This document shows, piece by piece, positions 1 through 64,000 of a DNA stretch of 64,000 nucleotides. Where the stretch lies: NCBI GenBank assembly GCA_048013815.1, contig CM106586.1:11532001-11596000 (forward strand), written 5' to 3'. Position numbers and translations under genes: made by a program. Position 1 is the first letter of the stretch; each line of letters begins with the position of its first letter. The stretch is from Setoptus koraiensis (taxonomy: Eukaryota > Animalia > Arthropoda). Under the pieces are notes generated by a model. The model worked only from the letters and a program-made list of their open reading frames with translations, searched no databases and was not told the origin of the DNA.

Positions 1-1
1 G

Positions 2-541
2 ATTCGATGTCTCGTAAAATATGTATCCACCCGAACTGTCGTTGCGGCTACTGTCCACGAGAGGGCCGCCTTGGTACAGGGCCAGCTTGCCGCTGCCGTG
101 ACTCCATGTTGGGCCCGACTTGCCGCCAATTCCCGGCTGCTTTGGCAATACCTTAAACGAGCACAAGTCCACCTGGTCAGAGGAGCCAAAGTCACATTTG
201 AAACTGGCCAGGGCCTCCTCTTGTTCGCCTCCGGACGAATTAGTATCGTCGCCCGGCGATGATGCCAACGATGCTGGCGGTGCTGCGGTCGATACCGCGC
301 TGTCTTGGCGTCGGAATCGCGACGACGAAAATGCAATTTCTTTTTCCTTTTGTGAGCTCCTGTTCGATGGCTCGACAACGGCCATTGGTGTTGACAAGCA
401 TGCTGACGAAAAAACTAATATCACTGATACTGCAAGCGATAATGTGGTAATCAGGCGCATTGAATGTTGCTTTCTCTTGTAATTGTCGACGTAGATCCTC
501 CTTTTGGCGCCATCATTCACCATTGTGTTTGTGGTCATCAT
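2..541 (-). CDS. Secreted MAM-domain protein, 5' part only (runs off left edge)
   Basis: Open minus frame from ATG 541/538 (or 460): hydrophobic signal (MRLITTLSLAVSVILVFSSACLS), RFRR furin-like site, then FKCDFGSSDQVDLCSF...WSHGSG...GGPLVD...SSGGYIFYETS, matching the MAM pattern (CDF..C.W..GP..D..G.Y). Missing from the ORF track because there is no stop inside the window. Confidence 0.75.
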   Translation of the reverse strand, partial: MMTTNTMVNDGAKRRIYVDNYKRKQHSMRLITTLSLAVSVILVFSSACLSTPMAVVEPSNRSSQKEKEIAFSSSRFRRQDSAVSTAAPPASLASSPGDDTNSSGGEQEEALASFKCDFGSSDQVDLCSFKVLPKQPGIGGKSGPTWSHGSGKLALYQGGPLVDSSRNDSSGGYIFYETSN

Positions 542-1354
542 GTCGCGCTATTATGTAACGTATTATAATTTCATTCATGTGCGAGTGAGTGTGTGTGTGT
601 GCCAGCCAGATATCATCAATTCATTGTTTGCTCTTGAGACTGATTGAGAATTAATATTTTCCAACAACTTGTAAGTCTAGTTTTTAGCACGTGCGCTTCT
701 CGAACAAATAATTGTCGATTAGCTTGCTGCTCTTATGTAATAATGCCAAAACGTATGATGATATTTTGTCTTGGTTAGTTTCGCCTGGTCTGTCTATTGA
801 GCATTAATGTGAAAGCTTGAAATATGCGACAAGTTTGTTGCCTGTTCAACTCTTTCAGCGCCGTCTCATCGTGTTACGCTTATGTAATAGTTGTTAGCCA
901 ATGTACTATTACTACGTACAATTTACTTGCGAAGGACATTAGCTCGTCCAAGTTATAATGGTACAGTTGTCGTTGCTGTTGTTTTTTCTACAATAACTTC
1001 CTGGTTCGGTGGTAACTTTCGCTACCACACTAATGGAGAGCTCAGCAGTTTCGCATCTAATCTATACCACTGACTATCAGGTGACCACATGAGCTTGACC
1101 TAAAGTTTCTTCTAATAAAAACCACAAATTACCACTGGACAATACCATGCCAAGCGCATGGAGATAACTCGTGCGTGACATGATACAGTCAGTCAGTTAG
1201 TTAGTCGGCAATTAGTACTTTTGTATAATTATAGTAGTTTAGTTTATTGTATAGTGCGTACTACTATTACTACACTACTTTTGTAGTGATAGTATCCCGC
1301 TGTTTTATTATTATCAGACCCGTTTCTCTAATACAATAGAGCGCAAAAAGTTTT

Positions 1355-4180
1355 TCAGTCTAGGTAGTATATCTCACTGAATGGAAACATCTCTAAGCAG
1401 TTATGTTTTTTTGCAAAATAATACACACAATCTGGATCCATTAGAAACATATAAAGTAAGCTCTCTTTGGCGGATTCTCTCAAACTTGAAGGCTGCTGCT
1501 CGTCTAGATACAGCATGACTACATCAACAACTTTCCACAATGTACTGTAGGCTAGATTAATATGGTAAACCAACAGACCAATCCGTTGCAGCAGTTCATG
1601 TTGACACTTGAAGGGCAATGAAAAAACGTAGGCCTCATTGGACAGGCTGTCTTGGTTCTTACTGTGCCTTAGCTGGGATTTGAGAAAGGCGCACACTTTG
1701 GGTATTACATCGTTTAAAGTTCTTGCTTTTATGAAATCCTTGCTGTATATTGATATTGCCACCATACATTGGTATGAGCATCTCGTCACTTCAAGATTCT
1801 TGTTAAAATCTCTGGTGAGTCCATTGATCAACGGTAACCAAACCGTATGCGCCAATGGCAACAGAATATTCTCCTCTTCTCTGAGTACTCTCATGGCCAA
1901 CGCAATAGTTCTCAGTGAGCATAATTTTATATCCACACAGCGAGAAGACAACAGATGTGCGAATCGTCTGACAATTTTGTCCACCAATTCAATGTGATAC
2001 GGTATTTGTTTCTCCTCCTTTTTATCCTCATTCGCTTCGGCATTTTCGTTGTTCCTATCATTTAGAAATTCTTCAGCATCCTTAAACATAGTGCTGCTGT
2101 TCGAAAATTCTGCTCTGTCGCGACACCGACTCGACTCCAATTCTATTGCTCGTCTGGTTTCTATGAGGTTTCTCTTTGTCTCTTCAATCTTGTTCAATCT
2201 TTTGGTTATGCTTATTTCCTCCCTGACTTTCGCTAGATGCTGTCCAATATTGTCCTTCGATATTTTCAGTATTTCAGTATCTTGTGGGAACCACTCGTCA
2301 ATAATTTTCACTATCCTGTGGAATAGTATAACTAGTGGAAGAGACGTGTCCGAATGATAGAATTCATCGAGCACTCTAAGGGCTCTGTCAAATATATCTT
2401 GAAAATAACAAAACATCTTGGGAGATGACAGTTTGAAGGCAATGGCAATCACATTCGGTATCTCAGTATTGTGAGCATAATTATCCAACTTTGATGACAC
2501 TGTATCTACGATATAATCCACATTGGACTCTATTAGACCTTGAATAGATTTCTCTGAATACACTTGAGCAATTTGCTCGAGTGTGGTCAAGGAAACATTA
2601 CTAATAGTAACGTTTGTGCAAGCGGCCATATTCAATAGAGTACAGAGGGCAATCCTCAAGACGTGATTCTTTTGGGATACTGACTTAGAGCTTGCCGCAT
2701 TCAATTGTGATAGAGGGAAGAAGCTTTCTGTTGCCAGAGTTATTTGATGTATGCAACGGCTATTCTCCTTAGGAGTGAGATGTCTATGATCGTGCATCCA
2801 ATTGGAATATCTAGAAGTTAAAAAATTCAATAAGGTAGTAAAGAGACCTCTAACCAGCCCAAGCGGTACAGGACTTTTTTGTAAGATGGCGCCAGTTAAC
2901 AAATTCATGATTATGAATAGGGCAGCCGGAGAAAAGTTGTAATAGTTTATCGTTGAGTTTATACAATCGAACAGTATGTGAGGGTCAGACTTTTCTCCCA
3001 ATTTGATGCAACAATCCTTGATTAGCCTCACTTGAAGTTCTTCATCGAGAAATCTGAAGTTTCTCTCCACTATATTTTGTTTTGGCACATCATCACTGTC
3101 TGTGATCAATTTAACTGGGTCGTTTGTTGAAGTTACATGTTGACTCGAATTTAACTGTGAGATTTCTATCAAACTCTCAAATAGCAATCCTCTGTTGCCT
3201 TCAATCATCAGAATTTGCGTCAGAGCTTCCGGGGACAGACAGGTAATATATCCACGGAGCAAACTCAATTGGATACGCTTCTCACTAAATAAAGATCCTC
3301 TACAAATGTTTGGTAGTTCTCCGAGAATCTCAATTAGGTTTTTTATCAGCAAACCATTAATTTCTTTTGTTCCCTCAGTATAACATATAATCCTGATCTT
3401 GTCCATAATAGCTGAGGCTAAGGAACTAGTTTCGGTGACATTATCTGCAATATTAGAGATCACATATTGAATGATGGGGTCAAGTAGTTTGGTGACAAGT
3501 TCGCTTCGAGATAAATCAATAATACACTCGCATAGATGGAGCACTTCAACTGCTAACTCTTGGTTGGAATTCATAGACATCATGTACTTGAATAGGTTTG
3601 AGATTCTGATGCCAAGATTTTCACAAGTTGTGGCCAATTCTTGACCATGCAAATGTACGATATACTCTGATGAATGGGCTTGCTTTTGAATTGAATTGGC
3701 GTGTTCGCATTCTGTAAATGCCACGCGCAACAATTTAGTCAGAGCTTGGATTGACGAGCGGGTAAGATTGATTGGAAGTTTGTCGTCGCTCATGATGAGT
3801 TTTATCAATGATGAGCAAACACCAGGAAGAAAGAACGAAACCAAACCGATTGTACATAATCCGTTTGATCTGTGGATGTTCCCGAGGAGATCTAGTAGTT
3901 CTTTTATGAGATCTATTGCATCCATCCTAACTTGTCTAGATTTGTCCGACTTGGCCAAATTACACAGAACCGAAAGAAGGTGGCCCAACTTTGGATGATT
4001 GTCAGGAATGTCTACAAAGCGGCTGATTTTGTCCTGTTTCTGGAAATAACATCTCAGACAGTCTATCGCTAGCAATTTTCCTTTGGTGTTCGAAGAGATA
4101 CTGTCCTGTTTGTTGGCTCTCCCGTTGAGCCCGTCGTCCAAATACACCACTGCCATGTCGATAACATTGTCCAAGTCCAT
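1355..4180 (-). CDS. TTI1: TELO2-interacting protein 1 homolog (TTT complex, HEAT repeats), intronless, 941 aa
   Basis: Long helical-repeat ORF with TTI1-like segments: VSFFLPGVCSSL, LIESNVDYIV, LLPLAHTVWLPL, KDFIKARTLNDVIPKV, FLMDPDCVYY. Confidence 0.85.
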   Translation of the reverse strand: MDLDNVIDMAVVYLDDGLNGRANKQDSISSNTKGKLLAIDCLRCYFQKQDKISRFVDIPDNHPKLGHLLSVLCNLAKSDKSRQVRMDAIDLIKELLDLLGNIHRSNGLCTIGLVSFFLPGVCSSLIKLIMSDDKLPINLTRSSIQALTKLLRVAFTECEHANSIQKQAHSSEYIVHLHGQELATTCENLGIRISNLFKYMMSMNSNQELAVEVLHLCECIIDLSRSELVTKLLDPIIQYVISNIADNVTETSSLASAIMDKIRIICYTEGTKEINGLLIKNLIEILGELPNICRGSLFSEKRIQLSLLRGYITCLSPEALTQILMIEGNRGLLFESLIEISQLNSSQHVTSTNDPVKLITDSDDVPKQNIVERNFRFLDEELQVRLIKDCCIKLGEKSDPHILFDCINSTINYYNFSPAALFIIMNLLTGAILQKSPVPLGLVRGLFTTLLNFLTSRYSNWMHDHRHLTPKENSRCIHQITLATESFFPLSQLNAASSKSVSQKNHVLRIALCTLLNMAACTNVTISNVSLTTLEQIAQVYSEKSIQGLIESNVDYIVDTVSSKLDNYAHNTEIPNVIAIAFKLSSPKMFCYFQDIFDRALRVLDEFYHSDTSLPLVILFHRIVKIIDEWFPQDTEILKISKDNIGQHLAKVREEISITKRLNKIEETKRNLIETRRAIELESSRCRDRAEFSNSSTMFKDAEEFLNDRNNENAEANEDKKEEKQIPYHIELVDKIVRRFAHLLSSRCVDIKLCSLRTIALAMRVLREEENILLPLAHTVWLPLINGLTRDFNKNLEVTRCSYQCMVAISIYSKDFIKARTLNDVIPKVCAFLKSQLRHSKNQDSLSNEAYVFSLPFKCQHELLQRIGLLVYHINLAYSTLWKVVDVVMLYLDEQQPSSLRESAKESLLYMFLMDPDCVYYFAKKHNCLEMFPFSEIYYLD

Positions 4181-4630
4181 TGTTGTTTGGCCGGGATTAC
4201 GTTCAGAATTTGTTCATTAGATTATATTTAGGTTATATTAAATAATCGATAGTTACACAATAATAATAACAACAATAGTATCAAGTGATACGGAGGCATT
4301 TTCTTGGTTCTGTATCAGCTAAAGAATATCCATCAGCAGCATGCCGCGTCTTTTGCGTTCTCGCTAACAGACACACCCCTGAGCAGCTGTTCGAATGTTT
4401 ACAACATTGCTTGTGAGTTCACTTCGCAAGATCTCTAGTCCAGTTGCGTTATTCTCTTATTTTATAATGTTAATTTTTTGTTGATTTGAATAATGAATTT
4501 TTTGAAAATGTTCAGGACAGCCAAGGTAAAGTAGTATTGATAGTTTTGTAGAGCTAGCCAGAATTCAAACAGTTCCAATATGATTCTAACATTTAACCAT
4601 CCTCTCCCATAACAGGTAGACAATAGCGGC
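4181..4630. promoter_or_regulatory. Probable bidirectional promoter and 5' UTRs of TTI1 and MsrA
   Basis: 450 bp between divergent start codons at 4180 (-) and 4631 (+). No motif identified; positional inference only. Confidence 0.35.
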
Positions 4631-5459
4631 ATGAATCTGTTCGTGCCAACTGTAGCGACCCAAAAGGCCACTTTCGCCTCAGTGAGTATCATATCTGGAC
4701 TTGCAACATTTGCAATTAAACAATTGATTGCTCATGCCCCTTTATTGTCTGTAACTATAGGGTTGCTTCTGGGGAGTTGAGTCTCTTTTCGGTTGCGCAA
4801 AAGGTGTAATTAGAGTGAGATGTGGATACACAGGGGGAACCAAGATCAATCCGACATACTATGAACTTGGTGATCACACAGAGGCAGTGGACGTTGACTT
4901 CGATCCGCAAGTCACCCAATATCAGGTACGGGTCTCGTGTTGGAAATTCGCTAACAATATGTGATCGCTAGACAATGACACAATCACAATCTAATCGAGC
5001 AACTCTCTCAACTCTCCTCTCTAGGAACTATTGCAAATCTTTTGGGCCAATCATGACCCGACAAACTATTTCAAGCGACAATACATGTCAGCCATTTATT
5101 ATCACAATGACGAACAGAAGAAACTGGCCGAGCAAACTTTGCAAGAGCAACAACAAACGAAATACGCCAATAGTAAAATCAAGACGGAAATTGTGCCTGC
5201 GTCCACATTCTACAATGCCGAAGATTATCATCAGAAGTATTATTTGCGCAATGTTACAGGATTGTTCGAATCGCTACAATTGACAACCGGACAACAAGTG
5301 ATCGAGTCTCACGTTGCGGCTCGACTGAATGGCTACATAGCCGGCTACGGCGACTACGATAGTTTCTTGAGCGAATTGCCCGGTTTGGGTTTGAGTAACA
5401 ACCAGGCAGAGGTGGCCAAGGGTCTCGTGAAGAATCCGCCCTTCAGGAAGTGTCACTGA
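4631..5459 (+). CDS. MsrA: Peptide methionine sulfoxide reductase A; exons 4631-4681, 4761-4925, 5025-5459
   Basis: Splicing at GT-AG sites gives KATFASGCFWGVESLFG (GCFWG active site), GYTGG, GDHTEAV, ELLQIFWANHDPT, QYMSAIYY, FYNAEDYHQKYYL. Confidence 0.92.
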
Positions 5460-6029
5460 TCTGTGTCAGTTTGTGCGAGCCCTATACCATGACAATTGAA
5501 GAGCGACAAGATTAAGTCGCTCATCATATCAGATTATACGAGATTATGTAGATATTACATATTGTATTGTTTGTATTATCAGAGTGAGCCCACGAGCAGT
5601 GGTTGCTCATCGCGATTGGCCACCAGTGCTGCAGAGCAAACGCTCGCTCGAAGCGAGATCAAGATTGTCACACCAGATCATGTTCTTTTATAAATCTTGT
5701 ATTAAAATCATTAATCATCATCGTCTGTTTCCACTGATTGGTCTAATGTGACGAGTTTTCTCGGATATTAATCAGGTCAACAGTGTCACTGGGAACGAAA
5801 AAATATCGCTCCGCAACACCAATGACGAGTGAGAGGTTTGAAGCGCGCGCCGAAAGTTTCGAGCCGCCCGCTAAAAAGATTCGCTCCTTTCGCTCTGCCC
5901 AAAAAGGGGGAGGGCAAAAAGAAGTTTACTGTTATGTAATATTCCCCTGTTCATTGGGACGTATCTATACTATAGATTCTATAGGCTATGTAGTTGTCAT
6001 TGCATGCTCGGCCCCATTGTCTGCTGTCA

Positions 6030-6030
6030 G

Positions 6031-6062
<32 letters not shown>
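6030..6062. repeat. (GTT)11 microsatellite
   Basis: Perfect GTT run. Confidence 0.9.
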
Positions 6063-7533
6063 ATATAACAGTTGAGCACTACACGCAACAAACACTGTCA
6101 GTTGTATAACATGTGGAGGGCAGGCAAGTTGTGAATGATAATTTTACATTTTTTACTACATAGCAATATAGTCAAGTGTCATTGGGTTTACAGGAGAGGC
6201 TGTGAGGTGTAACGTCGTCAATAGCAGAACAAGTTGGACAAGACACACAACAACGAGGTGAGAAGAAATGGTGGATACAGACGCATAATTAGAAAAGACA
6301 AATTTGACCAAGCGTGCATAATAGTAAAACAATAATAATCATGAGGCATTGTTTTAGTGCCGGCCGAAAGGAGAGCGAGTTCATCGAACGCTGGTTTGAA
6401 CGAGTTGACACTGCATGAGACACATGAACTATGTTGTTTCTAATTTTCACCTTAATCAATGCACAGCAATATAGTGTTATGTAAAACCATATCGTCTTAT
6501 TGTGACAGAGCAAACAATATTTGACATTAGCGGCAGCAGCAGCAGCAATAGCGGCAATACCTGACAGTAGTGCTCAGTTAGTCAAGTAATCAATTACCGT
6601 TAGTTGAAACGGAGAAACTGTAACAGTCGCTTGTTTGTCGCAACAGCAAAACTACTAGTAGCAATGAATAACAACCACCAGGCCATGACAAAAGTTTGAC
6701 GCTCAACATCGCCAGACAGCGGCAACAGAACAACTTTTTGTCGGCATCACTTCGCCAGGTGAATAGGCCAACGACAGCAGCATTGCGCCAATCATAGTTT
6801 GTGTGGAATTGAAATAAAACAGTGTTGTTACAAACGATATTGCGATTGCTGCACAATAAGCATTAGCTTGCGACAAATGTCAATGTCACAAATCTTCAGT
6901 TCAAGCAAAAATCCTCCACTTTTCAGTTCATCGAGCATCGGAGCAACTACTGTATCGACTGACGAACAATTCAAGTTTACATAACAAGCCGCTTAATTAT
7001 TATTAGAAAGAGAGACCTGCCCCCATCATGCACCAATTCTGACCATAATGATCCAGGCGACAGTTATGCAAGAGAGTCGGTCTCAACTAGTCACATTACC
7101 GCCACCGCCAGTTCAGTTGTCAGTTGTCGCTGACTGAGCAGCAGCAGAAGCATCACTAGATCCTATCATTGATGCAAACTCATATTTCCAAATCAATGTC
7201 TCGTCGGTTACTATCAAACTAATCGAGCAACAACGAATAGAAGAAAACAGCAAAAGTTTCGATACTAGCAAGATATGAATATGTGTCCAGCACCTCCAAG
7301 AGAAACCACGTCCCACAGCGCAAGATAATCCCAGTAATAGTTTGAATAAATGTCCAATATACGACCAATATGCGTGTCGTCATTAATGGTTGCGTCATGT
7401 ATTCATAAGAGATAATCCACAAGATCAGACAGTCAAAATAGCCACAGAGATAGAGCGAAGAATCCGTGTACACATGAACTTAAGAACGTTTATACTTACA
7501 ATTGAATTTGTGATTTAAAGCAACTTAAGCAAA

Positions 7534-10500
7534 ATGCATCTCAAAAGTTTTCTACTAGTCACAGTGTTTTCTTTTTATATTTATTATGCCACAGCAAGCA
7601 TTGGGGCAAATGCACAATCCTTGCTAAAATCAGGTTCGTACAACGATTATTTGTTTGTTTGTTATGTTGAATTATCTTTGGAATTGCTCGAACAACCAAT
7701 CAATTACAACGAAATGAATTTCTGCCACTCACTTTCATCGAACAGATCTAAACAGACTGGTTGTGTTCACTGTAGCAACCGATATCAGCAATCAAGGTTT
7801 TGTGAGATTCAACAAGTCTGTCACAGCTAACGATCTAGACCTTGTTGTTCTAGGTTCAGATCAAGTATGGCGCGGTGGAAATGTCCAACGAACTTCTGGC
7901 GGAGGCCAGAAAGTGAACCTTCTAAAAAGAGCACTGAATAGTTTCAAAAGTGAAACTGACTTGATTGTTTTATTTGTGGACAGGTAAATATAAACAGCAT
8001 GATCTACCTTGCATCAATGCTTACCTTTTGTGTTGTTTCTCATATAAATTGCATAACATTGGCATTGGTTTAAACTTGTTACGCGATGTGTATGGCAAAC
8101 AAACAAACATGTAAACACAACTTTTTAGACTTTATACCTGTAATGGTCTAACTGCAATTCACTTCTTCTTCTACGCCTTCAATGTGCTTTTATACTATCA
8201 CTACTACCGCTACTTTAGCTATGATGTGATAATCAATGGCAACTCTAATCAGATACTTTCGAAATTCAAGCTTTTCGACGCAAAAGTACTGTTCTCTGCC
8301 GAGTCCAATTGTTGGCCAGACGCTGGTTTACAGTCATCGTATCCAATGCCAGAAAATGGCGGCGAAAGATATTTGAATTCTGGTGGTTTTATCGGATATG
8401 TGTCTGAAATAATCGGTTTGCTAAGTATCAAGGAAATTCTCGACCATGACGACGATCAATTGTATTTTAGCAAATTATACGTTGATAACGATATAAGAAG
8501 CAAATTTCAAATGAAACTAGATCACAAATCTGAGCTTTTCCAAAATTTGAATGACGCTCAAAGTAAGTGCGAAGAATACCAATAGAATGACTTCCGGTTT
8601 CCTCTACAATCCTTAGCAACTCATTTGTGTATTTGCATGCATACTTATGGCTCATAACACTGATAACGTTAACAACAACAACAACAACAACATTTTCTTT
8701 GATCCTAATAATTGCTTCTGGCGACAAAAGGTGATGTGCAATTGCAATTCTTCACTGATGATGTAAAATTACTAAACACTGCCTATCTCACCGAGCCATT
8801 AATAGTGCACGGTAATGGTCCAAGCAAGGTAAGTTGAAATGATTAATCTGGCTTAAAAATTTGGAATGTTAAAAGGAAGATGTGTATCAATAGATGCTGG
8901 CCTAACAAGTGATTGTGGTCGGATGGCACCTTTTTCTAATGAAATAATTGTTACATAATTTTGGGTGGTTGTGCTCAAACTTTTATGCACACTAACTCAG
9001 TTAGCCGGCAAACTATCTCATATATTTGCAATTCAACCCGGTTAACAATTCTATTATTATTATTATCAATATTATTATTATTGCCCTCATTGATGTCGGC
9101 CCTTATTTTATAAAATGACAACAATAACAACGAAAACGAAAAATAAAAAATCACGACGAAAACACAACGCAGAACACTCTCAACTCGCTCGGTAATTACC
9201 TAGGTAAGGCATGGTCGCCTAAAACAGGTTGTACTCGATGCAATGAAAGTATGATTTCTCTCAGCCAGCTCAAAGTAAGTATTGATGCAATAGCAGCAGC
9301 AACAACAACAGCAAAAACTTATCGCGCACTTCCTATTATAATACTGGCTTTGATTAAAATGACCGTAATCGAGAGAGAGAGAGAGAGAGGTAGCTTGTTT
9401 TTGTTCATATCTTCCGGACATGCTTATTTCTTGATAAAAATCATTAAAATTGAATCATGTCATGAATGAAAATCAGTGTAAAAAGTAGTTTCGCCAGGTT
9501 GCTTTTTATCCTGGCCAGCCATTCCCATCCTCATCCATGTGTAACTTTAATAAGAGTGTGTGGTAGCTCGGTAAAGAGTGAGAAAAAATGTTGTCGCTTA
9601 AATTACTTTCAGTCGACCTGTTTGATGTTATCAAACTAGCAACAATTTATCACACATTCTAAACTCGTAATTTGTGTGTCCAATTACATCCACCACAACA
9701 AAAACAACTTCTTTTAGGACTCTGAGAAGCCTTTGGTGTTATTAGCCCTATTCGTTGATCATCCCACACCGTTCATCAAAGATTTTTTCACTACTGTAGA
9801 GAATCTAAATTATCCGAAGAAAAGGATACATCTTTTGACATACAATTCCGTGGATTATCATACCAAAGACCTGGCAAATTTTGTGCGCTTGAATGGTGAC
9901 AAGTATCTATCAGTGAGAAGTATTGCTCACAATGTTGGTGCACAACAAACAACCGACTGGCAAGCCAGAACAATTGGTCTGGAGGAATGTAGAAAGGTCA
10001 ACTGTGATTACTATTTCAGCTTGGATTCTCTTGCTAGAATTGAAAATGTCGACACTCTCACTAAACTCATCGAGTCTAACAGGTGAGTGATCTGGCTCAC
10101 TATCGAAACTATCTATTATACAATGATTATATGATATATGATAGCATATGCAAATTGATATTGACTTATTGGCCTTTTGTTTGTCTCGTTTTTGCTGTTC
10201 GCAGGACGATCATAGCTCCCATGTTGGTGAGACCGCGCAAGTTGTGGTCCAATTTCTGGGGTGCTCTTACTGACGATGGCTTCTATGCTAGATCACACGA
10301 TTATGTTGATTTAATCAAAGGCGAAAGAAGGGGCCTGTGGAACGTGCCTCATGTGATGAATGCCTATCTCATTAATGGCAAAATTCTCCAGGCCGATTTG
10401 GAGCAATTTAATGCGGCAACACAGTCCACTTCATCATATCCGGAACCAAAAACAACTCAAGGCAGTAAGTTGTCCCAGATGGACGAATCAACAACAAGGC

Positions 10501-11297
10501 CAAAATTTAGTTTTCGTTCAAGCAAGTATCCCGATTTAGAGCCAGTGGTAACGTTCTCTCGCAATTTGCGTGAGGCTGGCATTTTTCAATTTGTCAACAA
10601 CATGCACGATTTTGGTCACCTTGTTGATCCGACAAGCTACAACATCAACCACACACATCCGGATTTCTATCAGTTGGCCAACAATGTTGTTGAATGGGAA
10701 AGACACTATCTGCACAAGAACTATACCAATGTTATCGATGACGACTACGACATGAACGAACCGTGTCCCGATGTCTATTGGTTTCCGTTAGTGAGCGACA
10801 AATACTGCGAACAAATGATTGATATAATGGAAAATTTCGGTCAATGGTCCGAGGGTAAAAATGAGGACCCAAGAATTGAGGGCGGCTACGAGAGTGTGCC
10901 CACCAGGGATATACACATGAGACAGGTTGATCTGCATGAACAATGGATTCTGTTTCTCAGAGAATATATTCAGCCCATTCAGCTTAAATTGTTCACCGGA
11001 TATGAACATGATCCACCCAGGGCCGAGCTGGCGTTTGTAGTGAGATACCATCCGACGGAGCAGCCATCGTTGAGGCCACATCATGATGCCTCCACTTATA
11101 CGCTCAATCTCGCTCTTAATACGCCACATACCGATTACGAGGGTGGCGGATGTCGGTTCTTGAGATACAATTGTAGCGTCATTGAATCAAGACGAGGCTG
11201 GACATTGATACATCCCGGAAGACTAACACATTATCACGAAGGTCTGCCCGTAACTAAGGGCACAAGATACATACAAGTGACATTCGTTGATCCGTGA
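7534..11297 (+). CDS. PLOD: Procollagen lysyl hydroxylase/glycosyltransferase; exons 7534-7633, 7746-7983, 8219-8562, 8731-8828, 9173-9274, 9718-10082, 10205-11297
   Basis: Signal peptide; GT domain TVAT, GGGQKV, FVDSYDV, DDDQL, VHGNGPSK; dioxygenase PHHDAS and THYHEGL, C-terminal FVDP. All six introns are GT-AG with matching phases. Confidence 0.94.
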
Positions 11298-12729
11298 TTT
11301 AATCATGACGAAACACGATACTGCAATCTATTAAGCATTTCTCCTACTCACCTACTACTTTTTTTCATGCAACTCCGTGTGTGTGTGAGCATTAAGGATC
11401 AACTCGATCATAAGCTCATCAGTTATCACCTTTGGTTAGTAGATTTTAATCGTCTAACTTGTTGCTCTACAATAACAAAAAAAAAATGTATTTTTGAAGC
11501 ACATGTATTTTTCCAGAAAATTCCAGTAGCAATTTATTTATAAAAGCTCAAAATTGAGCCTCGTTGAATTGAGTGCTGTTTGTGCCCCAAGAGTCTAAAC
11601 TAAACTAAAATTTAGCAGCCTTCATACGGCATTAGACTTGGTCTTTGACATGTGTTGGCTATGCGGGCTTTCTCAAAGGAAGAAAGTCAAACTTCTTTTA
11701 CCCTCTAAATGGTCTCCAAATTCACCCGATAATGCTTTCCTTACCTTAGCGATTACCTAGCGAAAAGAGCGTTGCGTTGTAGACCAAAGGCTCTGAAAGG
11801 TCTCAAAAAGTCATAAGAGAAGATGTTGATTTGAAGCATCAAACTGCTATGAATAATCCTTTGAAAACCCGGCTCACCCGTTGACGGCTTATATATTGTA
11901 ATGAAGGTGGCCATATACAGGGTCTCCTACGCCGAAATGTAAAGGTTATTTTTGAAGTTTCAAAATTCAAAAAATGCCCAGTTAATCGATCGAAGACAAT
12001 ATCTTTATCGTAAAAAGCTCTTATGGAAGCTCAAAAGATATCTGATTAAAGAAAATGGTTGACTATATTCAGAAATACTGCAAAAGCAGATCACCGAACC
12101 TGTAGATAATCACAAGTTTTAATATCGATTTTCTGTTGAATAAAGGTTGTTCAAAAAGTGTGGGCTACACTGTGAGGCATAACTTTTCCCCACCTTGGTA
12201 GGCTCTGGATGCAATCATAGGCCGGCCGTCCACTTGATAGTCTCTAAACCAACCGATTTCATCTAATTCGATGCCTCCTCAGACACACGGATCGAACGAT
12301 CGATCCAGTACTGGCTTGACATTGGTACGTAAGAATTTCTTTGTCTTTGGATTTAGACAGCTGATGGAGTCGGTGACACAGAGAATATGGTCATGGATTT
12401 CCGATAGATCTTTTCTTGCCCAGTTTGATTTGGAGAGTCGATTACGGCTAGAGCTCGATCTACTCGAAAAACCCACGAGTCTGATTCATCCCGACTTTTC
12501 TCACTAGTGAATATCCTCGACTGTGCAGTGATGATGGAATTATCTGTATAATTTAAGTCTACGAATGCTCATTATCGGTCATCACTGTCAAATCGAAGAA
12601 TTGCTGGTTGCCACATTTCGACCAAAGCCAGCCTATACGTATGAGACAGTCTTCTTTAAGTCAAGGTTTCAATTCTATACAAATACCAGAAAAAAAAGAT
12701 GGGGCTAGCTTACTTCGAATTTGGACTAG

Positions 12730-13335
12730 TTAACTACCGCGGTAATATATCGGTTTGTATTTGCATTGGAGGTCGGAATCAATGTCGTTGAATTGATCAA
12801 CCATTTCAAAGCTCTTTGGCTCCGACTCAGTAAACACCTCGTTTTTGAGCAATTCTCTCGGAAGTATTGTCAAGTGAGCACCTCGACAGTATTGGACAGT
12901 TTTGAGCCAGCGTCTGACTACCTGGCTACTCTTCAATTTGTTGTCTGTAACATGGTAATTGTCTCCGGCCGTGAAACCACGGCTAGCCAGCAACTCCATA
13001 GGAAAGATTGAGCTTTGAGCGTAACTTTCAATCAACTTGCAAGATCGCTTTAGACTCAGAAAAATTTCAATCTCTTCTTCGGTATCCAGAGGAATGGGGC
13101 TGCTCCAGCAGTCACCCTCCAACTTAGTTGTTGGAATGAGGTTCTCTGGTAGATCAACTTTCGATGGGTCGAAACATCGATTGACCGTTAAACGAACACT
13201 TTGATCGTTTTCCACGACGTCCAAGCTTTGTATAACAGCTTCGTCTGATTGTTCTGCTTGCTCTAGTTTTGTTTCTAGGTTTCTTTTGCAGATTAAAATA
13301 ACCTGGCCGAGTATCTTTGAAATCAGTCCGTGCAA
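12730..13335 (-). CDS. Unknown protein or decayed gene; 201-aa open segment without a clear ATG
   Basis: Protein-like composition (coiled-coil segment, PIPLDTEEEIEIF). An in-frame TAG or acceptor lies just upstream, and stop-interrupted protein-like frames continue down to about 12170. Confidence 0.4.
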   Translation of the reverse strand: MHGLISKILGQVILICKRNLETKLEQAEQSDEAVIQSLDVVENDQSVRLTVNRCFDPSKVDLPENLIPTTKLEGDCWSSPIPLDTEEEIEIFLSLKRSCKLIESYAQSSIFPMELLASRGFTAGDNYHVTDNKLKSSQVVRRWLKTVQYCRGAHLTILPRELLKNEVFTESEPKSFEMVDQFNDIDSDLQCKYKPIYYRGS

Positions 13336-13501
13336 TTCATGGTCCTTCTTTGTTCTGTCAGAAATGGGCTACAGTTCCAAGCCAAGTTTGTAACAGCATC
13401 TCAGATTGATATTTGTTTGAGACATGCCAGCTCTTTTAGACGATACCCAATGACTGTGTACATGATTGATTTTCAGCGCTTAATTTTAATTATTAGCGCT
13501 T

Positions 13502-13505
<4 letters not shown>

Positions 13506-13576
<71 letters not shown>

Positions 13577-13626
13577 AGCGCAAATAAACTGAATCAAATA
13601 CAACTTTCAGACTCGTTTACTATTTG

Positions 13627-13667
<41 letters not shown>

Positions 13668-13672
13668 TCTCT
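13506..13672. repeat. Two (CT)n microsatellites (13506-13575 and 13627-13672)
   Basis: Long CT runs. The counterparts in copy 2 (about 18309-18334 and 18387-18399) are much shorter. Confidence 0.9.
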
Positions 13673-13811
13673 GTCCCTGTTGCTCAGCATAGTATTTAAT
13701 TACCACCAGCAGTCAGTGGTGATTGCAAAAATTTATTCAGCGAATCACTGTTGTGTGGCACTCGGAGATTGGCTAGATCACAATAGTTCATAGTTTTTGA
13801 AAAACGGCGCA

Positions 13812-14723
13812 ATGCTCTTGAAGTCGTTGTTACCGATCGCTGTGGTGGGTTTTCTGGCGACTGACTATGTCTACGTGTACGCCAATTTCCACGAACCGGG
13901 AGAAATATCCGGCCATCGTAACGGATATTCACGAGGAGGCAGAAAACGGCCAAATGGGCAACCAAGACAACAAATTGAATGCGGTGTAAATAAATTTGGT
14001 AGAACCAGAATAACGAATGGCCAACCAGCAGAGCCCGACTTCTATCCGTGGATGGCACGCCTTCCCGATCCCGGTTGTGGAGGATCCATTGTGAATGAAT
14101 ATTTTATTCTGACAGCGGCACATTGTGTTACTGGGGATAGGCCCAAAAGAGTGATTGTTGGTGACAATGATCAGTCACAAGTCGACCCAACTGAAAGAAG
14201 TTACGAGATAGATTGGACAATCCCGCATCCTTCTTACTCGAAACATGAAAATGATATTGCCCTGGTGAAATTAACTGAACCAATCGAATGGAGCGATTCG
14301 ATCCGGCCAATCTGTTTGCCGACAAGAGACACGAATCTTGAGCCAGGAGCAAATCTGACAATCATAGGTTTTGGCGAATTACGGTCTCCGGACAAGCCTA
14401 CGTATCCAGATGTGCTGCAAGTTGCCCACGTTCCTCTTGTTTCCGAAGAAGAATGCGCCCATGCTTGGAATTATGAAGGCGAGGTAAGGTACTTTGCAGA
14501 AGAAATGATCTGCCTCGGCGAACATGATGAAAATGGCATGCTGAAGTCTTCCGCCTGCTATGGCGACTCAGGTGGACCGGCCATGATACCGCTAAATAAT
14601 CGCTGGGCACAAATTGGCATAGCTAGTTTTACACGAAAAGGATGTAAACTAAAATACTCCGTTTACACAAGATTGACCCATTATCTCGATTGGATTGAAA
14701 GTATCATTAATGCGCATGGGTAA
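13812..14723 (+). CDS. Secreted S1A serine protease, intronless (copy A)
   Basis: ATG 13812 with signal peptide; activation site GRTR/ITNG; catalytic triad TAAHC, NDIAL, GDSGGP; PICLP. Confidence 0.93.
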   Translation: MLLKSLLPIAVVGFLATDYVYVYANFHEPGEISGHRNGYSRGGRKRPNGQPRQQIECGVNKFGRTRITNGQPAEPDFYPWMARLPDPGCGGSIVNEYFILTAAHCVTGDRPKRVIVGDNDQSQVDPTERSYEIDWTIPHPSYSKHENDIALVKLTEPIEWSDSIRPICLPTRDTNLEPGANLTIIGFGELRSPDKPTYPDVLQVAHVPLVSEEECAHAWNYEGEVRYFAEEMICLGEHDENGMLKSSACYGDSGGPAMIPLNNRWAQIGIASFTRKGCKLKYSVYTRLTHYLDWIESIINAHG

Positions 14724-15070
14724 GAAGCGGGGCAAAAGTAGGAGGAGACAACCAAGTAGATGAAAACGACAAAATACAGGAAGTCAGCCGGGTGCGGAGC
14801 TGACATGAAGAATAAATTCTAGTCGACAGCGATAACGGAACGTGCGTGTTACTTTGTCCGTGTTGAGATTGCGTGTTTTCTTCGTTCTTGTGTGTATTGG
14901 GGTTCTTCTTTTGTTTCTGGAGTTTAACTGTGCGAGTTCATCAGGAAATCAAGCCTGAACAATATTCGAAATATTATTACCTGAGCATATTTGGGATGTT
15001 TTCAATGCCAAACGATCAAATGTCGACTGTGAATTTTGCATGTTCGAGGTGAGAGCGACGTTTGTCTTGC

Positions 15071-15131
15071 GTAACAAAAAGGAGGTTTGGAGCAAGACTT
15101 GGTTGACTTGCTCCAAACCTTCTTATGTTAT
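15071..15131 (+). other. ~60-nt hairpin (duplicate at 19819-19879)
   Basis: aggtttggagcaag (15083-15096) pairs perfectly with cttgctccaaacct (15107-15120). The stem extends through a G-U pair and a bulge to about 24 bp. Confidence 0.7.
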
Positions 15132-15471
15132 AGCAGTGCTGATTATGACGAGTCCACAAGGCTTATTTCAGATGTTTTAGCGATGAGTGCCCTGGTTAGA
15201 TTTTGGTGAAACTCCAGTGGTTCGCAAGTGCGGAAAAGTCCGGTTCCGGTTTTACAAAAAGCTGCCGTCGATGAGGCTCGAGCAACAAAAATCAAGCAAC
15301 TCAAAGAATTACACTTCTTGGAGATGATGTTGCTCCACAAAGAGTTTATTGTGTTGATTGTAAGAATGTTGATTGAAATATGCTACATAGATTAAATTTA
15401 TTTCTATCTTTTTATTGTGACACATTGCGATCAGAATGTCCGACGCAGTCGAGTTAATGATGACGGCGACC

Positions 15472-15799
15472 TCAGCCGGAGATGGTTTTTGTAATCCAAT
15501 CTCGGTAATATATCAAGTCACTGGATACTGTGGCCCATGCTTTTCTTTTGATATTGACACACTTCTTTGGACCGAACGACACCGTTCCGAATAGATACCA
15601 GCGATCATCTTTGGGATCTAAACAAGCCATAGGTCCCCCTGAGTCGCCCTGGATTTCGGTGCAGCAGTCGAAGTTTAAATTGATAACAATTTGTTCTTAA
15701 AATACAGTATGTAGTTCTCAAATGAAATTCCTTGTAAAACGTAAACAAAAATCTCAAACCTACCATACATACTGCTCCCATGACCCTTGTACCTGGTCC
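15472..15799 (-). pseudogene. Orphan 3' exons of the minus-strand protease carried in duplication copy 1
   Basis: Last exon 15472-15648 (GDSGGPMACL...WITKTISG*) and the last 36 nt of the preceding exon (15764-15799), offset exactly 4748 bp from the intact gene. Everything upstream is absent. Confidence 0.88.
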
Positions 15800-16007
15800 G
15801 GACTTCTATCCCGGTTGTGGAGGATCCATTTTGAATGAATATTTATTCTGACAGCGGCACATTGTATTGACAGAAACACCGACCGAGTAATTCTTGGTGG
15901 CCATAGTCAAGACAAATTCGACCCAACTGAAAGAATTTACCCAGTAAAGGAGATATTCGTGCATCCTCCTTATGAAGGGAATACGAATAAGAATGATATT
16001 GCCCTGG
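15798..16007 (+). pseudogene. Fragment of a third intronless protease variant
   Basis: PDFY..CGGSILNEY..TAAHCIDRNTDRVILG..NDIAL. Carries a 24-nt deletion between ATCC repeats and a 1-nt frameshift (gaatatttattc versus gaatattttattc). Confidence 0.88.
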
Positions 16008-17334
16008 GAAGTCTACACTGGTAGACTGTTTAGTTGGCAAGAAACGACGCGGATTGAGCGGCAAGACCGAGGTTATTTTTCACGATGGCGTCAAGCGCGA
16101 TCTCAAGATAGTGATAATACCCCAAGTGGATCATTTAATGAACACGCTCACTGTCACAGAGTCGTTGATGTTTGCGTCAAAATTAAAAAATTCCCACAAG
16201 CACGATTTTGATCATTTCAAAAATGTTCAACGCGTTATAGAGCAACTAAATCTGACTGTTTGCTCCAAGCAATATTGCAGCAAATTAAGCGGTGGCCAGT
16301 ATAAAAGAGTAAGCATCGGACAGGAGCTTCTATCAAATCCTGACATTATGATTTTAGATGAGCCCACTTCCGGTTTGGACGCCGTCACCTGTTATAATAC
16401 TGTCATGGCGTTGAGAGATTTGATTAAATCTAATCCACAACCGATGGAAAATTTGGGATACATGTTCTTTCAGATTTATGTTATAGTATTCGCGGCCGTT
16501 TGTGTAACATCGCTCACGTTTCCATTGGCCGTTCATGTGCTATTGAAAGAATACAGAAATGGCTGGTACAATTTGTCGTCGTATTTCGTTGGTCGAACAT
16601 TGGCCGATTTGCCAATGCCAACATTCAATGTTGTGCTAGCGATGGCAATATCATATCATTTAACCGGCCAGGCTGAATCTTATTACAATTGGCGATTCTT
16701 TTCCGTTGCAATTCTAGTGGTGCTGGCCACACTGATCGCCCAGACTCAGGGCCTCATGTTTGGAGCCTACCTAATGAATGCAGTTCAATCGGCAGTGTTT
16801 GTGGCACCGGCCTCAACTGCACCTCTGGTTGTTGTGAGCGGATTCTTGCTGCGAACCAATAGTTTGCCCTTCATATTGCAAGTGTTTGGCAAATTGTCTT
16901 ATTTCACTTATGTGCTCAATGGGTTCATTGTGAGCCGTTACGGATTTGGCAGATGCCAGTGCGAGGATGAGATGTTTGGGGTGCAACAGGATCACGTATT
17001 GCCGCAAAATTCCAAGGCCATCATCAGTATCTGGTTGGACACATTCAAACAGGACTATGCGCAACAACAAAATAACTCCACGGCGCTTGTCGCGCCAACG
17101 AATGAAACCGATTCCATGGATCTGGTGGACAAATTGAGCAGATCACTGGAACAGGCGAGAAATTTCGGATTTAACATAACTTCTTGCGATCAATTGAAAC
17201 CCTTCCCAATGTTGGATTACGAGCTCAACGACTCAGATTTGACGCTATGCTTCGTTGCGTTAATCGTTATGCTACTAGTTTTCAGGGTGCTCGCTTTTAT
17301 GTCGCTGTCGTGGATGATACGTATTTCGGTGTAG
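16006..17334 (+). pseudogene. ABCG half-transporter fragment, 5'-truncated with a large in-frame internal deletion
   Basis: Begins at GKST (end of Walker A), then LSGGQ and ILDEPTSGLD. It jumps from SNPQPM directly to ENLGYMFF, so the H-loop (IHQP) and first TM helix are absent relative to the ABCG at 54646-56895. AATAAA at 17392. Confidence 0.85.
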
Positions 17335-17427
17335 TAGCGTCGCTTGTTATTATACAACATTGTTACAATCACATGCTAGTTTCTTCATTGAAATAAATTG
17401 CACAATTGCCACAAATCGAAGAGCTTC

Positions 17428-17841
17428 TCATTGATCTATTCGCCTAACGCTGCGGGGCACGTAGGCCAAAGTGAGGGATTTACAAATGCTGAACTTTCCT
17501 CTTATCGGGTGCATTTCGCCCAAAATTGAGCAGAGAAGCGAACTTTTATTGCTTGCGATCTGCCTGACAATGGCGACAAAAGATCCCTCGGGTATGCGAA
17601 AGTTGATATCTTTCAATATTGGCTGCAGGCCTATTTCTTTGTCCACTACGCGATCCGTCCAAGAAGTGCTGGCATTCTCTATTTGGATTGCATAATTACT
17701 TTCTTCGCGGCTGACATACGTCACCAATTCTTTGTTGTTGAGAAACTTGCTCAGGCGATTAACCGATACTGATGCCGTAATGAGATTGGTTATTGTCTCG
17801 GGCAAGTTCGTCAGTGGCAGCCTCAGCAAATTAAACAACAA
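17428..17841 (-). pseudogene. ABCC/MRP-family fragment (end of TMD1 to start of NBD1)
   Basis: LFNLLRLPL..SVSVNRLSKFL..ILKDINFRIPEGSFVAIV..KSSLLCSILGEM..AYVP is MRP-like. Walker A is degraded to RQIASNKS. No flanking ABCC sequence. Confidence 0.85.
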
Positions 17842-17859
17842 TATTGAGACTTGGTGTCC

Positions 17860-18080
17860 CCTTAGTCAGTGGACTAAGGCGGGGAGATCGTAGGTCGGGG
17901 AGGTTCTATCGATTTTCTACTCCCCTGTTCTCCCTCACTCTCCCAAATCTCCAGAAAACTAAAGAAAAAGAAAAATTTCAGCTGACGAGAAAAAAAGTGT
18001 GACCAATATCGTGACAAATATCGTGACATTTCTCGTTATTAAAGTTTAAAAGATCTACGATCGTAACCTCCCTACGATCT
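17860..18080. mobile_element. Short non-autonomous element with sub-terminal inverted repeats and terminal stem-loop (Helentron/DINE-like or MITE)
   Basis: Hairpin ccttagtc-agtg-gactaagg (17860-17879); agatcgtagg..gaggtt (17885-17905) inverted relative to aacctccctacgatct (18065-18080); 12-bp tandem repeat gtgacc/aaatatc (about 17999-18027); palindrome tacgatcgta (18056-18065). Confidence 0.45.
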
Positions 18081-18160
18081 AACAAAGGCCTTCTCAGAGG
18101 TTAGCACATGGCCAGACTCACCACCACTGAACACATCTAATGCAAACGAGCCAATCGCGA

Positions 18161-20547
18161 TCAGAAATGGGCTACAGTTCCAAGCCAAGTTTGTAACAGC
18201 ATCTCAGATTGATATTTGTTTGAGACATGCCAGCTCTTTTAGACGATACCCAATGACTGTGTACATGATTGATTTTCAGCGCTTAATTTTAATTATTAGC
18301 ACTTAAAATCTCTCTCTCTCTCTCTCTCTCTCTCGAGCGCAAATAAACTGAATCAAATACAACTTTCAGACTCGTTTACTATTTGCTCTCTCTCTCTCTG
18401 TCCCTGTTGCTCAGCATAGTATTTAATTACCACCAACAGTCAGTGGTGATTGCAAAAATTTATTCTGCGAATCACTGTTGTGTGGCACTCGAAGACTGGC
18501 TAGATCACAATAGTTCATAGTTTTTGAAAAACGTCGCAATGCTCTTGAAGTCGTTGTTACCGCTCGCTGTGGTGGGTTTTCTGGCGACTGACTATGTCTA
18601 CGTGTACGCCAATTTCCACGAACCGGGAGAAATATCCGGCCATCGTAACGGATATTCACGAGGAGGCAGAAAACGGCCCAATGGGCAACCAAGACAACAA
18701 ATTGAATGCGGTGTAAATAAATTTGGTAGAACCAGAATAACGAATGGCCAACCAGCAGAGCCGGACTTCTATCCGTGGATGGCACGCCTTCCCGACTGTG
18801 GAGGATCCATTTTGAATGAATATTTTATTCTGACAGCGGCACATTGTATTGATGAAGAGACCGACCGAGTAATTCTTGGTGACCATAGTCGAGACAAATA
18901 CGACCCAACTGAAAGAATTTACGAGGTAGAGGAGAAATTCGTGCATCCTCTTTATCATGACCTTCCTACTAGAAATGATATTGCCCTGGTGAAATTAACC
19001 AAACCAATTGAATGGACTGATTCGATCAGGCCAATCTGTTTGCCGACTAGAGACATCAATCTTGAGCCAGGAGCAAATCTGACTATCATAGGTTTTGGCG
19101 CAATAGAAACCACTGGCACCTCTTCGGACATGGATACGCTTCCAGATGTGCTGCAAGTTGCCGATGTTCCTCTTGTTTCCGTAGAAGAATGCGCCCATGC
19201 TTGGAATCCCTTTCCTGAAAGTGACATTTTACAAAGGTACTTTGCAGAAGAAATGATCTGCCTCGGCGAACATGATGAAAATGGCATGATGAAGTCTTCC
19301 GCTTGCTATGGCGACTCAGGTGGACCGGCCATGATACCGCTAAATCATCGCTGGGCACAAATTGGCATAGCTAGTTTTACAGGAATAGGATGTAAACTAA
19401 AATACACCGTTTACACAAGATTGACCCATTATCTCGATTGGATTGAAAGTATCATTAATTCGCATGGGTAAGAAGCGAGGCACAAGTAAGAGGAGACAAC
19501 CAAGTAGATGAAACCGACAAAGTACAGGAAGTCAGCCGGATGCGGAGCGGACATGAAGAATAAATTCTAGTCGACAGCGATAACGGGACGTGCGTGTTAC
19601 TTTGTCCGTGTTGAGATTGCGTGTTTTCTTCGTTCTTGTGTGTATTGGGGTTCTTCTTTTGTTTCTGGAGTTTAACTGTGCGAGTTCATCAGGAAATCAA
19701 GCCTGAACAATATTCGAAATATTATTACCTGAACATATTTGGGATGTTTTCAATGCCAAACGATCAAATGTCGACTGTGAATTTTGCATGTTCGAGGTGA
19801 GAGCGACGTTTGTCTTGCGTAACAAAAAGGAGGTTTGGAGCAAGACTTGGTTGACTTGCTCCAAACCTTCTTATGTTATAGCAGTGCTGATTATGACGAG
19901 TCCACGAGGCTTATTTCAGATGTTTTAGCGATGAGTGCTCTGGTTAGATTTTGGTGAAACTCCAGTGGTTCGCAAGTGCGGAAAAGTCCGGTTCCGGTTT
20001 TACAAAAAGCTGCCGTCGATGAGGCTCGAGCAACAAAAATCAAGCAACTCAAAGAATTACACTTCTTGGAGCTGATGTTGCTCCACAAAGAGTTTATTGT
20101 GTTGATTGTAAGAATGTTGATTGAAATATGCTACATAGATTAAAATTATTTCTATCTTTTTATTGTGACACATTGCGATCAGAATGTCCGACGCAGTCGA
20201 GTTAATGATGACGGCGACCTCAGCCGGAGATGGTTTTTGTGATCCAATCTCGGTAATATATCAAGTCACTGGATACTGTGGCCCATGCTTTTCTTTTGAT
20301 ATTGACACACTTCTTTGGACCGAACGACACCGTTCCGAATAGATACCAGCGATCATCTTTGGGATCTAAACAAGCCATAGGTCCCCCTGAGTCGCCCTGG
20401 ATTTCGGTGCAGCAGTAGAAGTTTAAATTGATAACAATTTGTTCTCAAAATACAGTATGTAGTTCTCAAATGAAATTCCTTGTAAAACGTAAACAAAAAT
20501 CTCAAACCTACCATACATACTGCTCCCATGACCCTTGTACCTGGTCC
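18161..20547 (+). repeat. Direct segmental duplication, copy 2 (~2.39 kb)
   Basis: Collinear with 13358-15799. Its right end continues into the intact minus-strand protease gene. Confidence 0.95.
18539..19471 (+). CDS. Secreted S1A serine protease, intronless (copy B)
   Basis: Same signal peptide and propeptide as copy A; triad TAAHC, NDIAL, GDSGGP. Confidence 0.93.
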   Translation: MLLKSLLPLAVVGFLATDYVYVYANFHEPGEISGHRNGYSRGGRKRPNGQPRQQIECGVNKFGRTRITNGQPAEPDFYPWMARLPDCGGSILNEYFILTAAHCIDEETDRVILGDHSRDKYDPTERIYEVEEKFVHPLYHDLPTRNDIALVKLTKPIEWTDSIRPICLPTRDINLEPGANLTIIGFGAIETTGTSSDMDTLPDVLQVADVPLVSVEECAHAWNPFPESDILQRYFAEEMICLGEHDENGMMKSSACYGDSGGPAMIPLNHRWAQIGIASFTGIGCKLKYTVYTRLTHYLDWIESIINSHG

Positions 20548-22445
20548 ACTATAAGGTGTTATGCAAATGTTTCCATGGTCATTCAAACGAACGCTTGCGT
20601 CTTCACCTTTGTTGCAAACATCTGGCTCGGAGACAACTACTCTCAGTTCTTTTAATTGTTTCGAAGTTTTATCATGCTCGGCTGGAATGATTGAAGAATT
20701 TTAAATTGTCTGTAGTTATTAGAGACTCGAAAAGATCATTCAAAATTGTCATCATTTTTATCTATATTCAACTCATTTATAATTTGCTTATGATGATACT
20801 TACTTCTGCCTGGAATTTTATTTTTCATTGATCATATCGAAATTGAATTGGTTTGAAAGATTACATATTCGACATCGAGTACAAAAAAAAAAATAGTATT
20901 TGTTGATTTTGTACGTGCAATCTATTGATTGATACCAATAGTGGTGAAACTATGACTTACCCCAACCGGTTTGGTAGCAAACTTTGTCTTTTGTATGGGA
21001 GTAAGCATCAATATCAGCGTTCGGCAAACATATTGGGTGAATTTCATCAGTGAATGGTACCTTCCGGTCGAGCTTGATTAATGCTAAATCATCACTCAAT
21101 TGTTCGTATGAAAACTTAGGATGCACAACATATTTGGTTGCGTTGTAAACTTTGTCGGGTCCATATTTTTTTGTGAAATCCAGAACACCCAAATAGGAGA
21201 TCACGCCACGCCTGAATGGTCAGACATATCGCACAATTACTATCATTGAGCTCTATAAATGAGATCTCCTATATGTTATGGATGGAGAAAGCTAGTAAAA
21301 CTCACTTGTGAGGCTTCGCCTGAAAGCAATGAGCAGCGGTTATTACCCAGCGGTCATTGAGTAGTGCCCCATTACATAGGAGACTTGAACCTGTTTCTGT
21401 CCTGATTGAAATCTTAGTCTAACATATTACAGGGCGAATAAAAAAGGGACGAAGTTTCCTTTGAGCATATGATCTTTCCAATTTCTTGTTCGTTTTGTGC
21501 CAATGTAACAAGGCGAGGTCAATTTGCCCAAATGTAAGTTATTATATAGAACATTTTTGATCATTCATAGCCTACTAGTGCATCAGAATTTCAACTTGTT
21601 ATTTGATCACACATCGAACGACCGAAATAGGCCAACCATCAGAGAGGTTCGAGATTCGAATTATCATAAAAAGAATTTTCACACCCTACGGAACGCATAC
21701 AATGTAGAAATTTTATGACGCGCAAATTTTTCTGTGCATTTGTATCGCCGTTTCCTAGCTGTTTTACGTGAAGCATGCATGCAAATGAAGTTTCGCAAAT
21801 GATCAAGAATGTCCACTATAATATTTACATCTGGTTAGTTATTTACTCACTGCCCAGGGCCAATAACTAAATAATTAAAGAGAAAATAATAATAGAGAAG
21901 AAAAAATGAAAGACGAGATATTTTAATGACACCAAGTTGTTTGATCAGCATCTTTTTATCCACAGTGGGTCCGTATCGTTTGCTCGAAAGTCTGTTGCTC
22001 GACATGGCAGTGTTTAATTATGGTGATCCATCTATTGAGCGTCACAGTTAGATATTACTTACTGTTTAGAATATAAGCCGAAGACTATTCTAGAATGTTT
22101 GTCTTGAGGATTAGATATCTTCCTGATCCCACAATGTTTATCATTGCTATACATTGAGTTCTTTGGTTTTCCATCGGATTCCACTGTAACATTTTCTTTG
22201 AAGATATTATCTAAATCCCCCAGACTAATTGGTGATCTACTGATATCTTTAAAGATCTTATTTTCCACCTTAGCAATCAAATCGGCCTTGTCTTGGGCCT
22301 CTGTTCTGACAGTAAAGAGGTGAAGCAGTAAGAGGAGCGATCCCAGCAAACATGTCCGAAGATGTGCCCAATTGTGTATCAATTTAATTTTTCCGAAATG
22401 ACGCATTTTCACAATTGTTCTGGCAAGAAAACACGCCTCGGACAT
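20220..22445 (-). CDS. Secreted S1A serine protease, 7 exons: 22445(or 22406)-22063, 21866-21851, 21418-21306, 21211-20961, 20809-20804, 20681-20512, 20396-20220
   Basis: The spliced product reads HSR/IVFG..HYWPWATKI..LCNGALLNDRWVITAAHC..DDLALIKL..PICLP..TGWGRTEH..GAVCMGDSGGP..WITKTISG*. All junctions are GT-AG and in phase. Confidence 0.9.
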
Positions 22446-23828
22446 GATATCCAACTGTCTGCGTATTCTATTGGAGTAATTGATGTATTCAAAATGAAAA
22501 CCATTAATCGATCTGTTGATCCTCGAGTGCCCTTATTTCATAGTAATAGAGCGAGGATTGAAATACAGATAAATATCAGACAGCAACTGAGTGCTGTCTT
22601 TATTAGAACTGCCGAATTAATAGCTCTAACGATCAAAAGTTTATTAATCAAAAACCATGTCATATGATATGCGTCTATGGTAGAAAACGATTTGCAGCGC
22701 ACTTGATTCATTTTTCTACAGACATGGTGGCCATTCGATTCATGAACGGTTGCTTCTGACTAGGGAATGAATTAAAAAAATCGTCCGCGAACTTCAGAAA
22801 TACTCACAATCTATGATCAGGATAACCTTTCGGGAAATCATTGTAGTAGAGACTGCCATTTTTTTGCTGACTGGGATGATTTCTTTTTCTCAACTGAAAC
22901 CGTGGCTTTTACAATTTTCTTGCCTTCGATTCACGACAATGGATAATTTCAATCATTTTAATCGTGATATTATGTGAAAATTCTTAGTAATTGTCCGTAA
23001 AGGCTTTTGTTCATTCGAATGAGAGAAAGATGGCATCGATTGTGACGGTTTGACTGAAACTGCGTGTAGGCACGCTCAATCGGGATAAAACTCTCGCTTC
23101 CAACATTCAACTACCTTCGAAGTCGTATGTATGAATATTTCGATTTTTTATCTGGATCATGGTTTGATTGAATAAGAATTGACTAGACCAATGATTTTTA
23201 TTGGTACAGTCTATTGAAACAGACCAATGAGCGGCAAGTTGAAATATGAAGTGTCCGAACAAAGTCAAGAAAAAATCAAAGTTCAGAATGCAATTGGTTC
23301 TACTAGAGGGTGGTCGAATGGAAAAACAAAAAACTCTAGCGGACTTCATAGGTCTTCTTCGTGTGTCGTGTTAACGAGTATTCCTGCATTTGTAATTGAA
23401 TTGAAACCCAATTTGCCGCCTAATCAATAGGTATCTCCCGTCGGGGTCTATGAAAATTTTGAGCATTGACGTCAGACTAAACTTAGCACATCTCTCTCCA
23501 TGTCTCAAATCCTTAAAAAAAATATCTCTACTATCAATAGTGCACGAAACAACACAATTAAATCTGCTGATATGCTAATGAGCATATTGTAAGTATTTTC
23601 ATTTTCAAACGATCTAGTTCAAACGATTGATATTTAATCCGATGAATCGTTCTCTATAACATACAGTGTCATACATTGAATATGTTCAATTGTCTTATTT
23701 GGTCCTGCTTGTCCAGAATCAGTTCTAATTCCATGGTGGGATTTACGATCATATCAAGCAGAATCTCCCCTAGCTTGTGACTTAAGCAGTACAAAATCTA
23801 ACTGTTGAATGCTGGAGCAATGGTTGCA

Positions 23829-24175
23829 TCAAATTCGCTTGAATGTTCCGATATAAGCACCACATTGCGGGCAGTAATGATCCACATCCAGGCAAGATTT
23901 TACCAAACACGGAATACAAGCGCAACACGTACCTAGACAGTGGAATCAGATTCGAATAGGTTAGTATTTTGCTGAGAATGATATAAAATGAATTGGAGGA
24001 ATGCATCATCTTTTAGAAACTTACAACAGAACATGAATATCTAACCACCCATTAGAAAGGCGAGACCGCCAGGCCTGAGCTCGATCTCGGTCATAATGTT
24101 TTGCTCACAATTTGGACATGTGTAGAGCATCGGGTGTTTTCCAAGTTGTATTGGAGAGTATCTTGCGGAAGGCAT
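23829..24175 (-). pseudogene. LITAF-domain gene (exons 24175-24025, 23932-23829) with an in-frame TAG at 24041-24043
   Basis: LGKHPMLYTCPNCEQNIMTEIELRPGGLAFLMGG*IFMFC/CTCCACIPCLVKSCLDVDHYCPQCGAYIGTFKRI*: CxxC, hydrophobic segment and HxCxxC. It could be functional if a weaker upstream donor is used. Confidence 0.8.
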
Positions 24176-24831
24176 CTTGAAATGGACATCTAACTTAAAT
24201 TAGGTGTGTCGTAGGCTTCGGGTTCGGACTTTGTTCTGGATTTCGTTTGTTGTTCAGTATAACGCTTCGCATGGGATTATCACTTATAATTTGATCGGTT
24301 TAGCTGTTTAGTGTGGTATCTACCACAATATCCGCAAAATGGTTTGAGTGAATGGAATAAATTCAAACTCAATGTCTATAAAATTAATGTCACATGAAAT
24401 TAAAAAAATGCGCCCCCTTCCGGCTATAGATTTTTTTCAGCGTGAGGATGTACTTATTTATGTACAATGTGTATGAACTTTGTGCCCCGTTCATGAGCTC
24501 AACAGATATCAGCTTTGCGAGGCTCATGCTACACTAAATAGTACAGTGCACATTATTTTTTATTTGCAATATTACAATGCATGAAATGACACAATCTTGA
24601 CAGCCCTTGGCGATGCTAAACAGAGAGCGAGACTAGTGCACGCAAGTTAGTCAAACGATAACGTCGACTCGAGCCTGCATAGATAAACGTTTTAAGAAGA
24701 AACCTACGCCTCACCTAAATTGGAGGGCGTTGCGATAGCGGTTTCACCGACACTACCAGCCAATGGATACGCAGTCGGCCTAATATGATGAAACACTGAC
24801 AGAGATAATTCGAGACAGATTATTTGATAAC

Positions 24832-25230
24832 ATGGACGAGTCTTATATTGATACTGATATTATATTAGTCTTAGCAATTATAATTGCATTAGTTGTTTTT
24901 TGTATAGTGTGTGTAGCGCGAGTAACGTGTTGCACGCCCGATCCGAGTGATAGCACCCACATATTAGTTGGACCAGATCAAGCAGCCATCAAGGGTGCCC
25001 GAATGTCTCCGCGCTCGCCGAAACTCTCTGAAAAAGCATCCAATTCGATTTTGTTAGAAAAAGGAAAGGCAACAAGGGACGAGTCGAAAAGAGTAATCAT
25101 CTTTAACAAAGACAATACCAAGCTAGAGCCAATCGTGCCGAAAGGATTGAAGACACCCCTCGAGGCCCTTGATGGTCCCGGCTCTGTAGAGAGTCTAAAA
25201 TCAGCTAGGTCTTTCAGAACGAGTTCCTAA
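24832..25230 (+). CDS. Small single-pass membrane protein of unknown function, 132 aa
   Basis: ATG, strongly hydrophobic N-terminal helix followed by a Cys cluster (FCIVCVARVTCC), Ser/Pro/Lys-rich tail. Confidence 0.65.
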   Translation: MDESYIDTDIILVLAIIIALVVFCIVCVARVTCCTPDPSDSTHILVGPDQAAIKGARMSPRSPKLSEKASNSILLEKGKATRDESKRVIIFNKDNTKLEPIVPKGLKTPLEALDGPGSVESLKSARSFRTSS

Positions 25231-25420
25231 AATTTGACGATGATAAACCTTCAAGAGACAAACTCTGTTCAATGCTCGAATCGGTTGCAGTCGCTAATTA
25301 AAATTCTCTTTTCGAGTTATTGTCAATGTTATTCTTCATCTATCTGTACATTTACAATTTATTGCTTGTTTCTCCACTGAATAGCTGCACTTCTAGCGGA
25401 TTGTTCCACCAAATTTTGAA

Positions 25421-27653
25421 TCATCTCTCAAATCCTTGCACCAGTTCAACAAATTTATTCTTTGATATTATCTTACCAGCAGGAAGGCGACTTAATTTAA
25501 GCACCCTGTTGACATCTATTCTGGCCCGTTGAGCGGCCAAGTCCTTGGCGTAGGGCAGATTCTCATAAACTGCGCGCGTGAACCAATTCTTCAGATTCTC
25601 TATTACGTAGTCTGATGCGTTCCAGTTTGCGATCGTGGTGTTTTCCGAGGCAATTTCCAGATAATTTAGTTGTGGTTGTTCAAGATACGAAAAGTTAGCA
25701 TGTGGCGAAGAGCAAGAAACGACAAAAAGAGAGTGGCCTGAATCTATGTACTCACCGTAAGAGAAACTTGTGGTGGGAAAACAATTTTTGTCAAGATTTT
25801 CAATTCCCAATAGAAGCCAAATCATCAATTGAAACTGTTCAAATGTGATGCAGATGGATGCCTCATCTTCGGCCGAATTAGAGCTGTTGCCAGACGAATT
25901 GAGCGACGGTGTCGGACTTACGCTGGCTTTTTTCGGACTGCGAACACTCTTGGCAAGAATCTCATCTAAATGATTCATTGTTAAATGCCGCTGATCCTCT
26001 GATTGTTTCAGGTTTTTCTCGTTGTTTGCTAATGACTTAGCAGAGTCGTGCTGCTGATTTTCTCCTATAGATGACTTGTTGGAACCATGCTCGTTGTGCT
26101 GTAACGATGATTCTGGCCCCTGTAGCTGCTGGGCATACTGATTGACCTCAATCATATTGGGTTGTTGTTGCTGTTTCGGATGATCGTTCTGAATGTGAGT
26201 GTTGGAATTGGCGTCGGTGACGGCGGCGGAGATGGGACTGGCGGATTCGGTAGATGCAGCACTGTTGGACGGTGGCTGAGTTGATTGGTATTGCGACAAT
26301 CTGTTCATTAGAGCCATCAATGTCATGCAGGTGAGTATTCGCTTGGCTATATTAGATTCGCGTACATCACATAGGACCATCACTATCAATAGATTTAATG
26401 CATTGATTGTATAGACATTGTCGCACCTGAGTGACTTAATTAGATAGTCCATCACTGATGTCGCTACTATTTTGCTGGCGTACATGGTATTAATATTGAG
26501 CAATCGGACAAATTCAAGTCGACTACTAACCTCTGTCAACATTTCGTATTCGTCTAAATCGTATAAATGTGTCAGAAAATCTTGCATTATCTGCCCCATG
26601 GCATCAGGCACTGTGGGTGTTTTAGGATTGTCCGTGTAGCTAGTGAAATCATCCTCATCTAAAGTGCTCAATTCATCTGACAATATTTGAGCCTCTTGCA
26701 ATAGTAACAGTTCCCTCGGTGGTGATCCTTCTCTCATTTTGAGTCCCATTTCAATGTGCAAAGCATAGCCCAAGCGAAGGAATCTCAGACAAGCCAGACT
26801 ACGAGGCAAACGCAATTCTGTCGCTAGTTCCATTAACTTGGCGTCGTCAAACGAATACCTGGACATGGGTAGGGCCAGTTCACGGCTGAATCTTTGTGCA
26901 ACACGCCGGGCAAATATCTGACAATTCTTACGTTCGTTCCGTTTGGGTTTGTGGGCAGGCAAAATGGTGACTTTTAAATCTGTACGCCAAACACAAAATG
27001 TCAACACAATCAATTGCCACGCTCTGAAACCGCCCACCCATGTCCAGGTAACATTATCTATGTATTTATCATTTAATTTATATTCTACTTTTATTGGTTG
27101 CACCGTTTGGCCTGGAATGAAGGCGCCCGTCTTAAATTCAACCAAATGTTTGCCATTTGTACAGGTGCCTTCGGGATAAATGAGAACTTTTTGATATTTT
27201 GATCGCTCTCGAATTAATAAGCGCGATTCGGATCGCGATTTTGCATCGTCGCGTTTCACTAAAATTGGATCGCACATCATCAACAGGCAGCCCAAAATTG
27301 GTAGCCTACTATTCTCGTATCTAGAGGCCACAGTAACATTTCCGTAGAGTTGCGACGCAACTAAATAGGGAACGGCGTCCCACACAGATCTGTGAGGTGC
27401 GGCCACCAGCAATTGGGCCGTCTTTTCCACTTTCGAAGCTAGATTATAATCAAATGTATATCAAGATATAAGCAGATAATCGTAAGCAATAGTTAAGACA
27501 CTGACTCCTATTGAAATTGATGTCCTTAACGAACGGGTTTATCCTCATCTCAGATAAAGATATATCGGGCATTATCCTGCTCATATCTCTGACGTACTCG
27601 TACGAATCGCATGTGTCCGGACCAATGTGGTCCTCTTCGTCTGTAGCACCCAT
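25421..27653 (-). CDS. Lysophospholipid acyltransferase (LPCAT-like); proposed exons 27653-27506 and 27438-25421, 5' end uncertain
   Basis: NPFV motif, APHRSVWD (HxxxxD), YPEGTCTNG, FKTGAFIPG, VQP. Long C-terminal region with a Q/N/S-rich insertion. Confidence 0.8.
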
Positions 27654-28340
27654 GAGGCTTTTGTTCTTTCTGGAATCCTCTGTTAGACCTGGTTGGAGTC
27701 CCGGTTCATAACGGGTATTTGAAAATACCTGTTATTGGGCGTCATCAGGAATGAGGTTTACCTTGTAAAGACGAATCTGTTTCGACCCGTGAACCAACGG
27801 AGCGGATCAGGTTCGGTTCTTGTTCAGATTCTTCATCCAGGTAAGAATACTCGCTTCGGATTCCCGGCTACCGCTCTAGTCTAGACCATGGTTTAAATAA
27901 ATGTCGGTCGGTTTTCATTGCTAATAAAAACCATTTAATCCAGAAATTCTAGTCAGCCTAATTCAATAAAGCCAAGAAGAAATAAAATCATTCGAACCAA
28001 AAAGTAGAATTTTCTTCATGGTCTACAATGTGAACTCTGCATGGAAGCCAAAATCGATTCAACACAAGGAGATCCGATTACAACAGTACTGTTGATCGTT
28101 GTAATTCAACTCAACGGCCGACGATGACAAATCAAGCATGACCCGCGTGACTCGTCATTGCGGCACTGCCGGTATTCAGAATGAGAAATACAAAGAAAAA
28201 GTATAAGTAGCGAAAACAATATAAGATAACATGAAAGTAAACAGCATCTATTAATCAAGCTGATCATATGAGCAAACTTTTCCACCTTGTATTTTGTCGT
28301 GATTGGCTATTTTTATTGTCATCGATTCATATGGTCTGAC

Positions 28341-29651
28341 ATGGTTACTAAAGGGACAGTCAAACGGGCGCCCAGCTCAGCTGGGAGACAATCGTCTAGG
28401 GGAAAGACACAACAGCCTGGAAAAAATGTCGCTCGACTAATTGCCACAGTAAATAAGGCTCCAACGAAGACGCCTGCCATGAAGAGTAACCCAATCATAT
28501 CGACATTACATACAAGCAAATTAACGAGAGATGGCCGACGAACGCCGGAACAATACAGAAAGAACGTATTGGCTGTGTCATCGCCGTCACAAATATCATT
28601 GAAATCACTCACTGAACACTACAAAATACCTCATTCAAAATTTGAGACAGCAGATGATGTTTTCACTTATAGGGGCTACAAGAAATTAGCCAAAATAGAC
28701 GAAGGGGCGTTTGGAGTGGTGAGTAAGGCATTGAGAACGGGCGATAATCTGATTGTGGCTGTGAAAGAGATTGATCTAAGTAAGAAGAAAGTAAAAAGAA
28801 TTATAGAGATGCGTCGCGAATTGTTTGTGTTGCAAAAAGTGAATCACGCTAACGTGGTGAAATTAATTGAACATTTCGTAGTGGATCAGACACTAGTGAT
28901 TATAATGGAATTTTGTGCAGGCAGCAATTTAACCAGTTACTTGAAGGACAATCCTATCGATGAGCAAGAGACGAAGGGTTTATTCAGACAGATGGCATTG
29001 TCGATAAAGATTTTGCACAGAAGAGGCATTTCGCATAGGGATGTCAAATTGAACAATTTTCTACTAGACGCTTCAAAAAAACATTTGAAAGTGGGAGATT
29101 TTGGTTTATCGGTTGTGAGCTACAGAAAATCGGTCGGCATTCTGACGGCCAAGACCTACTGCGGCACTGAGCCCTACATGGCACCGGAGATAATGAAAAG
29201 AAACTCGCTCGGAGTCCGTTGTTACAATCCTATCTATACAGATATATGGTCGCTAGGCATTTGTCTGTATGCAATGCTCTCTAGAACGTTTCCGTTCAAG
29301 GTAAAGGCAAGCCAAGAAGAAATGATTAGGGCGCAGACCACGCGGAAATGGAGATTTCCCCGTAGCATCAGAAATAACTTGAGTGAAGAACTCAAGGATC
29401 TTGTATGGCACATGCTAGACCCAGAACCTGAGCGAAGGATATCCATCAATGGCGTTGTGTCGCATCCCTGGCTTATTGGTGGAAAATTCGTTGAATTTTC
29501 ATACGACGAGGAACCGCCAACTCATTTCGCCGATTCGCAACAGCAGACGTGGTCGTCGGTATCAGGCTCGCCAACATTTGGGTCTCCAAAATTACCGGCC
29601 TCAGCAAAAAAAATCCAATCATCTAAGCAAAAAAACACCGGTTTTGTGTAG
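28341..29651 (+). CDS. Testis-specific serine/threonine kinase (TSSK)-like, intronless
   Basis: EGAFGVV, VAVK, HRDVKLNN, DFG, TYCGTEPYMAPE, Y.P..TDIWSLG. First ATG at 28341. Confidence 0.85.
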   Translation: MVTKGTVKRAPSSAGRQSSRGKTQQPGKNVARLIATVNKAPTKTPAMKSNPIISTLHTSKLTRDGRRTPEQYRKNVLAVSSPSQISLKSLTEHYKIPHSKFETADDVFTYRGYKKLAKIDEGAFGVVSKALRTGDNLIVAVKEIDLSKKKVKRIIEMRRELFVLQKVNHANVVKLIEHFVVDQTLVIIMEFCAGSNLTSYLKDNPIDEQETKGLFRQMALSIKILHRRGISHRDVKLNNFLLDASKKHLKVGDFGLSVVSYRKSVGILTAKTYCGTEPYMAPEIMKRNSLGVRCYNPIYTDIWSLGICLYAMLSRTFPFKVKASQEEMIRAQTTRKWRFPRSIRNNLSEELKDLVWHMLDPEPERRISINGVVSHPWLIGGKFVEFSYDEEPPTHFADSQQQTWSSVSGSPTFGSPKLPASAKKIQSSKQKNTGFV

Positions 29652-29897
29652 CATCGTGCTGAACAGAGATCGTTGAATCTTTCTATCGACTTGCCAATAT
29701 TCGCTCAACCGAGTGTTCGTGTTTAGCATACACTCGGTAGCGCTTTAAATCACAGTCCACTGTAGCCGCAAGCAAATAGCATATGTAGACTTCCGCAAGT
29801 TTCTATACTTGCTATCTGCGAACAAGGGATACATTGAAGATTCATAACAAAACTCACCATCGTGTAATCCAACGGATAATAATTCTATATAACTTAC

Positions 29898-30098
29898 AAC
29901 TTTGTGCATCAAGTGCCAGATCAAGATCTCGTTTGTGAAAAAGTTTGCGAAACCCGCGAATGAATTCTGAAACCGATATAAAACGCTGAAGTAATTCGAA
30001 AACATCTGAGAACCTATATGCTTTGCGCGAGAAGCCCACGACCAACAAAGGTACGGTTGGAATACCGTAATATTGAACGAAAGCATTGTCGATCAAAT
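29898..30098 (-). CDS. Isolated candidate coding exon of an unidentified gene
   Basis: Open 201-nt phase 1-1 segment between ctag and gtaagt (LIDNAFVQYYGIPTVPLLVVGFSRKAYRF...). It may splice to a terminal exon at about 29745-29817. No family recognised. Confidence 0.3.
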
Positions 30099-30282
30099 CT
30101 AGTCTGAAATATTGTCAGTCCAAACCCATTTTAATCACTGCAGGTCCATTTTCCATTATACAAGACAGTGGTTTGAATCAAAGGTAGAAAAAACGATCAT
30201 CTCTAGCGAGTGCAAGTGTAAAAGCCATGAGATGAAACCAGAAAATGATGGATGAGATAGAGTAACAGGTTCGTCTAAATTA

Positions 30283-30389
30283 GTGTGCTGGAAAAAATGT
30301 TTTTTACCTATATGTAATAAAGTAATGTAGTAAAGTTTTTGCCCACTTTTTGCCATTCTGGCAAAAAGTTTGAGTTTTTTCCAGCACAG
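30283..30389. mobile_element. 107-bp MITE with TA target duplication (Tc1/mariner-type)
   Basis: TIRs gtgtgctggaaaaaa and ttttttccagcacag (14/15 match), TA on both sides (30281-82, 30390-91), internal 11-bp hairpin 30345-30369. Confidence 0.65.
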
Positions 30390-30751
30390 TAGTCTAAATG
30401 AATGCATGTAGTGACTAATAAAAAATCACATAGCGTCGCTAAAAGTTGAGTTATTGAGTTTTCGGAGGCACAAGAAAGGATTTGTATTTATCAATTCTTT
30501 TTTACTGAGAGTAGAATGATTATAACGGAGAATTTTCGATCGATGGTCGGCTATTTGTTTTGGCTAGCGGGATGGGCTAGAATAATAACTTCGCTCTATC
30601 TTTCTCTGTATCTATATATATATCTCGCTCCCTCTCCCTCTATCCGACAAAACGTAATATGATACAGGATGTAAATGATGTTATGATGACAATAACATCA
30701 ACAGCATCCATAAACGTTAGCCAAAACATGAAGCTAAATCGCCATAGCATT

Positions 30752-33700
30752 TTATGTGAGTTCTCGTTCAAGCTCCTCAAGAGACTCGATCTGAGATGGA
30801 AACAAAATCTTTCTTTCTATGAGAGGTTGTCCGTCCCAACGAATAATAAAGGGGTTATTCGGATTATATGGATCCACCAATGTATTTGTCTGATATTTTA
30901 TAGAATCTATAACTATAGGATGCTGGGCTTGAAATGAAGGATTATTCAACAAAGTCTCTAATGGATCCATCTTTGCCCAAACTTTAAAACTGGCCATTAG
31001 AGCTGCACTTGGTTCATCGGTAAAACTAATCTCGTCCTCAGATACACTATTTAGTATATTGGCTAAAGTCAATGGTACACCACTGGGTAGTTCTCCATTG
31101 ATTAGATCATATCTCTGTTGATCAACAACACTATTAGCAGCGTCTGTATTGATAATATCGTTGTCTATATCCTCAGTTTCAGACGGTAAACTGGCCACTG
31201 TGTTATCCATTGAGTCAATGTACTGAACTTGTCCAGTTTTATTCAATTGATTAATCTCTAGACCAATACCGGAAATGTCCAATTGACTCTGCATATTTAA
31301 GACAGAATTGGTTTGTGTGGGGTCGCTGGGCTCTAAATCACTAGAAGCTTGACCATTGTCGCTGTCTTTCATTTCTGCCAATTGCATATCTTGATTGCTT
31401 GATGTCTGTCGCTTGTATCGTTTAGCAACGGGCGACGGTGCAACAAGTGAATTAACAGTACTGCCAGCCACATTGACTGGATTGTTGTTGTAATTGTTCA
31501 ATTGCTCTTGTAGCAATCGTTGATGTTTTTGTTGTTCCTGTAGGGCATCGTTCATTAGTTGATTGTAATATGTGGGATAAGTAATCATATTGAGCGGCAT
31601 ATAATGATACGGAGGAGTTTGCTGATAGTTTTCGGGCAGATAAATGGCAGGTTGCGGGGGATATTGGGCATAATGTGGATATTGTAGTTGCGTTAGTGCT
31701 TGAAATGGCGCCGATGGCTCACTATGAATCGGAGCTTGCTGCTGTGACGGATGATGGCTGATGTCGTCCATGCCCAACTCATTGTGATGAGCTACGCCCA
31801 ACCGGATGGCCAATTGATGCGTTTCCTCGCTGGGATGATCAAGGTCCTCAAGATCGGCATGTGTTTCGCCACGGGCCGCTGATCGAAACGTAGATGCCGG
31901 TTGACCAACTGGATTGTTATGATTAACTTGATTGAATATGTTTTGGTTGGCTCTTGATGACAGTCTGTCCATGATTGTTGCATCATACAATGAGCGGTCA
32001 TAATCATTAGCCAGTCCGTAGTCGTGACGATCTCGCTGATGCTGCTGCCTGAACTGACTGATTGAATCCTCGATGTAGCGCAACAATCGATCACAGTTGG
32101 AACTCTTAGATATCATTGGAGTGTCTTGTATTCGAAGCTCGTGGTCTAGTTGTTGTTGTTGTTGTCGCTCGTTGTAATTCGCCAGCAATAAATTGCTAAG
32201 TGGCATCCCACTGTCGTAATAGTCCAATGAACGCTTCTTTCTTCTTTTACCAACGGGGCTTGGAGCAACATTAAGCGGCGGTGCTACATTATTTGCTTGA
32301 TTTGTTGTTGCCTTCGTTGTGGTTGTAAGTGCCTGCATCAGTTTTGTTTCACCGTCATCATCTTCATATTCTTCGCTTGCTCCACTATCATCCTCGATTC
32401 CTTCTTCTATTTCTTCTTGTTCATTTAACGTTGTTATAAGAGGAATGTCTAATTTAAACTCGGCACTCTTCATCACACCACCCTTGCCATTTGCCACCGG
32501 CAAAGTAATTGACTGCTGTTGTGGCTTTGGGGCAATTGTCACAGTTGTCACCACTTGTGTTGTTGTTGCCGTTTGTACTGGAACAGTCGCAGATTTAATT
32601 GGTACAGTTTTCTCGATTGTCTTGATTGCCGATTGTTGACCAGCAGACGTCTCTGTGGCGGAAGCTTCTGACAAGGTGATCCTCTTCACCTGTTGAGAGT
32701 TAGAATTAGTACCTGTCGATGCAGAGCCTGCTGTCGCAAAAGCACTTCTACCATCCGCTGATACGCCACTGGTGACATATGGTTTACCCACTGTAGCGCT
32801 TGTCTGTTGTTGTGATTTAGCCAAGTTGTTCGTTTTGGGGCCTGTTTCGAGCTTCTTAGTTGTTGTAGTGGTTATTAATTCATTTCCTCGAACAACGCTA
32901 TTTATTGCGCTAGATTCAGAATTTTTTTGTTGTGCATGACCATCATTAGTGTAGTCAGCCATGCCTAGGTCGCTCAATGTTGTCAGTCCAGAATTGATAT
33001 CTGTCAGCGCCTGGTTAGAGGAATCCGTCAATAAGAGGGTCGTGGGAACATTTTCACTTAACTACAATCATGGCGTCCATTGTGATTGTTTGTTTTTCGG
33101 CATGCGTACATGACACACAAGCATGTTTTTAAATATATGCGTGTCAATTAGATTTTGATTAAAAAGTTTTGAATTAGTCAAACAATAATGAAAATTTCAT
33201 CATCGATGTAATGTATTAGCAGTGTTTGCCAATCATTATCATTGTGCATTAATGCGTAATACTATTACGTAATCTACTCAGTGTAAGTATATAGATATGT
33301 TCTATTGTACCTGCCTATGGTATTGCTTTCTTATTATCATTAATCTTTTTTGTTCTCATTGTCAAACAAACACTGTCAGAACTGTTTTCATTGTTGCTAT
33401 TGTTATCAATTATTATTCGTCATCGCTATTGTCTACTACCTCCTCGCTTTCTGAAATTACCTCAACTATTGGCATTGATGATTCTTCCACTATGAGAGTC
33501 GGACTATTATTATTACCATTATCTTGCGTCCCAAATTCAATTCCTTGATCGTAATAATCCAAATCCGTTGGTTGTTGTAGTTCTAAAAATTGTTGTTTAA
33601 CTTTTCTGTTATTGTGTCTGTTCCGATGTTTCCTCGCACCTTGTGTCGCTCTTCCTGTTTGCAAAGTCGCCGATTGTTGACCACGATTTTGTTGCTGGCG

Positions 33701-33894
33701 ACGATTGTTCATGGCAGCCGATCTAGATTTGTTTCTATTGCCTTTAGCTGGTGCCTTTAAATTGTTTGGGGCCAGTTGCGGAGGTTGAGGCTGTTGCTGT
33801 TGTTGTTGGTTAGCAACGACACCATTCTTGCGTTGTCTCATCTGTGTCGATATTGATTGTGTGTGTGTGTGTTCGTGCGTGTGCGTGTGCGTGT

Positions 33895-33955
<61 letters not shown>

Positions 33956-36900
33956 TGGTGTTGTCAATGCGTGTTGTTGGTCTATGAAATATAAGTAACG
34001 TGTGCAGCAGGTAGTAATTGAGATGTATTAGCAGTAGCAGTATATTTGGCTACTACTGCTGCACTTGCTAGAACAACAAGTGCAAAAGGTGATGCTTGGG
34101 TGCGTGGCAAAGAACGGACAGGGTACGGGAACGACAATAGTGGGAATTGTGGGTCGGCGGGGTGAATAGTGGGTACAGTCGGGATGAAATACCTTAGTTG
34201 CTTACCTGTAGACTCGACAAGGTAGTTTGTTGGTTTGCTGCGACACCAGTTGCTTGAGCGTTGCTTGTGGCACCATAATTAATTGAAATTGATGGCAGTA
34301 GCAGAGGTGGCGGCGTTGTGGCCAGTTGCTTGGTCTCAACTAGCGTCGTAGTGGTTTGTTGTGTCGCAATTGGAGCGACTGCAGCCGTTTGAAACGTTTG
34401 CGACCGAGCCAATTGATTGCCCATTTGATTAGAATTGGATGCCATTGATATTTGATTGGCTGCACCATTTGTCGTAGACGTGGTTGAGCTAGATGATGCT
34501 TGCTGTACACCTCCAGTCTGCTGACTTGATTGAACAGATGATACAGACGTCTGGCCAGAGGATAATTGACCAGAGGAAGCTGCAACGGAAACAACCGATG
34601 GCTGTTGTGCGCTCATTGCGGAGTTCGTAGTAGATGTGATTGATGCAGAGGACCTCTTCGCGCCAGATGATGCGCCTTTGGATGAGGCCACAATGGTTGC
34701 GAAATTTGATCCCTGTTGTTGTCCACTCTGAGCTGCCGTCGAGATTGTTGTTGATGATGCCTGTTGGACCCGGGAAGAGGGCTTACGCAATTGAGCTTGC
34801 GTGCTCAACTGCCGAAAACCCATCTGGGCCCCATTTGTTGTCTGAGTGGACACGGAACTAGATTGCTGCTGTTGATTGGTGCGCACATTATTGTTTTGTT
34901 GGTTCTGAACTATTGTCTGGACTGTATTAGTTTTTGGGCCTACAACTGAGACACCCGACTGACTATTGGTGGTCTGCAAATTTTGTGCCAGACCGTTCTG
35001 TTGTTTCATTTGATTGGAAGTGGAACTCACAGAGGAAGTGACTCCTTGTTTACCTGGATCGGACTGGATAGACATGAAACTTGAGGACAAATTATCTGAC
35101 GAACCTGCCGCTGGCATTGCCAGTGCTGTTGCTGCCGGTGCTGGTGCCACTACCGGTGCTGGCGCCACCGGTGCTGGTGCCGGCGCTAATATTGCAGGTG
35201 TTGGTGCCGCTACCGCTGCAGGTGCAGGTGCCGCTACCGCTGCTGGCGCTGGCGCCACCGGTGCTGGTGCCGGTGCTGGTATTGTAGGTACTGGTGCCGC
35301 TACCGCTGCAGGTGCCGGTGCCGGTGCCGCTACTGCTGCTGGCGCCGGTGCTGGTATTGCAGGCGCTGGTGCCGGTGCTGGTGCCGCTTCCGCTGCAGGT
35401 GCAGGTGCCGCTACCGCTGCTGGCGCTACCGCTGCTGGCGCCACCGGTGCTGGTGCCGGTGCTGGTATTGCCGGTGCTGGTGCCGCTACTGGTGCTGGCG
35501 CTGGCGCCGGTGCTGGTATTGCAGGCGCTGGTGCCGGTGCTGGTGCTGGTGCCGCTACCGGTGCTGGCGCCGGCGCTGATATTGCAGGTGCTGGTGCCGC
35601 TACCGCTACCGCTGCTGGCGCTGGCGCCACCGGTGCTGGTGCCGGTGCTGGTGCTGGTACTGTAGGTACTGGTGCCGCTACCGGTGCAGGTGCCGGTGCA
35701 GGTGCCGGTGCTGCCATGGATGTGGCAGTGGACGATTGTTGCGATACTAATTCGGAGGACTGGTCGCCCACATCAACGCCTGTTGATTGTTGCGAGACTG
35801 ACACTAAACTTGAATCGTTTTCCGCGTAGTCGTCGCTCGCAGCGTAACTTGAGCTTGATAGACTGGAAGACGATTGTTTTTCACCCACACCAGTTTGGCT
35901 CGTCGAAGAGGCTGCCGACAATTGATTAACATTTGAATTTTGTTTCATCATTGAATTGACGGAAGAAATCTGTGCCCGAGCTACTTTTTTGGGTTTTTGA
36001 TGCGACGCCGAGATGGATTGTTGTTGCATAACGGAAGTTCTGGCACCAATATTAGCAATATTACTAGTGGTGGTAGTGGCTCTCATAGATTGTGTTTTTT
36101 GTTGGATTGGATTCAACTGTAATATTATGGTTGGCATCAACGGATTCTGTGGTGACAATAGTTGTTGGCTAGAAGAGGACGTAAATCGAGCACCAGAAAC
36201 AGAGCCTTGCTGCTCTGTGGTGACACTAGATGCGCTCGATTGACCTGAGCCACTTGCCGATGTTGCTAGTGATGATGATTCCGCTCCTGAAGACGAGCCC
36301 GATACAACAGAGGACGACGTTGTTATAGCGGGTGGTGGCGGCGGAGCGGAAGTTTTTATTTGCGCACTACTAACTGAGGCTTGTGATCTGTTATTCACGT
36401 TTGATGTGGAAATAACAGCCGAACTAGCCTGTTGCTGTTGTTGCTGATTGTTGCTTACGGCAGCACTGGTAACCTGTTGATTTGTGTTGGCTCCGGCTTG
36501 TTGTTTACTAACAATGTTGCTAGTGGATGATTGAGAATTTGACGTTGCTTGCTGTTGGGCTCCGCTTAAAGAATTTATCTGAGTTTGAGTGGACGACGAT
36601 ACAGCTTGCTGTGGCTGCGGCTGTGGATTACTTGCCAGTGACGTTGAGCTCACTTGGGCGATCTGCTGCTGAGGTCCAGACGACGGCATTACAGGGGCCG
36701 GAGGGGCTTGCTGTTGGGACGCCACGGAGGCAGAGGAAGCTTGCTGTTGGGGACCTAATGAAGACGTTGTTGTCTGGCTGGTCACAGTGGATGTACTTTG
36801 CTGCACAGGCGGCTGAACATTCCAGCCACCGCTTGGCACAAAATCGCTCTTTTGTGGCACTAAGGTCCAACCACCGGACACGGGCTTACAAGGTGGTGGA

Positions 36901-39900
36901 CCAGAAGGTGGCTCACCTGATGTCGAAGGCTGCAGTGTAAAACCGGGCGGACAAGGGGGTACATTTTTCGTTTGAATGGGCGAAATCATTGTCTCGGGTG
37001 CTACAGTGGTAGTGCTAGGTGGCGCAATTGAATCGGGTGCTTTAATTATAAAGGCCTCTAATTTTTTTAAAATATCAGGCGACAGTTCAAGAATGCTCTG
37101 CAGTTGACTCAGTCCACCGTATAAATTAGTCAATTGCGGTTTCAATGCAGAATATGGACTTTGTGTGGTGGTTTTAGGTGCCTTTGTTGTGGTAGTAGTT
37201 GTTGTTGTTGTAGTGGTAGTAGATGTTGTTGTTGTAGAAGTCTTAGGTGCGTCTTCACAATCACATTTGTGACCAGGTGAACCGTGAGTAGAATTGTCCA
37301 ATTGGAAAGGCTTCAATGTTGTGCCAAGTTTGCGCAAATCATCTAAACCGCTCCTTGAGGCACCCGGGCCGGTCCCGTTCGGAGCCCGGTTGGCTGATGG
37401 TGCACCTGATGTCCCTTTGATCGGTCCAGTGGTGGGCGCATTTGTTGGTGCAATAGCTGGTGCCATTGTTGTCACGGCTGGACTCGGTGCTGGAGTCTGC
37501 ACAGGAACGGGTGCAATGGTTGTTAGTACGGGTGCAGGGGTCGGTGCAATAGTTGTTGGTACGGGTACAGGGGTCGGTGCAATAGTTGTTGGTACGGGTG
37601 CAGGGGCCGGTTTGACAGTTGTTAGTACTGGTGCAGGGGCCGGAGCAATAGTTGTCGGCACTGGTGCCGGGGCCGGTTTAACAGTTGTTGGTGCCGGGGC
37701 CGGTGCGACGGGAGGCGGATTCGCTGGTTTGCTCGCTGGTGGATTGGCGGGGCCCTTGGAGGGTTTGGAGGGGCCACCTCCAGATCCGGCCGCTGCGGCA
37801 CTGGCAGCCGAACTTGGTGGTCTGCTGGGAGGTCCATTCATCGATCCAGATCCACCCGCAGCACTCGCGGCTGCACTTGCGGACCCATTCGGACCGGCTG
37901 CAGCAGCGGCTGCACTTGCTGCACCTCCGGAACCGTCTACGGCTGTAGCGGCCGCCGCTGCACCAGCCGGTTGGCCTGCAGAGGCACTTGCTGCCGCTGA
38001 ACTGGAACCAGGTCTAATCGCACCAGGCGCGGAGGCTGCACCGGAAGCTGGGCCCGAGGCAGAGGCAGAAGCTGCACCGGAAGCTGGGCCCGAGGCAGAG
38101 GCAGAAGCTGCACCGGAAGCTGGGCCCGAGGCAGCGGCAGAGGCTGCACCGGAAGCCGGGCCCGAGGCAGCGGCAGAGGCTGCACCGGATTTAGGGGCTG
38201 CATCACTTGTTTGCATTACCATAGTTCCCCCGGTGCCGCTGGACATCATTGCAACAGTGCCTTGACCTTTCCTGGTCTCTTGCTCTTTGGCAACAAGTAT
38301 GCTGGCCAGAAGATTGGCCTCTTTGCTACGCCCGGCGAGCAGATTGAACAGTGGACTATCTGGTTTTATAGAATCCTTCAATATATTCCCAGGGCTCGCA
38401 ACTTTCGCTGGTGCCTCTGTGGTGTCGCTGTCGTTGTCACTTGCATCGTCCTCTGTTTCTGCTGGAGCGGGTGTCTCTTCTTCTTGAGTATTTTTCGTCT
38501 CCATTAACTGTTTCAGCATCTGAGTGAGCTGTGCCATCGTATCCAGCGATGATGAATTTGATGACGGTGCAATTGCTACTGCGCTAGGCTGTTTAGAAGT
38601 GCCAGATGCTGGTGCCGCTGGTGGTGCACCTGGAGCTCCAGTTGCTGTACCAGCGGCACCAGAGCTAGAACTAGATGGTGCCGACGGGGTTGCTTGTGCT
38701 ACCGCTGGTGCTCCGGGTGCCGGCGCGATGGCAATGGCGCCCGGAGTAGCCGCAACGGAGGAATGTGATGGTGTTCCAGGGGAACCAGACGGAGAAGCAA
38801 CGGCTACTGCACCCGGTGTGGCCGAAACTGCCGTATGGGGAGGAGGTGCTGCTGGTGCTGGTGCTGGTGCTGGTGCTGGTGCTGGTGCTGGTGCTGGTGC
38901 TGGTGCTGGGGCTGCTACAGCTGCTGCAGGAGGGGCTGGTGGTGGTGCGGTTGCTGGTGGTGCAGGAGGCGCTGGTGCTGGCGGAGCCGCAGGTGCGGCC
39001 GCTGGTGCGGCCGCTGGGGCTGGTGCAGGAGGCGCTGGTGCTGGTGCGGCAGCTGGTGCGGCCGCTGGGGCTGGTGCAGGAGGCGCTGGCGCTGGTGCGG
39101 CCGCTGCTGGCGGAGCCGCAGGTGCCTCAGGGGCCGCTGGTGCTGGTGCGGCTGCTGGGGCTGCTGCAGGAGGCGCTGGTGCTGGTGCAGGAGGCGCTGG
39201 TGCTGGTGCGGCCGCTGCTGGCGGAGCCGCAGGTGCCTTAGGGGCCGTTGGTGCAGGAGGTGCTGGTGCGGCCGCTGCTGGCGGTGCAGGAGGCGCTGGT
39301 GCTGGAGGCGCTGGCGCTGGTGCGGCCGCTGCTGGCGGAGCCGCAGGTGCCTTAGGGGCCGTTGGTGCAGGAAGTGCTGGTGCGGCCGCTGCTGGCGGTG
39401 CAGGAGGCGCTGGTGCTGGAGGCGCTGGCGCTGGTGCGGCCGCTGCTGGCGGAGCCGCAGGTGCCTTAGGGGCCGTTGGTGCAGGAGGTGCTGGTGCGGC
39501 CGCTGGGGCTGGTGCAGGAGGCGCTGGTGCTGGTGCTGGTGCAGGAGGCGCTGGTGCTGGTGCGGCCGCTGCTGGCGGTGCAGGAGGCGCTGGTGCTGGA
39601 GGTGCTGGCGCTGGCGCTGGTGCGGCCGCTGCTGGCGGAGCCGCAGGTGCCTTAGGGGCCGTTGGTGCAGGAGGTGCTGGTGCGGCCGCTGCTGGCGGAG
39701 CCGCAGGTGCCTTAGGGGCCGCTGGTGCTGGTGCTGGTGCGGCCGCTGGTGCGGCCGCTGGGGCTGGTGCAGGAGGCGCTGGTGCTGGTGCGGCCGCTGC
39801 TGGCGGAGCCGCAGGTGCCTTAGGGGCCGCTGGTGCAGGAGGCGCTGGTGCTGGAGGCGCCGGTGCTGGTGCTGGTGCGGCTGGTGGCGGACCTGCTGCT

Positions 39901-42312
39901 GGTGCGGCTGCTGGCGGTGCAGGAGTCGCTGGTGCTGCCGAAGTTGGTGCCGCCGACGCCGGTGCCGCCGAAGTTGGTGCTGCCGACGCTGGTGCCGCCG
40001 AAGTTGTTGCTGCCGACGCTGGTGCCGCCGAAGTTGGTGCTGGCGAAGCTGCAGGTGCCTTAGTGGTTGCTGGCGGTGAAGAGGGGGCTGCTCCTGCAGC
40101 TGGTGCCGCCGACGTTGGTGCTGCTGATGGAAGCATTGATGCCCGTGGTGCTGCCGATAGAGGCGTAGGTGGTGCTGATGTTGTGGTGGGAGCCTCCGTT
40201 GGGGCTTGTGTCGTTTCTTGTGGCTTACTGGTTGAATCGGTTGATGGGACTGGTGTTGAGCCAGTTTCATCCGAGGAACTTGAACTTGGGTCATTAGGTG
40301 GTTGGGGTGCTGCTGCAAGTGGCATGAGTACCCCTAAGAGAGTTTTCAGTGCTGGCGGAAGTCCGCCATTGGCTGGTGCCGGACCGGTATCGGGAGTTCC
40401 GCTTCTTCCGCCTCCAGGTGGCGGAGCTGCTCCACTCTCACCTCCCAGTCCTCCCAGGAATGTGGGTATAGATGATATGCCTTGCTCCACCGCTTTGCCG
40501 AGAGGTGGTGCTATTTGACCAATGGCTTGGCCTATAGCGGGTCCTGCTTGCTCTAGTATCTTCTCGGCGGGGCTAATGAATGGTTGAAGCAATTTCATAA
40601 TAGATTGTGCACCGTCGCCTATCATATTGACAATGCCGCCCATTGAGTCTCCAGCGCCTCCTTTGGCGCCAGAATCTCCGCTGCCTTGCTTTGCGCCAGA
40701 GTCTCCACCACCGCTTCCTCCGCCGCCGCCCGGGTCACCCGTTCCGCCAAGTAGACTTTGGAGGGGCCCAAGTAAGCTGGAAAGGTCCTACAGAAGTAGC
40801 ATTCGGAAGTAGCGAATAATAGAATATATGGTGGTCATAGAGTTTAGTTAGCTGAACATTGCTCAAACATGTCGCAGACGGATATTCAATTCAACAGTTT
40901 AGACTATTGTGTGACACTCACTTGTGCGTTGCTGCCACCTCCACCGGAATTACCCGCGTCACCGGCGCTAAGTAAGCTTTGTATCGGTTTTATTAAACCA
41001 GCTAGGTCCTGTGATCAAAAATAAATTCAGATACGTCGTTGAGAGGAGTTATCAAATGGTTTTTGGAATTTCTCACGACATGCTCGAATCATCAAATGAT
41101 ATAAGTTATGCTATAACCACACTTACGCCTCCTCCCTCGCCACCGAGCAAACTCTGAATGGGGCCTATCAGGCTAGAGAGATCCTGTTTCGAACAATTGA
41201 GACAACCCAAATAGAGAAAAAAACATGACGAATTTAGCATTATAGTTATGGTAGTTTGATCACTGACCACATGCACAAACAACAGGCTCAATCAATCTCG
41301 AAAATCAATCTCAATGCGATACTAACGCCTCCTCCAGCTCCCCCGATTAGACCTTGTAAAGGGCCTATGACGCTTGATAGACCCTGATAAATTGTATGGG
41401 TAAATCGAATTAATGGACATGTCAGTTACGTTTAAATAGTTTTATAATTGGCAGAGAGCTCTTTTTAATTTACTTACTGGAATCATACTGCCGGCAGATG
41501 CAGCTGCTGGTCCTAAAAGATCCCCTAGACCATCTCTGGAACCGGCTACTGGCAAGCTCTGATTTAACAAATGCCGTCAGATATGGTCAATGAGATCAAT
41601 CAAATAAATTCTAATTTGATGCTAGTTATTGATCGAAGTAGTTCAATTATGTAACTCTGCTGAATTTTGATATTACTCACGCTATCTTTTTTTTCGCTAC
41701 TGTCATCGCCGCTTAGGCCACTTCTACTGCCGGCAATATTGTCTTGAGTTAGCTCATGAGATATTCTGTGGGTCTGTCTCCATTAATTACATGTGATAAC
41801 AATTTATCATAAACAGAAGAGTTGGTTATGAAAATACACTCAAAAATGGGATTTTTTACAATAATGTCATCATTTGAAGTTATTTGCACTCACTCCACTT
41901 GAACCAGTTAAAGTATTGTCTAGTAGTCCACCAATTAGTTGAGACAAAACGGGCACGCCCGGATTATTATTTTCTAGATGATGTGTATGGTGATTATTTG
42001 TAAGTTATTTTTTTACATGTTTTTCATGACAGTCGGGTGATCGATTTTTTATGGCGATTATGCAACAAGTGTAGAGAATAGAGGACGATTTTGATGTCAT
42101 TAATTTGTTAAATCACGTGGTTGTGTCTGGCTGTGGTCAATGATAACTCTTATAGCCATAATGGGAATTGGTTTGTAACTCTCTTAATTGTTGTATGATA
42201 AATTACCGTAGGAATCGACACCAAAATAGTTAACAAAGGATTGTAAGCAAGTTATAATGAAGAACAAGTCAAATAATGCTATTGGCAAGCATGAATACCT
42301 CCTTCTTCTCAT
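30752..42312 (-). CDS. Giant secreted low-complexity protein (~3,150 aa; mucin/glue/silk-like); exons 42312-42207, 41973-41894, 41773-41681, 41558-41478, 41383-41327, 41183-41127, 41008-40922, 40787-34206, 33061-30752
   Basis: Exon 1 encodes a signal peptide ([34 protein letters not shown]). Every junction is GT-AG and in phase. The body has PA-rich, SA-rich, T-rich and SQ-rich blocks. The 34206-to-33061 junction is the least certain. Confidence 0.75.
33858..33952. repeat. (TG)n microsatellite, intronic
   Basis: TG/TGCG run that produces the spurious poly-HT start of ORF 33413-33967. Confidence 0.9.
35100..35715 (-). repeat. Coding Pro-Ala repeat block 2 (APAPAP/AVAAP)
   Basis: Degenerate tandem gcc/ggt/gct repeats within the giant exon. 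Confidence 0.85.
38035..38188 (-). repeat. 36-bp coding tandem repeat, about 4.3 copies ([12 protein letters not shown])
   Basis: Units start at 38035, 38071, 38107, 38143 and 38179. Confidence 0.9.
38842..40060 (-). repeat. Coding Pro-Ala repeat block 1 ([30 protein letters not shown])
   Basis: About 1.2 kb of higher-order tandem repeats in the giant exon. Confidence 0.88.
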
Positions 42313-42480
42313 CAATGATGTCTGTCTGAATCTCATCATCTATAGTAAACCTATTATAGGTATCGAGCAAGACACCACCAACTAACACAGTATGTTTTAA
42401 TAAATCTAATTATGATATTGATTCCCTCTCTATTTGTTTAATAATATATAACACAAGCACGAATAAATAATTATTTTTGC

Positions 42481-42504
42481 ATATATATATATATATATAT
42501 ATAT
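42481..42504. repeat. (AT)12 microsatellite
   Basis: Perfect AT run. Confidence 0.9.
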
Positions 42505-45065
42505 GTTTAGGTTTAATTCACGGATGTTAACCTCTCACGATCTTCACTAAGCTGTTGCATTGGAAACATCACCAACAAGATGCTTTCACTCAGCATCTAT
42601 TGATTGAATAAAAATCAAGATATCAATGGAGACGACTGATTTTTTAGGACTATCATAAATTTATGTCATATATTTATGTTGCTGTTTTACGTTCAAGTTT
42701 TTGCTTAGCGCATTCGTATTGTCGTTATGGATGCTGAATGGTAATTTTACATCATATCTGCATTTTTTTATTTTATTTCTTTTTGTCTCTCGTGTTTGCC
42801 ATAGAATTTTTCATCACGAGCATATTTGAAAGAAAAATCTATTATCTAACTCAACAATATCAAACATTTGAAAGTGTCTATTACTCACTTCGACTGAGCT
42901 CAAGCGACTTGGAGCGGTGCTTACTTCAAGGCAGCCCGAAACTACTACCACTCAACAAAAATAACACTCTGAAAGTTAACACAGTCATTACTAATCATTC
43001 AACTATTTTTTCGCAACACTTACAACAGGTAGTTGTACACTCTAACAACATCCAGATCATATTGGTGATCAAATGAACGGAAAATGTTTCAAGATAAAGA
43101 TAAAATTCACACTGGCATTACACAGTATTTACTTACATGAGCAACACACTATTTCATTCACACAAAACATCCATCAGCAACTGATTGATTTTCTCACTTG
43201 TCAGTATCTTTCTCGATCATTCAATTAGATTAAAGAAAGTATCGCAATAACAAGAGTATTTTCAAGTAATGAATAGTTGCGCCAACTGTATATTGAGATT
43301 CCATTCAATTGATATTCTATTAAATTGAATTTATAGTAAACTTGTCCTCAAGACGGAAGTCACTTTTTACCAACCAACTTGCAGCATTATTGTTGTTCTT
43401 CGGAGCAAATGAGATGAGCTGTTTCGTAAATCAAATTCTATTAAATAATCTGCTGTGAATACAACTCATTTGACTGCTACTGATTAGTATAGCGAATACA
43501 CTGTCGAGGACGTAATTTATTTTGTAGGCTGATACGGCAAAGAAAAAATGGTCATGGCTATGCATAAACATCCGGCTGATAGTGACTAAAAGAGGGTACA
43601 TCGGATTTGTATCCGTAACAATTGTCCAAACAGGTGAGAGACAAAGATGAATTCATGAGGGACTTGAGTAGCTTCTCTGCTAACAGTAGCCTCCAGCAAA
43701 TCTTCTTATCTACAGTAGTGTAGTTACTGCTGTCATTGTTCCCGCTCTTAGTTACGAAAAGTTATTCGCTCAGAGCAAGATTTGAGTTTCAATTCGCAGA
43801 CCCCCCACTACCGCGGATGTTGTTACGAACCTCAGGTACACGATTGATTAGATGTGATTGAATAGATCTATTACAGTCGCGGTTTTAACAATTTATCACG
43901 ACTTCTTTGCCAGCTGCTGTTTGAAATTTGTCGAGCTGGGAGAATTCTTCGTTATCACTTATATAATGTTATCACGCAATGACGATTCTTCTCATGATCA
44001 ACTAGACCTAAAATTATATCCTACATATCAACTCAGTTCAGACATCCTAATCATGTCTGTAGATAGAAACAAGTTATATAGCTAGCAACGGAATACTATT
44101 GAAGGCAGTCCTTTCAATTACTGTCTGTGTTTCGATTGACCGAATCGTCGAAAGTTGAAAGGAAATACACTTGTGAGACTTTAGCTTGACGCTAGACGAG
44201 ACTAACCATACATTGAATATAAATATCAACGGGTACCCAATCTCTGTTTGCATTAGAGCCATTTGCCATTGAATTGAATGCAGTGTCTAGTTATTCTTGA
44301 ACACAAAGAGAATGACTAAAACTAAACAGTTACTTAGGATGTTGACAGATGATTAAATGCATGCACGATAGATCAAGAGTTGTTCTCGTAATCGACACCG
44401 ACAAAAGTCCAAGCCTTGAAAGAGCTTCGATCTGTTGATTTTTTTCTTCAAAATTTTTGCTACTATCACTCAGAGAATCGGGAACGAGCAGAAGCGATAT
44501 TATTTGCCATCCCACCTCGTGGTCTTTTACCTTTGTGCATATAGACTAGAACAAGGATGATCATTGCTATCCCAAAGAAGGGGTGGACTAGACCCAATGA
44601 ACCCATGACCTAGTTCGTGAGGCCAAACGAGCTGCAATCGATCTCGTTCACCGTCATTATACCCAGTTTCCCAATCGCTTTCAGTACCTTTATATCTCTC
44701 TCAATTATGGGACCATTTTTATCACGCAATCGGAAGAAAAGCTCTGTGTACCATTTTCAGAGCATTATAATGGGCCCATGGCTTCTTAGGTGAGTTTCAC
44801 GGATATGTTTCTGCAATAATAGAATAAGTATTTCTTCGATGAAAATGTAACAAATATCTTTCTTCAGATTTCGGCCAAACTATTCGTGATTTGAGCGAGC
44901 TGCTATGATATGGGTTGTCCCAGAATATGTAAGCATTGGTTGCTTCGATTCGTTCGATTTCGATGCAATCTCTTCTATTGCATCTACTGCTGTCCTGTGC
45001 GTAATGAGGCGAACTTAGAAGCCTCTATCTCTTCCTGTTTTTGCAATTTTCGACTTTTTCTGAAA

Positions 45066-45528
45066 ATGGAGCGTTCTAATTATCGACACATTTTAGACCA
45101 CTTTAAGAGTGGCGAAAAACTTACTGAGCTAGATAGATATTTTAAAGAAATCTATGGAGATCAGGGGCCAAGCTACTCAACGATCAAACGCTGGTATGCA
45201 AATTTTGAAACAGGACATTTCAGCATAGAAGATGAGGCCCACACGGAGTGCCCAACAGCAGCAATATCAGGCCCTTTGATTGAAAATATCGAGAAGCGAA
45301 CGGAAAAATCAGTGTTCGATCCATTGCAGCAATTGTCAAGTCATTCAAATAAACAGTCTACAGAATTTTAAATGACAATTTATCAATGAAAAAACTTTAC
45401 GCGCGCTGGGTGCCCTCACAGACAGAGAGACAGAGACAGAGAATGGACAGAAAGCGGTGGAGAGTGACCAATTCGAGGGCTTATCCCGGACAACAAAAAA
45501 AAGTTATGGCCACGTCTTTTGGGATGCA
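45066..45528 (+). mobile_element. Mariner-family transposase relic
   Basis: HTH segment YGDQGPSYSTIKRWYANFETGHFSIEDE, then (broken frame) NLSMKKLYARWVP and a frameshifted KKVMAT(V)FWDA. Stops and internal deletions present. Confidence 0.85.
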
Positions 45529-46084
45529 ATAGCGTCTCGGGAGTAGCGAATCGACAGCACCTTCCCAACCTACAATCTCACCGCCTCAGTCCTCTGACCG
45601 AGAGGATACCAAGTTACACTTTAACTTCACACTGTCTGCATTAGAAGGTGATCATCAGGGCGACTGCTTAAAGAAGAACAAAGCATAAAATGGTTGAAGC
45701 TTTTCTCGACAGTTATGAATGCTGTGGTGTCATTATCACACTACAGCAAACCATATACGTACAAAGTTAGGTTTCTCTATCATCACTCTCACGATTCACA
45801 ATTGTCAGCCCAATTCAGCTCTTGCAGATCGTCGTCTTAAATACATGATTCCATCAACAAACAAGCAACGATGTAACCCAATTTTTTTTATTAAATCAAC
45901 TTTTTACGGTGGAGTGTTCACTGGAATCGTATCAAACACATTCCAACAACTTGCTTCACTACCCAAAATGCGGTTCAATTGTCCATGGTAGTTTTATGGT
46001 GATGTTATTCGAAGATACGGCGACCATTGTTTCACCGCTTCGAATATGGTACCATGATTTCAATTGAGTCGTTAATGTATTTTC

Positions 46085-46276
46085 TCAGCTTTTCATCACC
46101 TTGATTATAACGTAAACTAACATCCCAACGAAACTCCCCAGGAACAACGCGTCTGCTAACAAAGCAAGTAAATTTACCGGCCCACATCCACAGTCAGTCG
46201 GTGTGTTCAAAAGAGCGAGGCACAGCCGATCACCAAAATCTCCCGCCCGCCTAGCACTAATGGCCAAAGAATCCAT
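46085..46276 (-). CDS. Candidate 63-aa single-TM micropeptide
   Basis: ATG, Cys motif (DCGCGP), C-terminal hydrophobic helix with basic end. Composition only. Confidence 0.35.
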   Translation of the reverse strand: MDSLAISARRAGDFGDRLCLALLNTPTDCGCGPVNLLALLADALFLGSFVGMLVYVIIKVMKS

Positions 46277-47904
46277 GGTGTGTATATAAGACGATTAGTT
46301 CACTTTATGCTAAACAGGTGATAATTCTACTAATAATTATGGTATTGTCCTCCGTGCTGCTGTTGTGTCTGATAGTCCCTGAGGTTGAGAAGTGGTGATT
46401 TTCTATCATATATTATGCCACCAGAAACTTGCAAGTGGTGTAGAATGTTCGACTGTTCAACTGTCGTGGCAAAATTTGTCGTAATAAGCATGGAGCCTGT
46501 TGAGATAAAAAAAAATGATGAAAATTACGAATGCACTTGAGCGCGTGATTACTGATGAATCAACTTAACAGTTGTTTGGTTGCGTTGAAAAGCAATTGTT
46601 TTCTGTAGTATCAAATCTTGCATTATCTGATATCCTAGTGAGCATTTGTGACATAATTAATTAATTACTGTGTGTAAGTCGTCTTGGAGAAATTGTCTTT
46701 TTATATGCGTACTATTTATTTCGTCTGCTACACCCGTGCGGTATTTGGAAGTGAGAAAAATAATGCTTGCACCCTGAGCATAGAACACTGAGACCAGAGC
46801 TCTGCACAAAGGGTAGGCGTTATTTTTCGCCAGTGTCCAGATACTTAATCACACCTATGTATGTGGGGCCCGTCTTCTGACTCACACGCTACTCGTCAAT
46901 CTTGACAAGAGACATAAAAAAACTCGACCACTCTCTACATCACTCTTTTGTGGAGTTATCTTCCAGTTGTCGAAAAATGCAGATTATATACATTAAATTT
47001 AGTTGTGGATGATATAACGTATGCTGTTACAGAAGTTTCTGTAGATGGAAAACGCTCAAGCTATCTTTCGGCTTGCACGAATATAGCTTAGAATTCTTTT
47101 CCTTCTTGATCAGAAGCGCGCCACAAATTCTGCTAGAGGTTCATATTTAGATAGCTATTAAGAGGAACACTTGATGATTGATAAGGACGATAGATACGGT
47201 GGTCATTGTTGGTACAAAAATTGGTACAAAATTGTTGTATAAATCGGTAAAAATTATATGAAAACCTGGCCTTTTTTGTGGGCCTAAGAATAGCATTCTT
47301 TTATCTCTCAATCCGGAGTTCAGAAAAGCTATAGTTTGGCCATTCTGGTTGTATCACACATCAAGTTGTTGTCTAATCTCACGAAAGACATCTAACTAGC
47401 AGATGTTGTATCGTCAGTATTGATCTCAACTTCGACAAAACAACTCGATCTGTTTGTGAAATATTCAGACTAGCTTCAGTTATCGCTATAATGAATGTGA
47501 CTACAATTCTAAAGAGAATCGATTCTGTAGTGTGAGAAGCATGATCGAACCCGCTTTGCATTGTGTTTTTACATTGATACAGGCGTTTCGTTCTATAATG
47601 CGGTACAGTGTTCAAGCATAGATTTTCTGTATGAAAAACAAATTTTTTTGAAATTGCTCGCAAGCAAGCGATACCAGATTAAACTAGCACCCTAATGTTG
47701 TGTCTGAAGTAACTTTAATGCGGAGATATCGTTATGAGGCTTGTATCTTATTACATAGATCGCACCATGGACGGAGGGAGTCGATCGGGTTGTCCTCCTA
47801 ATGTGTCATTCACGCGGTTTGATGGTAGAAATGATTGTTGTTCCGGCTGAACATGGTATCCGGGACGGGAGGGCGGATATGAAATTCGCCCGGGATATCC
47901 GTCA

Positions 47905-48099
47905 TTAATATCGTCGTCTGTTCCAATATAAATGCATTAATGCGATCATAATTGCTATGATACCAATATACCCAAGGTAAACCACTATTGTGACCCACCT
48001 GCTAAGGCAATGTTCAAAGCATTTAGCGCTATTCATCTTAATCAAAATCTCCCAACAATTGTCCCCCAAATCAGTGAAACATTGAGGAGGATAACCCAT
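47905..48099 (-). CDS. Candidate 64-aa single-TM micropeptide
   Basis: ATG, four Cys, hydrophobic helix followed by NRRRY. Composition only. Confidence 0.35.
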   Translation of the reverse strand: MGYPPQCFTDLGDNCWEILIKMNSAKCFEHCLSRWVTIVVYLGYIGIIAIMIALMHLYWNRRRY

Positions 48100-49525
48100 G
48101 GCTCAATTAAGTTATTGTTATTTATTATTTCAATATATAGTAAATATTCTTCCAATCAAAATATGAGAAAATATCTTTAGATGAATTTTGTCAAAACTGT
48201 TCTTGATCTGTGCGAAATATTTTTATATCGTATTTCACTACATGTTGGACGAGAGATGTTATAAGGAATCGTTTGCGTCAGGACTAGATCCAGATTTCGT
48301 TTCTTATTTCACGTGCGATCAGTCGATTTGCAATATCATTGCATGTATGTTATACAGTAGTGTAGTATTCAGAGGAGCTGAGGGGTGTAACACACACCCC
48401 GCCTCCTGTGTCTCCCCGACGAGGCATGAGGTGATTCTCCCCCGATCACTGGTTGTACATTTATGTTACAATTTATTCAGTTGATGAAAGTAAAAATGTG
48501 ATTCTAGTCAACTTATAGTTTGAATAGTTAAAATGTGGATTTATGAAGTACATGACGTACATCATGTCTGACTCCATGAGGCTTGGGATTCTGATTGAGA
48601 AAATAACAAAAAAAAATATATTATTTTATTGTAACTATTCAAAAAATCACTTCTTGGTTGAAGTTTTGGTATACTTTTTACATTCTCGTAATTGACATAG
48701 GTCCAATATAGGTGCAATCTGTTGATTTTTTTCCAAAATTGTTGTTGCTACCACAGGGCTAACAGAAAATGAGCAGGGACGGTGTTATTTGCTATTCCAA
48801 CCAGCGGCTCCTTACGTTTTTCCGTGTAGAGTAGAATAAGAATGATTATTGCTATTCCAATGAAGAAGTAGACTAACCGTTGCATTCCTGACCCAGTCCG
48901 TGCTGCAATACGATTTGCAATTGAATTCGTTCATCCTCTTCAATATATAATCTACCTTCTCCTCCTTGCCATAATGAAGGTTAATCTTCTATCCTTAGTT
49001 CGGTGTGCATCTATAGCGACCCAAATGAACATTATGTTGAATTTTATTTTAAGATGATGTCCCCTGCGAATTGACGAAGAAGTGCGACATTTAATTTCAC
49101 TTCTCGCAATTCAATCTGATTGTTTCCTGTAGAGTCAGAAGATACTGACAGCGATACAACAATAACAATTAATTTTTTTTACATCGCTCCGAGTATTCAC
49201 GTGACCAATCAACGTTTTGCTTTTAGAGATTTTCCTAAACGGTAGTAATCGCTACCGGCTTTTACCGTAAATCCAATGAAAAAATCAGAGTGCTTCCAGT
49301 GACGGCAGAATAAAGCGGTGTACCGAGCACCATCACAAGTTCATCTCAATTGTCAGGGTAAATGCAGCACACAATTAATCGACTTGATTACAAATGTACA
49401 CGTATGAAGACATTTCAAAGACATTCAAATTTTTCATTTTACTTCTGCACATCTATATTACATTAAACGAGGAACTTTATGTTCTTACTGTCGGTGGCTC
49501 AACTGTATAAACAGATCTTGATGTT

Positions 49526-51038
49526 ATGAAAAATTCTTTGAATTTACCCACTCCAAAAGCTATCGGTACTGTAGTCCTACCTTTACCCAGTCACATTATT
49601 ATAGATGCAAATGGTACAATAGCTGCCATTGATGATTGTTTGATCGGTTCGGATGCATACTATTATGTTGAACGAAACCTTAAAGAGTTTCTTAATCAGT
49701 TCTGGTATGACAAAAATATTCTTACAGCCATCAACAAGCTTAAATCAGAATATATCAATGATAAGAAGCTACAGTCATCAAAATGCCCAAAAATTGTCGT
49801 CAGTCCCATTGATGGCACAACCGCTCTGTCAACACCTCCATCACAAGCAACAGCAAACACAGCAAATCAAGCGGCAAACTCCACGTTAGATACGCAGCAA
49901 TCAAATGTGAAACAAAACACCAACCCACAGGGAGGGGGAGAGAAGACTGCAGGTACTTCTAGCCATCAAGCTCACCAGCAGAATGATCCGAGTAACGCAG
50001 CAAGCAAATTGATCGGTGCATTACAAAATAATAAAGCTGTTGGCTCGGAATTATTTCTCGAGAATAGGAGTGGGTCAATCAAGACAGCATCAGCAACATC
50101 CGCCATCTCGAGCTCTGGCCTTATATCGTCACATCCGTCGGCATCAAGTCAGGGCCAGATTAAACCACCAGTTCCTGATGAGGAGCTCGAGTCTATTTAT
50201 GAGCATATATTGTGGCGTCTGAGAGAGAGGAAAATATCATCAGGGACAAGGTTGTTATTGGAGCACGTTCTATTTCAAGCCTATGATCGGGGTAGCTTGA
50301 AGATGCTGATATACGAGGAGGTACCAAATGTTCTGAACGAGTGGAGAATGGTAAAAGGTATCAAGTTGGTGTCCTTCTCAAGGGGGTCGGGCGAGTCTCA
50401 GCGATGTTATTTTGGTTCGACCACACGGGGAAATATATCAAAAGTAGGTCAAATCCATCGATTCTCTCTGACTCCGATATATTCTGCATATACATCGTGC
50501 ATATATACGCCATATAGTCTTTTGTATCGGGTATTTCCACGGTTTAAATCGGAATTTTCTCAATTTCCGCTTACCCCGAACTGCCACAAATATCGGATAG
50601 GTTGTATAGATTGAGCTCACAATCGTTTCATCAAATAACGAGTCCCTTTTGTTCTCTATTCGTTTCATTCTCTAGCTATTTTCGCATTTTGTAGATGGTA
50701 CGGACAAATTGAGTCCTAGCACTGATTTGTTCAAAAAAGTAATAGAAAAAATCAAACCAGATAAAAGCGACTCTGTTCTTTACATAACAAGCGTGATGCT
50801 AGACGCAGAGACTGCCGCCAAATGCCAAATCAATGTTGTTTTAGTTGACAGAGATGATCAATATAGCGACAGTCCATTGGCGATAGCGTCACGCGAAAAA
50901 ACGGCTACTAGTAAATATGCCAGCACACGGTCGAGATCGCACGAAAGGTTGAAATCTAGTAGAGGCAAAGTGAAGGAGAAAGACAGGATTAGATTGGTGA
51001 AATCACTTACAGATATAATATTCAGGCGGATGCGCTGA
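49526..51038 (+). CDS. Divergent enolase-phosphatase E1 (ENOPH1/Utr4, HAD family)-like protein; exons 49526-50443 and 50676-51038
   Basis: IIIDANGT (versus ILLDIEGT), IYEEVPNVLNEWR..KLVSFSRGSGESQRCYFG (versus V..WR..KVYIYSSGSVEAQKLLFG), VLYITSV (versus ILFLTDV). The phase-0 intron joins GNISK to LFSHFVD. Confidence 0.78.
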
Positions 51039-51653
51039 TTTGTCAGCAAAAAATTCCATTTATCAGCTTTTATGTGCTGAATATTTCCCGAAGAACAGAC
51101 ATATATGATGTGCCGATAAACAACAAGAAAGCAATCCAAAGGAGTTCACAAGCTTAGAAAGAGACTTCTCGACTTTCGAAGAAAACCTTTCCTCAATAAC
51201 GACACACATGGCATCTCATTTTCGGGACGAGAATCAATTTCGGCCGACTATTCACTTTTATAATACTATCCCGAAAAAGAGTAGAATCCGATAAAATAGA
51301 TGACAGAAAATGATTCCTGTGATTTTGAATATGACTACATATCCTGCTGGCCTGGACTTGCAGCGTAACTTCAGGATAAATGAGGCTTAACTTGCGGTCG
51401 CAGTGCAGAGAGAAATGAAAAAAAAAGAAACATTGGGGGAAAGAAATTTCGGGGTGTTTTTTTTTTTGGCGTTCGCCTTGGGAGTGTGTGTCAAATTGAC
51501 ACTGTCAATAACCTCAAAAAACGAGCATCCATCGTCACAAAAAAATCACCTTGGTTGCACTCCCGTCATAAACCCCGTTGTTATAAACCATGCTTTTATT
51601 GAAAAATCTCGCAATGATCATAAACTTTTTAAAGAACTTGAACCTTGAAACTC

Positions 51654-51700
51654 AAACACGTTTCTCTGAAAAACATTAATGTGTTGAGAGAAACGTGTTT
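51654..51700. other. 47-bp inverted repeat/hairpin
   Basis: aaacacgtttctct pairs with agagaaacgtgttt (14 bp perfect). The spacer contains the palindrome acattaatgt. Confidence 0.7.
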
Positions 51701-52000
51701 CAGATGTGCGTCATATGTACAGTGTAGCCTGCATCGCTGAAGCAACGACAATAAACAAACAAATTAGGGCTCAAAAACAGACTACCAAGTAAGAAGCAAG
51801 TTTTTCTTACTAATTTCCAATTTGTGTTATTGCGCGTGATTTACCTTGCAGTCAGTTGTTGTAAAGATCTTTGGAGAAAAGAGTGAGAGAATTATATTAG
51901 CTTCTCTCGAAAACGATTGTCCTCAGCTTTTTCTTGAAAGATTAAGTTTTCCATGTTAAAACGTTCATAATTGATAGATAGGAATACCAGAAATTTCGAT

Positions 52001-52531
52001 ATGGCAGAGGCAGATGGTACTAAGGAATCAGGGCAAGTATTGTGCTTTCGCAAGCGTACTATCGATGATTGGCTGGACAATTGTCTAGCTTGTCTTGGTT
52101 TCTCGGCCTCATCATATATAGGCATAAAATGTGTAAATTTATTATTTTTTGTACAGTTGGACTCTATATATCATAGTATTGGCTACGTATCATCCTTGGC
52201 CGTAATTTCGTTGCCGTTGGCTTTCAGGGCTTCAAGTAGGAACTCACTAGGACTGATGTTCTTATTCTTGCTCATCTTATGGTATCATATCTTTGGTATA
52301 TTTTCATATGTCTACTTGTACATGCGAAATAGTCCAAACGCGAATACTAAAGATACCGAATTGTCCTTCAATCAGTTTATTTCCACTCCAGTTCATCAAG
52401 TTACACTGGCCTTTTATTGCCTATTTCTACTGTCTTGTCTGGTGCTAACGATAGTCAAGATTATTTCGATCGTAAAACGAATTGAGCCTTCGAAGGTCGC
52501 TCTCACAAACAACCATCCCAGTGAATATTGA
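52001..52531 (+). CDS. Four-TM membrane protein of unknown family, 176 aa
   Basis: ATG 52001, four hydrophobic segments with short loops, polar termini. Confidence 0.65.
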   Translation: MAEADGTKESGQVLCFRKRTIDDWLDNCLACLGFSASSYIGIKCVNLLFFVQLDSIYHSIGYVSSLAVISLPLAFRASSRNSLGLMFLFLLILWYHIFGIFSYVYLYMRNSPNANTKDTELSFNQFISTPVHQVTLAFYCLFLLSCLVLTIVKIISIVKRIEPSKVALTNNHPSEY

Positions 52532-53021
52532 ATCGGTGGTAAGTGAAAAAGGTCATGATTGAATAATTTTGTGGTTTAGAACGAACCATCTGCACGTATC
52601 AATAAAGTCTCGTATAAGGATATATTATTTACTGTAAGGCGCAGTTACGAAAGGTTCTGATCCTAGTACCTACTAAGGTTTTTCGTGATTTCTTTTCTTT
52701 ATTTCTTTTTTGTTCAATTCAATATTTCCTCAAAAAGGGTCCAACCGAAACAAGAATTAACCTTACATCATTTTCACAGTAAAATGGGAGGCAAGAGTGA
52801 AAATTTCGCGAAAAAGTAGCGGCTTGCTAATGAAAAACAGGAAACAGAAATAAGCCATACCTTTCGGACAATACCCTATTTTTGGAAATTGAAGATTCAA
52901 AATAGAAACAGCCCGAAATGGGACGACCACTTATTGCTATCTATGTAAGAGAAAATCACGGATGAAAATTTGAAGTCTAGATATAAATTCAAGTATAATA
53001 AAAACGGCAACAGTGTATTAA

Positions 53022-54122
53022 TTAATGCATTCTGCTATCAAATTTTCCATTCCAATCGAACGATCCATCGTCAACAAACTTTTGACTGATAAATAGATCA
53101 AAGAACAGTTTTCTTAAATACTCATAATCTGGTGCTTCATAGAAATCTAGATGTCTCACATAACGCAAATAACTGGCGAATTCTTCGGGACACCTATCGC
53201 AGATTTCCTCAACTGGTAGCTTTTGTTTGAGTTCTCCTATCTTTTTCATACGTTCTTTGTGGTCGGTGGCGGGCAGACCCTGCCAGGGCAAAGAGCCGCG
53301 CATCAGATAAATAATAACATAACCGACGGCCTCTAGATCATCGCGTCTGCTTTGCTCGCGACCCATGTGTGTATTGACACTCATATACCTAGCCGTTCCA
53401 ATAGCACCTTTTTGAGACTTGAATGGTATGTGTGTGCCTGTATCGGGGTTTATGTATTCTTTGGCTAAGCCATAATCAATGATATGAACAATGTTTTCTT
53501 TTTCTTGGCCCTGACGACCGAGCAGAAAATTCTCTGGCTTCACATCTCTATAGATGATATTTCTCGAGTGGAGAGTCTGAAATCTGGCCAACAGTTGCAG
53601 TGTTAAATATAATACAGACTTTAGTGATAATCTACGGTCACAAATATTAAAGACCTCCTCCAGGCTGGGGCCTAGCAACTCCATCACCATCGCGTGATAC
53701 ATTCCCGCACATTCGTCTATTTTCACTATTCTTGGGAAGCCCTCTGACTGTCCAATCATCTTTATAAATCTGTACTCTAGAGGTAGTTGAGGCGCCTTGG
53801 TAGCCTTTTGTTCTAATTTTACAGCAACTAATTCGTTTGTGACAATGTTCTTACCCAGATAGACAGCGCCTGTATGAGAATGGTAATGAATATTAATAGC
53901 AATAGTATTGATTATTGTTTTGAGAGAAAAGATTTTTTTAAATTAATTAATCTCTGATAAGTAGTAGGGAAGCGAGGCTTTGTAATGAATAGAATGAAGC
54001 AGAGTGAGTAGCGAAGTTTATTTACCATAGGATCCGCTGCCCAGCATTTTAAGAATCTTAAATTTGGATGCCACCAGGACACCCACAACATCATGGTAGG
54101 CACGAGCGCTTCTAGTGGTCAT
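53022..54122 (-). CDS. Casein kinase 1 (gamma-like); exons 54122-54026 and 53869-53022
   Basis: LGSGSYG/AVYLGKN, VAVKLE, PQLPLEYR, MELLGPSLE, IYRDVKPENFL, IDYGLAKEY, GTARYMS, SRRDDLE, LPWQGL. Confidence 0.9.
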
Positions 54123-54645
54123 ATAGCCTATCAATTCAATCTGTCTGGTGGAAAATTTTGTCGTTAGCAGTCAACACCATGGTAGAATAATCTAAAAAAT
54201 GCAACTACATCTGCGACAAAAAATGCTACCGGAAAAACTTTGCATGCGAGCAACTACATATATATCTGTATATAGATCGCAAAGTTTGTAACTGTATCAT
54301 TCTCACAATCTTAAAATTGTAATGCTGTAAACTTGCATTACATTAGTTGTGATTACTTTGAGCGCGCGACTAGCCATCTCATTTAATTTGCATGATAAAC
54401 ATGTTTTTTTTTTATTATTCGATATAAACATTGCTGACTGAACATTGAATGCACACGTCATGAGAACAATGTTACGATGTACCGATTCTGTCGCGTGAGG
54501 GCCTGTTGATTCATTGGTTGAACAGTTGGCGCAATTTGGTTGTGAGCAGTAAAAATGTCTATCCATTAAACCAAAATAATTAATTGTAACTGTTATGCAT
54601 AACAATATGCATTCTGCCGCTATAGATTTCATTATTTTCCATCAA

Positions 54646-56895
54646 CTATCTGGCCACTTTGTACATAACCAACAACAATACAAAAAACCTGAGTGCCACT
54701 AACGCTGCAAACATCACCACCATACCTATATACAGATCGTTGTCTTCAATATCTAAATCGTGCATAACTAGCGAGGGGAAATTCTGGTCGCATTTAAACT
54801 GGCCAATGTAGATCTCTCTATCTGGCGATCCGTGGTCCGTTTCCAAACCAACATTCGCACCTATGCTGGCCGATGGCGACGACGATGACGCTGGCATATC
54901 ATTATTGATAAAGTTGCCCATTTCTGTCGACTGTGCTATACCCTGACCATATGCCAAACTACGCGCGATTTGATCGCTATCCGTATAATCGATATTTTCT
55001 TGGTCGGAAAGTTGATAATTGTTCGGATTGCACTTGCATCGGCCGAAACCGAATATGCTACCATAGATTGTCTTAACTGCATAGTGAAAATAGTTACTCC
55101 GACAAATGAGTTTCAGCCACTTGCCCAGACGCGACAGTCTCTTTGTGAAGCCACTGTAAACGAACAGAGGCACCAACGACAGTGGCCCGACAAAAACCGA
55201 CGCTGACAAGTTGTTCATAAATACGGCGCCAACAATGAGGCCTTGCGTTTGGGCCAATAAACTGAGCGTTATGAGAGAATATGTATAAACTATAAAGCGC
55301 CACTCATAAGTAGAACGGGGCTGGTGCGACAAGTAAAATGTGAGGCCAGAAAAAATCAGAACACAAAATATTTGAAATGGGGCGTCTGAGGTTATCTTGC
55401 CACTAATATAAGTGGGCACCGTGTACCAGCCATTGAAGTACTCCTTGGCCAATACTTTTACGTCCGAAGGAAAAGTCAAAACTGTTATCATGTGCGCAGC
55501 AAACATAACGAACAGGGCCCCGTATATGATGAACAGTAAGTTGTCTTGTATACGTTGCATATCTTGCATTTCCTCTCTTGTTAGACTGGCCGCAGTGGCC
55601 ACACTGATAGAGGTGAGACTTTGTTTGTTGAATGTTGGACATCCGTCGCTACGTCCAGTGTGTTCGCCAAAGATATACACGTAAAAGAATGCCATGACAA
55701 TGTGCAAGGCCAGCCTAAGTCCGAACAAAATGGGATCGCGTAATAGTTGCAACGTTGACCGTTGCACATGAATCCATAGATGATCTAAGGTGGGACAAGG
55801 ATCGTACAATATGGCTTTTTTCAATGTTTGCGCATTGATGGATTCCAATTTATTGTCAAAAATCATCTTCTTCTGGCGCTCCATTCTAATTAATTTCTCT
55901 GCCTTATTTCGCCCATAATCTCCCGACACAACCTCAATAAAATGATCCATCGGATTGTAGAATGGTGGGCACGGGGCGCCCACGCTGGCCAATGTGCCCA
56001 GTATGTCGCCCGGAGCTCCGTTGAAGGCACATCTACCACCAGAGGCCATCATGTAGACTCTGTCGAATAATTCAATCACTTTGGCGCTAGGTTGATGTAT
56101 CGTGGTGACAATAGTCAACGGTTGTGCAGAACTGGCGTTTGAATTTATAATGTGGCGCAACACTTGTATTGTCTGATAACATGAAGAACTATCTAAACCG
56201 GAAGTGGGCTCGTCCAACATCAGTATGTTGGGCCGTTTCACTAGCTCCTGGCCAATGGCAACTCGTTTTTGTTGGCCACCCGAGCAGCGAGTTATCACAT
56301 TGTTTTGACATACTTGCAGGCCCAACTGTTGAATAACGCGTCTGACTATGGCTCTATGTGAAATGTCATAGGTACGATTCTTGTAACGCGACGCATAATA
56401 TATTGTTTCGGTGACGGTGAATTGCGGCAAAAAATCATCGTGCTGGGGCACAATAGCAATGCGTACCTTTGGCTTGCCTACAACAAACATTTCGCCCATC
56501 GACAAGCCAGCGTTTCGTTTCATACACAAACACTCCAACAGGGTAGATTTTCCAGCGCCCGACGGACCCATCAGAGCCACCAATTCACCTGACAGGAAGT
56601 ATCCACTCAACTGGCTTAATATTCTGCGAGGACTCTTTTTGAACGGACCAAAATTAAATCTGGGCACTGCTTCCCAACACAGATTGGTCCATTTCACATA
56701 GAAGCTACCCTCATTTGAGGCGTCCATATCTATACTCAAAGTGCCATCGCTGTTAACTATAACTCTCGGCGGCCGGGCACAACTAATTTGACTGAAGTCT
56801 CCGAGGCTCTTCTGGCGATGCGCCGTTTCGCTCACGTCCAGTGAACTTGACGATGTGGACAAACATGTCCGTAGATTTGCGCCGCTCGGATCCAT
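54646..56895 (-). CDS. ABCG half-transporter, intronless, 749 aa
   Basis: NBD-TMD order: GPSGAGKST, CSGGQ, MLDEPTSGLD, TIHQPS, then six TM helices with a Cys-containing extracellular loop. Confidence 0.95.
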   Translation of the reverse strand: MDPSGANLRTCLSTSSSSLDVSETAHRQKSLGDFSQISCARPPRVIVNSDGTLSIDMDASNEGSFYVKWTNLCWEAVPRFNFGPFKKSPRRILSQLSGYFLSGELVALMGPSGAGKSTLLECLCMKRNAGLSMGEMFVVGKPKVRIAIVPQHDDFLPQFTVTETIYYASRYKNRTYDISHRAIVRRVIQQLGLQVCQNNVITRCSGGQQKRVAIGQELVKRPNILMLDEPTSGLDSSSCYQTIQVLRHIINSNASSAQPLTIVTTIHQPSAKVIELFDRVYMMASGGRCAFNGAPGDILGTLASVGAPCPPFYNPMDHFIEVVSGDYGRNKAEKLIRMERQKKMIFDNKLESINAQTLKKAILYDPCPTLDHLWIHVQRSTLQLLRDPILFGLRLALHIVMAFFYVYIFGEHTGRSDGCPTFNKQSLTSISVATAASLTREEMQDMQRIQDNLLFIIYGALFVMFAAHMITVLTFPSDVKVLAKEYFNGWYTVPTYISGKITSDAPFQIFCVLIFSGLTFYLSHQPRSTYEWRFIVYTYSLITLSLLAQTQGLIVGAVFMNNLSASVFVGPLSLVPLFVYSGFTKRLSRLGKWLKLICRSNYFHYAVKTIYGSIFGFGRCKCNPNNYQLSDQENIDYTDSDQIARSLAYGQGIAQSTEMGNFINNDMPASSSSPSASIGANVGLETDHGSPDREIYIGQFKCDQNFPSLVMHDLDIEDNDLYIGMVVMFAALVALRFFVLLLVMYKVAR

Positions 56896-58779
56896 TCAAT
56901 TCTGTTGAACGCTGGTCAATTTGGATTGCAAATCGCTGGATAACCAATTAGCAGAACATTGGGCTGAACTGTCAATCGTTGTTGATTAGAAAATTCGGAA
57001 TCTTGGTTGAGTTTAGGTTGCCGATATTGCCATTAGCACCCATCAATCACAGGCCAATTCTTGAAATCACTCTGGAATCGCCGGGTGCCAATAATTTGTA
57101 CTTGCCACACATACAGACATAGCAACAGTCGTGATCATCCCAATATATGCAATAATAATAATTTCAACAACACAATCATTTTTTTCTATGTAACATGAGA
57201 TCTGTGTTCAAAGTAGAGCAATTATTTTAAATCATTGGAAAACTGCGGTGCATAAACGCAAACAGCCTTCTGCCTCTGGTGGGAGTAGAATGTTGTAGAA
57301 TTCATGTACAATGCTCGACGTTTTGTTTTTATTATACATCTGAATACTAACATGTGGGCATGTGTATGTCAAACTATTAAATGTAAGTCTCACAGACTAC
57401 ATCTACCAAACGATAAATGGAAATTTATCTCTAATGAAAATCCTTTTCAGACACGAGATTTCAATGATTTTGAAACCTAAATTCAACTAATTTGCACATG
57501 ATCCACGTTGTTCCCAGTAATGTTGTTCCGAAATCATATCAAAAGTGGGCCAAACTAATTTGCTACTCTATTATCCGATGCTAAAATACTGCATATAATT
57601 ATTAGCTACCTAACTTCATGCAACGGATATTTCCAATATTACGTTCTTATGGAAAATCTGAAATTTCCCTTTCTTCCGTTATTCCGTACGATTGTACCGG
57701 TATCAATTGTAGTAGCCAACCGATCACTGCCTATTAACATAGTCTATCAATATAGGCAGACAATAACTGTTTCACTTAATATATTAGAGAAAATAATCCA
57801 AGGAATTCCACCGAATTTTCTCGATCATGTCAATGTGAAGAATCTGGCCTCGAAACGTGCGATTTTTGCCAAAGTTCTTGCGTTTGCAACTTTCAAAAAC
57901 TCAGGACAGGATCAACGATGTTCATGTTTGATGTATGATAATTGAAATAATAATGAAATTCTGAGTCAGAATCGGCAATCATTTCTGATTCAGGACCCGA
58001 ATAAACACCCCTCAGTCTCCTTATCCTTGGTCCGCATCTTCTTTTCTCCCATTCCAGTCAAGTCTCCCTCCATATATCTTTCCGTGTCAACTTCCCTCAA
58101 AAACTGGCCCGAACAACAAGAAGGGGAAAACTCTATGAGTTCTTCATGTAGGGGAGGGTCGATACCGAAATCGTTTGCGCCGCACTTGCGGAAGGATGGA
58201 AAAATCCTATGGAAATTTAGCACGTGAGCGGGGGTGGCGTTTCTCAAAAATCTCATAAGGATTAAGACGTCATACCTCCCTGGCTCGAAAATCGGTTCCT
58301 AAAGGGGCTGAGCTTTGCATGAAACAAATGAAGAACCTATTTTTTGGTGTTAACAGAAGGTAGTTTCTCAAATGAGATTTCTCACTATTCATGTATGTAT
58401 GCTTCATTTCTAACTCAACTGGTTGTGATAGTGTCTTCAAGTTGAAGGCATCAACCGAGTTTATTGCCCTGTTCAGAATCAACACTTCACTGATGCGCAG
58501 AGAAATCTGTTCTAGGAAAACATAATCCGGTCACGTGAATACCCTGCGTGTATTGAACAATGAGAAATTGAAAATTTTCAAGTTGATGCCCATGTCGATT
58601 CTTGATATCTTCTGCTAAGGAAATAAACTAGATTGCTACAATAGATATATGCAGATTTTTATAACATTTTCTTATTTTTCCCGTTTCGAGGAATGTAACA
58701 TTTTCGTTGTTGCACATTAGATAAAACTGACAGATCGGAGGATCCGGGTTAATTTTTCGAATTATTTTGGCTGGTCAAA

Positions 58780-60542
58780 ATGGTTGGCGAAAATAGTGTA
58801 GGCCATTCCAAATCGAAGAACAAAAACAGCAAGCTGCAATCGGCCGGCTCTGCCGGATCATCCGATGATTCCTTGGATCGAACTAGCACCCTGAGGAATA
58901 TGCAGGAGTTCTTCCGGCGCGAACTTTTATCTATACCTCTCGTCAACAGAATACCTCACCCGGCGATCACTCAGAAGAGGTAAGTATTATCATGATTCGT
59001 GTTATGGAAGCTTTATCATCATTACAATAATAGAGTTTTAATTGCTCATGATTATTTCTATTCTTTATATTCAGTAAACTGCCAACTGCAACGCTTGAAT
59101 TTGACACAAGTGCCTATCCAAATATTGAGTACATTGCTGGCAATCGTATGAATGTTTATCCTGCCAATCGAAAAGAGATCGTAGCTTGTATTTGTGGCAA
59201 AGTCGTCGACGACATTGTGAAGGACAAGATACAACCAAACAGTATTTGGGCAAAATCGTTTATGCGTGGTGAATGCAATATACGTTTCGCCTTGTCACAT
59301 TATTTCGATATAACATCGGCACCATCTAGAGATTTGTTAAAATTAATCATGGATTCGTGCAGCTCAAAGGAGCACAAGCAGCGTTTGCGCCAATTGATTG
59401 ATGATCCCAAACAGTACACTCAATGGCTATCTAGTTCTCTTAAAACACTCAAAACAACGTTAGACGAATTCTCATCGGCAATAATATCGGCTCGCTTATT
59501 ATTTAACGAACTACCACCGATGCAGCCCAGACAATACTCCATATCAGCCATAAAGTCATCTAAACGCTTCAAAACCGAAATCGTGGTGATACAACATAAA
59601 TTTTCGCTAATCAATATAAACTCTCCCTCGGCCATTGAGCTTGCTGCTAAGGCTGCAGGTGCTGTTAGCACATTTATGCCAGTTACAAGTACAACAAGTG
59701 GAAAAAGTGAAACAATTATAGAGAAACATCCCACTGATAAGATCGAAAATTCAAAATTGCCCACTAGAAATCCATCAGTGACGCAAGTATCTGGTCATGG
59801 ATCTACCTTGTTCGGATCATTCGACTGCCAATATGATGGGCTGTGTTCTACTTATTTATTAAATTTGCCCCTAAATGAACAAGTTATTTGTGAGTTTGTC
59901 GAAAATCCCCGTTTTACTCTCAAGGGAAACAGAGAGAGGCCAACAATCATGTTGGGACAAGACACCGGCCTGCTGGCCTTCAGAACATTTTGGCAGCAGA
60001 GGAATTTAGAATTCGACAGAGCACAAGTATTTTACTCAATGTTTAAGGATTTGCCACCAAAACGTTTTGGTGATATGATGTTAATTGTAGTGACCGGCGG
60101 CAAAACAAGATTAGAGGAAATGTACAAACGCGAGATAGCTAAAATGGTGTCAAACAAAGTAATTAATCAGTCTTTATATGTCAGCAAGCAATCGTTGCTG
60201 CTGTACTCCCTTTCTGCTGTGGCTGGCCATGGAAATCAACATGTAGAGGCTAATTTACAAAAAGAATTAGACCAATTGGGTTTACATTTGGCTAAAATGT
60301 TAATAGAAAAGAATGGCACTTTATACACTTGTTGTGACGAAGCAATAACTGAAGCTGTTGAGAAACTGACCATAGATTCAATAGTTAAGCATCACAGCGG
60401 TTATAATAAGGAGCGGGCACGAACTCTGGTGCAAAAAATGAAAGGAAAAGCATTAAAGGATGTGACAAATACAAAGTTCTTATTTCAATTGCAAAATTCC
60501 TACGAGAAAGCACAATACATACAAGAGATTTATGAGATTTAG
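58780..60542 (+). CDS. Stand-alone FAD/NADPH-binding (FNR-like) module related to the NOS reductase domain; exons 58780-58979 and 59075-60542
   Basis: EYIAGNRMNVYPAN, LPPMQPRQYSIS, GLCSTYL, FRTFWQQR (NOS-type FRSFWQQR), LYTCCD, YIQEIY. No heme, calmodulin-binding or FMN domain seen. Confidence 0.8.
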
Positions 60543-61054
60543 TCATTTCGCTGGTTGTTGTGAATCGATGGCAAACATCAATCAGATAAATAATAATAAA
60601 ATCAGCGAGAATATGAATCAAGATTTAGATACTGACAAAATAATAATTGATGTTTTTTCATTAGAGAGGGTCTTTGTGCTTCCATAATAGTGGCTTTTGC
60701 CGTTGGCTCCAACCCACGAAAATGATTTGAACCGTTTCTGTTTGAAACAATTGATCTGTTCACCATCATTTGGTAGCAGAAAGTCGACTCGCAATGAGGC
60801 GAGAAAAAAAAATGTTTAAAGGTGAACAGCACATACATATCACATACATTGACATAGATCACGCGCCTCGATCGCAAGAGCTCCTGTTATCGCCTATAGT
60901 TGTTGTGATCACTCACTACAATTGACGATGCTCAAATTGCTCTCGGATTCTTTTGTGACAGAAAACAAAAAACTATGCATTGAATATCCAAAATACACTA
61001 CTACTGCTGATCAACAAACAAATTATTATTTATCCATTTATGCCTTCTTGGTAG

Positions 61055-62866
61055 ATGGCATCATCGGAGGGTGACCCAAGAAAGTCAGTCAGCCTAAAAA
61101 CCGTATTAGCAATCAAAGAGGCAGCAGTTAAAAAAGCAGCAGCTAAAAGTAGATCGTTAGCTGATCCAGGTCCTCTAGACCCCGGTGCTATACCAAGTGA
61201 GATACCTGAACGTGTTGAGGTACCACCTCCACCCACAAGTTCCCAACTTATTATGCCAGCTAGCACGGGCGGATCGCAAACTAAAGCATCAAGCATCTCG
61301 CCCGAAGATTCAACGGGTCCGGGTGTTGGATCACCGGCTAGCGGCACTCTGGCCAGCGCCGGCGCCGGGCCCGCTGAAGGAAGTGAATTTGCCCCCAATC
61401 CAACCTCGGCAGGCGGTGCGTCCAGTGCAGCTCCATCTAGCGCCACTGCATCAGGCGCCCCCGCATCTGGCGGTGGTCCGTCAAGCGCCGCTCCCATGAG
61501 TGGTGCCGGTGCATCGGGTGCCGTTAGCTCGAAAGCGGGTGCCTCAAGCGCGGCTCCCATGAGCGGTGGCGGATCGAAAGCCGGTGCTTCAAGTGCCGCC
61601 CCAATGAGCGGTGGCGGATCGAAAGCCGGTGCTTCAAGTGCCGCCCCAATGAGCGGTGGCGGATCGAAAGCCGGTGCTTCAAGTGCCGCCCCAATGAGCG
61701 GTGGCGGATCGAAAGCCGGTGCGTCAAGTGCTGCCCCAATGAGCGGCGCGGGATCGAAAGCCGGTGCTTCAAGTGCTGCCCCAATGAGCGGTGGCGGATC
61801 GAAAGCCGGTGCGTCAAGTGCCGCCCCAATGAGCGGTGCCGGATCAAAATTCGGTGGCTCAAGCGCCGCTCCTATGAGCGGTGGCGGATCTAAAGCAGGT
61901 GCCTCAAGTGCCGCCCCGATGAGCGCTGCCGGATCTAAAGCAGGTGCCTCGAGCGCCGCTGGGTCGAGCCCGGGTGGCTCCGAGCCGGAGGACGAGCCAT
62001 ATAAATCAAAGTCTAAAATGAGAGCCTCGGATATGAACGCAAACAGCAACATAGGTAGCGTAAAGGAAGACGGCGCGAGTAAAGGGGCCAGCTCGAAAGC
62101 GGCCAGCTCTGCGGCACCGACATCCGAGGGCGGCAGCGTGCCCAAATCAGCATCCAGCCCGAAGGACACCGCATCAGAGGATGGTGGTGCGCCAGCGTCC
62201 AGCCCGATGGAGGCCAGCTCTGGTGCGGCGTCGCCGGCCAGCTCCAAACCGGCCAGCTCTAAGCCGGCGTCGGAAGAGACTGACGAAGAACCGGCGAGCC
62301 CCGACGAGCCTGCATCGCCCGAATCTAGTGGCAAGGGGTCGAGCGGCTTGGGATCGAGCGCCAAAGGATCGAGCAGCAAGGCATCTAGCTCGGCGCAGAA
62401 GAAAAAAGATGGCAAAAAGAAGAGAATTACCCGCTACAGATATCACAAGCGTATCACAGTGCGAACATCGGGCAAGGGCAGCGGAAAATCGGCGGCCATA
62501 TTGAAGAAGGTGAACAATCAGGAGGGCCCGGTGACGCCGTCAACAATTGATCAATTAGATCCTGATGTCATAATGGAGAGAGCGGGCATTAAGGGCAAAA
62601 AGAACGCCAGGTGGCGTGTTAGAATGCGCCAAACAAAAAGAACAACCAAAAATGGCAAAACTGTCACACAAACCAAGGTGGCCTATCGTGATAGCGATGG
62701 CAAAAAACAGGTCAAGCTCACCAACGATCCTACCTGCAAGAAATGCAACAAAAAAATTGAACACTGTAAATGTGACACATTGTCGGGCATAGCGTCGGCC
62801 ACAAGCAATATCAAGTCGTCTAGCTCTAAGGGCCCCAAATCGGGCACGTCAGAGGAAAAGGAATGA
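61055..62866 (+). CDS. 603-aa Ser/Ala/Gly-rich repeat protein with basic C-terminal domain ending in CxxC..HCxC
   Basis: Continuous ATG-to-TGA ORF; in-frame 45-bp repeats; non-repetitive, Lys/Arg-rich structured-looking tail. No signal peptide. Confidence 0.75.
   Translation: MASSEGDPRKSVSLKTVLAIKEAAVKKAAAKSRSLADPGPLDPGAIPSEIPERVEVPPPPTSSQLIMPASTGGSQTKASSISPEDSTGPGVGSPASGTLASAGAGPAEGSEFAPNPTSAGGASSAAPSSATASGAPASGGGPSSAAPMSGAGASGAVSSKAGASSAAPMSGGGSKAGASSAAPMSGGGSKAGASSAAPMSGGGSKAGASSAAPMSGGGSKAGASSAAPMSGAGSKAGASSAAPMSGGGSKAGASSAAPMSGAGSKFGGSSAAPMSGGGSKAGASSAAPMSAAGSKAGASSAAGSSPGGSEPEDEPYKSKSKMRASDMNANSNIGSVKEDGASKGASSKAASSAAPTSEGGSVPKSASSPKDTASEDGGAPASSPMEASSGAASPASSKPASSKPASEETDEEPASPDEPASPESSGKGSSGLGSSAKGSSSKASSSAQKKKDGKKKRITRYRYHKRITVRTSGKGSGKSAAILKKVNNQEGPVTPSTIDQLDPDVIMERAGIKGKKNARWRVRMRQTKRTTKNGKTVTQTKVAYRDSDGKKQVKLTNDPTCKKCNKKIEHCKCDTLSGIASATSNIKSSSSKGPKSGTSEEKE
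61529..61960 (+). repeat. 45-bp coding tandem repeat, about 9.6 copies (SKAGASSAAPMSGGG)
   Basis: Units start every 45 bp from 61529 to 61934. Confidence 0.93.
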
Positions 62867-64000
62867 GCGTGATCACATCAATCATGTTGCGCATTATTTT
62901 GTGAATTACAATGAGTTTAAATATAAGTTATATATAAGTCAATGTTGGGGTGAAATTGAACAAGTGCGTGTGTCATGTTGGCTGGCTATCTGGTAATTTA
63001 AGGGCGACAATGCTACATATTATTATTTAGTTACTTTAGTTGTTAGCTCGACGAACAAACTATGTAAAACAAAAATTACAGTTATTCTCAAGTTTGTTGA
63101 CAAACACTTAAACAATTAAATAAACAAAATCAAATATTATGTAACATCGTCAGCTTGTGTGAGCCTGTGTGTGTGTGATTTGATGCTCCATGATGTTATT
63201 GTTCTTTCTTCTCTATCCATGCCCCAATCCTATCTTTTTCATCCATCCAAAATCTATCTGATTACCAATAAACTCTGGTTCGACTAACTTCACGTTGCAA
63301 TCTCAATGCTGGGTCGTTCAGTAAATAGTCTCTCATTCCAGAAGCGCGATACGGGACGCCTACTGCATGGTACGGCAAGTTAGTGATAATTTTTTGGGTC
63401 AAGTTTCGATGAATTTCGATGAGTTTTGTTTGTTTGAATGGGAAAAAATTTTAAGTGTGATAAATTTGTGTTAATGTGCGTCGAAGCAAATAATTAGACT
63501 GGGTTAGGTATTGAGGATAGTTAGGGTTTAGTTGTGATAGTGTCACTTGAGAGAAAGGCTAGCGATTTGCGCGGATCGTTTGTCGCGCCTAATTGATCTG
63601 AATTGTGATGAAATTGACTGATAATTTGTGCTATTTGTCTATCTATTTATGGACTGTCTCACGATCGGTATCACTATTTCATTAGTATGTAGTCAGAATG
63701 GTCAGCTATTCAAATTCAAGTATCATCTCAGGATATCAGCTGGTGTTTGTATGAATATAATTATATGTGTGTGTGTGTGTTTCTATAGGTGTTTAAGTCT
63801 TTAGGTTTTGATTATTAATTATGCTATTGTCTTAAAAATGTTTGAGTGCGGTGAGTTCAGGTGAGTTCAGTTGATTCAATTGAGTTGTATTGGTGTTGTC
63901 GATGTCGAGCCGATGTAGCCGCCGCAGCTAATGAAGATGCAGCAACAAAGCGGGGGGCGCGATTGAGCTCATCATAATAAGCCGATGATAACTAATAGTA

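Follow-up and report, generated by a model that had tools for sequence, protein, structure and literature searches.

A 2.4-kb sequence occurs twice in the same orientation in this window (the whole stretch of DNA that was analysed, 64,000 nt) and brackets a patchwork of gene fragments, which raises the question of what was duplicated here and how the fragments came to lie between the two copies. An earlier note had read the locus as a recent complex rearrangement in which serial template switching, or possibly a Helitron, shuffled foreign pieces of digestion and detoxification genes. The rearrangement is indeed complex and non-homologous: fragments of other loci lie where the two tandem units meet, and what it really duplicates is a chymotrypsin/trypsin-family gene. 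We conclude that complex gene duplication of a familiar type, and not a gene-capturing transposon, accounts for the locus, and we give an even chance to the specific reading that replication or repair produced a tandem duplication with a templated insertion at its junction.

The duplicated unit and its protease genes

Self-BLAST returned one gapped match, between 13358-15799 and 18161-20547 (91.3% identity over 2,474 columns, E = 0), confirming the direct duplication of 2.4 kb around a filler. As had also been proposed, copy 1 (13358-15799, + strand) is contiguous with the left flank and copy 2 (18161-20547, + strand) with the right flank; the filler separating them spans 15800-18160 (2,361 nt). 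Homology begins exactly at 13358 and stops exactly at 15799, which corresponds to 20547 in copy 2, and these breakpoints are abrupt, with unrelated outer flanks. Each unit consists of an intact intronless protease gene preceded by 440 nt that include (TC)n tracts and followed by 1.07 kb of downstream sequence. The shared upstream region of copy 1 carries (TC)35 and (CT)23 microsatellites (13506-13672), and two (TC)n tracts are shorter by 44 and 32 nt in copy 2 (18309-18334).

The complete intronless trypsin-family genes, both on the + strand, are absent from the earlier note. Protease A (13797-14723) encodes 308 aa and matches Pfam Trypsin at 1e-52 over profile positions 1-220 of 220; its N-terminus is signal-like, and it shows the TAAHC, NDIALVK and GDSGGP motifs. 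Protease B (18524-19471) encodes 315 aa with a Pfam Trypsin match at 6.5e-48 and is 80% identical to Protease A, the differences clustering at codons 90-250 and all indels between the two coding sequences being multiples of 3. The identity of the copies is a mosaic: the 5′ part and the 1.07-kb 3′ part agree at 98-100% (9 differences over 990 nt of the latter), and identity falls to 72-88% within 14090-14560. Overall the unit flanks are ~99% identical and the protease cores are about 10 times more diverged, with a dS of 0.22 against 0.02-0.03 in the flanks and an omega of ~1. Because of this core dS, a simple recent duplication is insufficient unless extra conversion events or a switch between homologues are added.

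A core dS of this size suggests an old split, and would fit a stepwise history in which the middle of an older array of at least three proteases was mostly deleted, separate events inserted an ABCG/ABCC block or left it behind, conversion kept the outer flanks 99% alike and selection kept the cores apart. Many mosaic protease paralogues, visible as joints in contigs, are present in sequencing runs of other samples, which also favors such a history. Against it, the 1.07-kb 3′ flank is non-coding and yet matches between the copies as well as the coding ends do. On the evidence here and below we regard the stepwise account as unlikely.

The ~1% flank divergence and the microsatellite length differences also resemble allelic variation, as would be expected if two haplotypes or paralogues of one protease locus had been stitched together with unrelated fragments by way of chimeric reads. 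However, no N gap was found across the duplication, neither ORF is interrupted, and the 20% difference between the cores includes in-frame indels only. An artefact would in addition demand a chimera of four segments whose outer ends fall exactly on the end and the start of the unit.

The right boundary of the duplication (20547) sits in the last intron of a convergent, multi-exon trypsin-family gene (20220-22532, - strand). Its last exon (~20395-20220), which reads ...GDSGGP...ISG*, lies inside copy 2, and further exons were seen in the right flank at ~20590-20700, 20953-21219 (Pfam Trypsin 5e-11), 21305-21418 (WVITAAHC) and, for the N-terminal part, 22062-22400. Copy 1 holds an orphan duplicate of this last exon, from GDSGGP to the stop (15472-15647, - strand), in agreement with the proposal that only the cut-off 3′ end of the gene is present there. 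A contig from run X7 ends its match at 15647, the exon boundary.

The pieces of the filler

The filler contains what had been listed for it, namely protease, ABCG and inverted ABCC pieces and a hairpin or inverted-repeat element, but to call these foreign is a misnomer, since their sources are the genome's own gene families. The pieces were assigned through Pfam, PDB and BLAST matches. The first piece (15800-16008, + strand, 209 nt) covers codons ~80-158 of a third protease paralogue and is 86% identical to copy 2 and 75% to copy 1. It is A-like at TCCCGGTTGTGG and B-like thereafter, and as a third mosaic variant it lends some support to the stepwise account. It begins at codon ~80 right at the unit end, however, so that account would need at least three precisely placed deletions. 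The piece lacks a start codon, has a 1-nt frameshift in a T-run, and carries a 24-nt deletion bordered by ATCC, a microhomology that holds in comparison with copy 1; the deletion is internal to the piece and may predate the rearrangement. It is also out of frame with the ABCG piece downstream, and the shuffling that the earlier note had inferred has yielded no in-frame chimera.

An ABCG half-transporter piece follows (16009-17334, + strand; Pfam ABC_tran 1.5e-12, ABC2_membrane 8e-23), whose reading frame stays open over 441 codons, beginning with the Walker-A lysine and ending at the native stop. At 16447|16448 about 190 codons, comprising the H-loop, the end of the nucleotide-binding domain (NBD), the linker and the first transmembrane helices, are deleted in frame. 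Contigs of X1, X2 and X7 break at 16445-16452; that of X7 matches exactly over 16303-16447 and then diverges into the undeleted ABCG form. Together with an X2 contig in which a near-identical ABCG segment (16009-16447) stands in different surroundings, this points to an existing donor. The piece is 99.5-99.8% identical to contigs from other samples, and its youth argues against a stepwise origin, whereas a full ABCG paralogue 35 kb away in the same window argues for one. The best named relatives are from acariform mites, at only 25-42% identity.

Next come the ABCG 3′UTR (17335-17427, + strand) and an inverted, decayed ABCC piece on the - strand, of which the 3′ part (17428-17847) encodes the end of TMD1 and the start of NBD1 and the 5′ part (18082-18160, translated as AIGSFALDVFSGGESGHVLTSEKAF) ends at the junction with copy 2. 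The piece matches ABCC3 residues 574-697 (E 2e-20), its Walker-A glycines are gone (RQIASNKS), a stop follows AYVP, and the region 17428-17847 is multi-copy in runs of other samples. Its coding sequence is interrupted by a multi-copy short interspersed repeat of 233 nt (17849-18081), the element that had been described as an inverted repeat or hairpin. Depth on the repeat is 20-60 times that of its neighbours, other copies leave loose ends at 17849 and 18082, and the empty-site joint 17847 to 18082 reads AFVSILLFN in contigs of other samples. Its inverted repeats are only 10-11 nt long (fold z -2.6); it matched no tRNA and no Rfam family, and no second copy was found within the window.

Contigs of X2 (16452-17488) and X5 (16757-17488) bridge the ABCG 3′UTR into the ABCC piece, and the runs that do so carry nothing on 15800-16008. 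Runs without the 16008|16009 join thus do have the ABCG-ABCC join, and the ABCC piece is a relic of long decay, whereas the ABCG piece beside it is pristine; for these reasons a single donor locus probably supplied both as one block. Fewer template switches than had been proposed are therefore likely, and only about three junctions are probably specific to the event.

The ABCG piece is intronless and reaches its native stop and a 3′UTR with AATAAA at 17392-17397, features that would be expected if protease, ABCG and ABCC cDNA pieces had been joined by template switching of a reverse transcriptase or captured at a double-strand break. The full ABCG paralogue, a single 749-codon exon, and the proteases are intronless too, which makes the absence of introns uninformative. 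In addition, the signal is not followed by a poly(A) run and the filler shows no target-site duplication, its flanking 12-mers being unrelated; the ABCC piece, a decayed relic with an internal repeat, is an unlikely mRNA; and the ABCG-ABCC join is present as DNA contigs in other samples. An RNA-mediated origin is therefore very improbable.

Junctions, other samples and the proposed event

Several gene fragments lying side by side, and a minus-strand filler that starts with TC after an A, would be compatible with capture by a Helitron or a Pack-type element with terminal inverted repeats (TIRs). The pair of termini expected of a Helitron (5′-TC and 3′-CTRR, inserted between A and T) was lacking on both strands: the + strand filler reads GG...GCGA and the minus strand ends ...GTCC|G. 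No GC-rich hairpin before CTRR-T was present on either strand of 15700-18300, and no TIR of at least 8 nt was detected, whether the ends compared were those of the filler by itself or of the filler joined to copy 1 or to copy 2. The fragments abut without an element backbone, and the sole repeat is the small insertion within the ABCC piece. Nor does the cassette recur as a whole: in X2, 15800-16008 is missing and different sequence stands to the left of 16009, which places the ABCG piece there in another context, and the window holds no second copy. Together with the missing target-site duplication, these results speak against Helitron capture and make any transposon origin hardly credible.

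The claim of serial microhomology junctions is not supported. The CC at 15798-99 is borne out when the donor is taken to be of copy-2 type (GAGCC|GGACTTC) and is the only microhomology demonstrable at an event junction. Random joins give at least 2 nt about 16% of the time, and the CC at 15799|15800 is unremarkable by this measure. The proposed CTGG at 16004-07 is unsupported, as the near-identical X2 contig (1,928 nt, with 2 mismatches over 16009-16447 and, before that, 1,489 nt absent from the window) aligns only from 16009. Homology at the boundaries never extends beyond 0-2 nt.

It is important to note that the evidence from other samples comes from Logan contigs only, in which depth is not copy number, and that no run is shown to be the source of the assembly, so that what is missing there need not be missing from the assembled animal. 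The earlier note had named junctions that no reads span as grounds for refuting it; within this scope, the joins 15799|15800 and 16008|16009 were not seen in the contigs of three other samples. At the unit 3′ end, contigs of X1 and X2 pass 15799 unforked into 190 and 1,455 nt of non-filler sequence, the X2 contig differing from copy 1 at 3 places only across the 3′ part. Depth on 15800-16008 was exactly zero in X2, and X5 had nothing over at least 15850-16008. The other samples thus appear to have a single unit joined directly to non-filler sequence, which counts against the stepwise account. The unseen joins favor an assembly artefact, as does the finding that the best runs hold just 0.71 of the stretch's sampled words, but the ABCG-ABCC join and the repeat boundaries were confirmed in independent runs. 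We consider an artefact rather improbable; either the rearrangement is young and polymorphic or, as the less likely alternative, the locus is misassembled.

For the tandem duplication with templated insertion, we infer a single, homology-independent replication or repair event as the most likely course, and we infer its order of template switches as follows. A 3′ end that broke or stalled at 15799 would have been extended on two ectopic templates, first the third protease paralogue (209 nt) and then an ABCG locus. The latter would have supplied a block of ~2.15 kb: coding sequence that starts at the Walker-A lysine and reaches the stop, less ~190 codons, then the 3′UTR and the inverted ABCC relic with its repeat. 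Synthesis would then have stepped back ~2.4 kb and restarted at 13358, on either the sister chromatid or the homologue. Such a course is template switching of the MMBIR/FoSTeS type, and end-joining with captured fragments would give an identical product. The result would be a second working protease gene, predicted from its intact ORF, with its own upstream region, and the protease cores may have been shaped by exchange with other paralogues, either then or already before. The ABC pieces, like the orphan last exon, would be non-functional leftovers of the duplication.

Age, significance and comparison with known systems

The earlier description of the rearrangement as recent stands in part: the flanks at ~99% identity and the open, nearly unchanged ABCG piece support it, and the core dS does not. 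One doubtful but specific possibility is a very young germ-line MMBIR product that is still segregating and is absent from the three other samples, in which the last switch onto the homologous chromosome joined two strongly differing protease versions (cores dS 0.22, omega ~1) in tandem as a "heterogeneous duplication" and the donor ABCG locus is still identifiable. If that reading is true, the locus would capture, in a natural and datable form, how template-switch duplication generates arthropod enzyme diversity.

If real, the locus would be a clean case of a homology-independent duplication adding a second digestive protease with a putatively different function, and if polymorphic it could serve as a population marker. 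Such events scatter dead pieces of ABC (detoxification) genes that are open to miscalling by annotation pipelines, the ABCG piece here being a 426-codon ORF. No new mechanism is involved, and the value of the case lies in caution for annotation and assembly checking.

Templated insertions of hundreds to thousands of bp from other loci at duplication junctions are a signature of FoSTeS/MMBIR, to which non-recurrent complex duplications of human constitutional genomes have been attributed (PMC5120786, which cites the model of Hastings et al. 2009). The present locus is similar in its copy-number gain, in breakpoints without homology, in junction insertions of 0.2-2 kb from other loci with one piece inverted, and in a microhomology of 0-2 nt, although the 2 nt of CC would be expected by chance ~16% of the time. 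It differs in being a fixed or segregating germ-line variant of an arthropod-like genome that was not caught de novo, in that only three junctions seem event-specific, and in the strong divergence between the gene cores of the units, which either arose later or was there from the start. Helitrons and Pack-type elements likewise form mosaics of fragments from several host genes, but every structural hallmark tested is absent here and no repeat of the whole cassette was seen.

In heterogeneous tandem duplications, two alleles of one gene stand adjacent, as in insecticide-target genes of mosquitoes. Our locus similarly places two differing, predicted-functional enzyme versions in tandem on near-identical flanks; allelism of A and B is unsupported here, however, and the cores may stem from conversion by paralogues. 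Lastly, in the mite Tetranychus urticae ABC fragments and pseudogenes are common and mostly unexpressed, ABCC and ABCG show lineage-specific expansions, and the genes of one ABCG group have at most one intron each (PMC3724490). The scattered ABCC and ABCG fragments are alike in the two cases, but here they lie at the duplication junction of an unrelated gene family.

The duplicated unit and its twin proteases

To describe the duplication, the window was compared with itself, which returned 13358-15799 (copy 1) and 18161-20547 (copy 2) as a single long gapped match with 91.3% identity over 2,474 columns (E = 0), bearing out the earlier note's description of a duplication that flanks a filler, here the 2,361 nt at 15800-18160. 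The window sequence contains no N. Homology of the unit starts and stops abruptly, in that the 40 nt to the left of 13358 and of 18161 are unrelated, as are those to the right of 15799 and of 20547. Global alignment showed that the similarity of the copies is a mosaic, with 98-100% identity over the first ~700 nt and the last ~1.2 kb (14810-15799 has 9 differences from its counterpart in copy 2) and a fall to 72-88% within 14090-14560. Six indels, each a multiple of three, lie in the central part, and the remaining indels are confined to two (TC)n tracts, where copy 2 is shorter by 44 and 32 nt.

What the unit chiefly carries is a plus-strand trypsin-family protease, encoded in each copy by a complete, uninterrupted ORF: protease A in copy 1 (13797-14723, 308 aa, Pfam Trypsin 1e-52) and protease B in copy 2 (18524-19471, 315 aa, Pfam Trypsin 6.5e-48). 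Both match the Pfam Trypsin profile over its full length, with the His, Asp and Ser motifs present. Because the ORF is complete in each copy and is preceded by the same 440 nt of upstream sequence, the duplication has yielded a second, apparently functional protease gene. At 14640-14675 and 19388-19423 (…SSACYGDSGGP), the residue six positions before the catalytic Ser is Ser, not Asp, which we take to indicate a chymotrypsin/elastase-like and not a trypsin-like pocket. The earlier note described the unit only through a minus-strand trypsin-family gene. As far as it goes this description is right: the last exon of that gene (…GDSGGP…ISG*, about 20395-20220) lies inside copy 2. Its other exons are in the right flank, at 20953-21219 (Pfam Trypsin 5e-11), at 21305-21418 (WVITAAHC) and, for the N-terminus, around 22062-22400; the only part present in copy 1 is an orphan duplicate of the last exon at 15472-15647 (minus strand).

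A stretch of the window ending short of the right flank was also compared with Logan contigs of four sequencing runs of other samples (X1, X2, X5 and X7), from four studies. Their identity is 99.5-100% wherever they match, so that they come either from this organism or from one very close to it; no run was shown to be the source of the assembly, and 0.71 of the sampled words are found in the best runs. The depth of a contig is averaged over its whole length and is therefore not usable as copy number, and only the exact zero of X2 on 15800-16008 was used.

Between proteases A and B, dS (NG86) is 0.02-0.03 over codons 1-90 and 250-318 and 0.22 over codons 90-250 (14090-14560 against 18811-19307), where dN is 0.215 and omega about 1. 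The core of these genes thus has another history than the rest, and an older one; selection alone does not account for the difference. Joints in the contigs of all runs revealed many further mosaic paralogues, several of which combine A-like with B-like segments. Where these contigs differ from the window in the core, their letters match neither copy 2 nor the filler's protease piece, so that they derive from yet other paralogues. Together this points to a protease family that evolves through patchwork conversion. The history is most simply explained by a young duplication in which the cores were later swapped with other paralogues, or in which the units came from two different haplotypes; alternatively, the duplication is old and its flanks have been homogenised.

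Two repeats were observed in and beside the unit. Both units contain a short repeat of very high copy number (15050-15260 and 19798-20008), where contig depth reaches about 24,000, compared with about 120 in the surroundings. Loose ends fall at 15216 and 15260, positions 15079-15124 form a near-palindrome of 46 nt, and the Rfam matches, to MITE-derived miRNA families, are weak and insignificant. To the left of the unit is a minus-strand ORF of 201 codons without a Pfam family (12730-13335), the 5' end of which (13250-13320) is present in multiple copies in every run (7-16 contigs, showing 'goes back 41-63' joints), so that a repeat ends at most about 40 nt from the left boundary of the duplication.

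Composition of the filler

The filler begins with a plus-strand protease piece (15800-16008), found by a BLAST-type match to the copies, which is a third variant of the A/B family covering about codons 80-158, with an identity of 86% to copy 2 and of 75% to copy 1. This piece is also a mosaic, copy 1-like at TCCCGGTTGTGG and copy 2-like beyond. One T is gone from a T-run, shifting the frame, and the piece is out of frame with the ABCG sequence after it. It lacks 24 nt that are present in copy 1, where ATCC flanks them; this ATCC, previously offered as microhomology, is real relative to copy 1, but the deletion is inside a piece and may predate the rearrangement, in the donor.

Next is an ABCG half-transporter piece (16009-17334, plus strand) with 441 open codons from the Walker-A lysine (G|KSTL) to the native stop, followed by a 3'UTR with AATAAA at 17392, after which there is no A-run or poly(A) tail. 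The window holds a full-length ABCG half-transporter gene at 54646-56895 (minus strand), a single uninterrupted exon of 749 codons, and the piece aligns only to its residues 115-255 and 449-740, so that the N-terminus and about 190 internal codons are missing, the internal loss being in frame at 16447|16448. Identity between the two is only 29-41%, ruling out this gene as the donor. A protein word search with the filler ORF, covering proteins of at most 745 aa (the full paralogue has 749), gave no match above 44% identity, and the best named relatives are acariform-mite proteins at only 25-42%. Five window proteins had no exact match in the protein collections, from which this genome is therefore absent, and all proteins were assigned by Pfam or PDB. 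The absence of introns from the ABCG piece was considered as evidence of an RNA origin and dropped as such, since the neighbouring ABCG is itself a single exon; with both the full ABCG paralogue and the proteases encoded in one exon each, it tells nothing either way. In a mite genome, ABC pieces have been described as fragmentary and mostly not expressed, and ABCG clades as intron-poor (PMC3724490).

The remainder is a minus-strand ABCC piece (18160→18082 and 17847→about 17450) matching ABCC3 residues 574-697 (E 2e-20), the translation of which reads AIGSFALDVFSGGESGHVLTSEKAF upstream of an interruption. The piece is decayed, having lost all three Walker-A glycines (RQIASNKS) and having a stop after AYVP. 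The interruption is a 233-nt multi-copy repeat (17849-18081) inserted in the coding sequence, with 20-60 times the contig depth of its neighbours; in the runs, the ends of other copies fall at 17849 and 18082. In contigs of X1 and X5, 17847 is followed directly by 18082, and the sequence across this joint reads AFVSILLFN, the canonical ABCC motif. An element is thus present where an IR/hairpin element had been proposed, but its inverted repeats are only 10-11 nt, and the most suitable name for it is a short interspersed repeat of multiple copies. ARAGORN found no tRNA and Rfam gave no match; a classical MITE or a tRNA-derived SINE is at most a tentative assignment. The ABCC sequence (17450-17849 and 18082-18160) is represented in one run of low depth by at least five distinct contigs, as would be expected if ABCC relics are numerous or if the ABCC family is large and its NBD-proximal parts are homogenised.

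Junctions and other samples

At 15799|15800 the unit end …TGGTCC meets the piece start GGACTTC, before which copy 2 has GAGCC, so that CC (2 nt) is common to the unit end and the copy 2-type sequence. The CC of the earlier note is therefore seen, against copy 2, and at least 2 nt would be shared in about 16% of random joins (P(m) = (m+1)(1/4)^m(3/4)^2). The CTGG suggested at 16004-07 found no support, as a near-identical X2 contig aligns only from 16009.

In X2, the depth of bins 15650-15849 and 15850-16049 is fully explained by two contigs (111.8×150/200 = 83.9; 135.2×41/200 = 27.7), leaving nothing on 15800-16008, and X5 has no contig on at least 15850-16008. A 2,445-nt contig of X2 matches 14810-15799 with 3 mismatches and goes on into 1,455 nt unlike the filler; a 587-nt contig of X1 covers 15403-15799 and then 190 nt more, and neither forks at 15799. 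The natural reading is that both would continue from the unit into the right flank, in a haplotype without the 15799|15800 join. Taking the X2 contig as representative of the ancestral unit, change per copy would be about 0.3-0.6%. A 1,928-nt contig of X2 reaches 16009-16447 (2 mismatches) after 1,489 other letters, with no fork at 16009, and is presumably the ABCG segment in its donor gene with the 5' part.

Contigs of both X1 and X2 have their physical ends at 16445-16452, and an X7 contig is exact over 16303-16447 and then has 14 nt unlike the window, so a form of the ABCG with the missing middle part exists and the internal deletion is a real difference between forms. In X1 the left-hand contig ends at 16447 and the right-hand one begins at 16445, which might fit a 3-nt overlap (CCG) at this deletion. 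The join of the ABCG 3'UTR to the ABCC piece is spanned by contigs of X2 (16452-17488, 2 mismatches) and X5 (16757-17488, 1 mismatch), the same runs that have no sequence on 15850-16008. This, together with the decay of the ABCC relic as against the pristine ABCG, makes it likely that a single locus supplied both in one copied block, which would reduce the event-specific joins to 15799|15800, 16008|16009 and 18160|18161.

X7 covers only exon-like parts (15501-15647, 16303-16447 and 16894-17182), and one of its contigs stops matching exactly at the exon/splice boundary 15647; it is probably RNA, in which case the proteases and the undeleted ABCG are expressed. Since neither of the two left filler junctions is seen in the contigs of three other samples, the variant should be either polymorphic and of recent origin or, with lower probability, a product of misassembly.

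Origin of the rearrangement

The earlier note named Helitrons as typical agents of multi-gene fragment capture. No hallmark of a mobile element is present: the block ends have no target-site duplication, no pair of them shares a terminal inverted repeat of at least 8 nt, and no CTRR-T preceded by a GC-rich hairpin was found on either strand. We reject the Helitron reading. What is left is a duplication that is independent of homology and includes long insertions templated by other loci, one part of them in inverted orientation. The (TC)35/(CT)23 tracts, 150-300 nt inside the left end of the unit, and the palindromic repeat of high copy number, which lies 650 nt short of the right end, could speculatively be candidate sites of fork stalling. 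On the sequence alone, end-joining with captured fragments is a possible alternative. Of the template-switch reading first drawn from microhomology, what holds is that it is plausible from the topology; the microhomology does not carry it. In the FoSTeS/MMBIR literature, blunt joins are common, and so is microhomology of 0-3 nt (PMC5120786). Patterns of this type have been attributed to repeated switching of templates during replicative repair (FoSTeS/MMBIR; PMC5120786), and we conclude that the rearrangement is a further example of an already known kind.

What the first reader, a model, noticed from the sequence alone, without database searches (positions are those of the whole stretch)
14040..19420. 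Twin proteases with near-identical flanks but swapped substrate-binding loops, plus a third mosaic variant
Seen: the 1,076 bp after the stops differ by only about 16 substitutions (manual count), and the signal/propeptide differ by about 3. The mature domains differ in blocks: CVTGDRPK vs CIDEETD; DNDQSQV vs DHSRDKY; IDWTIPHPSYSKHE vs VEEKFVHPLYHDLPTR; ELRSPDKPTY vs AIETTGTSSDMDTL; YEGEV vs PFPESDILQ; TRKG vs TGIG. The fragment at 15798-16007 shares PG with copy A and ILNEY/CID/TDRVILG with copy B, and has its own loops. Established: these positions correspond to the 60s, 70-80, 99, 140s, 170s and 220s loops contacted by substrates and protein inhibitors. Inference: loop-restricted diversification, by segmental gene conversion among paralogs/pseudogenes or strong positive selection, possibly to escape host protease inhibitors.
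Basis: partly seen in the sequence, partly recalled or inferred. Interest (0 to 1): 0.82.

Follow-up and report, generated by a model that had tools for sequence, protein, structure and literature searches.

The report
Twin mite proteases with reshuffled specificity loops
Two neighbouring copies of a secreted digestive-type protease gene in a mite sit in nearly identical DNA but differ sharply in the loops that choose what the enzyme cuts, a well-known way for protease families to diversify, so it is a tidy new example, not a new phenomenon.

Summary
A 2.4-kb direct duplication (13358-15799 and 18161-20547) carries two intact, intronless S1 protease genes: A (13812-14723, 303 aa) and B (18539-19471, 310 aa). 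The 1,076 bp after the stops differ by exactly 16 substitutions, and the signal and propeptide by 3.

- **Loops:** aligned to chymotrypsinogen, every variable block falls in a canonical loop (37, 60, 70-80, 99, autolysis, 170s, 220s). 31 of 70 loop residues differ against 17 of 164 elsewhere (p=2e-8). All 13 indel residues lie in loops.
- **Silent sites (new):** silent divergence is also uneven. It is 5.3% in the gene body (13701-14840), peaking at 9.4% in the N-terminal half of the mature domain, against 0.73% in the far flanks (p=2e-8). Positive selection after a young duplication cannot explain this, so the gene bodies have an older or foreign history, which implies interlocus gene conversion. 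Its direction is unresolved.
- **Selection:** loop replacement runs about 3.3 times the non-loop silent rate (p=9e-4). This suggests diversifying selection, but two sequences cannot prove it.
- **Fragment 15800-16012:** it is a broken B-type paralog with its own 60- and 99-loops, not a clear mosaic.
- **Inhibitor escape:** untested.

No close relatives exist in public databases. This scan also noted the same stretch separately (s1-367061).

Verdict: new member of a known kind.

The parts
13358..15799 (+). Duplication unit A (2.44 kb)
   Evidence: Aligns with 18161-20547. Far flanks are 0.4-0.8% diverged.
18161..20547 (+). Duplication unit B. Its right end lies in an intron of the complete minus-strand protease gene D.
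13812..14723 (+). Protease A coding sequence: 303 aa, intronless. It has an N-terminal hydrophobic signal-like helix, a propeptide with Cys57 and activation site R66/I67. The triad is H104/D148/S253. S1 residues are Ser189/Thr216/Ser226 in chymotrypsin numbering.
   Evidence: ORF. Pfam PF00089 at 179.7 bits. Alignment to 1acb_E. AlphaFold2 model with pLDDT 83.6. Foldseek TM to target up to 0.89.
18539..19471 (+). Protease B coding sequence: 310 aa, intronless, same triad and cysteines as A. S1 residues are Ser189/Thr216/Thr226.
13701..14840 (+). Gene-body tract of raised silent divergence in unit A (partner 18428-19588 in B). It roughly matches the inferred transcription unit: TATA-like TATTTAA at 13693, Inr-like TCAGTG at 13713, AATAAA at 14811.
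   Evidence: 26 of 493 silent sites differ against 9 of 1226 in the far flanks, p=2e-8. The boundary-free scan gave 14036-14801, reached by 0 of 1000 permutations. Motifs were read.
14036..14500 (+). Core of the divergent tract, the N-terminal two thirds of the mature domain. It holds the 37-, 60-, 70-80, 99-, autolysis and 170s loops.
   Evidence: 17% nucleotide divergence. Silent divergence is 11 of 117, 9.4%. All 13 indel codons lie here, within loops defined beforehand.
14127..14147 (+). 60-loop (c59-64): VTGDRPK in A, ID-EETD in B.
14208..14249 (+). Strand c85-90 plus the 99-loop: IDWTIPHPSYSK--HE in A, VEEKFVHPLYHDLPTR in B.
14373..14408 (+). Autolysis loop (c142-152). B is 4 residues longer.
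14472..14486 (+). 170s loop: YEGEV in A, PFPESDILQ in B.
14634..14660 (+). 220s loop, c217-218 (RK in A, GI in B), and S1-pocket residue c226 (Ser in A, Thr in B).
15800..16012 (+). Fragment C, a broken B-type paralog covering about codons 76-150. Its 5' end is truncated. It has a 24-nt in-frame deletion and a 1-nt deletion near 15843 that shifts the frame. Homology ends just after the NDIAL motif. Its 60- and 99-loop sequences are its own.
15469..15648 (-). Orphan copy of the last exon of minus-strand S1 protease gene D, carried along in unit A. The functional exon is at 20217-20396.
15800..18160 (.). 2.36-kb filler between the units. It contains fragment C, an ABCG fragment ORF (16054-17334, +) and an ABCC NBD1-like fragment (17428-17841, -).
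   Evidence: Junctions are visible.

Best explanation
A and B are two functional paralogous genes for secreted, zymogen-type, elastase/chymotrypsin-like S1 proteases. They lie in a young 2.4-kb segmental duplication whose far flanks are about 0.7% diverged.

The gene body of one copy does not share that young history. Most likely, interlocus (ectopic) gene conversion from a more diverged family member elsewhere in the genome overwrote it, in one or a few tracts. Homology between that donor and the recipient is limited to the gene itself.

The imported body differs from the resident one mainly in the surface loops that form the S4-S3' subsites. Those loops evolve faster than silent sites in this family, while the beta-barrel scaffold is conserved.

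The outcome is two enzymes with the same upstream DNA, signal peptide, propeptide and activation site. They are therefore probably co-expressed and co-activated, but have different extended substrate specificity and probably different sensitivity to canonical inhibitors.

Shown: the duplication, the intact genes, the loop mapping and the uneven silent divergence. Inferred: the direction and donor of conversion, secretion, specificity and any link to inhibitors.
For: - **Duplication and flank identity:**
- **Intact S1 proteases:** both have the catalytic triad, three conserved disulfides, the R/I activation site and the chymotrypsin fold.
- **Silent divergence along the unit:** upstream non-coding as a whole 1.6% (split: far upstream 0.4%, proximal upstream 4.5%); signal and propeptide 1.2%; mature N-terminal half 9.4%; C-terminal coding 1.5%; 3'UTR 6.8%; downstream 0.8%.
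- **Body against far flanks:** 26 of 493 against 9 of 1226, p=2e-8.
- **Synonymous sites in the conserved core of the tract:** 8 of 62 against 22 of 1454 in the non-coding flanks, p=1.4e-5.
- **Boundary-free scan:** reached by 0 of 1000 permutations.
- **Fragment C:** within the tract it groups with B (88% identity) and not with A (76%), so A's tract is the outlier lineage although the A and B flanks are near-identical.
- **Scaffold against loops:** non-loop omega is about 0.5 (0.2 outside the observed blocks), while loop pN is 0.384 against non-loop pS of 0.148, p=9e-4.
- **Indels:** all are in-frame and lie in loops.
- **Filler:** the 426-codon open ABCG fragment is easier to reconcile with a young junction (inference).
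Against: - No donor paralog can be shown, because only this window is available. Public databases hold nothing above about 42% identity.
- Divergence inside the body is patchy: low in the signal/propeptide and C-terminal coding parts. One simple tract from one donor is therefore not enough without further assumptions.
- Silent-site counts are small. For example, C-terminal coding 1 of 67 against the tract's 11 of 117 gives p=0.058.
- A first scan that allowed very small windows was not significant: 100 of 300 permutations reached it.
- Formal dN/dS on two sequences does not exceed 1 significantly when loop dS is used.
- Expression, secretion and enzymatic specificity are untested.
Confidence: 0.5

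Rival explanations
1. The duplication is old, with homogenised flanks. The 2.4-kb unit duplicated long ago (about 9% silent divergence), and repeated conversion between the two tandem copies keeps the flanks alike. Selection against conversion preserves a peak of divergence over the functionally differentiated loops. [quoted passage not shown]
For: The same uneven silent divergence fits this model. The copies are only 4.7 kb apart, which favours frequent exchange. This signature is described for the opsin and RH genes (PMC3924837, read). Islands of divergence despite conversion are reported in a crustacean (PMC3728101, abstract).
Against: Divergence does not fall off smoothly from the loops. 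The signal/propeptide (1.2%) and C-terminal coding (1.5%) parts are low, while the 5'UTR (4.5%) and 3'UTR (6.8%) are high. At least four separate homogenising tracts would be needed. The orphan gene-D exon and the open 426-codon ABCG fragment at the junction look young.
Confidence: 0.3
2. Positive selection alone explains the pattern. A recent duplication was followed by rapid adaptive substitution and indels confined to the loops, with no exchange with other paralogs.
For: Replacement changes and every indel are concentrated in the specificity loops. In the C-terminal part, 6 of 7 changes are non-synonymous and include c217, c218 and c226. That rate, 6 of 185, exceeds the young silent rate, p=0.027.
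Against: Selection on amino acids does not raise synonymous or UTR divergence. Silent sites in the conserved core of the tract and in the 3'UTR are 7-12 times more diverged than the far flanks. In the tract, fragment C is nearer to B than A is.
Confidence: 0.04
3. Assembly artefact. A and B are two divergent haplotypes (alleles) of one locus that were placed in tandem by mistake.
For: Flank divergence of about 0.7-1.5% is within the range of heterozygosity. No read data were available to check.
Against: There are no N gaps. The units are separated by 2.36 kb of unique, complex sequence. The sequence outside the units does not continue to match on either side. Unit A ends inside an intron of gene D, and only B has the rest of that gene.
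Confidence: 0.07
4. One copy is decaying. After duplication, relaxed constraint let one copy drift towards a pseudogene, and loops simply tolerate change best.
For: Whole-gene omega is about 0.93. Loop omega within the loops is close to 1.3.
Against: Both reading frames are intact and all 13 indel codons are in-frame. The triad, the cysteines and the activation site are conserved. Scaffold omega is 0.2-0.5. Drift cannot produce the silent-site excess.
Confidence: 0.05

Closest known systems
Rodent tissue-kallikrein (Klk1b/Klk1c) tandem subfamilies
   Same: They are tandemly duplicated S1 proteases. Positively selected sites lie on the face around the active site, and gene conversion among paralogs has been tested for and debated (PMC3114847). 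That paper's reference list cites Wines et al. [quoted passage not shown]
   Different: The kallikreins are multi-exon mammalian genes with trypsin-like Asp189. Many paralogs are available, so site models could be run. Here there are two intronless mite genes with Ser189/Thr216/Ser-or-Thr226, plus one fragment.
Reproductive-tract S1 protease radiations in Drosophila arizonae and Anopheles gambiae
   Same: These are lineage-specific duplications of secreted S1 proteases. Positive selection clusters near the triad and at specificity determinants such as residue 216 (PMC1959364; PMC3068966, listed).
   Different: Expression site and selective agent (sexual conflict) are known there and unknown here. 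No near-identical flank with a divergent body was described in the passages I read.
Peak of divergence between duplicates that undergo gene conversion (opsins, RHD/RHCE; the Innan and Teshima-Innan models)
   Same: Flanks are kept alike while a short functional segment stays diverged. That is the pattern seen here (PMC3924837).
   Different: Those cases are documented with population and outgroup data. Here the direction of exchange is unresolved and the profile is patchy rather than a single peak.
Mite S1 protease families (house-dust-mite group 3/6/9 allergens; scabies-mite inactive protease paralogs)
   Same: They are expanded families of secreted S1 proteases in acariform mites. This comparison rests on my own knowledge. 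A 'mite allergen Der p 3-like' protein was among the distant hits.
   Different: Identity is only about 30%. The scabies paralogs have lost the catalytic triad, whereas A and B keep it.

Membership tests
Peptidase family S1 (chymotrypsin fold, clan PA) | Match to the Trypsin domain profile above the curated cut-off | tested here: met
   PF00089 scores 179.7 bits for A and 164 bits for B, against a cut-off of 20.6.
Peptidase family S1 (chymotrypsin fold, clan PA) | Catalytic triad His57/Asp102/Ser195 in conserved motifs | tested here: met
   H104, D148 and S253 of A align with H57, D102 and S195 of chymotrypsinogen. D148 and S253 are invariant, and H104 nearly so, among 43 homologues. B has the same motifs.
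Peptidase family S1 (chymotrypsin fold, clan PA) | Two-beta-barrel chymotrypsin fold | tested here: met
   In the AlphaFold2 model most of the protease domain has pLDDT above 90. Foldseek gives E=1e-22 and TM to target up to 0.89 against enteropeptidase, prostasin and chymotrypsin.
Peptidase family S1 (chymotrypsin fold, clan PA) | Zymogen activation site (Arg15/Ile16) and proteolytic activity | tested here: inconclusive
   R66/I67 align with R15/I16. Cleavage and activity cannot be tested with these tools.
Elastase/chymotrypsin-like (not trypsin-like) S1 specificity | Residue 189 is not Asp, and residues 216 and 226 narrow the pocket | tested here: met
   Ser189, Thr216 and Ser226 (A) or Thr226 (B), from the 1acb_E alignment. 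The predicted P1 preference is an inference from textbook determinants.
CLIP-domain serine proteases | N-terminal clip domain (PF12032) | tested here: not met
   Neither A nor B matches PF12032. The N-terminal 66 residues are a hydrophobic helix followed by a low-confidence linker.
Paralogs shaped by interlocus gene conversion | Significant unevenness of silent-site divergence along the duplicated unit | tested here: met
   5.3% against 0.73%, p=2e-8. The scan was reached by 0 of 1000 permutations.
Paralogs shaped by interlocus gene conversion | An identified donor, or conflicting trees between segments | tested here: inconclusive
   Fragment C groups with B inside the tract while A and B are near-identical in the flanks. 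No full-length third paralog is available.
Positively selected protease loops | dN/dS significantly above 1 at loop codons under a codon model with several sequences | tested here: inconclusive
   Loop pN of 0.384 against non-loop pS of 0.148, p=9e-4. Within the loops alone omega is about 1.3. In the A/B/C overlap omega is 1.1-1.45 and not significant. Site models need more paralogs.

The most novel reading that the evidence does not exclude
The divergent tract coincides, within the resolution of the data, with the inferred transcription unit: Inr-like TCAGTG at about 13713 through to just past AATAAA at 14811. The tract could therefore have been written in by recombination with a cDNA made from a paralog's mRNA. 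That is the reverse-transcriptase-mediated mechanism proposed for the massive intron loss in eriophyoid mites (PMC7738191), here acting between paralogs. If so, this locus would be a footprint of RNA-mediated interparalog gene conversion in an animal germline.
Probability: 0.1. Interest if true: 0.65.

Novelty: new member of a known kind. Interest (0 to 1): 0.35.

Why it matters
If both enzymes are made, the mite has two co-regulated proteases with the same activation switch but different substrate-binding surfaces. That is a compact illustration of how protease repertoires widen. The silent-site result shows that paralog exchange, and not point mutation alone, supplied the variation, so genome-wide dN/dS scans of such families would be misled here. 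If the animal is a plant-feeding eriophyoid, as earlier notes of this scan say (not checked here), the pair is a reasonable candidate for digestive or salivary adaptation to plant protease inhibitors. Nothing in this window tests that idea.

Tried and rejected
- **Search for family members.** The word-indexed protein search with A gave at best 38% identity. The exhaustive HMMER search of 1.84 billion representatives gave at best about 42%. The scan's own index, searched by sequence, was blank. GENECONV/RDP and site models were therefore not possible.
- **First breakpoint scan.** This was a max chi-squared scan that allowed windows of 10 or more silent sites. It picked a 12-site window and was not significant, with 100 of 300 permutations reaching it. 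A slow re-run timed out. A likelihood-ratio scan with at least 40 sites gave 14036-14801, reached by 0 of 1000.
- **NG86 dN/dS over the A/B/C overlap.** Omega was 1.08 for B-C, 1.45 for A-B and 0.83 for A-C, none significant. The apparent 'one synonymous against sixteen replaced codons' between B and C does not survive path averaging.
- **Ideas rejected.** A clip-domain protease. A catalytically dead paralog. A mosaic origin for fragment C. A gap-type assembly join (no N).
- **Organism identity.** The ABCG fragment gave only 35-44% hits, with trombidiform and oribatid mites among the few named sources.


Full report
**What is there.**
- The window is eukaryotic. Earlier notes of this scan call the organism a mite and a plant-feeding eriophyoid. 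I could not verify either.
- A self-comparison finds one long direct repeat, 13358-15799 against 18161-20547. A global alignment shows sharp ends on both sides.
- Each unit holds one uninterrupted ORF with a full Trypsin domain (PF00089: 179.7 and 164 bits). A is 13812-14723 (303 aa) and B is 18539-19471 (310 aa).
- Each unit also carries, on the minus strand, a copy of the last exon of a different, multi-exon S1 protease, gene D. D is complete only to the right of B.
- The 2.36 kb between the units is a patchwork: a broken protease fragment C (15800-16012), an open 426-codon ABCG fragment lacking the start of its ATPase domain (16054-17334), and a minus-strand fragment resembling the start of an ABCC ATPase domain (17428-17841).
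- Unit A keeps the left-hand context and unit B the right-hand context. The layout is therefore a tandem duplication with filler at the junction.
- About 2 nt are shared at the 15799/15800 and 18160/18161 joins (read). That is weak evidence for a microhomology-mediated event.

- The 1,076 bp after the stop codons differ by exactly 16 substitutions with no indel.
- The signal, propeptide and N-terminal coding part differs by 3.
- The central 14059-14500 differs at 74 of 433 aligned sites, with six gap events.
- All six quoted block pairs are in the alignment.

**The proteins.**
- Aligned to bovine chymotrypsinogen A, whose residue index is the standard numbering (1acb_E), A has R66/I67 at the activation site.
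- The triad is H104/D148/S253, matching His57/Asp102/Ser195.
- Cysteines align with the 42-58, 168-182 and 191-220 pairs.
- C168 sits at position 122 and probably pairs with propeptide C57 (inference).
- The S1 pocket reads Ser189, Thr216 and Ser226 in A or Thr226 in B. These are elastase/chymotrypsin-like enzymes, not trypsin-like ones (inference from textbook determinants).
- An AlphaFold2 model built on 43 homologues has pLDDT above 90 over most of the protease domain and an N-terminal hydrophobic helix.
- Foldseek finds the chymotrypsin fold with TM to target up to 0.89.
- There is no clip domain.

**Where the differences fall.** I defined the loops beforehand from the canonical numbering: 34-41, 59-64, 70-80, 93-100, 142-152, 169-178, 185-188 and 217-225.
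- 31 of 70 aligned loop residues differ, against 17 of 164 elsewhere (odds ratio 6.9, p=2e-8).
- All 13 indel residues are in loops.
- The variable blocks are coil in the model, except c85-90, which is a strand.
The 70-80 loop is also more an exosite than a direct substrate contact (my own knowledge).
- The mature enzymes differ in net charge (about -14.6 against -20.5 at pH 7). Examples are RK against GI at c217-218 and VTGDRPK against IDEETD in the 60-loop.

**The silent sites.** If a young duplication had merely been followed by selection on the loops, synonymous and untranslated sites in the gene should be as alike as the flanks. They are not.

| Segment (A coordinates) | Silent or non-coding divergence |
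|---|---|
| 13358-13700 | 0.4% |
| 13701-13811 (proximal upstream/5'UTR) | 4.5% |
| Signal and propeptide | 1.2% |
| 14036-14500 | 9.4% (11 of 117) |
| C-terminal coding | 1.5% (1 of 67) |
| 3'UTR up to just past AATAAA at 14811 | 6.8% (8 of 117) |
| 14841-15799 | 0.8% |

- Gene body against far flanks is 26 of 493 against 9 of 1226, p=2e-8.
- Synonymous differences inside the conserved core of the tract are 8 of 62, against 22 of 1454 in the non-coding flanks, p=1.4e-5.
- A scan without preset boundaries picks 14036-14801 and is reached by none of 1000 permutations.
- An earlier version that allowed tiny windows was not significant.
- The gene bodies therefore have an older coalescence than the DNA around them. 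That requires exchange with other copies: interlocus gene conversion or a template switch.

**Which way did the exchange go?** There are two readings.
- (1) Young duplication plus ectopic conversion. The 2.4-kb unit duplicated recently (about 0.7%). The body of one copy was then overwritten from a more diverged family member, whose homology with the recipient is limited to the gene. That would explain why the tract roughly matches the transcription unit.
- (2) Old duplication with homogenised flanks. Conversion between the two copies keeps the flanks alike, and selection protects the differentiated segment. This is the 'peak of divergence' signature reviewed in PMC3924837.
- I lean to (1) for three reasons. 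The profile is not a single peak: low signal/propeptide and C-terminal segments sit between high UTRs and the high N-terminal half. The orphan gene-D exon and the still-open 426-codon ABCG fragment at the junction look young. And in the tract, fragment C groups with B (88% identity) while A is the outlier (76-77%).
- None of this is decisive without the other paralogs. Public databases hold nothing closer than about 42% identity.

**Selection on the loops.**
- Within the tract the scaffold is constrained: omega is 0.2 outside the observed blocks and about 0.5 outside the loops defined beforehand.
- Loop replacement divergence (pN 0.384) exceeds non-loop silent divergence (pS 0.148; p=9e-4; omega about 3.3). 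It also exceeds non-loop pN (0.079; p=1e-11).
- Against this, NG86 restricted to loop codons gives about 1.3, because multi-hit codons inflate the synonymous count. Loop alignment around indels is uncertain.
- The overlap with fragment C gives omega of 1.1-1.45, not significant.
- In the C-terminal part, 6 of 7 changes are replacements. Three are at c217, c218 and c226, and the rate exceeds the young silent rate (p=0.027).
- Together this points to diversifying selection on specificity surfaces, but it is not proof.

**Fragment C.**
- It starts at codon 76, directly at the end of unit A.
- Relative to an A-like PDPG state it carries an exact 24-nt in-frame deletion between two short repeats.
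- It also has a 1-nt deletion in a T run near 15843, and it loses homology just after the NDIAL motif.
- It matches B alone at 33 sites and A alone at 8 scattered sites. Only the PG codon pair is adjacent among those 8.
- PG is most simply the ancestral state that B lost. So C is a B-type paralog remnant with its own 60- and 99-loop sequences, not a demonstrable mosaic.
- It does add a third instance of 'same scaffold, different loops'.

**Comparison with what is known.**
- Tandem S1 protease families with rapidly evolving active-site surroundings are well documented: rodent kallikreins (PMC3114847), and Drosophila and Anopheles reproductive-tract proteases (PMC1959364; PMC3068966).
- Mosaic divergence of tandem paralogs under conversion is an established topic (PMC3924837; PMC3728101; bioRxiv 10.1101/2025.10.29.685298, listed).
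- This locus is a clean new example in a mite, not a new kind of system.
- The least ordinary reading the data allow is that the tract was written in from a paralog's cDNA, since it is roughly transcript-shaped. Reverse-transcriptase-mediated recombination has been proposed for intron loss in eriophyoids (PMC7738191). I give that about 10%.

**Limits.** There were no reads, no transcripts and no other paralogs. The counts of silent differences are small. Secretion, activation, specificity and any relation to host inhibitors are inferences.

Noticed in passing
window 16054-17334 (+): A 426-codon open reading frame encodes the C-terminal part of an ABC ATPase domain (PF00005 positions 59-137 only) plus an ABC-2 membrane domain. 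It is an ABCG half-transporter without its Walker A region and is intronless. The best public hits are 35-44% identical. It is surprisingly intact for a truncated fragment sitting in junction filler.
   Followed up: partly
window 17428-17841 (-): A 137-aa ORF resembles the junction between the first membrane domain and the first ATPase domain of an ABCC transporter, judged by eye. The expected Walker A position reads RQIASNKSS. It has no Pfam hit at E<=0.001 and is probably a dead fragment.
   Followed up: no
window 13506-13575 and 13627-13680 (partners near 18309-18334 and 18386-18399): Two (CT)n microsatellites lie upstream of the protease genes. They are 44 and 32 nt longer in unit A than in unit B. 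These are the only indels in the non-coding flanks.
   Followed up: no
window 20217-22454 (-): Gene D is a multi-exon S1 protease, with exons around 20217-20396, 20950-21204 and 21290-21376, and a candidate N-terminal exon at 22059-22454. Only its last exon and part of the adjoining intron were copied into unit A (15469-15799).
   Followed up: partly
window 15799/15800 and 18160/18161: Both outer joins of the filler share about 2 nt with the sequence they replace (CC and TC). This is compatible with microhomology-mediated joining or template switching, but it is weak evidence.
   Followed up: no
window 34000-40000; 61529-61960: A G+C-rich stretch (up to 68% G+C) has a strong positive G-over-C and negative A-over-T skew. 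It contains many imperfect internal repeats (35100-35715, 38840-39970). A separate array with a 45-nt period lies at 61529-61960.
   Followed up: no
window 12730-13335 (-): A 201-aa ORF lies immediately left of unit A and has no Pfam match.
   Followed up: no

Follow-up and report, generated by a model that had tools for sequence, protein, structure and literature searches.

Gall and rust mites rank among the major pests of crops, and we know of no protein from their attachment, web, egg or spermatophore materials. Drosophila Sgs proteins are insect glue proteins, tropoelastin and resilin are elastomeric, cross-linked matrix proteins, the AAP(A/V) motif is common in insect cuticular proteins, and among insect eggshell proteins, precursors rich in Ala/Pro/Tyr or in Gln/Met/Pro that proteases cleave are typical. 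The pyriform spidroin PySp1, found in the attachment-disc silk of spiders, acts as a cement and consists of 16 near-identical, homogenised 213-residue units with helical N- and C-terminal spidroin domains (PMC6627382). Tetranychus Fibroin-1/2 carry Val/Asn/Ser-rich or RQAQA repeats, and an adhesive role has been proposed for secreted repetitive proteins of mites (PMC12534534). The anal glands of eriophyoid mites, which are well developed in web-makers and reduced in others, secrete 'silk' and attachment material; the trait is treated as inherited group-wide, some species spin webs, and the secretion has no known protein (PMC13027148).

The stretch of DNA analysed here (the window) comprises 64,000 nucleotides of Setoptus koraiensis (GCA_048013815.1 CM106586.1:11532001-11596000). 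On its minus strand, running from 42312 to 30752, a 10-exon gene of 3,253 codons in frame was modelled; it opens with a signal-like exon and six mini-exons, continues with an exon of 2,194 codons and one that is basic and Gln-rich, and closes with a C-terminal exon of 752 residues. Each of the nine introns has GT..AG borders and stops in all three frames, every join is in frame, and AG-free zones of 44-151 nt precede eight of the nine acceptors; the exon joins themselves are predicted, based on comparison with a distant relative (L002), and no spliced joint was seen in the contigs aligned to the window. Because the frame, the splice signals and this relative, whose parts stand in matching order within a single ORF, all agree, it is strongly supported that the ten exons form one gene encoding one secreted precursor of approximately 3,250 residues. 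The first-pass annotation had likewise proposed one secreted giant protein and not unrelated ORF pieces, although its length of about 3,150 aa was too short. The blocks that it listed (signal, PAPAP, silk-like, poly-Thr/CDC, C..C/SGGW, SQ and polybasic) all lie on the minus strand, and the long ORFs of the plus strand (e.g. 38524-40518) are mirror images of the minus-strand repeats.

Exon 1 (42207..42312, minus strand, as are all window features below) contains the start codon and a signal-peptide-like MRRRR with a hydrophobic core, and ends in phase 1 at the donor gtaatt; besides the ATG at 42312, in-frame ATGs at 42339 and 42336 are alternative start codons. The signal peptide was assigned by eye and hydropathy only, the best 12-residue Kyte-Doolittle mean being 2.50, compared with 2.68 for the N-terminus of L002. 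Exon 2 (41894..41973; 80 nt) encodes the first Leu/Gly-rich mini-repeat and restores phase 0, with a 151-nt AG-free zone before its acceptor. The weakest element of the model is the acidic/Ser-rich exon 3 (41681..41752; 72 nt), which has only 11 nt free of AG before its acceptor; the choice between 41752 and 41773, an alternative in-frame acceptor that would lengthen the exon by seven residues, is ambiguous. Exons 4-7 (41558-41478, 41383-41327, 41183-41127 and 41008-40922, spanning 40922..41558) are phase-0 mini-exons, each encoding one repeat of the DL(S/A)(S/G)LI(G/K)P(I/L)QSLL...GGG type, and the introns around them measure 94-143 nt, show AG-free zones of 61-77 nt and contain stops in every frame. 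The mini-repeats, of one 15-residue type and each on its own phase-0 mini-exon, had been noted as amphipathic; this property is present but only moderate in the mini-exons (muH 0.27-0.40; 0.18-0.40 for exons 4-7), and is strong in three segments that follow in exon 8 (muH 0.42-0.51; 0 of 2000 shuffles).

Exon 8 (34206..40787) forms the repetitive body of the protein, and its 2,194 codons lie within an open frame of 2,197 codons, the donor (CAG, then gtaagc) sitting just ahead of an in-frame stop at 34194. The tandem repeat periods are all multiples of three, and an open frame of this length with such periods is far beyond chance. Residues 1-150 of the exon (40338..40787) comprise the last mini-repeat, a Gly-rich stretch and the three strongly amphipathic segments. 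An Ala/Pro/Ser/Thr lead-in and Pro-Ala block 1 follow (38718..40190; repeat periods 114 and 228 nt), the block having approximately 440 residues that are 90-97% Ala+Pro, with Lys about every 38 residues in a 12-residue motif of two versions. Next come a Ser/Ala/Gly silk-like block (37788..38207), in which repeats of a ten-residue motif followed by (A/S)A were found by Tandem Repeats Finder at 38035-38189 (36-nt period, 4.3 copies, 97% matches), and a mucin-like block rich in Pro, Ala, Val and Thr (37480..37787), whose 33-nt period at 37510-37692 encodes Pro/Ala/Val/Thr repeats with a ten-residue core. An HKCDCED motif then precedes Thr runs of up to T12 (37184..37271), and a C..C segment with two SGGW motifs (36798..36953) carries two of the four Cys of exon 8. 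The remainder consists of Ser/Gln-rich block 1 (35688..36797), the 200-residue Pro-Ala(-Val) block 2 of Ala, Pro and Val with AAP(A/V) motifs (35088..35687), and Ser/Gln/Thr/Asn-rich block 2 (34206..35087), which ends at the exon 8 donor. Only short-period arrays, 61-97% matching and confined to compositionally different blocks, were reported by Tandem Repeats Finder.

The silk-like block raises the question of a true fibre-forming fibroin, spun as a thread and with the C-terminal module in the role of the spidroin C-terminal domain. The repeats of this block, the great length and conserved non-repetitive C-terminus of the protein, and a relative (L004) that is Ser/Ala/Thr/Gly-rich across more than 1,000 residues are consistent with this, as are the anal-gland webs spun by some eriophyoids (PMC13027148). 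We regard a fibroin as very unlikely, however, as the silk-like block occupies only about 140 of 3,253 residues, no poly-Ala run is longer than six, Pro interrupts nearly all Ala runs, the blocks are dissimilar and not homogenised units, spidroin end domains are missing, and the composition differs from that of Tetranychus Fibroin-1/2 (PMC12534534).

Exon 9 (33461..33841; 127 codons) is basic and Gln/Asn-rich, contains the first LDYYD motif, and is covered by a thin contig of run X5; skipping it preserves the frame, and read-through beyond its donor meets a stop at 33413. Exon 10 (30752..33010; 752 codons plus the stop) encodes the non-repetitive C-terminal part and occurs once in the genome. 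In the 400 nt that follow the stop codon no canonical poly(A) signal was found, which, together with the ambiguous exon 3 acceptor and a protein that could end in exon 9 at 33413, would fit a model that fuses separate genes, or a repeat region that is decaying or was mis-assembled and yields no protein. Such an error appears highly improbable in the face of 3,253 stop-free codons over ten exons with canonical splice signals throughout; moreover, exon 10 carries neither its own start nor its own signal sequence, L002 keeps the same order in one ORF, the C-terminal module stands just before the stop in seven of seven relatives, and the stretch 30700-33855 shows only three single-base differences across two independent DNA data sets.

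The part encoded by exon 10 has a Gln/His/Tyr/Pro-rich region, a region with 10% Tyr, and two furin-type cleavage sites predicted from motif: RKKR, where GKRRKKR is followed by SLDYYD (32231..32242), and RYKR (31409..31420). At the position matching RKKR, L002 has RRRRR followed by S, and of the homologues that extend this far only one shares the furin sites. The term polyprotein, as used in the first-pass annotation, applies only insofar as these two sites would split the C-terminal part into three pieces, and the functions it proposed (adhesive, silk, egg glue or salivary sheath) are candidates only. A conserved 13-residue motif lies in a His-rich stretch (31808..31846), and the chain ends, directly before the stop codon, in a conserved module of approximately 85 residues (30776..31018; EPS..L..F.VW...PL..L..NP....PIV(V/I)DS..YQT..V....P..IRWD..P.IERK.L(F/Y)P) with two short conserved motifs upstream. 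An AF2 model of the C-terminus (pLDDT 79.5) combines a four-stranded sheet with four short helices and a further helix at the tail, so that the module is predicted to be alpha/beta; no Pfam family, solved relative or fold match was found for it.

Searching 1.84 billion representatives with phmmer gave five matches, all through the last 85 or so residues, and a further relative came from a plant metagenome. Only seven relatives of the module are known from these searches, all unannotated and apparently from plant mites, and in each the module is the very end of the protein. The seven sequences are 32-40% identical to the window, and their alignment has 12 invariant positions (P, P, DS, Y, T, P, P, I, RK, P). 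Module identity was 41% versus 37% for a housekeeping TTC21-like protein compared between the same two genomes, which is about equal. The upstream motifs of the family are D.DHP[ST]E.TH..A and TPLEP.A.QA; the DHP motif is present in the window, L002, L004, L005 and P0004, and TPLE(P/Q) in L002, L004, L005, L006 and L007, the window having a weaker DLEPS. L002, a relative that is distant and poor in introns, is represented by an 18-kb contig in which one uninterrupted 1,209-codon frame holds a signal peptide, PL..L.G motifs, Ala/Ser/Pro blocks, the RRRRR site, a Ser/Thr block, the DHPTE motif, TPLE and the C-terminal module. Between two runs of this relative, all four substitutions in the ORF fall at codon position 3 and the sole indel is 6 nt. 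A long low-complexity N-terminal part is a further feature of the family; the full-length N-terminus is known for the window and L002 only. On sequence grounds, a new small family defined by the C-terminal module and the two upstream motifs is strongly supported.

In the same library no orthologue was found across annotated arthropods, and the C-terminal exon had no match among annotated mite proteins; with only seven unannotated relatives, the protein is not an arthropod-wide mucin or cuticle protein. A gut or cuticle mucin with orthologues throughout the arthropods is one of the findings that the first-pass annotation had named as counting against its view. It is possible, though not probable, that the product is a structural protein of a matrix that stays bound to the body, whether cuticle, apical extracellular matrix, eggshell or vitelline layer; epidermis or follicle cells would then produce it, and it would be cross-linked on the spot. 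This reading is hard to separate cleanly from the preferred one given below. The 38 AAP(A/V) motifs, the Tyr content of the C-terminal exon and the conservation of a single-copy gene across a deep divergence point in that direction, whereas the lack of any chitin-binding, Tweedle, ZP or other matrix domain points away from it, as does the lack of relatives in annotated arthropods, even though lineage-specific families may occur among cuticle and eggshell proteins too.

It seems unlikely that the protein is a mucin that lubricates or protects the gut, rectal sac or salivary tract, acting as a hydrated brush instead of a glue or structural material. The protein is secreted, very long and Cys-poor, with only five Cys in the approximately 3,070 residues of exons 8-10, and Pro/Thr/Ser-rich tandem repeats of the mucin kind were found in the 33-nt repeats, the T12 run and windows of 52-53% P+T+S. 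However, only three 100-residue windows reach 50% P+T+S, most of the chain being Ala/Pro or Ser/Gln, conservation across arthropods is missing, and a gel-forming mucin was rejected for want of any VWD, C8, TIL, cystine-knot (CK), SEA or CBM14 domain in the Pfam scans. These scans, run on exons 8-10 in pieces (E<=0.1 to 1) and on four homologues, matched no family; a chitin-binding cuticle or peritrophic protein was also set aside, since neither the pieces nor the four homologues showed a Rebers-Riddiford, CBM14 or Tweedle domain.

Our tentative preference, held at somewhat less than even confidence, is that this one gene encodes one furin-processed, O-glycosylated cement or matrix precursor, nearer to a glue than to a fibre. 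After removal of the signal peptide, the Thr/Ser/Pro-rich blocks would be O-glycosylated, as their motifs suggest, while the Pro-Ala blocks, unable to form beta-crystallites, would serve as long, stiff, extended spacers. The spaced Lys, the Gln-rich blocks and the Tyr/His-rich region could act as cross-linking sites through transglutaminase Gln-Lys bonds, dityrosine and metal binding. Furin-type cuts at RKKR and RYKR would release a His/Tyr/Gln/Pro piece of approximately 270 residues and a piece of approximately 218 residues carrying the conserved module, whose probable role is to guide assembly or secretion. The product would be a hydrated, cross-linkable glycoprotein of the cement or glue type, deposited outside the animal and not as a crystalline fibre, possibly in an attachment or anal-gland secretion, egg glue or spermatophore glue. 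Cuticle, eggshell or gut-mucus proteins would account for the composition just as well.

Since the anal-gland 'silk' is without a known protein, the protein described here is only a candidate for it, and it is doubtful, if conceivable, that it is the first molecular component of this secretion and its module a new, independently evolved assembly or storage domain. If true, this would identify a component of the glue or 'silk' that holds gall mites to plants and serves them for ballooning and for web nests, and the C-terminal module would have the role that terminal domains have in spider silk. The gene is single copy and its exon 10 offers a clear probe region, which puts the question within reach of in situ hybridisation and of proteomics on extruded anal-gland droplets. 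The block design, with stiff Pro-Ala rods bearing spaced Lys, mucin brushes, and Gln- and Tyr/His-rich cross-linking regions, is also of interest for adhesive biomaterials.

Compared with the systems described at the outset, the protein resembles secreted mucins and Drosophila Sgs glue in its signal peptide, Thr/Pro/Ser tandem repeats, very long disordered chain and presumed extracellular deposition, and is probably O-glycosylated, but unlike mucins it has no Cys-rich ends and its mucin-like blocks are a minority of the chain. It shares AAP(A/V) motifs (which are not family-defining), secretion and low Cys content with arthropod cuticular proteins, yet is at least 10 times the typical cuticular length and has no chitin-binding domain. 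Long Ala/Pro-rich disordered stretches, regularly spaced Lys and Tyr-rich regions suited to cross-linking recall tropoelastin and resilin, to which there is no sequence relation; Gly-Val-Pro hydrophobic repeats are lacking, and cross-linking is only presumed for the mite protein. Like the mite proteins of PMC12534534 it is secreted, repetitive and of mite origin, but its Ala/Pro/Ser/Thr/Gln-rich composition (A 20, P 15, S 12, T 8, Q 7 and G 6%; V is at 4.6% and N at 4.4%) differs from the published description of Tetranychus Fibroin-1/2. With PySp1 it has in common secretion, a signal peptide, a length of 3-4 thousand residues, PXPXP with Pro alternating mainly with Ala, Gln-rich motifs and a non-repetitive C-terminus. 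The pyriform-silk likeness first noted therefore holds for composition and not for architecture, PySp1 having homogenised units and helical ends (PMC6627382) where the mite protein has dissimilar blocks and a C-terminal module predicted to be alpha/beta. A spidroin was rejected on the absence of homogenised repeat units, of Spidroin_N (for which exons 1-7 are too short) and of a Spidroin_MaSp C-terminal domain in the Pfam scans of exons 8-10, in line with the earlier remark that no spidroin terminal domain is recognisable. Giant secreted repeat proteins are a familiar kind; judged by its sequence, the mite protein is outside any known family, and its likeness to pyriform spidroin is convergent composition and not homology, a further case of convergence on this type of composition.

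The coding region was modelled by reading the DNA directly and placing the borders by script, which gave ten exons on the minus strand. These comprise a signal-like start in exon 1 (42312-42207), mini-exons 2 (41973-41894), 3 (41752-41681), 4 (41558-41478), 5 (41383-41327), 6 (41183-41127) and 7 (41008-40922), a repetitive body of 2,194 codons in exon 8 (40787-34206), a basic, Gln/Asn-rich exon 9 (33841-33461), and a non-repetitive C-terminal part in exon 10 (33010-30752). Each of the nine introns starts with GT, ends with AG and is closed by stops in every frame. The phase is 1 at the end of exon 1, exon 2 returns it to 0, all later joins are in phase 0, and the joined frame has 3,253 codons plus the stop, with no internal stops. 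The minus-strand ORF list for 42312-30752 holds frames of 2,149 codons (34194-40643), 759 codons (30752-33031) and 184 codons (33413-33967) as well as small pieces, in agreement with the remark of the first-pass annotation that the ORF track splits the coding region. The 184-codon His/Thr-repeat ORF is spurious, as it results from a (CA)n microsatellite of approximately 95 bp in intron 8 (33858-33952). Long Gly/Ala-rich ORFs were also present on the plus strand opposite the repeats (38524-40518, 37294-38265 and 35014-35829), and these were rejected as genes, being mirror images of the repeats.

In eight of the nine introns the acceptor is the first AG past an AG-free zone of 44-151 nt. The exception is the acceptor of exon 3, whose preceding intron is the only one lacking a long AG-free zone; a cluster of AGs is found there at 41753-41780, in which acceptors at 41752 and 41773 both keep the frame and use of the first AG leads to a stop. 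The start at 42312 is closely preceded by two further ATGs in the same frame (42339 and 42336), which may extend the N-terminus by nine residues, and a TATAAT-like box is located approximately 47 nt upstream of 42312 (42350-42365). Exons 5 and 6 (within 40922-41383) are each exactly 57 nt long and encode near-identical repeats, which looks like an exon duplication. The convergent neighbour, approximately 1.1 kb past the stop codon, is an intron-free protein kinase gene (28287-29651, plus strand; Pkinase E 1.9e-62).

None of the sequencing runs that contain the sequence is recorded as RNA. Contigs from sequencing runs matching the window were compared over 30700-33855 only, with the (CA)n repeat and the exon 8-exon 9 joint lying outside this range. 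Runs X1 and X2 are DNA, as their contigs cross intron 9, and they showed three single-base differences only. Runs X4 and X5, which are filed under a third organism label, gave thin contigs that match exons 9 and 10 at 100% identity, none on intron 9, and no joints; such contigs may stem from mite DNA present at low coverage in a different sample, or from a weak RNA signal. All eight of these thin contigs miss the 450-nt intron, which is not significant since gaps of 860-1,170 nt exist elsewhere. Three SNPs in exon 10, one synonymous and two not, are too few to interpret.

A further comparison was provided by L002, an 18-kb genomic contig packed with intron-free genes, which carries a relative of the giant protein. 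Here a single uninterrupted frame of 1,209 codons has its parts ordered as in the window: a signal peptide, Leu/Gly-rich PL..L.G motifs, Ala/Ser/Pro blocks and RRRRR|S, followed by a spacer with another PL..L.G, a Ser/Thr block, a DHPTE motif, TPLE and the terminal module. The composition of this frame (A 21, S 19, P 11, T 9%) is similar to that of the giant protein (A 20, P 15, S 12, T 8%). Between two runs of the L002 relative, all four substitutions within the ORF fall at codon position 3 and the one indel is of 6 nt, and therefore the low-complexity part is coding and constrained. The proposal in the first-pass annotation of one secreted giant protein is supported by comparison, in that the joins are in frame and L002 has the same part order in one frame, and the protein is thus the predicted product of a single gene. 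The L002 contig is very gene-dense and intron-poor, and its first 6 kb (1-6109) encode Ebp2, a mitochondrial carrier, a polypeptide GalNAc-transferase and, in one frame, a TTC21-like protein, whose gene likewise occupies a single open frame in the Setoptus koraiensis genome (C1:22889024-22890571). Over the repeats of L002 the gene caller chose the wrong strand (7468-8703 and 9190-9891).

When the C-terminal ORF was compared by phmmer with 1.84 billion representatives, five hits were returned, all of them unannotated ORFs from run assemblies, and all five align to the last ~85 residues of the giant protein. The frame on L002 is one of these five. One homologue derives from a plant metagenome. 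In the relatives L004, L005, L006, L007 and P0004, a long low-complexity frame is followed by this module and then an immediate stop. Conservation across the family is seen in D.DHP[ST]E.TH..A, in TPLEP.A.QA, which the window has in a weak form only, and in the terminal module, in which 12 positions are invariant. The module is 41% identical between the window and L002; in the same two genomes a TTC21-like housekeeping protein is 37% and a mitochondrial carrier 61% identical, and thus the module has been kept as well as ordinary proteins across a deep split. An AF2 model from a six-sequence alignment was fairly confident (pLDDT 79.5, pTM 0.61), and predicted short helices, a four-stranded sheet and a tail helix.

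Word-index protein searches with the 759-residue C-terminal ORF and with residues 940-1209 of the L002 protein found no match within the length window of the tool, and within that same length window a profile of the module matched P0004 alone. The exons were searched individually, and Pfam gave no family in any piece of the giant protein or in four homologues. A sequence search of solved structures gave only noise (best E 0.75), and the AF2 model had no match with Foldseek against the PDB (best E 0.67), against the Atlas (TM <= 0.38), or in a wide fold search with VIA (best Z 2.7); such blanks for a predicted model are no proof of a new fold. Recognition was low in an ESM Atlas feature search, which returned only unnamed clusters. 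The terminal module is new, and is carried by a protein of otherwise known kind. There was no synteny between the window and L002, and no paralogues of exon 10 or of the N-terminal 110 residues of exon 8 were found in the genome holding the window (48.76 Mb, two contigs), where the giant gene is single-copy. The eriophyoid assembly of S. koraiensis has been described as 47 Mb in two chromosomes, in a data set that includes no RNA (PMC11920263), and a second eriophyoid assembly, from an unidentified species, as 34.5 Mb in two chromosomes (PMC11879100).

The features that had been listed from the sequence at first reading were all found on the minus strand. Exon 1 encodes four Arg and, directly after them, a hydrophobic core (12-residue hydropathy, best 2.50). 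Exons 5-8 each open with a repeat of the type [15 protein letters not shown], which has a moderate helical hydrophobic moment, and the three segments after the opening repeat of exon 8 are strongly amphipathic. The composition of exon 8 (40787-34206) then shifts from block to block: a Pro-Ala block of ~440 residues (Ala+Pro 90-97%) in which a Lys-bearing motif recurs at intervals of ~38 residues, then a spacer of acidic/amphipathic character and a Ser/Ala/Gly block of 140 residues with 36-nt repeats. These are followed by a mucin-like block whose repeats measure 33 nt, a CDC motif accompanied by runs of Thr, and a segment that has C..C and two copies of SGGW. The exon closes with a Ser/Gln block, a second Ala/Pro/Val block of 200 residues, and a last Ser/Gln/Thr/Asn block. 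All repeat periods detected in the gene are multiples of three. Exon 10 contains RKKR and RYKR sites, a His-rich stretch and one region with 10% Tyr, and one of two acidic Tyr motifs of the LDYYD type sits in exon 9.

Judged from its sequence, the chain is Cys-poor and probably of a disordered type. The longest poly-Ala run is 6, and beta-crystalline fibre cores are unlikely because Pro interrupts nearly all Ala runs. Runs of Pro-Ala generally serve as stiff extended linkers. The Thr/Ser/Pro blocks would carry O-glycan brushes, the spaced Lys and Gln-rich blocks would be suited to transglutaminase links, and the Tyr- and His-rich parts to oxidative or metal cross-links, while cleavage at the two furin-type sites would free C-terminal pieces. 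A hydrated, cross-linkable cement or glue would be a better fit than a thread. The attachment and web material of eriophyoids is an anal-gland secretion, from glands treated as an inheritance of the whole group, and none of its proteins has been named (PMC13027148). Given that gap and the fit to a cement or glue, we tentatively put forward the giant gene as a candidate for the anal-gland attachment or web material, an assignment that we consider rather doubtful.

Mucins, cuticle proteins and elastomers each show only a partial likeness to the giant protein. A cuticle or eggshell matrix protein is nearly as likely as a cement or glue, and a gut or salivary mucin is less likely. The composition of Tetranychus Fibroin-1/2 is unlike that of the giant protein (PMC12534534). 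Pyriform spidroin differs in being built of homogenised units of 213 residues and in having helical spidroin domains at its ends (PMC6627382), both of which were tested for in the giant protein and not found; the earlier remark that no spidroin terminal domain is recognisable agrees with the Pfam result. The giant protein nevertheless resembles pyriform spidroin in its PXPXP and Gln-rich motifs and in its size, and the cement role of pyriform spidroin (PMC6627382) is the candidate role here.
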